DNA from: Mobula hypostoma
Taxonomy: Eukaryota
Assembly: GCF_963921235.1 (NCBI RefSeq)
Contig: NC_086104.1
Span: 4,526,001 to 4,590,000 of the forward strand
DNA length: 64,000 nucleotides
Reading direction: 5' to 3'
Position numbers and translations under genes: made by a program. Position 1 is the stretch's first letter. Each line of letters begins with the position of its first letter. A model generated the notes under the pieces. That model saw only the letters and a program-made list of their open reading frames with translations, made no database searches and was not told the origin of the DNA. Positions 1 through 64,000 of this stretch are shown piece after piece.

Positions 1-1130
1 TTTCAATGTCCCGCTGTAACCTCTGACAGCCCTCCACACTATCCACAACACCCCCAACCTTTGTGTCAACAGCAAACTTACTAACCCATCCCTCCACTTC
101 CTCATCCAGGTCATTTATAAAAGTCACAAAGAGTAAGGGTTCCAGAACAGATCCCTGAGGCACTCCACTGGTCACCGACCTCCATGCAGAATATGACCTG
201 TCTACAACCACTCTTTGCCTTCTGTGGGCAAGCCAGTTCTGGATCCACAAAGCAATGTCCCTTTGGATCCCATGTCTCCTTACTTTCTCAATAAGACTTG
301 CATAGGGTACCTTATCAAATGCATTGCTGAAATCCATATACACTACATCTACTGCTCTTCCTTCATCAATGTGTTTAGACACATCCTCAAAAAATTCAAT
401 CAGGCTCGTAAGGCACAATCTGACCTTGACAAAGCAATGCTGGCTATTCCTAATCATATTACCCCTCTCCAAATGTTCATAAATCCTGCCTCTCAGGATC
501 TTCTCCAACAATTTCCCAACCACTGAGGTAAGACTCACCGGTCTATAATTTGCTGGGTTATCTCTACTCCCTCTCATGAATAAGAGAACAACATCCGCAA
601 CCCTTCAATCCTTTGGAACCTCTCCTGTTCCCATTGATGATGCAAAGATGTTGCCAGAGGCTCCTCCCTTGCATCTCACAGTAGCCTGAGGTACACCTCA
701 TCCGGTCCCGGCGAATTATCCAACCTGATGCTTTCCAAAAGCACCAGCACATCCTCTTTCTTAATATTTACATGCTCAAGCTTTTCAGTCTGCTGCAAGT
801 CATCACTACAATCACCAAGATCCTTTTCCATAGTGAACACTGAAGTAAAGTTTTCATTAAATACCCCTGCTATTTCCTCCGGTTCCATACACACTTTCAC
901 ACTGTCACACTTGATAGGTCCTTTCACATCTTTCCTCTTGCTGTTCACATAGTTGTAGAATGCCTTGGGGTTTTCCTTAATCATGCCTGCCAAGGCCTTC
1001 TCATGGCCCATTCTGGCTCTCCTAATTTCTTTCTTAAGCTCCTTCCTGTTAGCCTTCTAGATCGCTAACATTTCCTAGCTCTTTGAACCTTTTGTAAGCT
1101 TCTCTTTTCTTCTTGACTAGATTTAGACAA
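1..1130 (-). mobile_element. CR1 LINE fragment (ORF2 linker/RT start)
   Basis: ORF 676-1011 (ENPKAFYNYV...LDNSPGPDEVYLRLL) matches the CR1 ORF2 motifs seen in other copies here; disrupted. Confidence 0.85.
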
Positions 1131-1530
1131 TATACAATAGACAATAAGTGCAGGAGTAGGCCATTCGGCCCTTCGAGCCAACACTGCCATTCACTTTGAT
1201 CATGGCTGATCATCCACAATCAGTACCCCGTTCCTGCCTTCTCCCCATATCCCTTGACTCTGCTGTCATTAAGAGCTCTATCTAACTCTTTCTTGAAAGC
1301 ATCTAGAGAACTGGCCTCAACTGCCTTCTGAGGCAGAGCATTCCACAGATCCACAACTCTCTGGGTGAAAAAGGTTTTCCTCAACTCCATTCTAAATGGC
1401 CAACCCCTTATACTCAAATTGTGGCCTCTGGTTTGGACTGCCCCAAAATCGGGAACATGTTTCCTGCCTCTAGCGTGTCCAATCCCTTAATAATCTTATA
1501 TGTTTCAATCTAGAGCCTTTGTACACCACG
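1131..1530 (-). mobile_element. CR1 LINE 3' end fragment
   Basis: ORF 1220-1417 ...FFTQRVVDLWNALPQ...GYGEKAG plus CR1 3' UTR. Confidence 0.85.
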
Positions 1531-1610
1531 GTTCCTGTACCCTACCATAACTTCCCTGACTGATTGCAACATACCTATGCAGAACTCCACACAGATGTTT
1601 TTTTTAATAT

Positions 1611-1915
1611 ATAGGTATCCGTTAGTCTCATGAGACGATGGATTTGCGCATTGAAAAGTTTCCAGGGTGCAGGCCTGGGCAAGGTTGTATGGAAGACCAG
1701 CAGTTGCCCATGCTGCAAGTCTCCCCTCTCTACGCCACCGATGTTGTCCAAGGGAAGGGCATTAGGACCCATACAGCTTGGCACCGGTGTCATTGCAGAG
1801 CAATGTGTGGTTAAATGCCTTGTTCAAGGACACACACGCTGCCTCAGCCAAGGCTCAAACTAGCGACCTTCAGATCACTAGACAAACACCTTAACCACTT
1901 GGCCACGTGCCAACA
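1611..1915 (-). mobile_element. tRNA-derived SINE with RTE-like 3' tail
   Basis: Minus strand begins TGTTGGCACGTGGCCAAGTGGTTAAGG (A box), degenerate B box, central GTGTCCTTGAACAAGGCATTTAACCAC; 3' part shared with element at 12444-13032. Confidence 0.75.
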
Positions 1916-3000
1916 CACCCACACAAATATCCCCTGAATGTTCGCCACATTTCTTCCGTCCATTTCCCTGAGAACATCTGTTCCCAATTTAAGCTTCCAA
2001 GTTCCTGCCTGATAGCCTCATAATTCCCTTTGCTCCAATTAAACGCTTTTCTAACTTGTCTGTTCCTGTCTCTCTACACTGCTATTGTAAAGGAGATAGA
2101 ATTATGATCACTATCTCCAAAATGCTCAACCACTGAGAGATATGACACCTGACCAGATTCATTTCCCAATACCAAACTAAGTACAGTCTCTCCTCTTGTA
2201 GACTTATCTACATATTCTGTCAAGAAACGTTCCTGAACACACCTAACAAATTCCACCCCATCTAAACCCCTTGCTCTAGGGAGATGCCATCGATATTTGG
2301 GAAATTAAAATCTCCCATCACGACAACTCTGTTATTATTACATCTTTCCAGGATCTGTTTCCCTATCTGCTCCTCGATATCCCTGTTACTATTGGGCAGC
2401 CGATAAAAAACACCCAGTAAAGTTATTGACCCCTTCCTGTTCCTAATCTCCACCCACAGAGACTCCGTAGACAATCCCTCCATGATGTCCACTTTTTCTG
2501 CAGCCGTGACACTCTCTGATCAACAGTGCCACACCCCCATCTCTTTTGCCTTTAGTTTCACAGCCTGAGGGAAAAAGCTGTTCCCCAGTGTGAAACCTCT
2601 AAAACCCGGCATTTGAAGTAACCATTCCTGTCCCTGAGCTATCCAAGTCCCTGTAATGGCCACCACATCATAGCTCCAAGTACTGATCCATGCTCTAAGC
2701 TCACCTGCTTTGTTCACAATACTCCTTGCGTTGAAATAGACACATCTCAAATCGTCGGGCTGAGCACATCCCTTCTCTATCACCTTCCCTCACACACTGT
2801 CTCCCAGCTTTCTCTATTTGTGAGCCAACAGCCTCTTCCCCAGTCTCTTCAATTCGGTTCCCACCCCCCAACAATTTGAGTTTAAACTCTTCCCAGTAGC
2901 CTGAGCAAAGCTCACTGAAAGGATATTGGTTCCCCCTGGGATTCAACTGCAACACGTCTTTTTTGTACAGGTCACACCTGCTGCAAAAGAGTTCCCAATG
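1916..3000 (-). mobile_element. CR1 LINE fragment (end of ORF1, APE endonuclease)
   Basis: CVYFNARSIVNK...YDVVAIT, VVVMGDFNFP, HFGDSDHNSISF in broken ORFs. Confidence 0.85.
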
Positions 3001-3254
3001 ATCCAGAAACCTACCTCACCTCATCGCGTTACAGCCTAAGCCCATTGAGCCAAAGCCCTATCACTCTGCTACACTCTCACTCTGCTGCGCGCTGGTTATG
3101 GTATTTTTCTTTCTAAACTTTTCCTGCTCTACTGGCTGACGTCACTCACCTGGGCAGTCTTGCCTCTCTTTACCCAGAGTAGTAAAATGCCTTCGCTCCG
3201 GAAATTCTGAGCTGTTCCACTCGCAGCTTTCTTGCTTCGAATCTTGCTTCTTGC

Positions 3255-4790
3255 TTAAAAGTTAAGTTGTACCACAGAGGCAAAATTCAAAAGGGCAAGG
3301 AATGCAGGACTGAAGGTGCTGTATTTAAATGTGCCTAGCATTCGGAATACAGTGAATGAACTCGTGGTGCAATTAGAGATTGTTTGGTATGACATTTTGG
3401 GCATCATTGAGTCGTGGCTGAAAGAAGGCCATAGTTGGGAGCTTAACATCAAAGGATGTACTTTGTATCAAAAAGGATGGTCAGATGGTGGTGTGGCTCT
3501 GTTGGTAAGTGATGGAATTACATCTTTAGAAATAAGTGACACTGCCTCAAAAATATTGAATCTTTGTGGGTGCAGTTAAGAAACTGCAAGTGAGAGAAAA
3601 AACATTATAGGAATAATAGATAGTCATCCAGATAGTAGACAAGATGTGGGGGTGATATTGCAAAGGGAGCTGGAAAAAGCATGTAATAAGGGTAATGACA
3701 CAATTGTAATGAAGGACTTCAATGTGCAAGTAGATTGGGAAAATCAGGCTGGCGTCAGAATGCAAGAGAGGGAATTTGTTGAATGCTGACGCGATGGCTT
3801 TTTAGAGCATCTTGTGGTTGACCCTACTCTGGCAAAGGCTATCATAGATTGGAAGTTGTGTAATAACCCAAATCTTATTAGGGAGTTTAACGTAAAGGCA
3901 GGCTTAGGAGGTGGTGATCATAATATGATTGAATTCATACTGTAGTTTAAGAGGGAGAAGCATAAGTCATATGTATCGACATCTCAATGGAGTAAAGGGA
4001 ATTACCGAGGCATGAGAGGGGAGCTTGCCCAGGTGGATTGGAGGAGATACTGGTGGGGATGATGGCAGAGCAGAGGTGGTTGAGGTTTCTGGGGATAGTT
4101 CACAAGGCGCAGGATAGATATGTTCTTTAGAGAAAGAAGTTCTCAAATGGCAGGGGTAGGCAACTGTGACTGGCAAGGGAAGTTAATTACTGCATAAAAG
4201 CCAAGGAAACAGCATATAAGTATCAAACATGAGTGGGAAGTTGGATAATTGGTAAGCTTTTAAAATCCAACAAAAGGCATTTAAAAAAGCTATAAGAAGA
4301 GAAAATATGAAATATGAGGGCAAACTAGCCAATAATATAAAGAAGGACAATAAAAGCTTTTTCAGTTATATAAAGAATAAAAGGCAGGTGAGACTTGAGA
4401 TTAGACCACTGGAAGATGATGTTGGTGAGCTACTAATGGGGGACAAAGAAATGGCAGATGAACTTAATGGGTATGATGCATCTGCCTTCACTGTGGAAGA
4501 CACTAACATTGTGCCAGAAGTCCGTGACTGTCAAGGAGCAGGAGTGAGTGCTATTGCGATTAGAAAGGAAGTAGTTCTAGGCAAACTCAAAGGTCTTAAG
4601 GTGGATAAGTCACCTGGACCAGGTGGACTACATCCCAGAGTCCTGAAACAGGTTGCTGAAGAGATAACAGATGCATTGCACATGATCTTTCAAGAATAAA
4701 TTGATTCTGACATGGTCCGGCAGACTGGAAGATTGCAAATGCCATTCCACTCTTTAGGAAAGAAGGAAGGCAAAAGAAAGGAAATTATAG
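3255..4790 (+). mobile_element. CR1 LINE fragment (endonuclease to RT start), decayed
   Basis: LYLNVPSIRN...YDILGI and VDKSPGPGGLHPRVLK motifs with stops and frameshifts. Confidence 0.85.
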
Positions 4791-4792
4791 AA

Positions 4793-7700
4793 ACCATAGA
4801 AACCATAGAAACTACAGCACAGAAACAGGCCTTTTGGCCCTTCTTGGCTGTGCCGAACCATTTTCTGCCTAGTCCCACTGACCTGCACATGGACCATATT
4901 CCTCCATACACCTCCCATCCATGTATCTGTCCAATTTATTCTTAAATGTTAAAAAAGAACCCGCATTTACCACCTCATCTGGCAGTGCACTCCATACTCC
5001 CACCACTCTCTGTGTGAAGAAGGCCCCCCTAATGTTCCCTTTTAACTTTTCCCCCCTCACCCTTAACCCATGTCCTCTGGTTTTTTTCTCCCCTTGCCTC
5101 AGTGGAAAAATCCTGCTTGCATTCACTCTATCTATACCCATCATAAATTTTATATACCTCTATCAAATCTCCCCTCATTCTTCTACACTCCAAGGAATAA
5201 AGTCCTCACCTATTCAACCTTTCGCTGTAACTGAGTTTCTCAAGTCCTGGCAACATCTTTGTAAACCTTCTCTGCACTCTTTCAACCTTATTTATATCCC
5301 TCCTGTAATTTGGTGACCAAAACAGAACACAATACTCCAGATTCGGCCTCACCAATGCCTTATACAACCTCATCATAACATTCCAACTCTTATACTCAAT
5401 ACTTTGATTAATAAAGGCCGATGTACCAAAAGCTCTCTTTACGACCCTATCTACTTATGACGCCACTTTTAGGGAATTTTGTATCTGTATTCCCAGATCC
5501 CTCTGTTCTACTGCACTCCTCAGTGCCTTATCATTAACCCTGTATGTTCTACCTTGGTTTGTCCTTCCAATGTGCAATACCTCACACTTGTCAGTATTAA
5601 ACTCCATCTGCCATTTTTTCAGCCCATTTTTCCAGCTGGTCCAAGTCCCTCTGTAGGCTCTGAAAACCTTCCTCACTGTCTACTACACCTCCAACCCTTG
5701 TATCATCAGCAAATTTGCTGATCCAATTTACCACATTATGATCCAGATCATTGATACAGATGGCAGATTAATGGACCCAGCACTGATCTCTGTGGCACAC
5801 CACTAGTCACAGGCCTCCACTCAGAGAATCAATTCTCTACCACCACTCTTTGGCTTCTTCCATTGAGCCAATGTCCAATCCAATTTACCACATCTCCATG
5901 TATACCTAGCGACTGAATTTTCCTAACTAACCTCCCATGCGGGACCTTGTCAAAGGCCTTACTGAAGTCCATGTAGACAATATCCACTGCCTTCCCTTCA
6001 TCCACTTTCCTGGTAACATCCTCGAAAAACTCCAATAGATTGGTCAAACATGACCTACCACGCACAAAGCCATGTTGACTCTCCCTAATAAGTCCCTGTC
6101 TATCCAAATGCTTGTAGATTCTGTCTCTTAGTACTCCCTCCAATAACTTACCTACTACTGACGTTAAACTCACCGGCCTATAATTTCCTGGATTACTTTT
6201 CGATCCTTTTTTAAACAACGGAATAACATGAGCCACTCTCCAATCCTCCGGCACTTCACCCGTAGACAACGACATTTTAAATATTTCTGCTAGGGCCCCC
6301 GCAATTTCAACACTAGTCTCCTTCAAGGTCTGAGGGAACACTCTGTCAGGTCCCGGGGATTTATCCACTTTAATTTTCCTCAAGACAGCAAGCACCTCCT
6401 CCTTTTCAATCTGTACAGTTTCCGTGATCTCACGACTTGATTCCCTCAATTCCATAGACTTCATGCCAGTTTCCTTAGTAAATATAGATGCAAAAAACCT
6501 ATTTAAGATCTCCCCCATTTCCTTTGGTTCCGCACATAGCCGACCACTCTGATCATCAAGAGGACCAATTTTATATCTTACAATCCTTTTGCTCTTAATA
6601 TACCTGTAAAAGCTCTTTGGATTATCCTTCACTTTGATTGCCAAGGCAACCTCATATCTTCTCTTAGCCCTCCTGATTACTTTCTTAAGTATTTTCTTGC
6701 ACTTCTTATACTCCTCAAGCACGTGATTTACGCCCTGTTTCCTATACATTTCATACAACTCCCTCTTCTTCTTTATCAGATTTACGATATCCCTTGAGAA
6801 CCAAGGTTCCTTATTCTTATTCAATTTGCCTTTAATCCTGACAGGAACATACAAACTCTGCACTCTCAAAATTTCCCCTTTGAAGGTTTCCCACCTACCA
6901 ATCACATCTTTGCCAGAGAACAACCTGTCCCAATCCATGCTTTTTAGATCATTTCTCATTTCTTCAAATTTGGCCTTCTTCCAGTTCAGAACCTTAACCC
7001 TAGGACATGATCTATCCTTGTCCATGATCAAATTAAAACTCATGATGTTATGATCACTGGAACCAAAGTGCTCCCCGACACAGACTTCCGTCACTTGTCC
7101 TAACTCGTTTCCTAACAGGAGATCCAATATTGCATCCCCTCTCGTTGGTCCCTCTATATATTGATTTAGAAAACTTTCCTGAACACATTTTACAAACTCT
7201 AAACCATCTAGACCCCTAACAGTATGGGAGTCCCAATTAATGTATGGAAAATTAAAATCCCCTACCACCACAACTTTATGTTTCCTGCAGTCGCCTGCTA
7301 TCTCTCTGCAGATTTGCTCTTCCAAGTCTCATTGACTATTGGGTGGTCTGTAATACAATCCCACTAATGTGGCCATACCTTTCCTGTTTCTCAGCTCCAC
7401 CCATAAGGACTCAGTAGACAAGCCCTCTAATCTGTCCTGCCTGAGCACTGCTGTAATATTTTCCCTAACAAGCAATGCTACTCCCCCACCTTTCATTCCT
7501 TTGCTTCGATCACATCTGAAACATCGGAACCCTGGAATATTAAGCTGCCAGTCCTGCCCCTCCTGTAGCCAAGTTTCACTAATTGCTATAACGTCATAAT
7601 TCCACTTGTCAATCCACGCCCTCAACTCATCCGCCTTCCCCGCAATACTCCTAGCATTGAAATATATACACCTCAGAAGATTTTTACCACCACTCACAAC

Positions 7701-7830
7701 CTTTCTATCAGCAGATTTGCTTGAACTTTAAAAATCGTTTATTTTCACCCCAGCCACACTGTCAGCTCTGGCACTCTGGTTCCCATTCCCCTGCAAATCT
7801 AGTTTAAAGCCTCCCCAAAATAGCGCTAAC
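4793..7830 (-). mobile_element. CR1 LINE, most of ORF2 plus 3' UTR, relatively young
   Basis: 122 aa and 498 aa ORFs with APE and RT motifs (GDFNF, SDH, QHGF, YMDFSKAFDKV); (CTATGGTTT)n-type tail near 4795-4810; same subfamily as 41391-46387. Confidence 0.95.
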
Positions 7831-7869
7831 AAGCCTCCCTGAAAGGATATTGCTCCCCCTGTAGTTCAA

Positions 7870-8320
7870 GGCCAATAAGCCTAACTTTAATGGTTCAGAA
7901 AGAGTTGTAGTCCATTATGAAGGATAAGGTTTCAGGGTACTTGGAAACTAATAATGAAATAAGTCAAAGTCAGCATGGTTTCAGTGATGGGAAATCTTGC
8001 CTGACAAATCTGTTAGAGTCCTTCAAGGAAGTAACAAGCTGGGTGGACAAAGAAGAGGCAGTTGATGTCATTTTCTCGGATTTTCAGAAGGCGTTTGACA
8101 AGGTGCCACACACTAGGCTGCTTAATAAGATAAAATCCCCTCTATCAGATCTCTCTCCCCCCAGTCTCCTCAATTCCATGGAATAAAGTCCTATTGTCCA
8201 CTATCTGTCCTTGTAACACAGAACCCCAGGACCAGACAACATCCTGGTGGATCATTTCTGCACTCTTTCTAGTTTAATAACATTCTTCCTATAACAGGAT
8301 GACCAAAACCGTACACAGTA
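7870..8320. mobile_element. CR1 RT fragments in both orientations
   Basis: QSQHGFSDGKSCLTNL...FQKAFDKVPH on plus (7917-8135); minus-strand CR1 3' remnant after it. Confidence 0.75.
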
Positions 8321-8405
8321 CCACTGCCTACAACTGGTCAATTAAACTCAAAGGCAGATGAAACCAGTCTCAGTCTGGGTGACCCCACTCTGGGAATTTA
8401 CTTAC

Positions 8406-8454
8406 CCACTGCACAGACGGACAGAGTCAAGGTTGTGATTATCGCTGCAAACAT
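8406..8454 (-). CDS. Orphan signal-peptide (leader) exon MFAAIITTLTLSVCAV|G
   Basis: ATG at 8454-8452, 16 mostly hydrophobic codons plus 1 nt, then consensus donor GTAAGT (8405-8400); phase 1 as in IgSF leaders; lies in non-repetitive DNA; no downstream exon found in window. Confidence 0.55.
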
Positions 8455-8587
8455 TTCTTCTCGTTTGTTTTTTAAAAACTGAATTTCTGCTCATTCAGAC
8501 TCGATGTTCCCCATTGGTATTTCACAAGTGACTGTTTCCCCTTTGACTTCCCCACATGCTTATTTCAGCGCAAAGGCACGGGGTGTG

Positions 8588-8598
8588 AAGAGGAAGTG
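8588..8598 (+). promoter_or_regulatory. PU.1/Spi-type ETS site AAGAGGAAGTG
   Basis: Matches PU.1 consensus, about 135 bp upstream of the putative leader ATG. Confidence 0.45.
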
Positions 8599-8869
8599 AT
8601 GGGGGAAAGTAGGCAGTCCTGCAGAAACTGCTGAAAAAATACCAACACACAACAGCGTAGCTGAATGTTTTCATCCACATTTAAATGTCTGTCACTGAAA
8701 CTCACTCCTTATGTCCAACACCATACACTATTACCTGTTTGGTTTCTCTTCATTTATATTACTGTATTGCTAGCTACTAATAAATATTATTAGTTAATAG
8801 CAGTACTGGACTCCAAAGTGTTTTCCATCTCTGCTGGTTCTTTATTCCCGTCACGGGGTACGTGACACC

Positions 8870-9100
8870 ATACACCATACTAATATCAGATTCAAGTGTG
8901 AGAACCAAGCCAAGTACACTGTTTCCCCACCAGACTGTAGGGCTCTTTGTGGTCAGGCTGTGAAACACTGTGGTTCCGTTGGCTGCGTATGTCCAGGGAA
9001 TGACAATCTCCAGCCCTGCCAAACGTGGCAAATTGAAGTCCGAGCCCCAAAATCCCCTTGTTTGTGTAGCCCACTGGGCTTGTCCCTCATGTTCGTCTCG
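8870..9100 (-). mobile_element. Old CR1 endonuclease remnant
   Basis: GSDFNLP...SPTVWWGNSVLGLVL resembles CR1 GDFNLP...PTRGDAVLDLVL. Confidence 0.55.
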
Positions 9101-9119
9101 GGGAATCAGCATTCGGCCC

Positions 9120-12100
9120 CGCCAAATCGGGCATTCAAGTTTGGGCGGATGCTGTGTAATGTACCCCAGTACAAACCCACAACGCAAAATATCAGACAGT
9201 ACACCATATGCGATTAAATGATTGCACTTTATAACTCTTACTATGCTGTGTGGTTAGTAGAGAAACAAAACATAAAAGAAAAAGGCGCCACTTTTATTAA
9301 ATAGTTAGTGCACAAAATCGTTGGAGCTCACGCCTCAGGTATTCCACCATAAACGACCTCTGCCGAAACGTCGCTGACTCCCAGACCCTCGGATTCCTGT
9401 ATAAGCCGTCCAGTGATCACCCAGCACTTTCCGCACTCGTCCTTCCTCTTCACTCTCCTCGACCAAAAGCCCACGAAAACCCCGGCTCCAAGACATGCAA
9501 GAAAGAATCACATTTCTCCCAGTGGTCAGCTACCGGTTATCTGTAGTTATAACCCAAACATCACTGCTACAGAGAAACCATTACATCAGCAGTTAACATT
9601 ACAGAGAAGCCATTACATTAGCCTTAGCAGTTAACATTACTGAGAAACCCTACATTCTCGTCCCACTGAATTTAGTCATGCCCTCATGACGTTGAAGTTG
9701 AGATAATTCGCCAACCCTTCCTGCAAAACACAAAGTCCAATCCAAGCGCAGAAAGCAGTGACATAGCTCCCCAGAAGAGTAGATATCATGCCCTGTTCCC
9801 CAGGCACAACAAAGGCCATCTTATCCAGGGGATTCCTAATTCTCTGAGACTTCTGTACCTCCTCACCTAACTCTTCCCGCTCAGATGTTACTGGGGATAC
9901 TTCGGGTCTGCCTGGCAAAACCTCACGCGATTTATCGCTCAAAACCCCTGGCAACTCGGAGCCCCCTGTCTCGTGTTCAGTCCCCACCTACTCTCTTTCA
10001 GGGTCCTGCAGTACCCCAGGCTGCCCAATAGCCCCCCTCACCTCACCTGACTCAGTGGGAGAAGGGCCAGGAGTCTCGTCCTCAATCAATGGGGAGTTAG
10101 CGAAAGGCAGCATGTACCACACATCCAAATCATCATCCTCCGAATCAGTATCCCTCTCATGGGCGGGGCCCGGCCCAGCCTCTCCCCTTGCGGGCTCTGT
10201 AGTCACCCTGTGTTTTCACAGAGTCCTCTTACTAGGTGTAGGCTCCAAGTTGGGCTCTGAGTCTACCTGCACCTCTTGTTCCGATGGTGGTTCCGATGGA
10301 GAATCTTGACAGGCCCATTCCACTCCTCTGGTCTCACCCGGAAAACTGGTACATTTGGCATCTGACTCTCCATCACATAGGGTGTGGGCACCCAGCGATC
10401 AGCCAACTTGCGCTTTTCAGGTAGTCCCAAATTCCTTATGAGGACTCGGTCTCCCATCAGGAGCTGGGAAAACTTCACTTTCTGATCATACCTTCACTTA
10501 TTTCCTCGATTCTGCTTGGCAGGCACAACCCCAGCCAATTCATAAGCCCTTTTCAGCTCTCTCCTCATATCAGACACATACTGCAGATAATGTTTCAGCT
10601 GTACGTCATCCGTGTCAGTCCCAAAACAGAGCTCAATGGGCAACCTTGCCTCGCGCCCAAACATCAGAAAATATGACGAGTACCCAGTAGCTTCATTTTG
10701 TGTACAGTTGTAACAGTGAACCAGATGCCCAATATGTTGACTCCACCTGCTCTTGTTGCTGATCTCCAGGGTCCTGAGCATGTCTAGCAAGGTCCGATTA
10801 AGCCTCTCAGGCTGGGGATCGTCCTGTGGGTGATAGGGCATGGTCCTCGATTTCTCAACTCCAAGCACGCCCAGTAACTCATAGATGAGTCTATTCTCGA
10901 AGTCCTGTCCCTGGGCACTATGTATCCTCTTGGGAAGGCCATAATGAACGAAGTACTTCTCTCATAACACTTTTGCCACCGTAGTCGCCCTCTGGTCCTT
11001 GGTAGGAAAAGCCTGAGCATATCTTGTGTAGTGGTCCGTGATTACTAAGACATTCGCTGTGTTGTTGGCATCGGGTTCTGGGGACAGGAAATCCATACAC
11101 ACCAAGTCCAGGAGCCCTGCACTCTGCAAGTGTGACAGAGGAGCTGCCTGTGTAGGCAGTGTCTTCTGGCGTATGCAGCGAATGCACGACTTGCAGTATT
11201 CTTCAACCTCCGACTTCATTCAGGGCCAGTAAAACCGGTCTCTGAGCAATCTATAGGTCTTTTCCACCCCCAAATGTCCAGAATCATCATGAAGTGACTT
11301 CAACGCAATCTTCCGATACTTCTCAGGCAGAACCAGCTGGGAATGCTAAGGTTGGTCCAGGGGGACGTGACCCGTTATAGGATCTGGTTCCACAACTCCA
11401 ACCGAGGCCATTCTCTCAGTAATGGAGGCACCAAAGTGTGTTTCATCTCCTCCACCTGAGCCGTGTATCCCTTCTCAACCGCGTACCACATAGTGCCAAT
11501 GCCCGGGTCATCTCGGTGAGCAGCTGCCACTTCCCCAGAACTCAATTCTGGCAACTGCTTGGTCTTCAGAGCAGATAGGTTAGAGTAAACTGCGGGTAGG
11601 GCATCATCAGAAGCCCCCAATTGATCCACTGCTCTATCCGGCCTCTCCTTTTCCTCGGCCTTCACGATGATGGTAAAGTGACACATGGCCTTCATCCCTG
11701 GGGCAGGAACGCTCTCCCACTCCTCATCCCTGACCAGTCCCTCATGCATCCGTCAGGACAAAGCATCCGCATCAATGTTCCGGCTGCCCGGCTGGTACTT
11801 CAGGCTGAAATCATAGGCAGACAACGCTGCCAACCACCGATGGCCTGGGGCATCCAGTTTCACCAAGGTCAGGATATAAGTGAGAGGCTTGTTGTGTGTC
11901 TTCACCTCAAACTTGGCCTCATAGAGATAGTCACTCAGCTTATCCACCACCGCCCATTTCAACGCCAGGAATTCCAACTTGTGGGTGGGATAGTTTCCCT
12001 CGGAGGGTGACAAACTCCGGCTGACAAATGCCACAGGCCTCAACCAGGTGTCCTGATCCTGATACAGGATGCACACTAACCCCTCTTGGCTGGCATCTGT

Positions 12101-14930
12101 GTGTAGTACATAGCGCAATCAGGGGTCCGCAAAAGCCAGCACCAGTGTCTGGGTCAGAACTGAAAAGCCTACTCGAAGGGCTCCGATGGGCGTAGATATT
12201 CTCCAACCTCCCTGTCCTTTTTTTCCTTTCACTTTCTTCCCCAAGGGACGGTAACCACACAGAAGCTGGTTCAAGGGGTGACTCACTTTCACGTAGCCCT
12301 TCACGAATCTCCGATAATAACCACAGAACCCCAGGAATGAGTGCAGAGTGCTCACAGTCTGGGGCCTCGGCCAAGTGGTCACTGCTTCTACCTTAGCCAG
12401 GTCTGTAGCTACTCCATTCCAGGAGATTATATGCCCGACATAGGTTGTCAAGCTGAGGAGTGTTAGTGGGGACAAGCTCCCACTACCTAAAAGTGCTCCT
12501 CATGGCATGCGCCTCAAATAGCCTCTGACAACCAAGTCCAACTCCTGGCCTTCTCCTGTGGCTCAGCCTCTAAACCTGGCGTAACTGTTTCTACTGACAG
12601 GAGAAGGGGTGAAGGTGGGTCCTGGAGCCTTAAAACCACTGCTTCAGGTAGATGGAGCTCATCAGCCTGGGAAAGCAGTTCATCTAAGAGAGGGAAAACT
12701 CTGATTTCAAACCTCCACTGCCTTGAGGCCATACTCACTTATGGGAAAGGCTTCGGGAGTAAATCCTGAGGACAAATCCGGAGTTGTAGTCCCTAAGGCA
12801 GTCCGATGTTGTCTTCAACATCGCTCTTGGCAACTCCTCCGACGACACTGGTGCCAAGCTGTATCGGTCCCTGCCCTTCCCTTGGACAACATTGGTGGCG
12901 TGGAGAGGGGAGAGGGGAGACTTGCTGCTTGGGCAACTGCCTGTCTTCCATACAACCTCGCCCAGGCCTGCGCCCTGGAAACTTTCCAGGCGCAGATCCA
13001 TGGTCTCGCGAGACTAACGGATGCCATCCATCCATAGCTAACAGACGGCTTGCAGAACTGGCACTTGTCCAGGGAAAGTTTTAACCCTTCATCCTTCAGG
13101 CCACCTGACACCTTCAGTCGCCTTGCTTCATGTACTTCCAAAGTGGATCCAAGTACTATCAAATCATCCAAATATACCAACACTTCAAGCAAGTTCATAT
13201 CCCCCACCGTCTTCTCCATGACCCTCTGGAAGATGCAGGGGCTCCCGATATGCCCTGGGGCATCCTTTCGAACGAGAAGAATCCCAGGGGACATATAAAT
13301 GCTGTCTTCTCTTTATTGGCCTCACTCATCGAGATCTGGTAATATCCACTCCTCAAGTCCAGCACACTAAACCACTTTGTAGCGCTCAGACAGGCCAGCA
13401 CGTCTTTGACCCTCGGGACCGTATACTGGTCAGGGATAGTGTGCCTGCTCAGAGTCCTATAATCCACACACATGAGTACCTTCCCGTTTTCCTTCCGGGC
13501 CACTAGTATTGGGGACGCATATGGGCTTCGGGACTCACTGATAATCCCAGCGTCCTTCAACTTACACAAATGCTGCCGCACGTCTTCCACGTCTGCAGGG
13601 ACCAGTCGCCGTGACCTCTCTCTAAACGGGGTATCCTCGGTCACCCGGATGGTGTGACAAATGCTCTTGGAACAACCCACATCAAACTCGCCCAGGGAAA
13701 AGACACCTTCCAGCTTCAACATCTTCTCCACCAGCCTCTGTTCCAACCCGGCAGCACAGAAGAATCCCCAGAGTTAAATGCTCAGCGGTCAACTTTTCCC
13801 TTTTCTCCAATAGTTTCTTCCCAGCGGGCTTCACAGGAGCGCTAGACATTACTGTCACCGGGAGCAAATGCGTCAGGGGCATCCCTCTCTTAAAGGCGAT
13901 CTCTCTCTTCATAGTGTTCCTGACGATCACAGCCATCCTGCTCGCCTTTACCACCGAGGGTCTCTGCAATTCGGGCCTCACCAGCAGCCCAGCCAGAAAT
14001 CACGACTCCCCTTCGAAGTCTTCCGGAGCATTTACTAAGATGGCCTTGCCCTCAGGCACTCCAGGAAATTTGGGGGTCCCCATCACTCTTGCTACTTCCC
14101 TGGGCCGTATCACCTTAGGCTTAGACTGGGTGCACCACACAGTCATTTGTTTAAATTCGGTATCTGGCCCAATGCAGCCACACACTCCCTCAAACGCAGC
14201 TCGAAACACTGGGTGCACAGACAGGGTCCCTAAAAAGCTTTTACCTGCCTTCTCCTTGCAGGCCCGCATGACCCTCCATACAAGAGGGGTGCTGGTCCCC
14301 ACCAGAATTGAAACACTCCCCATCTCAACTGGATCTGGGCAAACCAGCACTAACATCTCAAGAACTTCAGACACACCCACATCAGCCTCCAAGAACTCCA
14401 GTTTCACTGACAAATAACCATCGTACGGATAATCACCAACACTGTTACCCCAAATCTCCAGTGCACTGAATGGGGTCAAGAGAAAGTGCTTCAGATGCTG
14501 GTTGTAGAACGAACAGTTGAGTAATGTGACCTGCGACCTGGTGTCGAGTATGGCTTTTGCGTAGATTCCCTATATCCGTAGCGACACGCTGGAGTGGGTT
14601 CCCACTGATCTGTCTGGAATAGGGTCTTTCGCTTTCGGGGGTTCCTTGGTACATTGCTGGGGCTGTGTTCCCCCAGAGACACGAGGCCATTCCCTCACTG
14701 GGTCTCCTCTAAGTTTCCCGACACCTCCCCCTGCTTGCATCCCCGGGGGCTCGCTCTCCGAGGGGCTTCCTGCCGCTCACATTCCCGCTGGAAGTGTCCC
14801 TCTTCCCCACAGTGATAGCACACGCTACCAAACGCCCCTCTTTTCGTGGAACCCCAGCCACCCGCAGCCCTCTGCGCAGTCCGTTCTCTGGGGGTGGGGG
14901 GCCTACGTTTGTGTGGACACTGTGTGATTC
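9120..14930 (-). mobile_element. Ty3/Gypsy LTR retrotransposon 1 (decayed): gag-pro-RT-RNaseH-integrase and 3' LTR (about 9120-9654)
   Basis: Zn knuckle CYHCGEEGHFQREC, RT (SPYASP, CVDYRTL, YLDDL), RNaseH (LHTDAS, LEFLALKWA), integrase (VCMDF, TMPYHPQ, SSYFLMFGR); PPT CAGTGGGACGAGAA then TGTAGGG at 9654; gag cut by element 2. Confidence 0.92.
12444..13032 (+). mobile_element. Non-autonomous RTE-like element inserted in Gypsy RT
   Basis: Flanked by CATAG duplication (12439-12443, 13033-13037); CCAT-repeat tail; Gypsy frame resumes across it; RTE assignment is inference. Confidence 0.65.
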
Positions 14931-16485
14931 CTAACCCTGTTACAGATAAGTACCACAAAATAACAGACAGTACACCTCATAAAACATAAAGATTTAGCTT
15001 TATAATTCTCCATTTGCCTAAAGGGTTAATAAAGAAAAAGCCAAAAAAGAAAAGGGCCCATTTTAATGAAACAGTCTAATATGGAGCTCACCGTTTTCCC
15101 TTTGCCGATCTTCTTTCGATCTCCCCGGGCTTTGTCGAGTCACGGCCCCACTCCGGGTCGACTCCTACGACCTCTTCCCTCCGTTGCCTTCTCTCTTCTC
15201 CCCCAATGAAGCCTCAAGCCCAACCTTAGTGTCCCTCACCAGAGAAACCTCCCCTAAATCTGGCCATCCTCATTGGATGGGATACAATTCTCCTATCTCT
15301 TATCTTCAACAGTAACCAAGACCCCCTTACCCCGTCATCTACTTTAGGTTCCGACCCTCTGTGGGATACTGCTGGTCTATCTGGCGAGGCCTCTCCCAGT
15401 CTATCACATGTGCCCTCCTGCAACTTGGTTCCCTCTGTCCCTTGGCTGAGCCCTGCTTCATCCCCTTCACAGTCCTGCTGAAACCTAGCCTGTCAACAGA
15501 TAGTCCCTCCGATTTCATCAGACTCAGTGTGAGAAGGGTTGGGAGCCTCTTCCTCAATCTGTCAGGAGTTAGCACAATGCAGTATATACCACACCCCCAT
15601 TTCCTCATCCTTCGAGTCCGTATCCCATTCAGGGGCGAGGGGCAGTCTAGTATCTCCTGCTGTTGGTCCTTCAGTTGCTCTGTATCGCCATAGAGTCTTC
15701 TTACTAGGTGCAGGCTCCAGGTCGGGCTCTGAGTCAACTCACACCTCTTGTCCCAGAGGCAGAAGGTGGTTCCGATGGAGAATATTGACAGGACCTTTCA
15801 TATCCTCTGGTTTCACCTGGAAAGCTGGTACGTTTGACATCTGACGGTCCACTACATAGAGCGTAGCCGCCCAGCAGTCAGCCAACTTATGCTTTTCAGG
15901 TAACCCAAAATTCCTTATGAGGACTCAGTCTCCCAGCATGTTGGGAGAACCTAACCTTTTCCTCATACCTCCTCTTATTTCCTTGATTCTACTTGGCAGC
16001 AGCAACCACAGATAATTTATAAGCCTTTTTCAGCTCCTTTCTCATATCAGACAAATACCTTAGATAAGTCTACGGTGTAGGTCTTCCTCACCAGCCCCAA
16101 AACAAAGGTTGCTGGGTAACCGCGCCTCACGACCAAATATCAGGTAATATGGCAAGGTTCATTTCGGGTACAGTTGTAGCAGTGGACCAGTTGTCCAATA
16201 TGTCAACTCCACTTGTTTTTCTTGCTAGTTTCCAAGGTTCCTAGTATGTCTAGCAAGGTCTGATTAAACCTTTCAGGCTGGGATAAGGAGTAGTTCCAGA
16301 CTTCTCGACTCCAAGCATGCTCAATAGCTCATGTATGAGCCCACTCTCAAAATCCTGTCCCTGATCACTGTCGATCTTCCTGCACAGGCCATTATAAATG
16401 AAATGCTTCTTCCATAATAATGAGACAGGGAAAGCTTGCACATATCTGGTGTAGTAATCCATAATGACCAAGACATTCACCATGA

Positions 16486-17997
16486 TAATTTTTCAAAACC
16501 CGTTAGATTCTGGACTAGTTCCTGAAGATTGGAGGGTGGCTAATGTAACCCCACTTTTTAAAAAAGGAGGGAGAGAGAAACCGGGGAATTATAGACCGGT
16601 TAACCTAACGTCGGTGGTGGGGAAACGGCTAGAGTCAGTTATCAAGGATGTGATAACAGCACATTTGGAAAGCAGTGAAATGATCGGACAAAGTCAGCAT
16701 GGATTTGTGAAAGGAAAATCATGTCTGACGAATCTCATAGAATTTTTTGAGGATGTAACTAGTAGAGTGGATAGGGGAGAACCAGTGGATGTGGTATATT
16801 TGGATTTTCAAAAGGCTTTTGACAAGGTCCCACACAGGAGATTAGTATGCAAACTTAAAGCACACGGTATTGGGGGTAAGGTATTGGTGTGGGTGGAGAA
16901 TTGGTTAGCAGACAGGAAGCAAAGAGTGGGAATAAACGGGACCTTTTCAGAATGGCAGGCGGTGACTAGTGGGGTACCGCAAGGCTCAGTGCTGGGACCC
17001 CAGTTGTTTACAATATATATTAATGACTTGGATGAGGGAATTAAATGCAGCATCTCCAAGTTTGCGGATGACACGAAGCTGGGTGGCAGTGTTAGCAGTG
17101 AGGAGGATGCTAAGAGGATGCAGGGTGACTTGGATAGGTTGGGTGAGTGGGCAAATTCATGGCAGATGCAATTTAATGTGGATAAATGAGAAGTTATCCA
17201 CTTTGGTGGCAAAAATAGGAAAACAGATTATTATCTGAATGGTGGCCGATTAGGAAAAGGGGAGGTGCAACGAGACCTGGGTGTCATTATACACCAGTCA
17301 TTGAAAGTGCGCATGCAGGTACAGCAGGCGGTGAAAAAGGCGAATGGTATGCTGGCATTTATAGTGAGAGGATTCGAGTACAGGAGCAGGGAGGTACTAC
17401 TGCAGTTGTACAAGGCCTTGGTGAGACCACACCTGGAGTATTGTGTGCAGTTTTGGTCCCCTAATCTGAGGAAAGACATCTTTGCCATAGAGGGAGTACA
17501 AAGAAGGTTCACCAGATTGATTCCTGGGATGGCAGGACTTTCATATGAAGAAAGACTGGATGAATTGGGCTTGTACTCGTTGGAATTTAGAAGATTGAGG
17601 GGGGATCTGATTGAAACGTATAAGATCCTAAAGGGATTGGACAGGCTAGATGCAGGTAGATTGTTCCCGATGTTGGGGAAGTCCAGGACGAGGGGTCACA
17701 GTTTGAGGATAGAGGGGAAGCCTTTTAGGACCGAGATTAGGAAAAACTTCTTCACACAGAGAGTGGTGAATCTGTGGAATTCTCTGCCACAGGAAACTGT
17801 TGATGCCAGTTCATTGGCTATATTTAAGAAGGAGTTAGATATGGCCCTTGTGGCTACAGGGGTCAGGGGGTATGGAGGGAAGGCTGGGGCTGGTTTCTGA
17901 GTTGGATGATCAGCCATGATCATAATAAATGGCGGTGCAGGCTCGAAGGGCCGAATGGCCTACTCCTGCACCTATTTTCTATGTTTCTATGTTTCTA
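16486..17997 (+). mobile_element. Young 5'-truncated CR1 LINE
   Basis: Near-intact RT ORF (241 aa + 211 aa separated by a TGA at 17187-17189), (TTTCTATG)n tail, inserted in Gypsy integrase. Confidence 0.95.
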
Positions 17998-18159
17998 TGT
18001 TGCTGGCATCTGGCTCGATTGACAGGAAATTGATACACATCAGGTCAAGGTGCCCTGATCTCTGCAAATGGGACAACGGAGTGGCCCTCCTTGGCAACAT
18101 CTTCCTCTGTATGCATAATGCATGACCTGCAGTTCTTTTCGATCTCCGGCTTCATTCCA

Positions 18160-21100
18160 AAAGACCATAAGACACAGAAGCAGAATTAGGTCATCTGGCC
18201 CATCGAGTATGCACCACCATTCAATCATGGCTGATCCTTTTTTTCAAAATCTCCTCCTCAAACCTAGTTCTCGCCCTGCTTCCCATAATCTTTGATGTCA
18301 TGTCCTATCAAGAACCTATCAATCTTTGCTGTAAATACACACAACGACCTGGCCATCACAGATACATGTGGCAACAAAATCCACAAATTCACCACACTTT
18401 GGCTAAAGAAATTTCTCTGCATATCTGTTTTGAAAGGGTGCCCCTCGACCCTGAGGCTGTGCCCTCTCATCCTAGACTCTCCCACCATGGGAAAAATTCA
18501 TTCCACATCTACTCCAGATCTTTCAACATTTGAAAGGTTTCAATGAGATTCTCCCTCATCCTTCTGAGTTCCAGTGAGTACAGACCCAGAGATATCAATC
18601 GTTCTCTATGATAAACCTTTCATTCCTGGAATCATCCTTGTGAACTTCCTCTGAACTCTCTCCAATGCCAACACATCTTTTCTAAGATGAAGGGACCAAA
18701 ACTGTTCACAATACTCAGGGCGAGGTCTCACCAGTGCCTTATAAAGCCTCAGCATCACCTCCCTGCTCTTGTATTCTAGACCTCTGGAAATGAATCCTAA
18801 CATGGCATTTGCCTTCCTCACCACCAACTCAACCTGCAAGCTAACCTTCAGGGTGTTCTGCACAAAGACTCCCAAGTCCCTCTGCATCTTAGATTCCTGG
18901 GTTTTCTCCCCGTTTAAAAAATAGTTGGCACAATTATTTCCACTACCAAAGTTCATGACCATGCATTTTCCAACATTGTGATTCATTTGCAACTTGTTGT
19001 CCATTCTCATAATCTGTCTAAGTCCTTCTGCATCCGACCTGTTTTCTCAATACTACCTGCCCTTCTACCAATCTTTGTATCATCTGCAAACTTGGCAACA
19101 AAGGCATCTATTCCATCATCTAAATCATTTATATACAGCATAAAAAGAAGTTGTCCCAACACCGGCCCCGCAGAAAACCACTAGTCACTGGCAGCCAACC
19201 AGAAAAGGATCCTTTTATTCCCACTCGCTGCCTCCTACCAATCAGTCAATACTCTATCCATGTTAGTAACTTTCCTGTAATACTATGGGCTCTTAACTTG
19301 GTAGGCAGCTGCATGTGTGGCACATTGCCAAAGCCCTTCGTTAAGTCCAAATATACAACATCCATTGCATGCCCTTTATCTATCCCACTTGTAATCTCCT
19401 CAAAGAATTTCAACAAGTTCATCAGGCAGGATTTTCCCTGAAGAAAACCATACTGACTTTGTACTATCTTGTCCTGTGTAACCAAGTACTCCATCACCTC
19501 TTCCTTGACTCTAACATCTTCCCAACCACTGAGGTCAGGCTAACTGGTCTATAATTTCCCTTCTGCTGCTGTCCTCCTTTCTTAAAGAGTGGAGTAACAT
19601 TTGCAGTTTTCCAGTCCTCTGGCACCATGCCAGAGTCCAATGATTTTTGAAAGATCATTTCTAATGCCATCACAATTTCTCAAGCTACCTCTTCCAGAAC
19701 CCTAGGGTGCAGTTGCTCTGGGCTGGGTGACTTATATACCTTTAAGTCTTTCAGCTTTTTGAGCGTCTTCTCCCTTGTAACAGTAACTGCACCCACTTCT
19801 CTTCCTTCACACACTACAACATCAGGCATACTGCTAATGTCTTCCCCAGTGAAGGAAAAGGAAAGGTACGTCGCATCTGGTGTTTCTCCGGATAGCAGAC
19901 GATTTCCCTCCGCGCCTCTCTGACATAGTGGGGATTCGCATACGAGGCAAGTTACAGCAGTGGTTTGCCATTGCCTTCTGCCGGGTGAGTTTCCAAAGAG
20001 ATCACCAGCTCGTAACCCAGCACGGGTGGAAAGCGTGCAGGGGAGGGGAGCTGGCAGGCTGGATTCGAACCCGGGACCTTTCGTCCCGAAGTCCGATGCT
20101 AATACCACTACGCCACCGGCCGGGTCCCACAGTGAAGACTGATGCAAAATACTTATTTAATTCAGCAGCCATCTCCTTGTCCCCGTTATTATTTCTCCTG
20201 CCACATTTTCAAGCAGTTCTATATCCACTCTCGTCTCTCGTTTAAGTTTTACATACTTGAAAAAAATCTTTTACTATCCACTTTGATATTATTTGCCTGC
20301 TTGCTTTCAAATTTCATCACTTTCTTTCTCATGATTTTTGAGTTGCATTCTGTAGCTTTTAAAAAAAAACTTCCCAAACATCTATCTTCCCAATAATTTT
20401 TGCTTTGTTGTACGTCCTTTCTTTTGCTTTCACAATAGCTTTGACTTCCCTTGTCAGCCACAGTTGTACTATTTACCATTTCATTATTTCTTCATTGTTG
20501 GAATGCACATGTCCAGCACATTCCTCATTTTTCCCAGAAACGCACACCATTGCTGCTCTGCTGAGATCCCTGCCTTCAGCTCCTTCCAATTTACTTTGAC
20601 CAACTCCTCTCTTATATATCTGTAATTTTCCTTACTCCACTGAAATACTGCTGCATCAGACTACTTTCTCCCTATCAAATTTCAAGTTGAACTCAATGAT
20701 ATTGTGATCACTGGTTCCTAGGGGTTCTTTTACCTTAAGCTCCCTAAACACCTCCAGTTCATTACATAACACTTCATCCAGTATCACTGATCCCCTTGTA
20801 GGTCAACAACAAACTGCTCTAAAAAGCTATCTCTTCGGCATTCAACAAACTCATTCTCTTGAGATCCATTACCAATCTGATTTTCCCAATTGACCTGCAT
20901 ATTAAAATCTCCCATGACTAGCATAACATTGCCCATTTGACTTGCCTTCTTTATTTTCTATTGTAACCTGTGGCCCACCTCCCAGCCACTGGTTAGGTGG
21001 AGGCCTGTTGATAACTGCCATCAACATCCTTTTACTCTTGCAGTTTCTTAACTCAACCCACAAGGATTCAACATCTTCCTATCCTATGTCACACCTTTCT

Positions 21101-22610
21101 ACTGATTTGATGCAATTCTTCACCAGTAGAGCCACACCACCTCCTCTGCCTGCCTTCCTATTCCTCCGCTATAACATGCAACCTTGGACATTCAGCTCCC
21201 AACTACAACCATCCTTCAGCCACGATTCAGTGATGGCCACATCATCATACTTGGTAATCTGAAATATTGCAACAAGATCATCCACCTTAATTCTTATACT
21301 ACGTGCATTTAGATACAACACCTCGAGTACCATATTTGCTATCCTTTCTGACTCGGCTTTGCCAATGATTTGATACTCCCCTTGTTGGCTGCAACCAAAT
21401 CCCGTCACCTGCCTGCACTTCCTGACAATCTGAGTCCATCCCCCTGCCGAGTTAATTTATACCACCCCAACAGCTCCAACAAACCTGCTCATCAGAATAT
21501 TCATCCCCCTTGGGCTTAGGTGCAACCCATCACTTTTGAACAGGTCATACCTTAGCCAGAAGAGATTCTAATGATCCAAGAACCTGAAGCTCTGCCCCCT
21601 GCACCAGCTTCTCAGCCGCGCATTTATCTGCCAAATCACCCTGTTTCTACCCTCACTGACACGTGGCACATGCAGCAATCCAGAAATTACTGCCCTGGAG
21701 GTCCCGCTTCTCAGCTTTCTACCTAGCTCTCTAAATTCTTTTTTCAGGACCTCATTGCTTTTCCTTCCTTTGGCATTCGTACCAATATGTACCAAGCCAT
21801 CTGGCTGCTTCCCCTCCCTCTCCAAAATGTTGTGGATGCAATCTGAGACATCCCTGAACCTGGCACCTGGGTGGCAACATCCCATCTGGGTGTCCTGTAC
21901 ATGTCCACAGAATATCCTGTCTGTTCCCCTCACTATCACTATTGCACCCTTCTTCTCTCTCTTTCCCTTCTGCACCGCGGACCCATGCTCAGTGCCTGTA
22001 ACCCAGTCGCCCTGGCATTCACCCGGGAAGTCATCCCCCACAAATGTATCCAAAACGGTATACTTGTTCTTGAATGGAATGGCCACAAGGGTGCTCTGCT
22101 CTAACAGCCTATTTCCATTTCTAATGACAGTCACCCAGCTGCTCGCCTCCTGCAACTTTGGGGTGACCACTTCTCTGTAACTTTGACCAATGATATCATC
22201 GCTCTCCCGTACAAGCCAAAGGTCATCCAGTTGCTCCAGATCCCTAGCACGGTCTTCAAAGAGCTGCAGCCGGATGCACTTCACGCAGAAGTAGTTCCCC
22301 GGGAGACCCTGGGTCTCCCAAGACTCCAATATCCAGCATGAAGAACACACAACAACCATTTGAATGGTACATTATGAGAGGAAAAAAAGATAAAAAGGAA
22401 ACCTTAACAGACGCTTTACATAGAGCCAACGCCTCCTCCGAGCCAAAGCCTGATTTGAGCCAAAGCTGTTCGCTTCTACTCTCGCCACTGGCCTACTCCC
22501 AAATATGGCTGCTCCGCTTATCCCTTCTGTACTTTTATTTAATTCGTAGAGCTCTGTTGATGCTGCTGATAGGCCACATACAATGAACAAATGCCCTTAA
22601 AGCTCCCTCT
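18160..22610 (-). mobile_element. Near full-length decayed CR1 (ORF1 esterase and ORF2)
   Basis: ORF 21568-22359 CSSCWILE...CVKC, VHIGTN; ORF2 motifs through 18600-21400; 3' end near 18160. Confidence 0.9.
19855..20123 (-). mobile_element. tRNA-derived SINE
   Basis: A box TGGCGTAGTGG and B box GGTTCGAATCC; imperfect target duplication TCCCCAGTGAAG / TCCCACAGTGAAG; inserted in CR1. Confidence 0.85.
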
Positions 22611-24068
22611 TCAAACAATCACCGCTGATCTGTGAGAAATCCCTCTTGATAGAGCTCTGTTGATGCCGCTAATAAGCCACGTACATTCGGGGCCAGTAGA
22701 ACCGACCTCTGAGCAATGCACTGGTCTTTTCAACCCCAATATGGCCAGAATCATCATGAAGTGACTTCAACACAATCCCCCGGTACTTCTCCGGTAGAAC
22801 CAGCTGGGAATGCCGAGGCCGGTCCTGAAGTGACGTGACCCAGTATAGGATCTGGTTCCTTAACTCCGGATTGGGCCATTCTCTCAGTAATGTAAGCACC
22901 GCAGTGTATTTCAGTCTTCTCCGTTTGGGCCATGTCTCCCTTTTTGACTGCTGACATAATGGTACTGATGCCCTGGTCATCTCACTGAGCAGCTGCCATT
23001 TCCCCAGAACTCAATTCCGGAAACTGGTTTGTCTTCAGAGCACTCAGGTTACAGTTAGCCTGTGGCATCCGGTTTTGCCAAGGTCAGGATATAAGTTAGG
23101 GATTGTTGTCCGCCCTCACCTCATACTTGGCACCGTAGAGGTAGTCACTCAACTTATCCACCACAGCCCATTTCAAGGCCAGGAATTCCAACTTGTGCAT
23201 GGGAAAGTTTTTCTCAGAGGGTGACAGCCTCTGGCTGATAAATGCAACAGGTCTCAACACTGTGCCCTGATTCTGATACAGAACACCACCTTAGCCTTGC
23301 CTGCTGGAATCCGTATGTAGTACAAACGGCAACTGAGGGTCTGCAAAAGCCAGCACAGGTGCCTGGGTCAGCAGCTCCTTCAGCGACTGAAAGGCCTCTT
23401 CACATTTCGCATTCCACCTCACTCCAAAAGGTTTCCAAAAGCTCAGATACTCTTTACTCTCCTCTCCTTTTGTCCTCTCCTCTTTCTTCCCCAAGGGAGG
23501 GTAACCACACAGAAGTTGATTCAACGGGTGACTCACTTTTGCATAGCCTTTCATGAACCTCCAATAGTACCCATAGAAACCGAGGAACAAGCGTAAAGCG
23601 ATCACAGTCTGGGGCCTTGGCCATGTGGTCAATGCCCCTATCTTAGATGGATCCAAGCGACTCCATCCCATGAGACGATGTGCCCACATAACTGACTGTC
23701 TTGCAGAACTGGCACTTGTCCAGAAAAAGTTTTAACCCTTCAGCTTTCAGGCGGCCCAGCACCTTCAGTAGCCTCCCTTCATGTTCCTCCAAGGTGGACA
23801 CAAATACTATGAGTCAATCGAGATACACCAATACCTCAAGCAAGTTCATATCCCCCACCATTTTCTCCATGACCGGCTGGAAGGTTGCAGGGGCTCCTGA
23901 TATGCCCTGGGGTATCCTTTCAAACTGGAAGAATCCCAGTGGACATATACCGTAAATACGATCTTCTCTTTGTCAGCCTCACTCATGGTGAACTGATAAT
24001 ATCCACTCCTCACACCCAGCACACTGAACCACTTCACATTACTCGGACAGGCCAACTTATCTTCAATC

Positions 24069-24987
24069 TGTCATGGTCCAGTCCGTGAAGTCCGCGTTCC
24101 AGTTCACGGCCTGGTCCATGGACTTTGGATTCCAGGTCTTCCGGCTGTCCCTTGTTTCAGTTGGGCTTAATCATAGGCACCTGATGCTCATCTTGGGGCT
24201 GGGAATATAAGTAGCACTGGGTTCGAGTGTGGTTGCTGGTTTGTCTTGTCAGTATCCCATCCTTGCCTCTGTGGGGTAAGTCAGGCCATCTTTGCTGTTA
24301 CCCTGCGGTTGGATCTGTCCCTTCCTGTCCTAGTGTTGGGAACCATCTTGTCTTGTTCAGCATTCTGTTCCCAAGAAAGGGTCCTGGCTCTATGTTCCAT
24401 GTCCTGGGTTCCTGTCTCTCAAGTCCAAGGCTCTGTGTTCCTGTGCTTTAGACCAAGGCTCTGTGTTCTTGTCCCCTGCATGACCAAGTCAAGGCTTCCG
24501 GTTTTGTGCTCCGAGGTTCCTGTTGTCCCAAGTCCAAGGTTTCAAAGTTCCTGTCATCCCAAATCCAAAGCTCGGCTTTTCCTCAGTACCAAGTCAAGGC
24601 TTCATGTTCTTGTCCTGTGCTGGAGTTCCCTCGACCTGCCCAGGAGTCTCTCGTTCTGTCTTGTAGCCTTGTCTAGTCCTGTCTCCCAAGACCACGTCAT
24701 GTCTTCGCCTAGTTGCGAAGTCCAAGCCTGAGTCAAGACCCAGGTTCTGGGTCCTTGTCCAGTCTCTGGCTCGAAGTCCGAACCCAAGCCACGTCATGTC
24801 CTCACCTTGAAGAACTCAAGCCACGAAGAACCCAAGCTTCCAGGAACCCAAGTCTGTGCTCTTGTTCCAGCTCCTAGTCTACATCCAGTCACGTCCCTAA
24901 CTCTAGTCCTGTCCTATCCTGTTCCTGGTACTTCAGAGTCTGTGTCTTGCAGTTGGGTCCGCCTCCCAGTGTCCCCCACTATGTTAT
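24069..24987 (+). mobile_element. Solo LTR of the mini-LTR family
   Basis: Starts TGTCATGGTCC; AATC duplication (24065-24068, 24988-24991); Gypsy RT frame (TVVKI|IEDKLA) resumes across it. Confidence 0.85.
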
Positions 24988-26175
24988 AATCTTTACGACC
25001 GTATACTGGTCGGGGACAGTATGCCTATTTGGAGTCCTATAATTCACACAAATCTGTACCTTCCCATTCTTCTTCCTAGACACTATTATTGGGGACGCAT
25101 ATGGGCTCCTGGTCTCAGTGATGATCCCAGCTTCCTTCAGCTTACACAAATGTTGCCAAACATCTTCCACCTCTACAAGGACCAGTCACTGTGACCTTTC
25201 TCTGAACGGGGTGTCCGCAATCACCTGGATAGTGTAGCGAGTGCTCTTGAAACAACCCACATCAAACTTGTCAGGAGAAAAGACGCCTTCCAGCTTCAAC
25301 ATCTTCTCTATCAACCTCCTCTTCCAACCTGCAGGTACCAGGGAGTCCCCAGAGTTGAAGGACTCGGCAGTCAACATTCCCTTGTTCAGAAGAGTTTCTT
25401 CCCGGCTTGTCTCACAGGGGCAATAGACATTACCGTCACCGGGAAAAAATGTGCCGGGGAATTCCCCTCTTGAAGGTTACTTCCCTCTTCATAGTGTTCC
25501 TGACAATCACTGCCATCTTGTTCACCTGTACAACCGAGGGTTTCTGCAGTTCGGGACTCACTGGTAGCCCAGCAGGTAAGCCCGACTCCTCTTCCTGGTC
25601 TTCTGGAGCTTCTACTAAGAAGGCATCGGACTCAGCCACTCAGAGAAATTTGGGGTTTCCCATCACTCTCACTACTTCCCCGGGCCGTAACACAATTGGC
25701 TTTGACTAGCTGTACCACACTGTCCCTCATCTAATCTTGTTATCCGGCCCAATGGAGTCACGCACTTCCTCAAAAGCAGCTCAAAGTACATGGGTGAATG
25801 GACAAAGTTCTCAGAAATCTCTCTCCAACTTTCTCCTCGCAGGCTCCCATGAGCCTCCTCACAGTAGGAGTATTGGTCCCCACAAAAATTGAAATGCTGC
25901 CCTTCTCAACGGGGTCTGAATAAACCAGCACTTAATGTATCATGGACCTCAGCCACTCCCACATCAGCCTCCAAGAACTCCAGCTTCACTGACAACTAAC
26001 CATCGTACGGATAATCACCAGCACTGAGACCCCAGATCTCTAGTGCACTGAGTGGTGTCAATGGTAAATGCTTCAGATACTGGTTGTAAAATGAACAGTA
26101 CAGCAAAGTGACCTGTGACCGTGTGTCAAGTATGGCTCTAGCATAAAGACTCCCTATCCATAATGATACACAGGA

Positions 26176-28210
26176 GCTTGGCCCCACTAAGCCTTCAGCC
26201 AAGCCTCCCCTCAAGTCTCTAGCCGAGCCTCGCCCCAAGCCAAGCTTCAAGACCCCAAGCCTCAAACCTCCAGTCTCAAGCCTCACCTCAAGTCTCTAGT
26301 CTCAAGCCTCATCTCAAGTCTCTAGTCTCGAGTCTCTGCTCTCCAGCCTCACCTCAAGTCTCTGCTCTCTACCCTCGCCTCGAGTCTCTGCTCTCCAGCC
26401 TCGCCTCGAGTCTCTGCTCTCCAGCCTCGCCTCGAGTCTCTGCTCTCCAGCCTCACCTCAAGTCTCTGGTCTCCAGCCTCACCTCAAGTCTGAAGACTCC
26501 CGCCTCATCCTGCCTGCCGGCCAAGTCACGTCCTTGCCTAGTTCTGGGGTCTGAGCCACAGGCAAGACCCAGGTTCTGGGTCCTTGTCCAGTCTCTAGCT
26601 CGGAATCCTAGCCCTGGCTCCTAGCTCTCTTGTCCAATCCTGTTCCATGTTCCCAGTTTTCGTGTCCATGTCCTAGCACTGTCCCTGTTTCCTAGTCCTG
26701 TCCTTAGTACTTCAGTGTCTGCGTCTTGCACTTGGGTCCATTCCCACCCACCACCTTATGACAGAACAATCCAGCCAACCATAGACCCAGCAACACAGAC
26801 ACTGTCATTTTCCTCTTGCCACCCGGGGTTCCCTTCTGGTAAGTACCCTCCCACCCGCCCGGGTTGTCCATAGTCTCGATAGCCTGTTTGGTTGTCAGGA
26901 GGCTCCCGTAGAGGGGGGTATACTGTCATGGTCCAGTCCATGAAGTCCGCATTCCGGTTCACGGTCCAGTCCATCGCCCCTTGCTCCAGGTTTTCCTGTC
27001 TACCCTGTTTCTGTTCCTGTTTGAGCTCTAATTGAGGCAGCTGATGCTCATTGGGACTGGCTGAATAAATACCTCCAGAGACCAGGGCGTGGCTGCTGGA
27101 TTGTTCTTGTCCTTACTCCTTGTATCCCTTCCCCTGCCTTCTGTTTCCTCACCTGAAGCCTTGCCTTGTTTTGCCGGTAACTCTCGCCTCGCCTGAAGTT
27201 CTTGTCTCACCTTGCATTGCCAGAAGCCTTGCCTTGTCTTGCTGGTAACTCTCACCTCGTCTCACCTGTAGTCTTGTCCCTGGAGCCACCCCATACCTAG
27301 CTCCCTTCCTGTCCTTTGCCTCCACCAGGTAAGTCAGGCCAGATTGCCATTACCCTACAGTTGGTTCTGTCCCTTGCCTCCGTCGGGTAAGCCAACCAGA
27401 TTGCCGTTACCCTGCGGTGGGTTCTGTCCTTTCCTGTCCTTTGCCTCCGTCAGGTAAGCCAGGCCAGATTGCCGTTACCCTACGGTTGGTTCTGTCCCTT
27501 GCCTCCATCGGGTAAGCCAGGCCAGATTGCCATTACCCTATGGTTGGTTCTGTCCCTTCCTGTCTCTTGCCTCCGTTGAGTGGAGATCCATGCACTGCCC
27601 AGGTGATCTGCACCCTGCCCAGGAGGAGCTTCAAGACCCCAAGCCTCTAGCCAAGCATCACCTCAAGTCTCTAGCCGAGCCTCGCCCCAAGCCAAGCTTC
27701 AAGACCCCAAGCCTCTAGCCTCACCTTGCCTCAAACCGCTAGCCTTGCCTCACCTCAAGCCTCAAGCCTCTAGCCTTGCCTCGCCTCAAGCCTCAAGCCT
27801 CTAGCCTCTATCCTCGCCTTGCCTCAAGCCTCTAGCCTCACCTCACCTTAAGTCTCAAGCCACACCCTAAGCCAAGCTTCAAGACTCCAACACTCAAGCC
27901 TCGCTTCGAGTCTCTGGTCTCCAGCCTCGCCTCAAGTCTGAAGACTCCAGCCTCGTCCTGCCTGCCAGCCAAGTCACGTCCTTGCCTAGTTCTGGGGTCT
28001 GAGCCAGAGGCAAGACCCAGTTTCTGGGTCCTTGTCCAGTCTCTGGCTCGGAGTCCTCGCCCTGTTTCCTAGCTCTCTTGTCCAATCCTGTTCCGGGTTC
28101 CCGGTTTTTGTGTCCATGTCCTAGCCCTCTCCCTGTATCCTAGTTCTGTCCCTAGTACTTCAGTATCTGTGTCTTGCATTTGGGTCCATTCCCAGCCACC
28201 ACCTTAGACA
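26176..28210 (+). mobile_element. Miniature non-autonomous LTR element: partial LTR (26176-26763), 160 bp internal (26764-26923), LTR (26924-28210)
   Basis: ...TTATGACA|GAACAATCCAGC...degenerate MDPA gag start (ATAGACCCAGCA)...GAGGGGGGTATAC|TGTCATGGTCC; internal tandem repeats in LTR. Confidence 0.85.
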
Positions 28211-29470
28211 ACTGACTGGAATTTAGAAGGTTGAGGGGGGATCTCATTCAAACTGTTCGAATGTTGAAAGGCCTAGAGAGAGTAGATGTTGTAAGGATGT
28301 TTCCCATGGTGGGAGAGTCTAGGACAAGAGGACACAGCCTCAGGATAGAAGGGTGCACTTTCAAAACAGAGATGCTGAGAAATTTCTTTAGCCAAAAGGT
28401 GGTCATTTTGTGGAATTTATTGCCACATGCAACCATGGAGGCCAGGTCGTGGGATGTATTTAAGGCAGAGATTGATAAGTTCTTGATTGGAAACGTCATC
28501 AAAGGTTACGGGAGAAGCACGGGAACTGAGGTTGAGGAGGAGATACAAAACAGGATCAGCCATGATTGTATGGCAGAGCAGACTTGATGGGTCAAATGGC
28601 CTCATTCTGCTCCTTCATCTTATGTTCTGATGGTATTGAACAGCAAAATCGAAACAACAGGTTTGATTGGTCAGATAGTTTGAAGTGACTACATTTTAAT
28701 GCTTGGAGTATTATGAGTAGAAACATAGAAACATAGAAAACGTACAGCACCATACAGGCCCTTCGGCCCACGAAGCTGTGCCAAACATGTCCCTACCATA
28801 GAACTACCTGGGCTTTACCTATAGCTCTCTATTTTTCTAAGCTCCATGTAGCCATCCAGGAGCCTCTTAAAAGACCCTGTCGTTTCTGTTTCCACCACCG
28901 CTGCCAGCAGCCAATTCCACGCACTCACTTTTCACTCTGCGTAAGAAACACCCCTGACATCTCCTCTGTACCTATTTCCAAGCACCTTCAAACTATGCCC
29001 TCTCGTGATAGCTATTTCAGCCCTGGGGAAAAGCCTCTGACTATCCACACGATCAATGCCTCTCATTATCTTGTACACCCCTATCAAGTCACCTCTCATC
29101 CTCCGTCACTCCAAGGAGAAAAGGCCGAGTTCACTCAACCTATTCTCATAAGGCATGGTCGCCAATCCAGGCAACATCCTTGTAAATCTCCTCTGCACCC
29201 TTTCTATGGCTTCCATGTCTTTTCTACAGTGAGGCGAACAAAATTGAGCACAGTACTCCAAGTGGGGTCTGACCAGGATCCTATATATCTGCAACATTAC
29301 AGAGCTAAACTCTTAAACTCAATCCCATGATTGATGAAGGCCAATGGTGGATGCCTTCTTAACCACAGGGTCAACCTACTTTGAGTGTCCTGTGGACTCG
29401 GACCTCAAGATCCCTCTGATCCTCCACACTGCCTAGAGTTTCTTACCATTCACGCTATGTTTTGCCATCA
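28211..29470. mobile_element. CR1 3' fragments (plus 28211-28630; minus about 28730-29470)
   Basis: RGDLIQTVRMLKGL...FFSQKVV; LVRPHLEYCAQF...RRFTRMLPGL. Confidence 0.85.
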
Positions 29471-29499
29471 TATTTGACCTACCAAAATGTACCACCTCA

Positions 29500-31680
29500 G
29501 TGAGGATAATGAGCCCAGAGCAGGGATCAGTACATGGAAATACGATGTTGTAGCCATTACTGACACTTGGTCAAGAGAGGGACAGAAATGGGTGCTTAAT
29601 GCACGAGATTTTTGTAGTTTTAGAAAAGATTGAGTAGGAGGTAAAAGAGTAGGGTGGGGTGTGTTTTGCACTACTAATCAGGGACCAGACATTCAGGGGA
29701 CAGACACTGAGTCCATTTGGGTGGAACTCAGGAATAGGAAGGATGTGATCAGACTGATGGAATTATAAAACAAACCCCTAATAGCCATCGGGACATTGAG
29801 GAACCAAAACCTATTCAGGTTAAGGAAATGGGTAAAAATAATAAGGTTGGTCTCTTGGAGGTTACAACTTTCCTCATAAAAACTGGGACATTCTTTCTGC
29901 AAGGGGTTTTGATGGTGTAAAATCTGTTAACCATACTCAGGAAGGTTTTGTAAATCAGTATGTGGATGGTCCAATGAGAGGAGGGGCTGTCACGGTCCGG
30001 TCCGTTGACTTCTCATTTCAGTTAATTTCCTTTTCCCCGTGTTCCACTGGGCTCCTTGATTAGGGCACCTGATCCTCATTCAAACCAGCAGCATAAATCT
30101 CCGGCTTACATTTACTCGCTGCTGGTTCGTCACTGTAGCCAGGGCAGCAATGAACATTCCGAGCCACCAAGAATAAGGGACCGTCTTCCGAGCCACCAAA
30201 AATAAGGGACCGTCTTCAGGAGCTTCTCCATGTATTGTCTGTTGTTGTTTGTTTTTGTCGTCTCGTGTCCAGCTGAGCGTTGCTGGCTGTTTTGCCGCTG
30301 CTCCAAGTCGGGATGCGAGTGGTCTGTCATTGTCTTGTTTTGAAGGCTCTGAGTCCCAGTCCCAGTCAAGGCTTTGTGTCCAGTCAAGTGATTATCAGCC
30401 GTTTGCTGCTTCATGAGCTTCTCCGTGTCAAGATACATATTGTCTGTTATTATTTGGTTTAGTCATCTCGTTTCCTGCTGAGTAGGTCCAGCCATTTGCC
30501 ACTACTCTGCATTGAAAATTCTGTCTCTTCATGTCCCAGTCCGAGTCCAGGCTCTGTGTTCTGGTCCAGTCCGAGTCCAGGCTCTGTGTTCTGGTCAAGT
30601 CCAAGTCCAGGCTCTGTGTCCAAGTTCTGGCTCCAAGTCCAAGTCAAGTCCAAGTCCGTCTCTGTGTCAAATCTCCGTGCCTTTGTCCTGCACTTGGGTC
30701 CGCTCCCAAACGCCCCATTGCAACAGGGGCTGTACTGGACCTGGTGTTGGGTAATGAGCCTGGCCAGCTGACTGAGCTTTCAGTGAGTGAGCAGTTAGGG
30801 AACAGTGACCAGAAATCCTTAACTTTTAAGATAGTTATCGGTAAGGATAAAGATTGGAATAAGGCAAATTATGACTGCATTAGGCAGGAACTAAAAAGCA
30901 TTAATTGGGAACATATCAGACATGTGGAGGGAATTCAAGGAACAATTGCACAGAGTACAGGAAAGGTGTGCTCCTGTTATAAGGATGGACAGGGATGCCC
31001 TGAAAAGTGATGAATTTAGTCATGAAGAAAAAGGAAAAGTATGTAACACTTTGGAAGCTAGGATCAAGCGAAGCAGATGAGAAGTATAAAGAATCCAGAA
31101 AAGAACTACAGAAGGGAATTAGGAAAGCCGGGAGGGGATGTGAAAAGTCCTTGGCAAACAGGATTAAGGTGAAACCCAAGGCATTCTATACGTACAACAA
31201 AAACAAGAGGATAACTAGGGAGAGGGTGGAACCACTCAAAGATAAAGCGGTGGGGGGGGGGGAGAAATTTGCTTGGATGCAGAGAATGTAAGTGAGGTAC
31301 TTAATGAGTACTTTGCTTCAGTATTTACCAGGGAAAAGAATATGGAGGACTAATGGATCTGTGCTGAGTGTATAACCACGTTATGGTGTTTAGAAGTCAA
31401 GGAGGAGGAAGTGTTGGGCCTCCTAAGGAGTATTAAGATGAATAAATCTGCAGGGCCTGATGGGATTTACCCCAGGTTATTGAAGGAGGCAAGAGACAAG
31501 ATTTTTGGTCCCTTGACCAGGATCTTCATCTTCTCATTTGCCACAGGGGAGATCCCGGAGGACTAGTGAGTGGCTAATGTTGTACTTATATTTAAGAAGG
31601 GAACAAGGGAAAATCCTGGGATCTATAGACCAGTGAGTCTCAGGTCATCTGTAGGGAAATTGCTGGAGATAATTCTGAGA
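29500..31680 (+). mobile_element. Decayed CR1 (endonuclease to RT start) containing a solo LTR
   Basis: YDVVAITDTW, AVLDLVLGNEPGQ, KAFYTY, PGIYRPVSL motifs. Confidence 0.8.
29988..30725 (+). mobile_element. Solo LTR (mini-LTR family)
   Basis: TGTCACGG...GCAACA with exact 5 bp duplication GGGGC (29983-29987, 30726-30730). Confidence 0.9.
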
Positions 31681-31682
31681 GT

Positions 31683-32372
31683 TTTACAATGGGGCGTTTG
31701 GGAGCGGACCCAAATGCAGTACACAGACACAGAGGTAACATTAGCAGAAGTGTATTTTATTAATAGTTGCCAGGAAGGCCAGTGAGCGAGGATTAGATGC
31801 TTACGTGGACGTGAACATTGGACAACAAACCGCAGGAACCTGGACTGGGACTTGGCCATGGAGTCTAGACTCAGACATGGAACCTGGACTTGGACTCGGA
31901 CTCAGACATGGAACCTGGACTTGGACTTGACTTGGACTTGGAGCCTGGACTCGGAGCCTGGACTCGGACTTGACTTGGACTCCGAGCCTGGACTCGGACT
32001 TGGAGACGGGATGACAAAACCAAACAAAGACAGGCAATTCATATCTTGGCTCGGAGTAGCGGCAAACGGCCTGCAATACTCAGCTGGACACGAGACGACA
32101 AAACCAAACAACGACAGGCAATTCGTATCTTGACATGGGGTAGCACATGAAGCGGCAAACGGCTGGCAATCACTTAGCTGAACATGGAGAGACAGAATTC
32201 TGGAAGCAACCCCAGGCACCGAAGCCACTTAGAATCCACCATTCTCAGCGGCCCGGAACATGCATTGCCAAACGGGCTGCGGAGTGACGGTCCAGCATCG
32301 AGTAGATGTAAGCTGGAATTTTTATGCTGCCGGTTCGGATGAGGATCAGGTGCCCTAATCAAGGAGCCCGGT
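31683..32372 (-). mobile_element. 5'-truncated LTR (mini-LTR family)
   Basis: Reverse-complement similarity to 29988-30725 including (GGACTT/GGACTC)n tracts. Confidence 0.8.
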
Positions 32373-32939
32373 AAATGCTTACAGACACTGTACACTGCGG
32401 GAGCAGAAAGGAGTTTGTGAGACAGTAAATGCAGGAATGTGGGCAAGCAAGAGGAAAGTAAGTGAGAACATGATGACTTCACACGTTGCTTTGTGGTAAA
32501 ATTGGGAAATTGAAAGAAGTGTAAAAGGGCATAGCAGATATACTGTAAGGAACATAGTGATATCCTGTGTGAGTCATGGACTCACAGTAAAGCACAGTGT
32601 TACAGAACTGGCCATTCGGCCCATCTTGTACATTCTGACCACATTGCCAATCTACACCAATCACATTTCCATGCATTGGGTCCCCATCCCTCAGCACCTT
32701 TCTTATCCAAGCATCTGTTCAAATGTCTCAAATGTTATAATTCTATCTGCTCCACCATCTCCGGTGGCAGCTTGTTGAAGTTTAAGTTTATTGTCATCTT
32801 GACTGTACATGTATACAACTAAATCAAACAATGTTCCTCCAGACCACGGTGCATCCACAAAACACATAGCACACACAGCACATAAACCAAAATATTACCA
32901 TCAATATGTTAATAAAATATCATTCAGAATGCATGTAGA

Positions 32940-33540
32940 GCACAGTACAGATAAGAACATACGAACATACGAAATAGGAGCAGGAGTAGGTCATCCAGCC
33001 CATCGAGCCTGCCCCGCCATGGCTGATTTGTCTGTAAAGTCAGCTCCATCTACCTGCCTTTTCTCCATAACCCTTAATTCCCTTACTATGTAAAAATCTA
33101 TCTAACTGTTTCTTAGATATATTTAGTGAAGAAGCCTCAACTGCTTCCCTGGGCAGAGAATTCCACAGATTCACACTCTCTGGGGAAAATAGTTTCTCCT
33201 CATCTCCGTCCTAAATCTTCTCGCCTGAATCTTGAGGCAATGTCCCCTAGTTCTAGTCTCACCTACCAATGGAAACAACTTTCCTACTTCTATCTTATCT
33301 ATCCCTTTCAAAAGTTTGTATGTTTCTATAAGATCCTCTCTCATTCTTCTGATCTCCAGAGAGTATAGTCCCAGGTGACTCAATCTCTCCTCATAGGTTA
33401 ACCTTTCCATACCTGGAGTCAACCTGGTGAACCTCCTCTGCATTACCTCCAAAGCCAATATATCCTTCCTTTAAACCTTCTTGTCAAAGACTTTTCATGG
33501 CCCTTCCTGGCTCTCTTCCCCTTCTTGAATTCTTCTCAGG
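32940..33540 (-). mobile_element. CR1 3' fragment
   Basis: RRFTRLTPGMERLTYEERL...YFPQRV. Confidence 0.85.
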
Positions 33541-33559
33541 CTCCTTTATAATTCTCGAG

Positions 33560-36290
33560 GTCATCTGTTTGACATTAGCTCCTTGCCCATGATGTACTGG
33601 GCTGAATCCATTACCTTTTGTAGGATTTTCCTTTCAAAGGCATTGGTGTTATACCAGACCATTATATAGCCTGTCAATATACTCTCCACTACACATCTAC
33701 AGAAGTTTCCCAAAGTTTTTGATGTTATGCCAAATCTCCGCAGACTCCTAAGGAAGTAGAGGTGCAGACATACTTTCCTCACAAATGCACAATGTGATTG
33801 GTTCAGGACAGGTCCTCCAAAATGATAACACCAAGGAGTTTAAAGTTGCTAACCATCTCCTCCTCTGACTCACCCATCAGGACTGGCTCATGGACTTCTG
33901 GTTTCCCTGGCCTGAAGGCTACAGTCAGTTCCTTGGTCTTGCTGACATTGAGTGAGAGGTTGTTGTTATGACACCACTGAATTAGATTTTCAATCTCCCT
34001 CCTGTACTCTGATTCACCACGTTTGATGTGGCCCACAAGAGAGATGTCATCAGCAGAATTGAATATGGTACTGGAGCTGTGCTTAACCACACAGTCACAG
34101 TGTAAAGCAAGCAGAACGGGGGCTAAGTACACTCGAGGAGGAGGTGTTTTTGCCAATCTGAACTGATTGGGGTCTAGAAATGGGGAAATCTAATTGCAAA
34201 AGCTGGTTGTGAGGCCAAGGGTTGGAGCTTATTGATTAGTTTTGAAGGGATGGTGGTATTAAATGCTGAGCTGTAATTGATAAAGAGCATACTGATGTAT
34301 GCATAGAAACATAGAAAATAGGTGCAGGAGTAGGCCATTCGGCCCTTCGAGCCTGCACCGCCATTTATTATGATCATGGCTGATCATCCAACTCAGAACC
34401 CAGCCTTCCCTCCATACCCCCTGACCCCTGTAGCCACAAGGGCCATATCTAACTCCCTCTTAAACATAGCCAATGAACTGGCCTCAACAGTTTGCTGTGG
34501 CAGAGAATTCCACAGATTCACCACTCTCTGTGTGAAGAAGTTTCTCCTAATCTCGGTCCTAAAAGGCTTCCCCTCTATCCTCAAACTGTGACCCCTCGTT
34601 CTGGACCTGCCCAACATCGGGAACAATCTTCCCGCATCTAGCCTGTCCAATCCCTTTAGGATCTTATACGTTTCAATCAGATCCCCCCTCAATCTTCTAA
34701 ATTCCAACGAGTACAAGCCCAGTTCATCCAGTCTTTCTTCATATGAAAGACCTGCCATCCCAGGAATCAATCTGGTGAACCTTCTTTGTACTCCCTCTAT
34801 GGCAAAGATGTCTTTCCTCAGATTAGGGGACCAAAACTGCACACAATAATCCAGATGTGGTCTCACCAAGGCCTTGTACAACTGCAGTAGTACCTCCCTG
34901 CTCCTGTACTCGAATCCTCTCGCTATAAATGCCAGCATACCATTCGCCTTTTTCACCGCCTGCTGTACCTGCATGCCCACTTTCAATGACTGGTGTATAA
35001 TGACACCCAGGTCTCGTTGCACCTCCCCTTTTCCTAATCGGCCACCATTCAGATAATAATCTGTTTTCCTATTTTTACCACCAAAGTGGATAACTTCACA
35101 TTTATCCACATTGAATTGCATCTGCCATGAGTTTGCCCACTCACCCAACCTATCCAAGTCACCCTGCATCCTCTTAGCATCCTCCTCACTGCTAACACTG
35201 CCACCCAGCTTCGTGTCATCCGCAAACTTGGAGATGCTGCATTTAATTCCCTCATCCAAGTCATTAATATATATTGTAAACAACTGGGGTCCCAACACTG
35301 AGCCTTGCGGTACCCCACTAGTCACTGCCTGCCATTCTGAAAAGGTCCCGTTTATTCCCACTCTTTGCTTCCTGTCTGCTAACCAATTCTCTATCCACAT
35401 CAATACCTTACCCCCAATACCGTGTGCTTTAAGTTTGCACACTAATCTCCTGTGTGGGACCTTGTCAAAAGCCTTTTGAAAATCCAAATATACCACATCC
35501 ACTGGTTCTCCCCTATCCACTCTACTAGTTACATCCTCAAAAAATTCTATTAGATTCGTCAGACATGATTTTCCTTTCACAGATCCATGCTAACTTTGTC
35601 CGATGATTTCACCGCTTTCCAAATGTGCTGTTATCACATCCTTGATAACTGACTCCAGCAGTTTCCCCAGCATCTTTGCTGTCCGAATGTTCCAGGGTTG
35701 TGTGATGAGCCAGAGACAGCATCTGCTCTGGACATGTTGCTCCTGTCAAAACACTTCATCACTGTGGATTTAGATGTATCTGGGTGGTAGTTACTGAGAC
35801 AGGTCAGCACTCTCTTCTTGGGCGCTGATATAACTGAAGCCTGCTTGAAACAGGTGGATACCACTTGCTGCTGAAGCAAGAGGTTAAAGATATCAGTGAA
35901 CACACCAGTCAGTTGGTCACACAGGTCTCCAGTACGTGGCCAGGTACCCCGTCCAGTCCAGATGCTTTATTTGGATTTACTCTCCTGAAGGCTGCCTGCA
36001 CATCAGCTGCAGATACTGAAATCAAAGGAACATAAGGAGGTGTGAGAGTTAGCATGTACTGATGGCCAGAGTGGGCACAGAAGGCATTGAGCTCATCTGG
36101 AAGTGAAGGCCCAGTGTACCCCACCTTGCTTGATTTAACTTTGTGGGAAGTTATGGCATTCACACCTTGTCAAGCATCCCTCGATGATTTCAGTTTGCTC
36201 CGGAATTTTGCTTTGCCCGAGAGATCACTTTCCAGAGATCATATCTGCTCCTTTTGTAGCTTCCTTGGTCTCCAGACTTAAATGTATCTA
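33560..36290 (-). mobile_element. Rex1/Babar-type LINE remnant, interrupted by CR1
   Basis: LYFLRSLRRFG, NSADDISLVGHI...LSLNVSKTKEL, YSSAFNTTIP, KASGLDGVPG, TVMKCF. Confidence 0.75.
34305..35668 (-). mobile_element. Young 5'-truncated CR1 with uninterrupted 395 aa RT ORF
   Basis: ORF 34393-35580; almost identical to 16486-17997. Confidence 0.95.
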
Positions 36291-36304
36291 ATCTGGCCCT
36301 CTGC

Positions 36305-36880
36305 AAATTTCAGATTTCATGGTTCATCCAGAGCTTCTGACTGGGGAAGACTCTGAACTATTGAAACTCTGTTGGTTTCCTTGGCTGTGTAAGTCTAGGG
36401 CAGACACACTCCGATCCTGCCAAACCTGTGAGATTGAGACATCTCTCCCATCCAAACCCCGGTTTGTGTGGATGCTGTGTAATTTGCTACCCTTTTACAG
36501 TTCAGTGCCAAGAAACAACAGACAGCACACTGCGTATGATTAAAGGAATTATATTTATGAATCTTAACTAGAAGGATAGTAAAGAAAATAAAGAAAAAAA
36601 ACAAAAAGGGCCCTTTGTAATTAAACAGTTAAACGTGAACCAGTTGGAGCACAGTTCAACGATCCTCAGTCAATCTCAGCGTCTGGCTCCATCGAGTCAC
36701 AATCTCCCCGCTGGATTATATCCTAAAACAGTTTTCTCCATCGTCTTCTCTGTTCATCTCCCGCTGAACAAAGGACCCAGCTCACATTCCAAACCACCTG
36801 TTATCTCTCACCATAACCCAACCACTGCTTCCACAGAAAGACCATTACATTGGCAGTGAAATCTTTCTCAGGGTATAACA
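36305..36880 (-). mobile_element. Gypsy LTR (36427-36880) with start of internal region
   Basis: TGTTATACCC...TCACA termini on minus strand; layout resembles LTR at 9120-9654. Confidence 0.65.
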
Positions 36881-37369
36881 CTATTTACTGGGGACACACC
36901 CATCTTCAGCTATTTTAATAAAGTCTGTTACAACCCTGATGTATTCACTCCGATCCACAGATGAGTGTTTGAGCATGGGTAAAGCTCTTCCAAACAATGA
37001 GCACATCTACTGCATATGGTAGGCTATTGTAGGAAAGCAGCATTCATCATCAGAGAACCTCACCATCTAGACCATGCTCTTTTTTTCTCCTTGCTGCCAT
37101 CAGGTAGAAGATACAAGAGACTCAGGCCACGGACCATCAGGTTGAAAAACAGTTACCATCCCTCAGTCATCAGGCTTTTGATAAAAGGGAGTAACTACAC
37201 TCACTTGCCCATACTGAGATGCTCTAAAAACCAGTGATCTCACCTTAAGGACTCTTTATCTTGTTATTTATTGCTGTTTATTTATATTTGCATTTGTTGC
37301 CTTCTGCACTCTACTTGATCTTTCATTAATCCTGTTGTAGTGACTATACAATCGATTTGTTGAGTATGC

Positions 37370-37880
37370 CCACAGGAGTTGAGTCTCAGGCCATGATGAG
37401 ACTAAACTCAGGTTGGAGGAGCAATACCTCATATACCGTCTAGGTAGTCTCCAGCCCCTTGGTATGAACATAGAATTCTCCAACTTCCGGTAATTATCTC
37501 CCCCTCTCTTTCCCTATCCTTATTCCACTCTGCCCACTCCCCCAGCTGCCTATCACCTCCCTCATGGTTCCGCCTCCTTCTACTATCCATTGTGTTTTCC
37601 CCTATTCCTTCTTCACCTTTCCTGCTTATCACCTCCCTGCCTCCCCTCCCCCACTCCTTTATCTTTCCCCTGACTGGTTTCTCACCTGGAACCTACCAGC
37701 CTTCTCCTTCCCACCCTCCCCCCACCTTCTTTATAGAGCCTCTGCCCCTTCCCCCTACAGTCCTGACGAAGGGTTCTGGCCCGAAATATCGACACATCGT
37801 TTTCACGGATGCTGCCCGACCTGCTGAGTTCCTCTAGCGTGTTGTGAGTGTTGCTTTGCCCCAGCATCTGCAGAGTATTT
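37370..37880. mobile_element. Penelope-like element remnant
   Basis: Pyrimidine-rich body and GATGCTGCCCGACCTGCTGAGTTCCTCTAGC end also seen at 59930-60230, 61340-61670 and 55070-55510. Confidence 0.6.
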
Positions 37881-38946
37881 TGGGTTTAGTGAATCTCAGG
37901 TTTGTATGTAGTGACACATATGTACTCTAATAATAAAATTCACTTTGAATCTTGAACTTAAACCATAAATACACTTCCTCTTTCTGACTAACTTCACCAC
38001 TTCTCTGAATATCCATGGTTCTCTTAAATTTCCAACCTTGTCCTTCCTCCTTACTGGAAGATCCCTGCCCTGTACTCTGTGCAGTTGGTCATTAAACACC
38101 TTCCACATGTCAGATGTGGACTTGCCCAAAAACAGCTTTTCCCAATTAACTTTTCCAAGATCTTTCCTAATGGTCTAGTAACCTGCCCTTCTGCGGTTCA
38201 ATACTCTCTCACAAGTTTCATGCTCATCGTCATCGATAGTTCTGTTAAAACTTGGAGTTGTGGTCACTGTTCCCTAACCGCTCACCAACTGAAATGTCAG
38301 TCACCTGGCCAGCTCATTACCCAAAACAGATGCAGTGCAGCCCCTCCTCTTGATGGACTAGCCTTGGAAAACCGTCCTACAGACAGCTCATAGATTTTAA
38401 TCAGTGGTCTTCATCACTCGCGATGGACACGTGCTCACACACCACTACAACCACTCAATAGTCCGAGGGATTTAAAGGAACAAACTTGAACAGAGCTAAC
38501 TGACAGCTGCAAAAAACATAAGGTTATTTTCGGAGGTGATTTTAAGTATCCACATACAGACTTGGAATCCTACACTGTTAAGAGGACTAGATGGGATAAA
38601 GTTTGTCAAATGCTGGTGGCCTTGAAGATGTTCTGATCCAGGGAGATGTTGAAGATGTCAGTGAGAACATCTGCTAGATGAGCTGCACAGTCTCTGAGCA
38701 GACAGACAGGTATGTTGTCAGGTCCTGCAGCTTTACTGGGATCTTCCTCACATCAGCTGTGGCCAGATAGAATGCCTGCTCCTCGGAGAGAGGGGGTGCC
38801 CGTCTCATCCGCATGTTGTGTGGTGTATCAAATGTTTCCACATGATGATGCTCACACTGTCAGAGAGGCATCTCAGTCATTGACATCAAGGTGCTCTAAT
38901 ATCTCATTGTGAACTAAATCCAGAGATTACTACCCCTGAGATCCTA

Positions 38947-39052
38947 CTTTTCAGTTTCCTTCCTAACTCCCTGGAGAATAATTATCAGCAATGTCAATGA
39001 CATCACTGCCCCGGGAATGGAGAAATTCTTTTCCGTTTCCTTCCGAACTCCC
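38947..39052. promoter_or_regulatory. Duplicated 25 bp ISRE/ETS-IRF module
   Basis: CTTTTCAGTTTCCTTCCTAACTCCC (38947-38971) and CTTTTCCGTTTCCTTCCGAACTCCC (39028-39052), 23/25 identical; each contains GGAAANNGAAA on minus strand. Confidence 0.5.
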
Positions 39053-41443
39053 GATATCAGCTGTTCGGTTCAAGTTCAAGTTTAATTGTCATTCACTCAC
39101 ACACATGAAAACAGCCAAATGAAACAGTGTTCCTCTGGGGCCAAGGCGCAGGACACAGTACCAACAGCACACAGCACATATAGTCATGGTAGCAGGACAA
39201 CATACAGTCCAATATAGCCCAAGTCCCTGAGAGGCATAGCCTGTAGATTGATGGTCCTAGTCCAGCTTGTCTTCCACTGGACTGATCCTTTTTCACAACT
39301 ATGTTGGTATCAATTATCCCACTTCAGAATGCTGTGGATCTGATCTGAGACGTCTCTGATGCTGGCATCTTGGAGGCAACACACTTTTTTGATGAGTTTG
39401 CTTGAAGTGAAGGTGTAATTAATTCTGAGCAGAAGGTTGGAAGAGCTGGTTTGTGTGTGTGGAAGGAGGCAAGGAAAAATGGGATGAGTAGTGTGGACAT
39501 GTAGCATTTAGGCAGGGCATGTTCACATGGCCCTTTAGGAAGCAGGTATTGTTGTACAAAGAGGCTGGGAGATCTGTCCCAACCTGGTGTGAAAGGTTAA
39601 ACCCTGGGAATAAAAGGATCCTTTTTGGACTGGTTGCCGGTGACTAGTGATGTTCCAGAGGAGCCTGTGTTTGGACCGTTTCTTTTTATGTTGTATGTCG
39701 ATGATTTGGATGATGAAATTAGATAGCTTTGTGGCTACATTTGCAGATGATATGAAGATAGGTGGAGGGACATATAGAGTTGAGGAAGCAGGGAGACTGC
39801 AGAAGGACTGAGATACATTAGGAGAATGGGCAGAAAGGTGGCAGATGGAATATAGTGTTGGGAAGTGTATGGTCATGCACTTTGGTAGAAGAAATAAAAG
39901 CATAGACTATTTACTCAATGGGGCGAAAATTCAATATTGCAAGGTGCAAAAGAATTTGGAATTCCCTAGAGGTTAATATGTCAGTTCAGTCAATGTTGAA
40001 GAAGGTGAATGAAATGTTTGTATTCATTTCAAAAGGACTAAAATATATAAGCAAGGATGTAATGTTGAGGTTGTATAAGGCACTGGTAAGGCCTTACTTG
40101 GAGTATTGTGGGTAGTTTGGTGCCACTTATTGAAGAAGGAATAGGCTGTGTCACAAGGGGGTGTTAGGAGCGGACCCAAATGCAAGACACAGACACTGAA
40201 GTAATATAAACATGACTATGTTTATCAAGAATACTTGGGGAGCCAAGAAGCGAGGACAAAATAACAACACAAGCGAAGACGTAGAATAATAAATCGGAAA
40301 ACCTGGACTTGGACTTGGGACTTGAGCTTGACAGGGAAATGGGGTCATTACTCGGAATTCGTGTCTTGGTAGGGAGTCGATACCTGGGTTTTGTCTTGGC
40401 TCTTGACTAGAACTCGGACTTGGCTTGGCTTAGACATGGACTTGACTGAGAACTCAGGTCATGACTCGGAACTCTGGTCTTGGCAGGGACTCGGTCCCTG
40501 GGTCTTGTCTTGGCTTGACTTAGAACCCAGGCTTGACTTGACCAAGAACTCGGGTTGACTTGACCAGGAAGTCGGGCTCAAGCTCAAACTCCAACTTGAC
40601 TAGACTTGGACTCTTCTTGGGCACTCCGGGACTCTCCTTGGACACAGGACACGGAGCCGGGATCCTTCTTGGACACAGGGCCGGGGGCTTTCTTGGTATG
40701 AGTTTCTGATGCCGAGCTTCTTGATGTGGGTTTCGGGTGCTGAGCTTCTTGGTATGGGTTCTGACAGAGATTCTAACGGGGATGGTCCTGCAAAGGAATA
40801 GCTGTACCCCTGAGCTATTTATGTTGCAAGCACGAAATGAGGATCAGCTACCTCAATCAAGATGCCCAACGGAACAAGGGGAAAAAGGCATAACCGGAAT
40901 ACGGAATCCATGGACCAGACAGTTCACCAGAATGTGGACTTCACGGATCGGACCGTGACGGTACTCCCATCCGCCTCTATGGGAATCTCCTGTTGATCTA
41001 ACAGGCTTGCCCAGATTATCAACGATCCGGGCGGATGGGGGGGGGGGTGGGTTTCAACAAGAGGGAACACTGGATGGCTGGAGTTTAACAACAGTGTCTT
41101 TGTCGCTGGGTCCATGTTTGACTGGGCCATTCTGTCACAAGGGGGCATTGGGAGTGGAATCAAATACAAGACACAGACACTGAAGTAATATGAACATGAC
41201 TATGTTTATTAAGAATACTAGGGGAGCCAAGGAGCGAGGACAAAATAACAACACGGGCGTAGAAGTGGAATAATAATTTGGGAAACCTGGACTTGGACTT
41301 GGGACTTGAGCTGGACAGGGAACTCGGGTCATGACTCGGAACTCGGGTCTTGGCAAGGACTAGGTACCTGCGTCTTGTCTACTTGACTTGGTAGAAAAAG
41401 TCATTTTTTTTCTTAAACACTGCTCGGGGAGAAGGGTCTGCAC

Positions 41444-41480
41444 TGCGCAGGCGCATGACGTAGCGCGCCAAGGTTTAAAA
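41444..41480 (+). promoter_or_regulatory. Candidate CR1 internal promoter: NRF1 site, CRE half-site, TATA-like
   Basis: TGCGCAGGCGCA (41444-41455), TGACGT (41456-41461), TTTAAAA (41474-41480). Confidence 0.4.
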
Positions 41481-43746
41481 AGCAGACCACCAGATACAGC
41501 GGCCATCGTCGGAGTGGACTGAGTCAGAGTGGGACAACTTTGGCTGAACAGGCTTCGGCGAGAACAGGCAGAGGCCAGGGTAGGTTCTGGTAAGTTTTTT
41601 TTTATTCCGATTGTCTAGCGTAGAGAGAATGCCAGGCAGGATGTTGGAATGCTCCTCTTGCAGGATGTGGGAAGTCAGGGAGCCCTCCGGTATCCCTGAC
41701 AACGACACCTGCAAGGAGTGCATCCAGCTGCAGCTCCTAACAAACCGCGTTAGGGAACTGGAGCAGGAGCTAGATGACCTGCGGATCATTCGGGAGAATG
41801 AGGAGATTATAGATAGTAGCTGCAGGGAGGTAGTTATGCCAAAGGAGCAGAGGACAGGAAATTGGGTCACTGTCAGGCGAGGGAAGAGGAAAGGGCAGGC
41901 AGAGCAGGGTTCCCCTGTGGCCATTCCTCTCAACAACAAGTATACCGCATTGGATACTGTTGGGGGGGGATGACTTACCTGGGACAAGCTGCAGTAGCCG
42001 GATCTCTGGCACTGAGTCTGGCTCTGCAGTGCAGAAGGGAGGGGGGAAAAGAGGAGAGTGGTAGTGATAGGGGACTCAATAGTTAGAGGTACAGATAGGA
42101 GGTTCTGTGGTCGTGACAGAGAATCCAGGATGGTTTGTTGCCTCTCGGGTGCCAGGGTCAAGGATGTCTCTGATCGATTGCATGACATTCTGAAGTGGGA
42201 GGGTGACCAGCCAGATGTCGTGGTGCACATCGGTACCAATGACATAGCAAGGAAGAGTGAGGAGGTCCTGGACAGTGAGTATAGAGAGCTTGGTAGGAAG
42301 TTGAAAAGCAGGACCTCAAGGGTGGTAATCTCAGGATTGCTACCTGTGCTACGTGCCGGTGAGGGGAGGAATAGGATGCTCTGGAGGATGAACAAGTGGC
42401 TGAGGAGCTGGTGTAGGGAGCAGGGTTTCAGATTTCAGGATCATTGGGACCTCTTCTGGGGCAGGTGGGACCTGTACAAGAGAGACGGGTTACACTTGAA
42501 CTACAGGGGGATCAATATCCTTTCAGGGAGGTTTGTTAATGCTTTATGGGAGGCTTCAAACTAGATTTGCAGGGGGATGGGAAGCAGAGTGACAGAGCTG
42601 ACAGTGTGGCTGGGGTGAAAATAAATGATGTTAAAAGTTCAAGCAAATCCGCTAATAGAAAGGTTGTGAGTGGTGGGCAAAATCTTCTGAGGTGTATATA
42701 TTTCAATGCTAGGAGTACTGCGGGGAAGACGGATGAGTTGAGGGTGTGGATTGACACATGGAATTATGACGTTATAGCAATTAGTGAAACTTGGCTACAG
42801 GAGGGGCAGGACTGGTAGCTTAATATTCCAGGGTTCCAATGTTTCAGATGTGATCAAGGCAGAGGACTGAAAGGTGGGGGAGTAGCATTGCTTGTTAGGG
42901 AAAATATTACAGCAGTGCTCAGGCAGGACAGATTAGAGGGCTTGTCTACTGAGTCCTTATGGGTGGAGCTGAGAAACAGGAAAGGTATGGCCACATTAGT
43001 GGGATTGTATTACAGACCATCCAATAGTCAACGAGAATTGGAAGAGCAAATCAGCAGAGAGATAGCAGGCAACTGCAGGAAACATAAAGTTATGGGGGGT
43101 AGGGGATTTTAATTTTCCATATATTGATTGGGTCTCCCATACTGTTAGGGGTCTAGATGGTTTAGAGTTTGTAAAATGTGTTCAGGAAAGTTTTCTAAAT
43201 CAATATATAGAGGGGCCAACTAGAGGGGATGCACTATTGGATCTCCTGTTAGGAAACGAGTTAGGACAAGTTGCAGAAGTCTGTGCAGGGGAGCACTTTG
43301 ATTCCAGTGATCATAACACCATTAGTTTCAACTAGATCATGGACAAGGATAGTTCTGGTCCTAGGGTTGAGGTTCTTAACTGGAAGAAGGCCAAATTTGA
43401 AGAAATGAGAAAGGATCTAAAAAGCGTGGATTGGGACAGGTTGTTCTCTGGCAAAGATGTGATTGGTACGTGGGAAGCCTTCAAAGGAGAAATTTTGAGA
43501 GTGCAGAATTTATTTGTTCCTGTCAGGATTAAAGGCAAAGTGAATAGGAATAAGGAACCTTAGTTCTCAAGGGATATTGCAACTCTGATAAAGAAGAAGA
43601 GGGAGTTGTATGACATGTATAGGAAACAGGGAGTAAATAAGGTGCTTGAGGAGTATAAGAAGTGCAAGAAAATACTTAAGAAAGAAATCAGGAGGGCTAA
43701 AAGAAGACATGAGGTTGCTTTGACTGTCAAAGTAAAGGATAATCCA

Positions 43747-44553
43747 TAGAACCATAGAAACTACAGCACAGAAACAGGCCCTTTGGCCCTTCTTGGCTGG
43801 GCCGAACCATTTTCTGCCTAGTCCCACTGACCTGCACACGGACCATATCCCTCCATACACCTCCCATCCATGTATCTGTCCAATTTATTCTTAAATGTTA
43901 AAAAAGAACCCGCATTTACCACCTCGTCTGGCAGTTCATTCCATACTCCCACCAGTCTCTGTGTGAAGAAGCCCTCCCTAATGTTCCCTTTAAACTTTTC
44001 CCCCCTCACCCTTAACCCACGTCCTCTGGTTTTTTTCTCTCCTTGCCTCAGTGGAAAAAGCCTGCTTGCATTCACTCTATCTATACCCATCATAATTTTA
44101 TATACCTCTATCAAATCTCCCCTCAGTCTTCTATGCTCCAGGGAATAAAGTCCTAACCTATTCAACCTTTCTCTGTAACTGAGTTTCTCAAGTCCCGGCA
44201 ACATCCTTGTAAACCTTCTCTGCACTCTTTCAACCTTATTTATATCCTTCTGTAATTTGGTGACCAAAACTGAACACAATACTCCAGATTCGGCCTCACC
44301 AATGCCTTATACAATCTCATCATAACATTCCAACTCCTCATGTCTTCTCTTAGCCCTCCTGATTTCTTTCTTAAGTATTTTCTTGCACTTCTTATACTGC
44401 TCAAGCACCTTATTTACTCCCTGCTTCTTATACATGTCATACAACTCCCTCTTCTTCTTTATCAGAGTTGCAATATCCCTTGAGAACCAAGGTTCCTTAT
44501 TCCTATTTACTTTGCCTTTAATCCTGACAGGAACAAACAAATTCTGCACTCTC
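43747..44553 (-). mobile_element. Inverted chimeric CR1 insert within CR1
   Basis: AATCCA duplication (43741-43746, 44554-44559); CR1 3' end (43747-44335) fused to inverted copy of about 43497-43712. Confidence 0.85.
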
Positions 44554-46619
44554 AATCCAAAGAGAGTTTACAGGTATATTAAGAGCAAAAGGATTGTAAG
44601 GGATAAAATTGGTCTTCTTGAAGATCAGAGAGGTCGGCTATGTGAGGAAACAAAGGAAATGGGGGAGATCTTAAATAGGTTTTTTGCGTCTGTATTTACT
44701 AAGGAAACTGGCATGAAGACTATGGAATTAAGGGAAGCAAGTAGTGAGATCATGGAAACTGTACAGATCGAAAAGGAGGAGGTCCTTGCTGTCTTGAGGA
44801 AAATTAAAGTAGATAAATCCCCAGGACCTGACAGGGTGTTCCCTCGGACCTTGAAGGAGACCAGTGTTGAAATTGCAGGGGCCCTGGCAGAAATATTTAA
44901 AATGTCGCTGTCTACAGCTGAGGTGCCAGAGGATTGGAGAGTGGCTCATGTTGTTCTGTTGTTTAAAAAAGGATCGAAAAGTAATCCGGGAAATTATAGG
45001 CCAGTAAGTTTAACGTCAGTAGTAGGTAAGTTATTGGAGGGAGTACTAAGAGACAGAATCTACAAGCATTTGGATAGACAGGGACTTACTAGGAAGAGTC
45101 AACATGGCTTTGTGCGTGGTAGGTCATGTTTGACCAATCTATTGGAGTTTTTCGAGGAGGTTACCAGGAAAGTGGATGAAGGGAAGGCAGTGGATATAGT
45201 CTAAATGGACTTCAGTAAGGCCTTTGACAAGGTTCCGCATGGGAGGTTAGTTAGGAAAATTCAGTCGCTAGGTATACGTGGAGAGGTGGTAAATTGGATT
45301 AGACATTGGCTCAATGGAAGAAGCCAAAGAGTGGTAGTAGAGAATTGCTTCTCTGAGTGGAGGCCTGTGACTAGTGGTGTGCCACAGGGATCAGTGCTGG
45401 GTCCATTGTTATTTGTCATCTATATCAATGATCTGGATGATAATGTGGTAAATTGGATCAGCAAATTTGCTGATGATATAAAGATTGGAGGTGTAGTAGA
45501 CAGCAAGGAAGCTTTTCAGAGCCTGCAGAGGGACTTGGACCAACTGGGAAAATGGGCTAAAAAATGGCAGATGGAGTTTAATACAGACAAGTATGAGGTA
45601 TTGCATGTTGGAAGGACAAACCAAGGTAGAACATACAGGGTTAATGGTAAGGCACTGAAAAGTGCAGTGGAACAGAGGGATCTGGGAATACAGATAGAAA
45701 ATTCCCTAAAAGTAGCATCACAGGTAGATAGGGTCGTAAAGAGAGCTTTTGGTACATTGGCCTTTATTAATCAAAGTATTGAGTATGAGAGCTGGAATGT
45801 TATGATGAGGTTGTATAAGGCATTGGTGAGGCCGAATCTGGAGTATTGTGTTCAGTTATGGTCACCAAATTACAGGAAGGATATAAATAAGGTTGAAAGA
45901 GTGCAGAGAAGGTTTACAAGGATGCTGCCGGGACTTGAGAAACTCAGTTACAGAGAAAGGTTGAATAGGTTAGGATTTTATTCCCTAGAGTGTAGAAGAA
46001 TGAGGGGAGATTTAATAGAGGTATATAAAATTATGATGGGTATTAATACAGTGAATGCAAGCAGGCTTTTTCCACGGAGGCAAGGGGAGAAAAAAACCAG
46101 AGGACATGGGTTAAGGGTGAGGGGGGAAAAGTTTAAAGTGAACATTAAGGGGGGCTTCTTCACACAGAGAGTGGTGGGAGTATGGAATGAGCTGCCAGAC
46201 GAGGTGGTAAATGTGGGTTCTTTTTTAACATTTAAGAATAAATTGGACAGATACATGGATGGGAGGTGTATGGAAGGATATGGTCCATGTGCAGGTCAGT
46301 GGGACTAGGCAGAAAATAGTTCAGCACAGTCAAGAAGGGCCAAAAGGCCTGTTTCTGTGCTGTAGTTTCTATGGTTCTATGGTTCTATGGCTTAGCTTGG
46401 ATGCGGACTTGACTGAGAAATCAAGACATGACTCGGAACTCAGATCTTGGCAGGGACTCGGTCCCTGGGTCTTGTGTTGGCTTGACTTAGAACTCGGGCT
46501 TGGCTTGACCAGGAACTCAGACTTGACTTGACTTGACCAGGAAGCTGGGCTCAAACTCAGACTCCGACTTGACTAGACTTGGACTCTTCTTGGACGCAGA
46601 ACCGGGACTTGACCCACAG

Positions 46620-46860
46620 GACACAGAGCCGGGACTCTCCTTGGACACGGGACACAGAGCCGGGACTCTCCTTGGACACAGGACACAGAGCCGGGACTCT
46701 CCTTGGACACGGGACACAGAACTGAGACTCTTCTTGGACACAGGACACAGAGCCGGGACTCTCCTTGGACACGGGACACAGAACTGAGACTCTTCTTGGA
46801 CACAGGACACAGAGCCGGGACTCTCCTTGGACACGGGACACAGAGCCGGGACTCTACTTG
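46620..46860. repeat. 31 bp minisatellite inside LTR (about 8 copies)
   Basis: GGACACAGAGCCGGGACTCTCCTTGGACAC(A/G) units. Confidence 0.9.
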
Positions 46861-47028
46861 GACACAGGGCCGGGACCCTTCTTGGACACAGGGCTGGGAC
46901 CCTTCTTGGACACAGGGCCAGGACCCTTCCTGGACACAGGGCCAGGACCCTTCCTGGACACAGGGCCGGGACCCTTCTTGGACATAGGGCCGGGACCCTT
47001 CTTGGACACAGGGCCGGGACCCTTCTTG
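46861..47028. repeat. 24 bp minisatellite inside LTR (7 copies)
   Basis: GACACAGGGCCGGGACCCTTCTTG units. Confidence 0.9.
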
Positions 47029-50000
47029 GTATGAGTTTCTGATGCCGAGCTTCTTGATGTGGGTTTCGGGTGCTGAGCTTCTTGGTATGGGTTCTGACAG
47101 AGATTCTAACGGGGATGGTCCAGCAAAGGAATAGCTGTACCCCTGAGCTATTTATGTTGCAAGCACGAAATGAGGATCAGCTACCTCAATCAAGATGCCC
47201 AACGGAACAAGGGGAAAAAGGCATAACCGGAATATCCATGGACCAGACAGTGAACCAGAATGCGGACTTCACGGATTGGACCGAGACGGTACTCCCATCC
47301 GCCTCTATGGGAGTCTCCTGTTGATCCAACAGACTTGCCCAGACTATCAACGATCCAGGTGGGTAGAAGGGTGGGTTTCAACAAGAGGGAACACTGGATG
47401 GCTGGAGTTTAACAACAGTGTCTTTGTCGCTGGGTCCATGTTTGACTGGGCCATTCTGTCACAAGGGGGACATTGGGAGTGGAATCAAATACAAGACACA
47501 GACACTGAGGTAATATGAACATGACTATGTTTATTAAGAATACTAGGGGAGCCAAGGAGTGAGGACAAAATAACAACGTGGGCGTAGACGTGGAATAATA
47601 AATCGGAAAACCTGGACTTGGACTTGGGACTTGAGCTTGACTGGGAACTCGTGTCATGACTTGGAACTCGGGTCTTGGCAGGGACTTGGTACCTGGGTCT
47701 TGTCTTGGTTCTTGACTAGAACTCGGATTTGGCTTAGCTTGGACGTAGACTTGACTGAGAAATCAAGACATGACTCGGAACTCGGGTCTAGGCAGGGACT
47801 CGGTCCCTGGGTCTTGTCTTGGCTTGACTTAGAACTCAAGCTTGGCTTGACCAGGAACTCTGGTTGACTTGACCAAGAACTCGGGCTCAAGCTCAGACTC
47901 CGACCTGACTAGACTTGGACCCTTCTTGGACACAGGGCCGGGACCCTTCTTGGTATGAGTTTCTGATGCCGAGCTTCTTGATGTGGGTTTCGGGTTCTTG
48001 GTATGAGTTCTGGCAGAGATTCTAATGGGGATGGTCCAGCAAAGGAATAGCTGTACCCCTGTGCTATTTATGTTGCAAGCCCGAAATGAGGATCAGCTAC
48101 CTCAATCAAGATGCCCAATGGAACAAGGGGAAAAAAGAATAACCGGAATACAGAATCCACGGACCGGACCGTGGCAGTCTGAGGTTAGAGAGGGTTCTGA
48201 AATGGTTCCAGACAATTATTCTTGGGATAAAAGGATTATCATCTCAGCTATAATTGAAGACTTTTCACCCAGCGTTTAGAAGAATGAGGGTGGATATCTC
48301 TGTAACCTATCAAATGTTGAAATATCTATATAGACTGGATGTGAAGTGAATGTTTCCTTTGGTGGGAGAGTCTAGGACAAGGGGGCAGAGCTTCAAACTA
48401 GAGGAACGTCCATTTAGAGCAGATATGAGGAGGAATTTCTTTAGTCATAGTGTGGTGAATATAAGGAATTAATTGCCACGGACGGCTGTGGAATTCAAGT
48501 CATTAGGAGTATTTAAGACAGAGGTTGATAGGTTCTTGATTAGTCAGGTCATGAAGGGATAAGACAGGAGAATTTTTTTGATTAGATTATGAGGACACTC
48601 AGTCCTCGTTTATTGTCACTTAGAAATGCATGCATTAAAAAATTATACGACATTCCTCCAGAATGATATCACAGGAAAAACACAGGACAAACCAAGACTA
48701 AAACTGACAAAACCACATAATTATAACACATAGTTACAACAGTGCAAAGCAATACCATAATTTGATAAAGAGCAGACCATGGGCACAGTAAAAAAAAAGT
48801 CTCAAAGTCTTGATAGCCTCATCATCTCACGCAGCCCCCAGAAGGGAGAAACTCTCCCTGCCATGAACCTCCAAGTGCCACAAACTTGCTGATGCAGCAC
48901 CATTGGAAGCACCCGATCGTACCAGACTCTGAGACCATCCGAAAACTCCGAGCCTCTGATGAGCCCCTCCGACACAGCCTCTCTGAGCACCATCCTCTGC
49001 CGAGCGCTTCGACCCCACCCCAGCCGCTGAGCAACAAGCAAAACCGAGGACTCGGGGCCTTCCCCTCAGAGATTCTGGACCACACAGTAGCAGCAGCAGC
49101 GGAACAGGCATTTCAGAAGTTTCACCAGATGTTCCTCTGTGCTCTCACATCCGTCTCCATCGAATCAGGATTGTGCACAGCACCCTGCTTGACAAATAAC
49201 AGACATCACAATCGGAGTGGCCGCTGCGAGCTGTGTCGCGCCGCCATCTTCTCCTCCCCCCTGAGAAGGAAATGGATCAGCCATGATGAAATGGTGAACA
49301 GACTTGATTGGATAAATGGACAATTTTTGCTCCTGTGTATTACAGTCTTTGGTTAGTACACAGGAAAGAATGCAGAAGTGATTATCAAAGACATTTATGG
49401 ACTCATGCAGAGGGCTTGAGTTACAAACAGAATCAGGATACACTGGGGTATTTATTGCTGGAGTGAAAGAGTCTGATGTGACCGGAGACATGTCTAAGAT
49501 CATGGGGGAGCTAGACAAATTTTACCGTTTGCGCAATTTGTTCTTTTCTCACACATTAAGTATTTAATGTTTTCTTGAACGGATTCCATGTTGTTTCGTT
49601 GTTCAGTGACTGCCTGTGGGAAGATGAATCTCAGAGTTGTATTCTGTGTACACATGTTAATAATAAATGTACTTTAAATCTTTAATATGGTGGGTGGTCA
49701 GAGTCCTTTTCTCAGGGAAGGGGAATCTAAAGGAAATGGTGTAGGTTTAAGATGGCGGGGGGGAGACTGAACAGGGCCCAGAGGGACATGTTTTCCACAG
49801 GGAGGATGGTGTGTATATGGATCGAGCTGTCAGAGGAAGTGGTAGAGGGGGTACAATTACAACATTTAAAATATATGACAAAAAGAATGTGGACAGTCAA
49901 CTTTTGAGGGATTATGGACCCAACACAGGGAAATAGGACCAGGCCAGAGAAACATCTTGGTCAGCAGGGACATGTTGGGCAGAACAGCCCATTTCCGTGA

Positions 50001-50193
50001 TGTATAAGTTCATGACTCTGTGACCCTCAGGCCTCGTTTGTTCTTCAGGCCTGTCTCCATCCCACGGTTCAGCCCGTCAGCACATCAGTGCCATTTGGTC
50101 ACAATTGGGTTGATATCCCCAACTAGATTAATACTGACGTGATATCCCCTGGGTCCGGCTTTTTTATGACCTTCAGTTGTTTACTGCCCACAG

Positions 50194-50562
50194 GTGTAAA
50201 TGCAGGGACAGTCCTGATCCAATCGCCAGGAGTTGTGAAGGTGCGTGAAGCTGGAACGGTGCAGATACAGTGTGTCCCGGAGATGAGCAATATGAATATC
50301 ATGGTGATCAATTTGTATATACACTGGTGCAACTGATGTCATAAACCAACAGATAAAGGAATAGGAATAGTCCTTAGTCTTTATAGTAATGACCAAGTTT
50401 ACAGAACATGGGGCTTCTCCAATCGATTTTAGCTATCCAGGAATGTCACCACTAACAGCTACTCACTGACCATCAGCAACGTGAAGCTCACCGACTCTAA
50501 ACTTTACATCTGTGGCATTTGGGGGTCAGTCTTTGGAAAGGGAACCCAGCTGAATGTGACCA
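50194..50562 (+). pseudogene. Germline-joined V-J immunoglobulin-domain exon, pseudogene
   Basis: CAG acceptor (50191-50193); (G)VNAGTVLIQSPGVVKVREAGTVQIQC..IHW..GFSNRF*LSRN..YSLTISNV..DSKLYICGIWGSVFGKGTQLNVT; donor GTGAGT at 50563; in-frame stops at 50334-50336 and 50430-50432. Confidence 0.88.
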
Positions 50563-50656
50563 GTGAGTACTTCATGTTGGTTCTGTTTTCCAGTCACATC
50601 CCTGTATCAATGAGTACTGATGATACTGTATGTTCAGTTTCACAGAAACAGGCGTT

Positions 50657-50903
50657 TTCTCTCTCTTTCCTTTCTTAAGAAGTGGGATAAAATTAGCTAC
50701 CCTCCAATCCTCAGGAACTGATCTTGAAACTATAGAACATTGGAAAATAATTACCAATACATCCATGATTTCTAGTGCCACCTCCTTAAGTACCCTGGGA
50801 TGCAGACCATCAGGCCCTGGGGATTTATCAGCCTTCAGACACATCAGTCTACCCAACACCATTTTCTGCCTAATATGAATTTCCTTCAGTTCCTCTGTTA
50901 CCC
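50657..50903 (-). mobile_element. CR1 fragment in intron after the V-J pseudo-exon
   Basis: KADKSPGPDGLHPRVLKEVA...VPEDWRVAN. Confidence 0.9.
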
Positions 50904-51199
50904 AAGGATTTCCTCAATTGTTCATCCTGGGTCAGTAACTGTGAATTACACAGCCCCAGATCTCTGTACCTCACCCATGTGGTCCGACTTCAGTCTCCTG
51001 CTGAGCAAAGAGATTTATCCTTGAGCCCACCCAGGGACACCAATTCTGCTACATGACTGGTCAGCATGGACTAGATGGGCTGAAGGTTCACAGATTCGCT
51101 GTATTACTCTGTGAATCTATTTGTTCTGCTGTCAGTGTGATCAGGCTCAGGGAGTTTGACAATGTGTGTGCCGATGTGTAAAAGTCAAAACTGCAATAA

Positions 51200-51500
51200 T
51201 ACATCAAACAGGAGAAGGTAGTGGAACATCAGCACAAACCACTAGAATATTTCTACCTGCCAAGGAATTGATTGTAGATTTCAGATAGGGTAAGACAAGG
51301 GAACACACTCACTAGTCCTCATAGAGGGAGCAGAAGTGGAAAGAGTGAGCAATTTCAAATTCCTGGGTGTCAATATCTCTGAGGAGCTATCCTGGGTCCA
51401 ACGTTTCGATGCAGTTACCAAGAAGACATGGCAGCAGAACTGCATGACTGCATGGCATTTCCTTTGGAGTTTGAGGAGCTTTGAATGTCACCAAAAACAC
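51200..51500 (+). mobile_element. Rex1/Babar LINE fragment
   Basis: ERVSNFKFLGVNISEELSW...FLWSLRSF. Confidence 0.7.
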
Positions 51501-51999
51501 ATCTCACCATTGACGGGGCAGAAATGCATCCTCCCACCTCGTTCGAGTGGGATGGTGGACCAACAGCGGCCTCTGGTGGTTGTTGTGCTACATGACAAAC
51601 ACTTCCCTTCTACCAGAGCCACACACACCAAGCAGGAGCTCAGCGTTCAGGCAGCATCGGAGGAGAGAAACGGATAGTCGACATTTCAGGTCGAGCCCTT
51701 TCCTCTCAGAGCACATTGCCTTCAATATTTGGGCAATTCACCGTGTGAGAATAGAGAATACAATATTAATGAAGAATCTGAATGGGAGAAAGGAGGGAGT
51801 GTTTAAGAGGAAGATCTAATGAGTAGGATTTAAGAGTATTTTGAAGTGCTGCCGCTGTTGTTGGTAAAACACAAACATCTAACACAGCAAGAAGGGAGAG
51901 AACGTGGAGCTGTGCAATGTAAGGAACTATGATATACTGGTTGCATCTCACTGTGTCATGGGCAACATGTGCTGTCTGAAGTGTCTTCTTCTTCATGTG

Positions 52000-52930
52000 C
52001 CTTGCGTGTTACACGCTTGGACGATCATGGCTTTCCACTTCGAATGATCCCACGCAGCGTCAATGATATCTCGCACACTTAGATCTGTTAGTTCTTTCAC
52101 AGTGTCCATATATTTTCTTCTTTGCCTTCCTCTTCCGCATTTCCCAGGAATACGGTCTTGTAATGTAAGGCATTCTATTTCTCCCTTTCTGATGTCAAAG
52201 CCCAGGAACTTAAGTTTCCTCTCATTTCATGTTCTCATTAAAGATCTTTTTGTATGGGCACGTTGCAGTACTGTCTCATTAGTTACCCTATCTTTATATG
52301 ATATTTTCAGCATTCTTCTAAGAAACCACATTTCTGTTGCTTCTAAGTTTTTTTGGAGTTCTGGTATTATAGTTCATGTTTCGGAAGCATACAGCAAGAT
52401 TGACCAGATGTAACATTTTAGTAGCCTAAGCCTTGTTGTCATAGAAATGTGTCTGTTGGTAAGAATGGGTTTCATTTTTTGGAAGTTGGTTTTGGCATTG
52501 GCAATTCTTTTTACTTCGACTTTACTTCTGGCATCTTGTGACATAAAGCTACCAAGGTAATTAAAGCTGGTCTTTTGTTCAATCTTTTGGTTACCGATGT
52601 ACAATTGGCAGCTGGGAGTATCCTGCTCTTTTGATATTACCATACACTTGGTTTTTTTGCAGTTGATGGTAAGACCAAAATTTGCATTTGTTGTACTACT
52701 TTGTCTAGGAGGATTTGTAGATCTTCTGCAGCACTTGCTATTAGGATGGTATCGTCTGCATATCTTATATTGTTGATGTTAACACCTCCAATTTTTATCC
52801 CATCTAGGTCTTCTATTTCTCTGAGAATCATTTCACTATAGATAATGAATAATTCTGGTGAGGCCACGCATTCCTGTCTAACTCCTCTTTGAATTTTAGT
52901 CCAACTGCTTATATTATCGTCAATTTTTAC
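52000..52930 (-). mobile_element. RTE-clade LINE fragment
   Basis: RGVRQECVASPELF, NNIRYADDTILIA, FNYLGS, LLKCYIWSILLYASET. Confidence 0.85.
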
Positions 52931-53520
52931 CCGCCTCCGTTTAGTTCCAATAAAAATTTCCATCCCCACAACATCACTGGCCTTACGAATGAGTTTGCTG
53001 ATTTTGTTGGTGTCTGCTACCCTCAGCCTGCTGCCCCAGTGCACAACAGCAAACATGATCGCACTGGCCACCACAGACTCGTAGAACATCCTCAGCATCG
53101 TCTGGCAGATGTTAAAGGACTTCAGTCTCCTCAGGAAATAGAGAAGGCTCTGATCCTTCTTCTAGACAGCCTCAGTGTTCTTTGACCAGTCCAGTTTACT
53201 GTCAATTCATATCCCCAGGTATTTGTAATCCTCCACCATGTCCACACTGACCCCCTGGATGGAAACAAGGGTCGCTAGTACCTTAGCTCTCCTCAGGTCT
53301 ACCACCAGCTCCTTAGTCTTTTTCACATTAAGCTGCAGATAATTCTGCTCACACCATGTGACAAAGTTTCCTACCATATCCCTGTACTCAACCTCATCTC
53401 CCTTGCTGATGCATTCAACTATGGCAGAGTCATCAGAAAACTTCTGAAGATGACAAGACTCTATGCAGTAGTTGAAGTCTGAGGTGTAAGTGATGAAGAG
53501 AAAGGGAGACAAGACACTCG
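52930..53520 (-). mobile_element. Rex1/Babar LINE fragment
   Basis: YTSDFNY...LQKFSDDSAIV...LNVKKTKELVVD; MLRMFYESVVASAI. Confidence 0.85.
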
Positions 53521-54200
53521 CTACCTCCTACCAATCAACCAATGTTCTAATCAGGCCAGTAACTTTCCTGTAATACCATGGGCTCTTAACTTAGTAAGCA
53601 GCCTCATGTGTGGCACCTTGTCAAAGGCCTTCTGAAAGTCCAAATATACAATATTCACTGCATCCCCTTTATCTCCCCTATTTGTAATCTCCAAAAAGAA
53701 TTTCAACAGGTTTGTCAAGCAAATTTTCCCTTCAGGAAACCATGCAGACTTTGTCTTATCATCTCCCATGGTCACCAAATACTCCATAAGTTCATCCTTA
53801 ACAATTGATTCCAACACCTTCCCAACCACTGAGGTCAAGCTAATTGGTCTATAATTTCCCTATTGCTGCCTTCCTCCTTTCTTTAAGAGTGGAGTGACAT
53901 TTGTAATTTTCCAGTCCTTTAGCACCATGCCAAGTCCAATGATGTTTGAAAGATCATTACTACTGCCTCCAAAATCTCTACTGCTACCTCTTTTGAAACC
54001 CTAGGCGCAGTTGAGCTGGTCTGGGTGACTTATGTACCATTAGGTCTTGCAGCTTTTTGAGCACCTTCTACCTTGTAACAGTATCTGCACTCACATCTCT
54101 TCCCACAAACCCTTCAACATCTGGCACACAGCTAGTGTCTTACACAGAGAAGACTGATGCAAAATACTCATTTAGTTCAGCTGCCATCTCCTTGGCAACC
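53520..54200 (-). mobile_element. CR1 RT fragment
   Basis: TSVVGKVLESIVK...VYLDFQKAFDKVPH. Confidence 0.85.
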
Positions 54201-55611
54201 ATTATTTTTTCTCCGGGCAGAAGATATGGAGATCCTGAGATGCCCAGTCATCAAGATTCCCCTCTCAGCCTCTCCAGTGTAGTCCAAAGGAAAGCTAATG
54301 AAGCAAGATATTTGGCACCAGGTTGGCTGCAGGAGCTGCCGGAAGGATAATCAATGAATCCAGCCACCTTAGGGTCTCCACTCCGGATTTGTTGTCTGGG
54401 TTTAGTCCTGTAGCCTTCGTCTCTCCCAAAGTTGCCCATAGGGCAGTGGGAAGATCTACCCATCGCTGGGGATCTGGTTCAAGAGCACCAGGACAGGTCC
54501 ACACCCCCGTGGGCCTGCATGCTACGTGTGCTGGAGCCAGATCTCTTCCCTGGAGTTCAGCCTGAGTCTGAAATTAGTTCAGTTTCCGGGTGTCGCCAGT
54601 GAGGAGGCACTACATGAGTCCCGCTGTTGGAGAGGCTCTGTACTGCCAGGGAGAGACCTACACATTCACCTCTCCTTTTCACAAGGCTGTTAGCCAGCGG
54701 CAGAAGCTGAAAATGAGAGCGACAAGCGCTGCTCACTACACCATTACAATAGATGCCATTTTGACACAAGCTTGTACAGTGTGTTGGTGTAAAATGGGCT
54801 GATTGTAAACATATCAAAGAGGAATATTTTTAAAGGGAAAATAATGATAACATATCTCCAGATATTCTGGAATTCTGCACTGGAATTGCATAATTACCCG
54901 TAATTCTTTATTATTAGGACATACACAGTATGTCATCATATTTCTCAAAATAAATATAGGTAGACAAAATAATGTGGGGTAAATAATCGAGTAAATGCAA
55001 GCAGGCCTTTTTCACTGAGATTGGGTGAAATTAGAACTAGAGGTCATGAGTTAAAGGTGAAAGGTGGGGGAGGGGAAGGAGGACAATCTGAAGGGTGATA
55101 GGTTAGTTGGGAGGGGGCAGTGGAGTAAGAAGCTGGGAGTTGATCGGTGGAAAAGGCAAAAGTGTGGAAAAGGATTCTAATATGACAGGAGATGGACCAT
55201 GGAGAAAGGGAGAAAGGGAAGGAGGAAGGGCACTAGGAGAGGGTGATAGACGGATGAGGAGAAGAGAAGAAATAAAGCAGGAGTGGGGTGGGTCAGTGTG
55301 GGGAATTGAAGAAGAGGGAAGGGGTGGGGAAATACAGACATTAGTGAAAGCGTTGTTTACACCATTAAGTGGAGGCTACCCAGCCAAAGTATGAAGAGTT
55401 CATGTCTGACCTGAGAGTGGTCTCATCATGGCAGAAGAGGAAGCCATGGACCAATACATTGGAATGGGAATAGGGATTAGAATTAAAATGGTTGCCCAGC
55501 AGGAAATTCTGCTGTTAGTGAATTGAGTAAAGGAGTGAATTGAACAAAGGGACCCTCAACATACTGGTTTACTGTAATTTAAGCAACATGGTACTCTGGT
55601 TGTGTACAATG

Positions 55612-55925
55612 GGTGATTGATATGTTCGTGGCCTAAGGTAGAAGGACTCAATTTTAGAAAACTTAGCACATTTATTTTTCAACATAGTCCCCTCCTACAT
55701 TTACACACTTAGTCCAGCGGTGGTGGACCATATGGATCTTGGACCTCCAGAAAGTGTCCACAGAAGGGGTGATTAATAAGTTCATGGCCTTAGGTAGAAG
55801 GAGATGAGTTATACAGCTCTCATTACATGCACATTCAGTTCAACTCTTTGAGTGAAAATGCAGAAAGTTTGAAATTAATAACTCATCTCCTTCTACCATA
55901 GGCCATGAACTTATCAATCACCCCT
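55612..55925. mobile_element. Tc1/mariner-type end fragment (55612-55720) and 161 bp MITE (55765-55925)
   Basis: About 48 bp terminal inverted repeats AGGGGTGATT(A/G)ATAAGTTCATGGCCT..GGTAGAAGGAGATGAGTTAT; mariner assignment is inference. Confidence 0.75.
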
Positions 55926-55929
55926 GATG

Positions 55930-57230
55930 AGTTATTAACTGATGAGTCCTGTCTCCGAAGACCAAGGCTCTGTGTTCTGCATTCCTGTCTTGCAAGACCA
56001 AGGCTCTGTGTTCTACGTTTCTGTCTCCCAAGACCAAGTCTGAGCTTCGTGTCCTCATCCAGTTCTGGTCCCGCATCCTGCCCAGGAGTCCCACGTCCTG
56101 CCGCCACGTCCAGTCCTGTAGTCACGTCCTGTCCTCGCCTAGATCAGGAGTCCGAGCCCAAGTCAAGACCCAGGTTCCGAGTCTCTGTCCAGTCTCTGGC
56201 TCGGAGTCCTTGTCTAGGTTCCAAGTTCCTAGGTCCTCGTCCAGGTCCCGCTTTCCAGCATCTTGTCCAGCATCCGGCGTCGTTTCTTCCCCACTTTGCT
56301 TGCTTTCTTGACACATCTAGTCCTGTTCCTAGTACTTCAGTGTCTGTGTCTTGCAATTGGGTCCACCATCAACACCCCCCTTATAACAGAACAGTCCAGT
56401 CAAATATGGACCCAGCAACACAGACACTGTCATTTTATTCTCACCAACCATTCTGGGTTCCCTCCTGGTCAATGCCCCCCACCCGCCCAGGTCATCTATG
56501 GTCTGGGATAGCCTGTTCGGTCACCAGGAGGTTCCCATAGAGGCGGGTACTGTCATGGTCCAGTCTGTGGAGTCTGCATTCCAGTTCGCAGTCTGGTCCA
56601 TCAATCCTCATTCCAGGTTTTCCCTTGTTCTGAAGGAGTGCCTCTATTGAGGCACATGATTCTCATTTTAGGATGCTAAATAAATAGCTCCTGGGTTCAG
56701 CTTGAGTTGCTGGACTGTTCCCTTCCCCTTCCTTCTGTTGCCCTTTGCTGAAGCCTCGCCTGCTACCTTTCGCCTGAAGCCTTGCCTGCTACCTTTCGCC
56801 TGAAGCCTCGCCTGCTACCTTTCGCCTGAAGCCTTGCCTGTGTCCTCACCTATTTTCGCCATCATGTTCTACCACTGGAACAAGACTGGAGCCTTGCTGT
56901 GTCAAGATAAGGAACTGTCTTTCCTTGTGTTGGGAAATGTCTCTGTGTCCACGTCTTTGCTATGTAGGTCCAGCTGTTTGCCGCTACCTAATGTTGGGAA
57001 TCGTCTCTGTGTCCACGCCTTCGCTAGGTAGGTCCAACCGTTTGCCGCTACCTTATGTTAGGAACCGCTCGTCCTGTTCAGCATTCTGTGTATGAGTCCC
57101 GGCCCTACCTCCTGTTCCCAAGGAGGGGCCCCGGCTCTGTGTTTTGTGTATGAGTCCCGGCCCTACGTCCCGGCTCTGTGTTCAAGACCCAGGTTCCGGG
57201 TCCTTGTCCAGTCTCTGGCTCGGAGTCCTT
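55930..57230 (+). mobile_element. Miniature LTR element: partial LTR (to 56388), 162 bp internal (56389-56550), LTR (56551 to about 57230)
   Basis: TTATAACA|GAACAGTCCAGTCAAATATGGACCCAGCA...GAGGCGGGTAC|TGTCATGGTCC. Confidence 0.85.
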
Positions 57231-57234
57231 GTCC

Positions 57235-58975
57235 AGCATGCCTTATGAGAATAGGCTGAGTGAACTCAGCCTTTTCTCCTTAGAGCAACGGAGGATGAGA
57301 GGTAACCTGAAAGAGATGTATAAGATGATGAGAGGCATTGATCATGTGGATAGTCAGAGGCTTTTTCCCAGGGGTGAAAAGGTTGCCACTAGAGGACACA
57401 GGTTTAAGGTGCTGGGGAGGAGATACAGAGGAGATGTCAAGGGTAAGTTTTTACTCGGAGAGTGGTGAGTGCGTGGAATGGGCTGCTGGCAATGGTGGTG
57501 GAGGCGGATACGATAGGGTCTTTTAAGAGACAGATAGGTACATGGAGCTTAGTAAAATCGAGGACTATAGGTGAGCATAGTAATTTCTAAGGTAGGGACA
57601 TGTTTGGCACAATTTTGTGGGCCGAAGGGCCTGTATTGTGCTGTAGGTTTTCTATATTCTGTGTTCTAGATCCATGGGAAGGAGGAAGAAGTATTCTAAA
57701 GGCAGGATGACACAACTGTGGCTGACAAGAAAAGTCAAAGTCAAAAAATCAACATAAAAAAACAGAAGAGAGGGCATAAAATAGGGCAAAATTAGGTGGA
57801 AGTTCGGGGATTGGGAAGCTTTTAAAAACCAAAAGAGGGCAACTAAAAAGGTTAGAGTGAAGGTAAAAATGGAATACAAAGGCAAGCTGGTCAATAATAT
57901 TGGAGAGGATGCCAGAAGTTCCTTCAGTTATACAAAGTGGAAAAGAGAGGTGAGAGTGGATATCAGTCTGCTGGAAAATGACGCTGGAACACTTGTAATG
58001 GGGACAAGGAAGTGGATGAACTGAGTATGTATTTTACATCAGTCTTCACTTTGGAAGACACCAGCAGTATGCTGGAAGTTTGAAACAGTCAGGGGTCAGA
58101 AGTGGGTGAATTTGTTTTTACGAGGGAGAAGGTGCTTGGGAAACTGAAAGGTCTGAAGGTAGATAAGTCTGAAAAAGTTGGCTAAAGAGACTCTGGAGAT
58201 ATAAATAATGATCTTTCAAGAATCAATAGATTATGGCATGGTTCCGGATGACTGGAAAATCGCAAATGTCACTCCACTATTCAGAAATGGGAGGGGCAGA
58301 AGAAAGAATATAATGGCTTTGTCAGTCTGACCTCTGTGGTTGGGAAGAAGTTGGAGTCAATTGTTAAGGTTATGGTTTTGGGTCCTTGGAGATACATGAA
58401 AAAATAGGCTGAAGTCAGATTGGCCTCCTTCAGGGCAACTTTTGCCTGACAAATCTATTGGAACTCTTTGAAGGAATATCAAACTGGATAGACAAAGGAG
58501 AATTAGTGGATGTTGTGCACTTGTATTTTCAGAAGGTCTTGACAAGGTGCCACATGTGAGGCTGCTTAGCAATTTAAGAGCCAATGGTATTACGTACAGG
58601 GAAGACACAGGTACGTAGAATATACATGGGTAGAATATTGGCTGATTGGGAATAATGGGAATCTTTTCTGGTGACTAGCGGTGTTCCTTGGGGTTCTGTG
58701 TTGGGACTGCAACCTCTTACATGAAATGCTAGAGATTTGAAAGACAGAATTGAGGGCTTTTGTCCAAGTCTGCAGACAATATGAGGACAGGTGGAGGGGC
58801 AGAGAGTGTTGAGGAAGCAGAGAGCTACAGAGGAATTTAGACAGTTTAGGAGAATGGGCAAAGAACTGGGAGATGAAATATTGTGTCGGGAAATGTGTGG
58901 TCCTGCAATTTAATAGAAGGAATAAAAAGCTAGACTATTTTCTAAATGGAGAAAAAATTCAGAAATCTGAAGCAC
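57235..58975 (+). mobile_element. Two decayed CR1 fragments
   Basis: PYENRLSELSLFSLEQRRMRG 3' end; then degenerate linker and RT region. Confidence 0.8.
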
Positions 58976-59204
58976 GTGAACTTGAAGATGAACTCCTCCA
59001 CTCTCTAAACTGAGAGCACCACAATCCAATTGTGAAAATGGCTGAGAACATTGAACCCTGCCTCATCTCACCAGTAGATCTGATTCAGACTCATCACCAC
59101 ACAGGGCTCATTGCTCACTGGGTGTTCCTGTCTAAAGACTTCCCCACATTCTCACCACTTCCATAGCAGTTGATGTGGTTTAGTCGCCCTGTCCATAGAT
59201 GTTG

Positions 59205-59255
59205 CTACGTACCTTGGAGATGACTGTAGATGGACTGAGTGGGACGTTGCAGAGC
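59205..59255 (-). CDS. Receptor terminal exon ALQRPTQSIYSHLQGT* (second half of ITAM)
   Basis: Acceptor TGTGTTCTCTACTAG, phase 0, 17 codons ending TAG at 59207-59205. Confidence 0.75.
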   Translation of the reverse strand, partial: ALQRPTQSIYSHLQGT

Positions 59256-59345
59256 CTAGTAGAGAACACAGAAATGGTGTGAACAACAGCTTGACAGCTC
59301 ATGCTGTGGGAAAAGCTTCAATGTTCCAAAGGTGACCTTCCTTAC

Positions 59346-59387
59346 CATGTAGGTGTTGTTTGAATCGAGCTGGTGACCTCCTGAACC
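59346..59387 (-). CDS. Receptor cytoplasmic exon GSGGHQLDSNNTYM (first Tyr of ITAM)
   Basis: Acceptor TGTTCTGTTGTAG, donor GTAAGG, 42 nt, phase 0/0. Confidence 0.75.
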
Positions 59388-59959
59388 CTACAACAGAACA
59401 GAATTGAACCGTTACATCGGTCTAAACATTGTCAACACTGGCTTTAAGTTGAGAGCGGGACAGTTTAAGGGAGATGTGTGGGGCAATTTATCTTCACACA
59501 GTGGGTGGTGGGTGTCTGGGACACACTGCCAGGGTGGTGCTGGAAACAAACACAACAGTAGCATTTAAGAGGCATTTAGACAGACACAGGAACATGGAGG
59601 GAAATGGATGAAAGTTCAAAGGAAAATTTATTTTCAGAGTACATCCATGTCTCCACATACAACCCTGAGATTCTTTTTCCTGCGGGCATACTCAGCAAAT
59701 CTATAGAACAGTAACTGTAAACTGGATCAATGAAAGAAAAAAAGCATAGAAGATTTCAAACTGTGCAAATGCAAATTTAAATAAATAGCAATAAATAACG
59801 AGAATGTGAAATAACAAGATAAAGAGTTCTTAAAGTCAGATAATTTTTGATGGGAATATTGGTTGTGGGATCATTTGCAGGGAGATGGGATTATTTTGAT
59901 AAAGACAAAATATTCTGTAGATGCTGGAATTCAGAGCAAAACACACAAAATTCTGGAGG

Positions 59960-60230
59960 ATCTCAGCAGGTCAGGCAGCATCTTTGGAAAGGAAGAAGAT
60001 GACACCTGCCCATTCACCTCCTTCCTCAGCTCCATTCAGGGCCCCAAACTATCCTTTCAGTTGAGGCAACACTTCACCTTCAAATCTGTTGGGACTCCCA
60101 ATGGGGCCTCCTCAATACTGGTGAGATCCAGTGCAGATTGGGTGACTGCTTTCACGAGCACCTCCGTTCCATTCACAATAAGCAGCATTTCAGATGGCTA
60201 ACCATTTTAATTCCAATCCCATTCCCATTG
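59960..60230 (+). mobile_element. Penelope-like GIY-YIG remnant
   Basis: LNTGEIQCRLGDCFHEHLRS resembles the Penelope endonuclease YIGET.R.L..R..EH motif. Confidence 0.65.
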
Positions 60231-60679
60231 AAACACGTTCAATGGCTCAATTTAATATCAGAGATTGTATACAGTATACAACCTGAAATTCTTACTCTTT
60301 GCAGATATCCACAAAACAGGAAAAACCCAAAGAGTGAGTGACAGAAATGTTAGAACCCCCAAAGCCCCCTCCCCCTCCCACTCACAAGCATCAAAATCAT
60401 CGACCCTCCCTCCTCCCCCACCCAACTTGTTCCAGCAAAAGCTCTGACCCAACTACCCACCATGCAAGCAAAAGCAAACCCCCCAAAGAGACCATGATCT
60501 AGACTGCATCAAAAAACTATTGTCCAACCCAACACTTCATCATTTCAGACAGGTTTTCTCTCAGTAGCAAGGTAGGGAAGAATATTGATCATGTAGCAAC
60601 CAAAAGGGGGAGATCAGCAGCTCACTCTTTGGATGTTACAGTCTGCCGCGTCACATCTCCAAGCCCCTCGACTCGAGGA

Positions 60680-60845
60680 CCGACAGACACACGAGAGAGA
60701 CATGGACAGGGGAAAGGGAGAGATGGGGAAGTGAGAGGGAGGAAAGGGGGAGAAGTGGAAGGGAAGAAGGGGAGGGGAAGGGGAGAGAGGAAGGGGGGAT
60801 GGCGAGAGGGAGGGGGAGGAGAGGGAGATGAAGAGGCAGAGAGAT
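60680..60845 (+). repeat. Purine-rich (G/A) low-complexity tract
   Basis: Almost entirely G and A for about 165 bp; inside the predicted 61940-59388 intron. Confidence 0.85.
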
Positions 60846-61339
60846 TGTTTAAGTGCAGGGGTCCTCTTCCAAAAGCTGCACGCACCACCTGCTGTCTCAA
60901 TATTTCTTTCAGCCTCCTGCAAAACTCCAGTCAACAACTACAGCAAGAAATAAGTTTGCCTATGAAAGTGCACATCTTCTAGTCCACGCATGGTTGGTCA
61001 TGGGATGAAGGGATACGGGGAGCAGGCAGGAAATTGGGGCTGAGAGGAAAGTTGGATCAGCCATGATGAAATAGTGGAGCAGATTCTATGAGCCAAATGG
61101 TCTAATTCCGCTCCAGTATTTTATGGTCTTGTATCAAAATGTCAGGCAAAATGGCGAGTCCAAGAACAAGAACCCACCACATGTGGAGAATTGTAGCTTG
61201 AGCTGCAACTGTAAATCATGGACTCCAACAGGTCCGTCGCCTGCTTTATGACAAAAATGAGGCCATTCTCACATTGGAAGCCTCATATGGACAGCCTGCA
61301 ATCTGATGCCATGAACATCAATTTCTATAACTTCAGGTA

Positions 61340-61670
61340 TTTTCAACACACTCCTCCATTTTCCTCAACTGCCTATCACTTCCCCATGTTGCCCCCTTCC
61401 ATGCTTTTGTCCAATAGTCTACTCTCCTCTCCCATCAGATTCTTCCTTCTTCAGCCTTTTAGCTTTCCCACCTATCACCTCCCAGCTTCTTACTTCATCC
61501 ACCCCACCTTCCACCTATCACCTTCTAGCTTGAAGTCCTACCCATCACCCCACAGCTTCTCATTCTGCCTTCTGTGTCCATCTTTTCAAGGCCTGATGAA
61601 GGGTTTTGGTCTGAAGCTCCATTCATTCCATAGATGCTGCCTGACCTGTGGAGTTTCTCCAGCAGTTTGT
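61340..61670 (+). mobile_element. Penelope-like remnant
   Basis: Same pyrimidine-rich body and GATGCTGCCTGACCTG end as 37500-37880. Confidence 0.6.
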
Positions 61671-61940
61671 CTGTGTCGCTGGGGATTAGTTTCATGCAGC
61701 ATCCTGGTTGGCACAGCCATGATGGGCAGAAGGGCCTTTTCCTGTGCTGTACAGCTGTACGGTCTGTGGTCAATATCCAGGAACAGTTACACCACATACA
61801 TTTGCAAATCATTCAGACATTGCAGAAATATTCGATGAACCACAATGTCACTGGGGAATATCCCTGATGTAAGAAGCCAAAAACATACCAGAGCGATCCC
61901 CACACAATTCTACTCATCTGAGAAAAGCATCAGAACTCAC

Positions 61941-62014
61941 CGGGACATCCCTGGCCACGGAAACATTTTCATAATCTGCCCCTGAGCTCCGGTGATCAGT
62001 TTCTGTTGGTGGGT
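61941..62014 (-). CDS. Receptor cytoplasmic exon (H)PPTETDHRSSGADYENVSVARDVP
   Basis: Acceptor TCTATTTCACAG, donor GTGAGT, 74 nt, phase 1/0; YENV motif. Confidence 0.8.
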
Positions 62015-62180
62015 CTGTGAAATAGAGTATAAATTATCAGTAACACCCGTCTCTGAGCCATGAGTCCCACATTGTTGTCACAACACAACGACGGGCTCTT
62101 TCACAATCAGTCCCCGACCTTCACATTTTAATAACCCCACACAACAATCAGATCAGAATGAACCATTTAGTCACACGTAC

Positions 62181-62300
62181 GGGATGGGTGGTTTCTAAAC
62201 GCTCTGCGTCTGATGAGGAAAATGCCTCCAGTGACAGTGAGAACTCCCAGCACGACAGCCAGAATGAGCCAGGCCAGGTACGATGGGGCTCGGGACATCT
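62181..62300 (-). CDS. Receptor transmembrane exon (K)MSRAPSYLAWLILAVVLGVLTVTGGIFLIRRRAFRNHPS
   Basis: Acceptor TTTCCGTTCCTCAAACAG, donor GTACGT, 120 nt, phase 1/1; hydrophobic run of about 22 aa followed by RRR stop-transfer. Confidence 0.85.
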
Positions 62301-63330
62301 CTGTTTGAGGAACGGAAAGGAAATCACATCAGTGGGTAAACATCTGGGAAGCTCACTGTCAGTGTAGAAGGAATCCACTCGGCCCATCCTTCTGTGCCAG
62401 CTCTTTGAAAAAGGTGCTCACTAATCCCAGTCTCCTCATTCCCCAGAGTCCTGTGAAAAGTCCTTTCCAAGTATTTACCCAATCCCTGAAGGAATGATAC
62501 TGTTCCACCTGCTTGTTCCAACTGACCCAGTGGGTGACTGAATAAAGCACAACCCTCAGAGACTTCTTGTTCCTCATTGCCGTCTCACTGGAGACCATAA
62601 TTCCAGTAAGGCATCGTTACTCTTGTACTCAAATCTGTCCCACAATAATGGACAAGGGGTTCCTTTCCGAATCAGCTGTTGTACCTGCCTGCTGGGTTTG
62701 ATCTTTGTGTACAAGGCCACCCAGATTCCCCAGGACATGAATGTCCCTCAGTCTCTCTCCATTCAGAAATTATTCTTTGTTTCTATTTTTCCTACCAAGA
62801 GAATGATCTCACATTTGTCCACATGATATTCCAACTGTCTTCACCTTGCACGTTCACTCCGTGTGTCTCCATCCCCGTACGTCTCTGCATCCTCCTGACC
62901 AATCACCCTGCAAGCACCTCTGCATCCCCGACAGGCTTGGATACACTTGGTCCCCTCATTGATACAGATTGTTGGAGCTGGGGCCCAGCCCTGATCCCAG
63001 TCACTACTGACAGTCTTCCAGACAATCAACCACTCTTCCCATTTCTTGTTCCCTGGACTGTGCTCATTTCTAAAGATGCTGCCTGGCCTGCTGAGTTCCT
63101 CCAGTATTTTGTGGGAATTGAACCTCAATCACTGTAAATTGTTCTACTAATCACTACACTACCGTGTCACATGATTGAAAGATTTACTAACCTTAATGTA
63201 GACAACATCCACTTCCCAACCCTCCATTACCTTCATCCTCTCCTCAGAAACTCAATCAAGCTGATGAGACGTGATTTTCCCCACACAACATTCAGGAACA
63301 CACTGCTGAATAAATAGAACTTGTACTCAC

Positions 63331-63671
63331 TGGTTACGATGAGCTGGGTGCGGTTCCCGTCGATGTCTCCCCACACTCTGCAGTAATAGACGGCAGAATC
63401 ACTGTGTACCATGTCTGTGACTGTCAGGGTGAAGCTGCTGTTGGACGTGTCTCTGTAGGACTGGAACCTCCCAGAGAAACCCCGTCCCCTCTCTGATCTG
63501 CCTCCTGCCCTGTGTGTTAAAACCCACTCCATGTCCTGCCCAGGTAGTTTCCGATACCAGTGGACGTCAGTGTCTTCCAGCCTGGCTTTGCTCATGGTAC
63601 ACCATAACCACGCCGTGTGACGCTCAGTGACACGCTGTATGCTCGGGGACTGGATAAGGACAATATCGTCA
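63331..63671 (-). CDS. Germline-joined V-J immunoglobulin V-set exon of the receptor
   Basis: DDIVLIQSPSIQRVTERHTAWLWCTMSKARLEDTDVHWYRKLPGQDMEWVL..GFSGRFQSYRDTSNSSFTLTVTDMVHSDSAVYYCRVWGDIDGNRTQLIVT, open throughout; donor GTGAGT at 63330; 5' acceptor uncertain (TAA at 63674-63676 in frame). Confidence 0.9.
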
Positions 63672-64000
63672 CTTTAAACCGAGCTTGAGGGGTGGTTGGA
63701 TGGAGTTGCTGTGTGGATAACAGTGCTACTGAGACACAGAGGTGGTGAGATCAAGCCTTGTCTGCAGAATTCCTCTGAAAACCGAGGGTAGGAGCCAAAT
63801 CTCCACTGTGCCCCCTTGTCAAAGCTGGCAAGGTCTCGCAGCACTTCTGAAAGCCACTGGCAGTCAGGAGTTGTTGAAAATGATTAACATTCAAAACACA
63901 ACTCAACAAAGCTGAAAACATTTCTAAAATTATAGAAGTGCTTAAAGTTAGAACATCACTTAAAACTTAGAAGTTGTGTGCAGTTTTGGTCTCCAAATTT

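Follow-up and report, generated by a model that had tools for sequence, protein, structure and literature searches.

A split-exon ITAM and a YENV motif on the candidate signalling tail of a VJ-type receptor gene in the ray Mobula hypostoma

Introduction

Near one end of a 64,000-nucleotide stretch of genomic DNA from Mobula hypostoma (contig NC_086104.1, positions 4,526,001 to 4,590,000; hereafter the window), several short minus-strand segments raise the question of whether they encode the membrane anchor and signalling tail of a receptor that carries its own ITAM and, if they do, to what kind of receptor that tail belongs. A preliminary description, made from the sequence of the window alone, proposed an ITAM divided between two exons, a membrane-proximal YENV motif and a transmembrane (TM) segment free of charge, and read from these an adaptor-independent activation with an additional Grb2 or SHP2-type docking site. 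The window is vertebrate DNA rich in retroelement ORFs and contains no runs of N.

Mammals, birds, frogs and bony fish all have well-characterised IgSF families in which activating and inhibitory receptors are paired. For sharks and rays we found no description of a paired IgSF family, and a VJ family with an ITAM of its own would fill this gap.

Results

Translation and assembly of the spliced product join five GT-AG exons into one open frame on the minus strand, running from 63670 to 59213 (positions are those of the window; a caret marks a splice boundary):

63331..63670, minus strand: VJ (V-set) exon, membrane-proximal and germline-joined, with the J-like end DGNRTQLIVT; ends in phase 1 (acc a^gtgagt)
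62181..62300, minus strand: TM exon, phase 1 to 1, encoding the stalk K-MSRAPS, the TM segment YLAWLILAVVLGVLTVTGGIFLI and the stop-transfer sequence RRRAFRNHPS
62280-62212, minus strand: TM segment YLAWLILAVVLGVLTVTGGIFLI, without K, R, D or E
61941..62014, minus strand: cytoplasmic exon A, (H)PPTETDHRSSGADYENVSVARDVP, ending in phase 0; DYENV at 61976-61962, YENV codons at 61973-61962
59388..61940, minus strand: intron between exons A and B, 2.55 kb, phase 0
59346..59387, minus strand: cytoplasmic exon B, GSGGHQLDSNNTYM, phase 0 to 0; first half of the ITAM, ending in YM, Tyr codon at 59351-59349
59213..59255, minus strand: cytoplasmic exon C, ALQRPTQSIYSHLQ plus 1 nt; second half of the ITAM, Tyr codon at 59228-59226, donor gt at 59212-59211

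The spliced product reads ...TQLIVT-K-MSRAPS-YLAWLILAVVLGVLTVTGGIFLI-RRRAFRNHPSHPPTETDHRSSGADYENVSVARDVPGSGGHQLDSNNTYM^ALQRPTQSIYSHLQ. All four acceptors of the tail are pyrimidine-rich and end in ag^, every donor is ^gtgagt, ^gtacgt or ^gtaagg, and the 1 kb between the V exon and the TM exon contains no Ig exon. At the junction of exons B and C, exon B ends in ...tac atg^gtaagg and exon C begins at ctag^gct ctg, which places the phase-0 intron between YM and AL, inside the first YxxL, as the preliminary description had it. The join proposed for exon C held as well, although its extent (59205-59255) did not; the donor gt at 59212-59211 sets the end of the exon at 59213, and 59205-59212 is therefore intron. 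Reading through past exon C yields Q-G-T-stop and leaves the ITAM whole.

Read from exons B and C, the motif is YMAL-QRPTQSI-YSHL, the exact YxxL-x7-YxxL first claimed for it, with N at -3; N-N-T-Y-M-A-L-QRPTQSI-Y-S-H-L conforms to the classical ITAM consensus D/E/N-x-x-Y-x-x-L/I-x(7)-Y-x-x-L/I, and the B/C junction divides its first tyrosine module by an exon boundary, as is always the case in classical ITAMs (PMC4536121). Each of the 15 aligned tails has the ITAM pattern, and each has the Y-E-N of the upstream motif, which agrees in sequence with the pY-x-N recognised by the Grb2 SH2 domain. DYENV was correctly located upstream of the ITAM and is encoded in exon A. An ITIM has S/I/V/L at -2 and I/V/L at +3; the window reads A-D-Y-E-N-V, and the V-D-Y-E-N-V of M. 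birostris is the only tail that fits an ITIM at this tyrosine. Of the two docking partners proposed for YENV, Grb2 is favoured by the invariant YxN and by the precedent of CD22, whose pYENV binds Grb2 (PMC6286995), and the SHP2/ITIM alternative is not backed, because A occupies -2 in the window and in most kin.

The statement that the TM segment contains no Lys, Arg or Asp was accurate and extends to Glu. The acidic TM residue typical of CD3/FcR-gamma/DAP12-type subunits is absent from YLAWLILAVVLGVLTVTGGIFLI and from the TM segments of kin. Adaptor-dependent receptors of the KIR-S, NKp30 and activating NITR type have a basic TM residue and a short tail devoid of motifs; here the TM segment has no K or R, and the tail of 63 residues holds three conserved tyrosines.

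Kin were gathered by a V-domain search followed by searches with the tails of two of its matches, which gave NCBI gene models, all of them automatic, from eight species: the rays Hemitrygon akajei, Hypanus sabinus, Mobula hypostoma and M. birostris, and the sharks Heterodontus francisci, Heptranchias perlo, Pristiophorus japonicus and Chiloscyllium punctatum. The predicted mRNAs of other species use the same frames and the same junctions, in keeping with the transcript structure originally proposed. Ray tails are spliced as ...DYENVSVARGV(L/P)^GSGGHQVDSNNTYM^ALQRPTQSIYGHLQ^ADNKPPSTS, the horn shark tail is spliced likewise (...DYENISSIRDTERSGDHPADSTYMALQRRDQSIYSELKGNKQTADS), and kin splice ...TYM^ALQ exactly as at the B/C junction of the window. 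Extra phase-0 exons had been considered for the intron at 59388-61940; the kin models join ...ARGVP^GSGGHQ directly and show no sign of a further coding exon between DYENV and the ITAM. For a Hemitrygon read-through isoform (P0001), the equivalent reading hits a stop in the window.

Conservation, measured as protein-level alignment columns, is concentrated on the motifs. The cytoplasmic tail of the window copy is only 37-49% identical to those of sharks, and 12 of 66 cytoplasmic columns are invariant among 13 family tails; seven of these 12 are the complete set of motif residues (Y, E, N; Y, L; Y, L), a coincidence with a hypergeometric P of ~1e-6 before any correction for phylogeny. None of the 13 ray and shark family sequences departs from the three tyrosines, from the Asn of YxN or from either Leu, which confirms the tyrosine conservation on which the preliminary description had made its reading depend. 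The ITAM spacer is exactly 7 residues in every aligned family tail, and position -3 holds N or D throughout. The TM segment is uncharged in all 13 family sequences, and the TM peptide of the window recurs in kin P0005-P0014. This segment is unusually conserved, with the pattern L.W.IL...G....GGI.

After shuffling of the 63-residue tail, the fraction of trials with a match was 6.6e-4 for a relaxed ITAM pattern and 9.5e-5 for the exact YxxL-x7-YxxL (L/L) form. Translated in six frames, the whole window (122,369 residues) has the relaxed pattern six times, and the exact form is absent. When six tails were scanned with Pfam, neither the ITAM model nor any family scored above noise, and an ESM Atlas feature search with the tail gave leads scoring below 0.9 only (TREML1, LST1, SCIMP, SIT and CD79b-like TM adaptors), which carry no weight as evidence here.

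What the V exon encodes is a V domain of antigen-receptor type, fused to a J-like end (DIVLIQSPS..., WYRKLPGQ, DSAVYYC); it matches Pfam V-set with E=3.5e-13, and among PDB sequences antibody V domains match it best. Over V domain, TM segment and tail, the window copy is 86-88% identical to ray kin. In full-length kin, two tandem VJ domains are followed by the TM segment and tail, and the junction IVT-K-MSRAPS indicates that the VJ exon is spliced straight to the TM exon. NCBI names these kin 'uncharacterized protein' or, in the bamboo shark, 'immunoglobulin kappa light chain-like'. Two further proteins, Hemitrygon P0002 and Hypanus P0004, carry a V domain 88-89% identical to the membrane-proximal V domain of the window on a different TM segment and on a tail with TVYANV, MFYAD(V/I) and TEYAV(I/V), which are ITSM/ITIM-like; the presence of so similar a V domain on tails of this type points to a paired activating/inhibitory family. 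A tblastn search of the window with the inhibitory-type TM segment and tail gave no match.

A profile of the TM segment and tail, searched against 1.84 billion representative proteins, matched the VJ family itself and two others: P0019, a horn-shark 'pregnancy-specific glycoprotein 22-like' protein of CEACAM type (tail AYENF...NSTYMDLKLEDQSIYHDL; pairwise BLASTP E 3e-9), and P0020, a CEACAM-like protein of a skink, a lizard (tail TTYENV...NDVYETLQHPDQSLYQQL; pairwise BLASTP E 2e-7). Membership of the VJ proteins in the CEACAM family was rejected, since they have no CEACAM-type N domain and only the tail aligns to CEACAM-like proteins.

Discussion

We consider it probable, judging from the motifs and their conservation in gene models, that these exons encode the TM segment and signalling tail of an elasmobranch multigene type I receptor, in which one or two VJ domains are combined with a YEN(V/I) motif, about 20-24 further residues and a classical ITAM, and that this receptor signals in the following manner. 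Ligand binding would cluster the receptor and allow a Src-family kinase to phosphorylate both tyrosines of the ITAM, which would then recruit the tandem SH2 domains of Syk/ZAP-70, while phosphorylated YENV would dock Grb2. No partner of the CD3-zeta/FcR-gamma/DAP12 type should be required, because the ITAM lies on the receptor itself and the TM segment is without charge; both this adaptor independence and the Grb2 docking are what we infer from sequence. The conservation of the TM pattern L.W.IL...G....GGI could, however, reflect dimerisation or a membrane partner after all. Partners with ITSM/ITIM-like tails would counterbalance the signal, as in other paired receptor families.

The most substantial alternative concerns the copy rather than the cassette. 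It is quite possible, if short of probable, that the family cassette is real and that the locus in the window is a pseudogene or gene fragment, whose tail exons have stayed intact only because the duplication is recent. All ray kin end in a last coding exon, ADNKPPS(T/R)S-stop, and this exon was not found on the minus strand in the 59 kb of the window downstream of exon C by peptide regular expression, by sliding match to four kin C-termini or by a degenerate DNA pattern allowing up to 3 mismatches. A 6-of-9 match to it at 49459 was discarded for want of an acceptor. The nonapeptide is, on the other hand, not conserved in sharks, and reading through after exon C adds only G-T-stop to an ITAM that remains whole. 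The 5' side of the gene is likewise irregular: the sole canonical AG ahead of the V exon (63673-63672) gives it a phase-2 start, off by one base, and an in-frame taa at 63676-63674 blocks any earlier start. Phase 1 is where VJ exons of this family end, both of those in the window included, and it is also the phase in which a plus-strand D1-type exon begins (cacag^GT). The offset of a single base could be an assembly slip, and the exons upstream of the V exon lie beyond the edge of the window. Further points in favour of decay are that the J-like GxG reads G-N-R here versus G-N-G in most kin, that no annotated protein retrieved is more than 88% identical to the window copy, and that there is a paralogous VJ pseudo-exon, interrupted by two stops, at a distance of 9 kb; against it, the five exons seen are all open and have consensus splice sites. 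The window copy may therefore be damaged or a pseudogene, and it may not be the best representative of its family.

A second alternative accepts the tail as functional and assigns its tyrosines another role, mainly as YxxL endocytic or sorting signals of the CEACAM3-like kind, or as an inhibitory ITIM/ITAMi acting through S-I-Y-x-x-L, in place of a Syk-recruiting ITAM. The distal half, SIYSHL, does fit the ITIM pattern S/I/V/L-x-Y-x-x-I/V/L, the Ile at -1 of the distal Tyr is invariant in the family, though the ITAM consensus does not demand Ile, and homologous tails occur on CEACAM-like receptors, a family that has endocytic ITAM-like members according to PMC5112662 and the title of PMC13278318. 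We nevertheless regard this role as improbable: conservation extends to the 7-residue spacer, to the N/D at -3 and to the phase-0 interruption of the first YxxL, which together characterise the classical ITAM (PMC4536121), and the existence of separate partners with ITSM/ITIM-like tails would make an inhibitory role for the ITAM tail redundant. A chance origin of the ITAM through an arbitrary joining of exons is extremely improbable, as the preliminary description had argued, for although the relaxed pattern turns up six times when the window is translated in six frames and that description was free in its choice of junctions, the exact form has a chance of ~1e-4 and the identical junction and motif recur in the gene models of eight species, a conservation that already refutes such an origin.

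With the signalling ITAM as the preferred reading, what remains to be placed is its host. The layout of a YxN motif and an ITAM split in phase 0 is already in the literature, which makes the tail a known kind of activating cassette; being an ordinary CEACAM-type YxN+ITAM cassette, it lends the locus little of its value, which lies in the host family. This family appears to consist of elasmobranch non-rearranging antibody-like VJ receptors for which we found no published description: a search of the literature on elasmobranch or nonrearranging VJ receptors with an ITAM or ITIM, with many subscription journals outside its coverage, did not recover one, and a 2019 review still regards NITRs as unreported from cartilaginous fish. 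We suggest, tentatively and with considerable doubt, that elasmobranchs possess a large, clustered and so far undescribed family of receptors with tandem light-chain-like VJ domains, whose activating members may signal by themselves through the YxN+ITAM cassette shared with CEACAM-like genes. If this is true, the family would be a cartilaginous-fish counterpart of NITRs and would show, in living animals, an antigen-receptor-type V region wired directly to an ITAM with no CD3/CD79 involved, a matter of consequence for the signalling of the first antigen receptors. The coupling of V-region recognition to an ITAM in the absence of separate CD3/CD79-type chains would then have a concrete case that can be tested.

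Among known systems, the activating CEACAMs (Xenopus group 1/2 Ceacams and mammalian CEACAM3; PMC5112662) resemble these receptors in having their own ITAM with a phase-0 split of the first YxxL, an upstream YxNx Grb2-type site, as found in the Xenopus ITAM-CEACAMs, and paired partners of ITIM/ITSM type; they differ in their ectodomain, which consists of a CEACAM N domain and IgC2 domains and not of the antigen-receptor-like VJ domains seen here. CD3, CD79a/b, FcR-gamma, DAP12 and TCR-zeta (PMC4536121) share the ITAM consensus and the exon boundary in the first tyrosine module, but they have an acidic TM residue and little or no ligand-binding ectodomain, whereas here the TM segment is uncharged and the ITAM is on the ligand-binding chain. 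The CD22 Y4 site (PMC6286995) is the identical tetrapeptide YENV and binds Grb2 when phosphorylated, although CD22 is an inhibitory Siglec and its context is another. Teleost NILTs and NITRs (PMC3022915) are likewise multigene families arranged in clusters, whose members have one or two V-type domains and bear ITIMs or, in NILTs and a few NITRs, an ITAM of their own. NITR domains have J-like motifs, as here, and the likeness to the NITR family is one of architecture only; both are known only from bony fish, and the CX3C-type extra cysteines of NILT V domains are not seen here. Finally, UrIg and UrIg2, elasmobranch non-rearranging VJ genes (PMC12227049), have the same unsplit VJ exon and antigen-receptor look, but in UrIg several C1 domains come after a single VJ domain and there is no mention of an ITAM, whereas here the VJ exon leads to the TM exon; identity with UrIg/UrIg2 is ruled out by this architecture, there being no C1/Ig exon in the 1 kb that separates the two.

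The 5′ boundary of the V exon and the sequence upstream

Two minus-strand features lie on the 5′ side of the receptor gene:

63671-63680, minus strand: V-exon acceptor region
63880-63921, minus strand: short ORF with ATG at 63921, translation MFSALLSCVLNVN

The sole canonical acceptor of the V exon is the AG at 63673-63672, which starts the exon in phase 2, and an in-frame taa lies at 63676-63674. Whereas the other VJ exons of this elasmobranch receptor family follow a phase 1 to phase 1 rule, the V exon of the window is offset by one base, which would frameshift a splice from the first (D1) to the second (D2) of the tandem VJ domains found in full-length kin. The missing phase match could stem from a base deleted in the genome or from a slip in the assembly, or it could mark the copy as a pseudogene. 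Farther upstream, the peptide MFSALLSCVLNVN is loosely similar to the kin leader MFAAIITTLTLSVCAVG, and the short ORF encoding it contains no in-phase GT donor on the minus strand; it may represent a decayed leader exon within the intron 5′ of the V exon.

A related exon and the surrounding repeats

50194-50562, plus strand: D1-type VJ exon, convergent to the receptor gene (cacag/GT...FGKGTQLNVT a/gtgagt)
40400-40760, 46520-47180 and 47570-48090, both strands: tandem proline/arginine-rich repeat ORF blocks (RRVPALCP..., GPGPVSKK...)
1-19000, 42800-46300 and 52400-53900: numerous LINE-type reverse-transcriptase/endonuclease ORFs and one LTR-retroelement pol
~10500-11200, ~11750-13800 and 14000-15000: integrase, RT and protease/gag-like segments, respectively, of the LTR-retroelement pol

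The D1-type exon, which shares 49% identity with an Amblyraja D1 domain, carries two in-frame stops (HWCN*, NRF*), has neither TM nor tail exons nearby and looks like a pseudo-exon from the same VJ receptor family. The proline/arginine-rich blocks, in which several frames are open on both strands, are probably minisatellite arrays. The surroundings of the receptor gene in the window are repeat-rich.

The 3′ end and comparison with kin

On the minus strand below 59213, repeat-like sequence occupies the region, and the exon that encodes the C-terminal ADNKPPS[T/R]S-stop in ray kin was not detected there within the window; when the exon C donor is read through, translation stops after G-T.

Kin gene models span 18.6 kb in Hemitrygon (P0013) and 69 kb in M. 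birostris (P0010). V-domain order varies among paralogues, with the leader followed by a D2-type V domain in two further models (P0007 and P0011), which suggests, from predicted sequences, either that exons have been shuffled between members of the cluster or that the models are chimeric. The distal half of the ITAM, SIYSHL (59217-59234), also matches the ITIM consensus S-x-Y-x-x-L, and the Ile at −1 of its tyrosine is invariant in the family (13/13 sequences); the ITAM consensus does not require Ile at this position.
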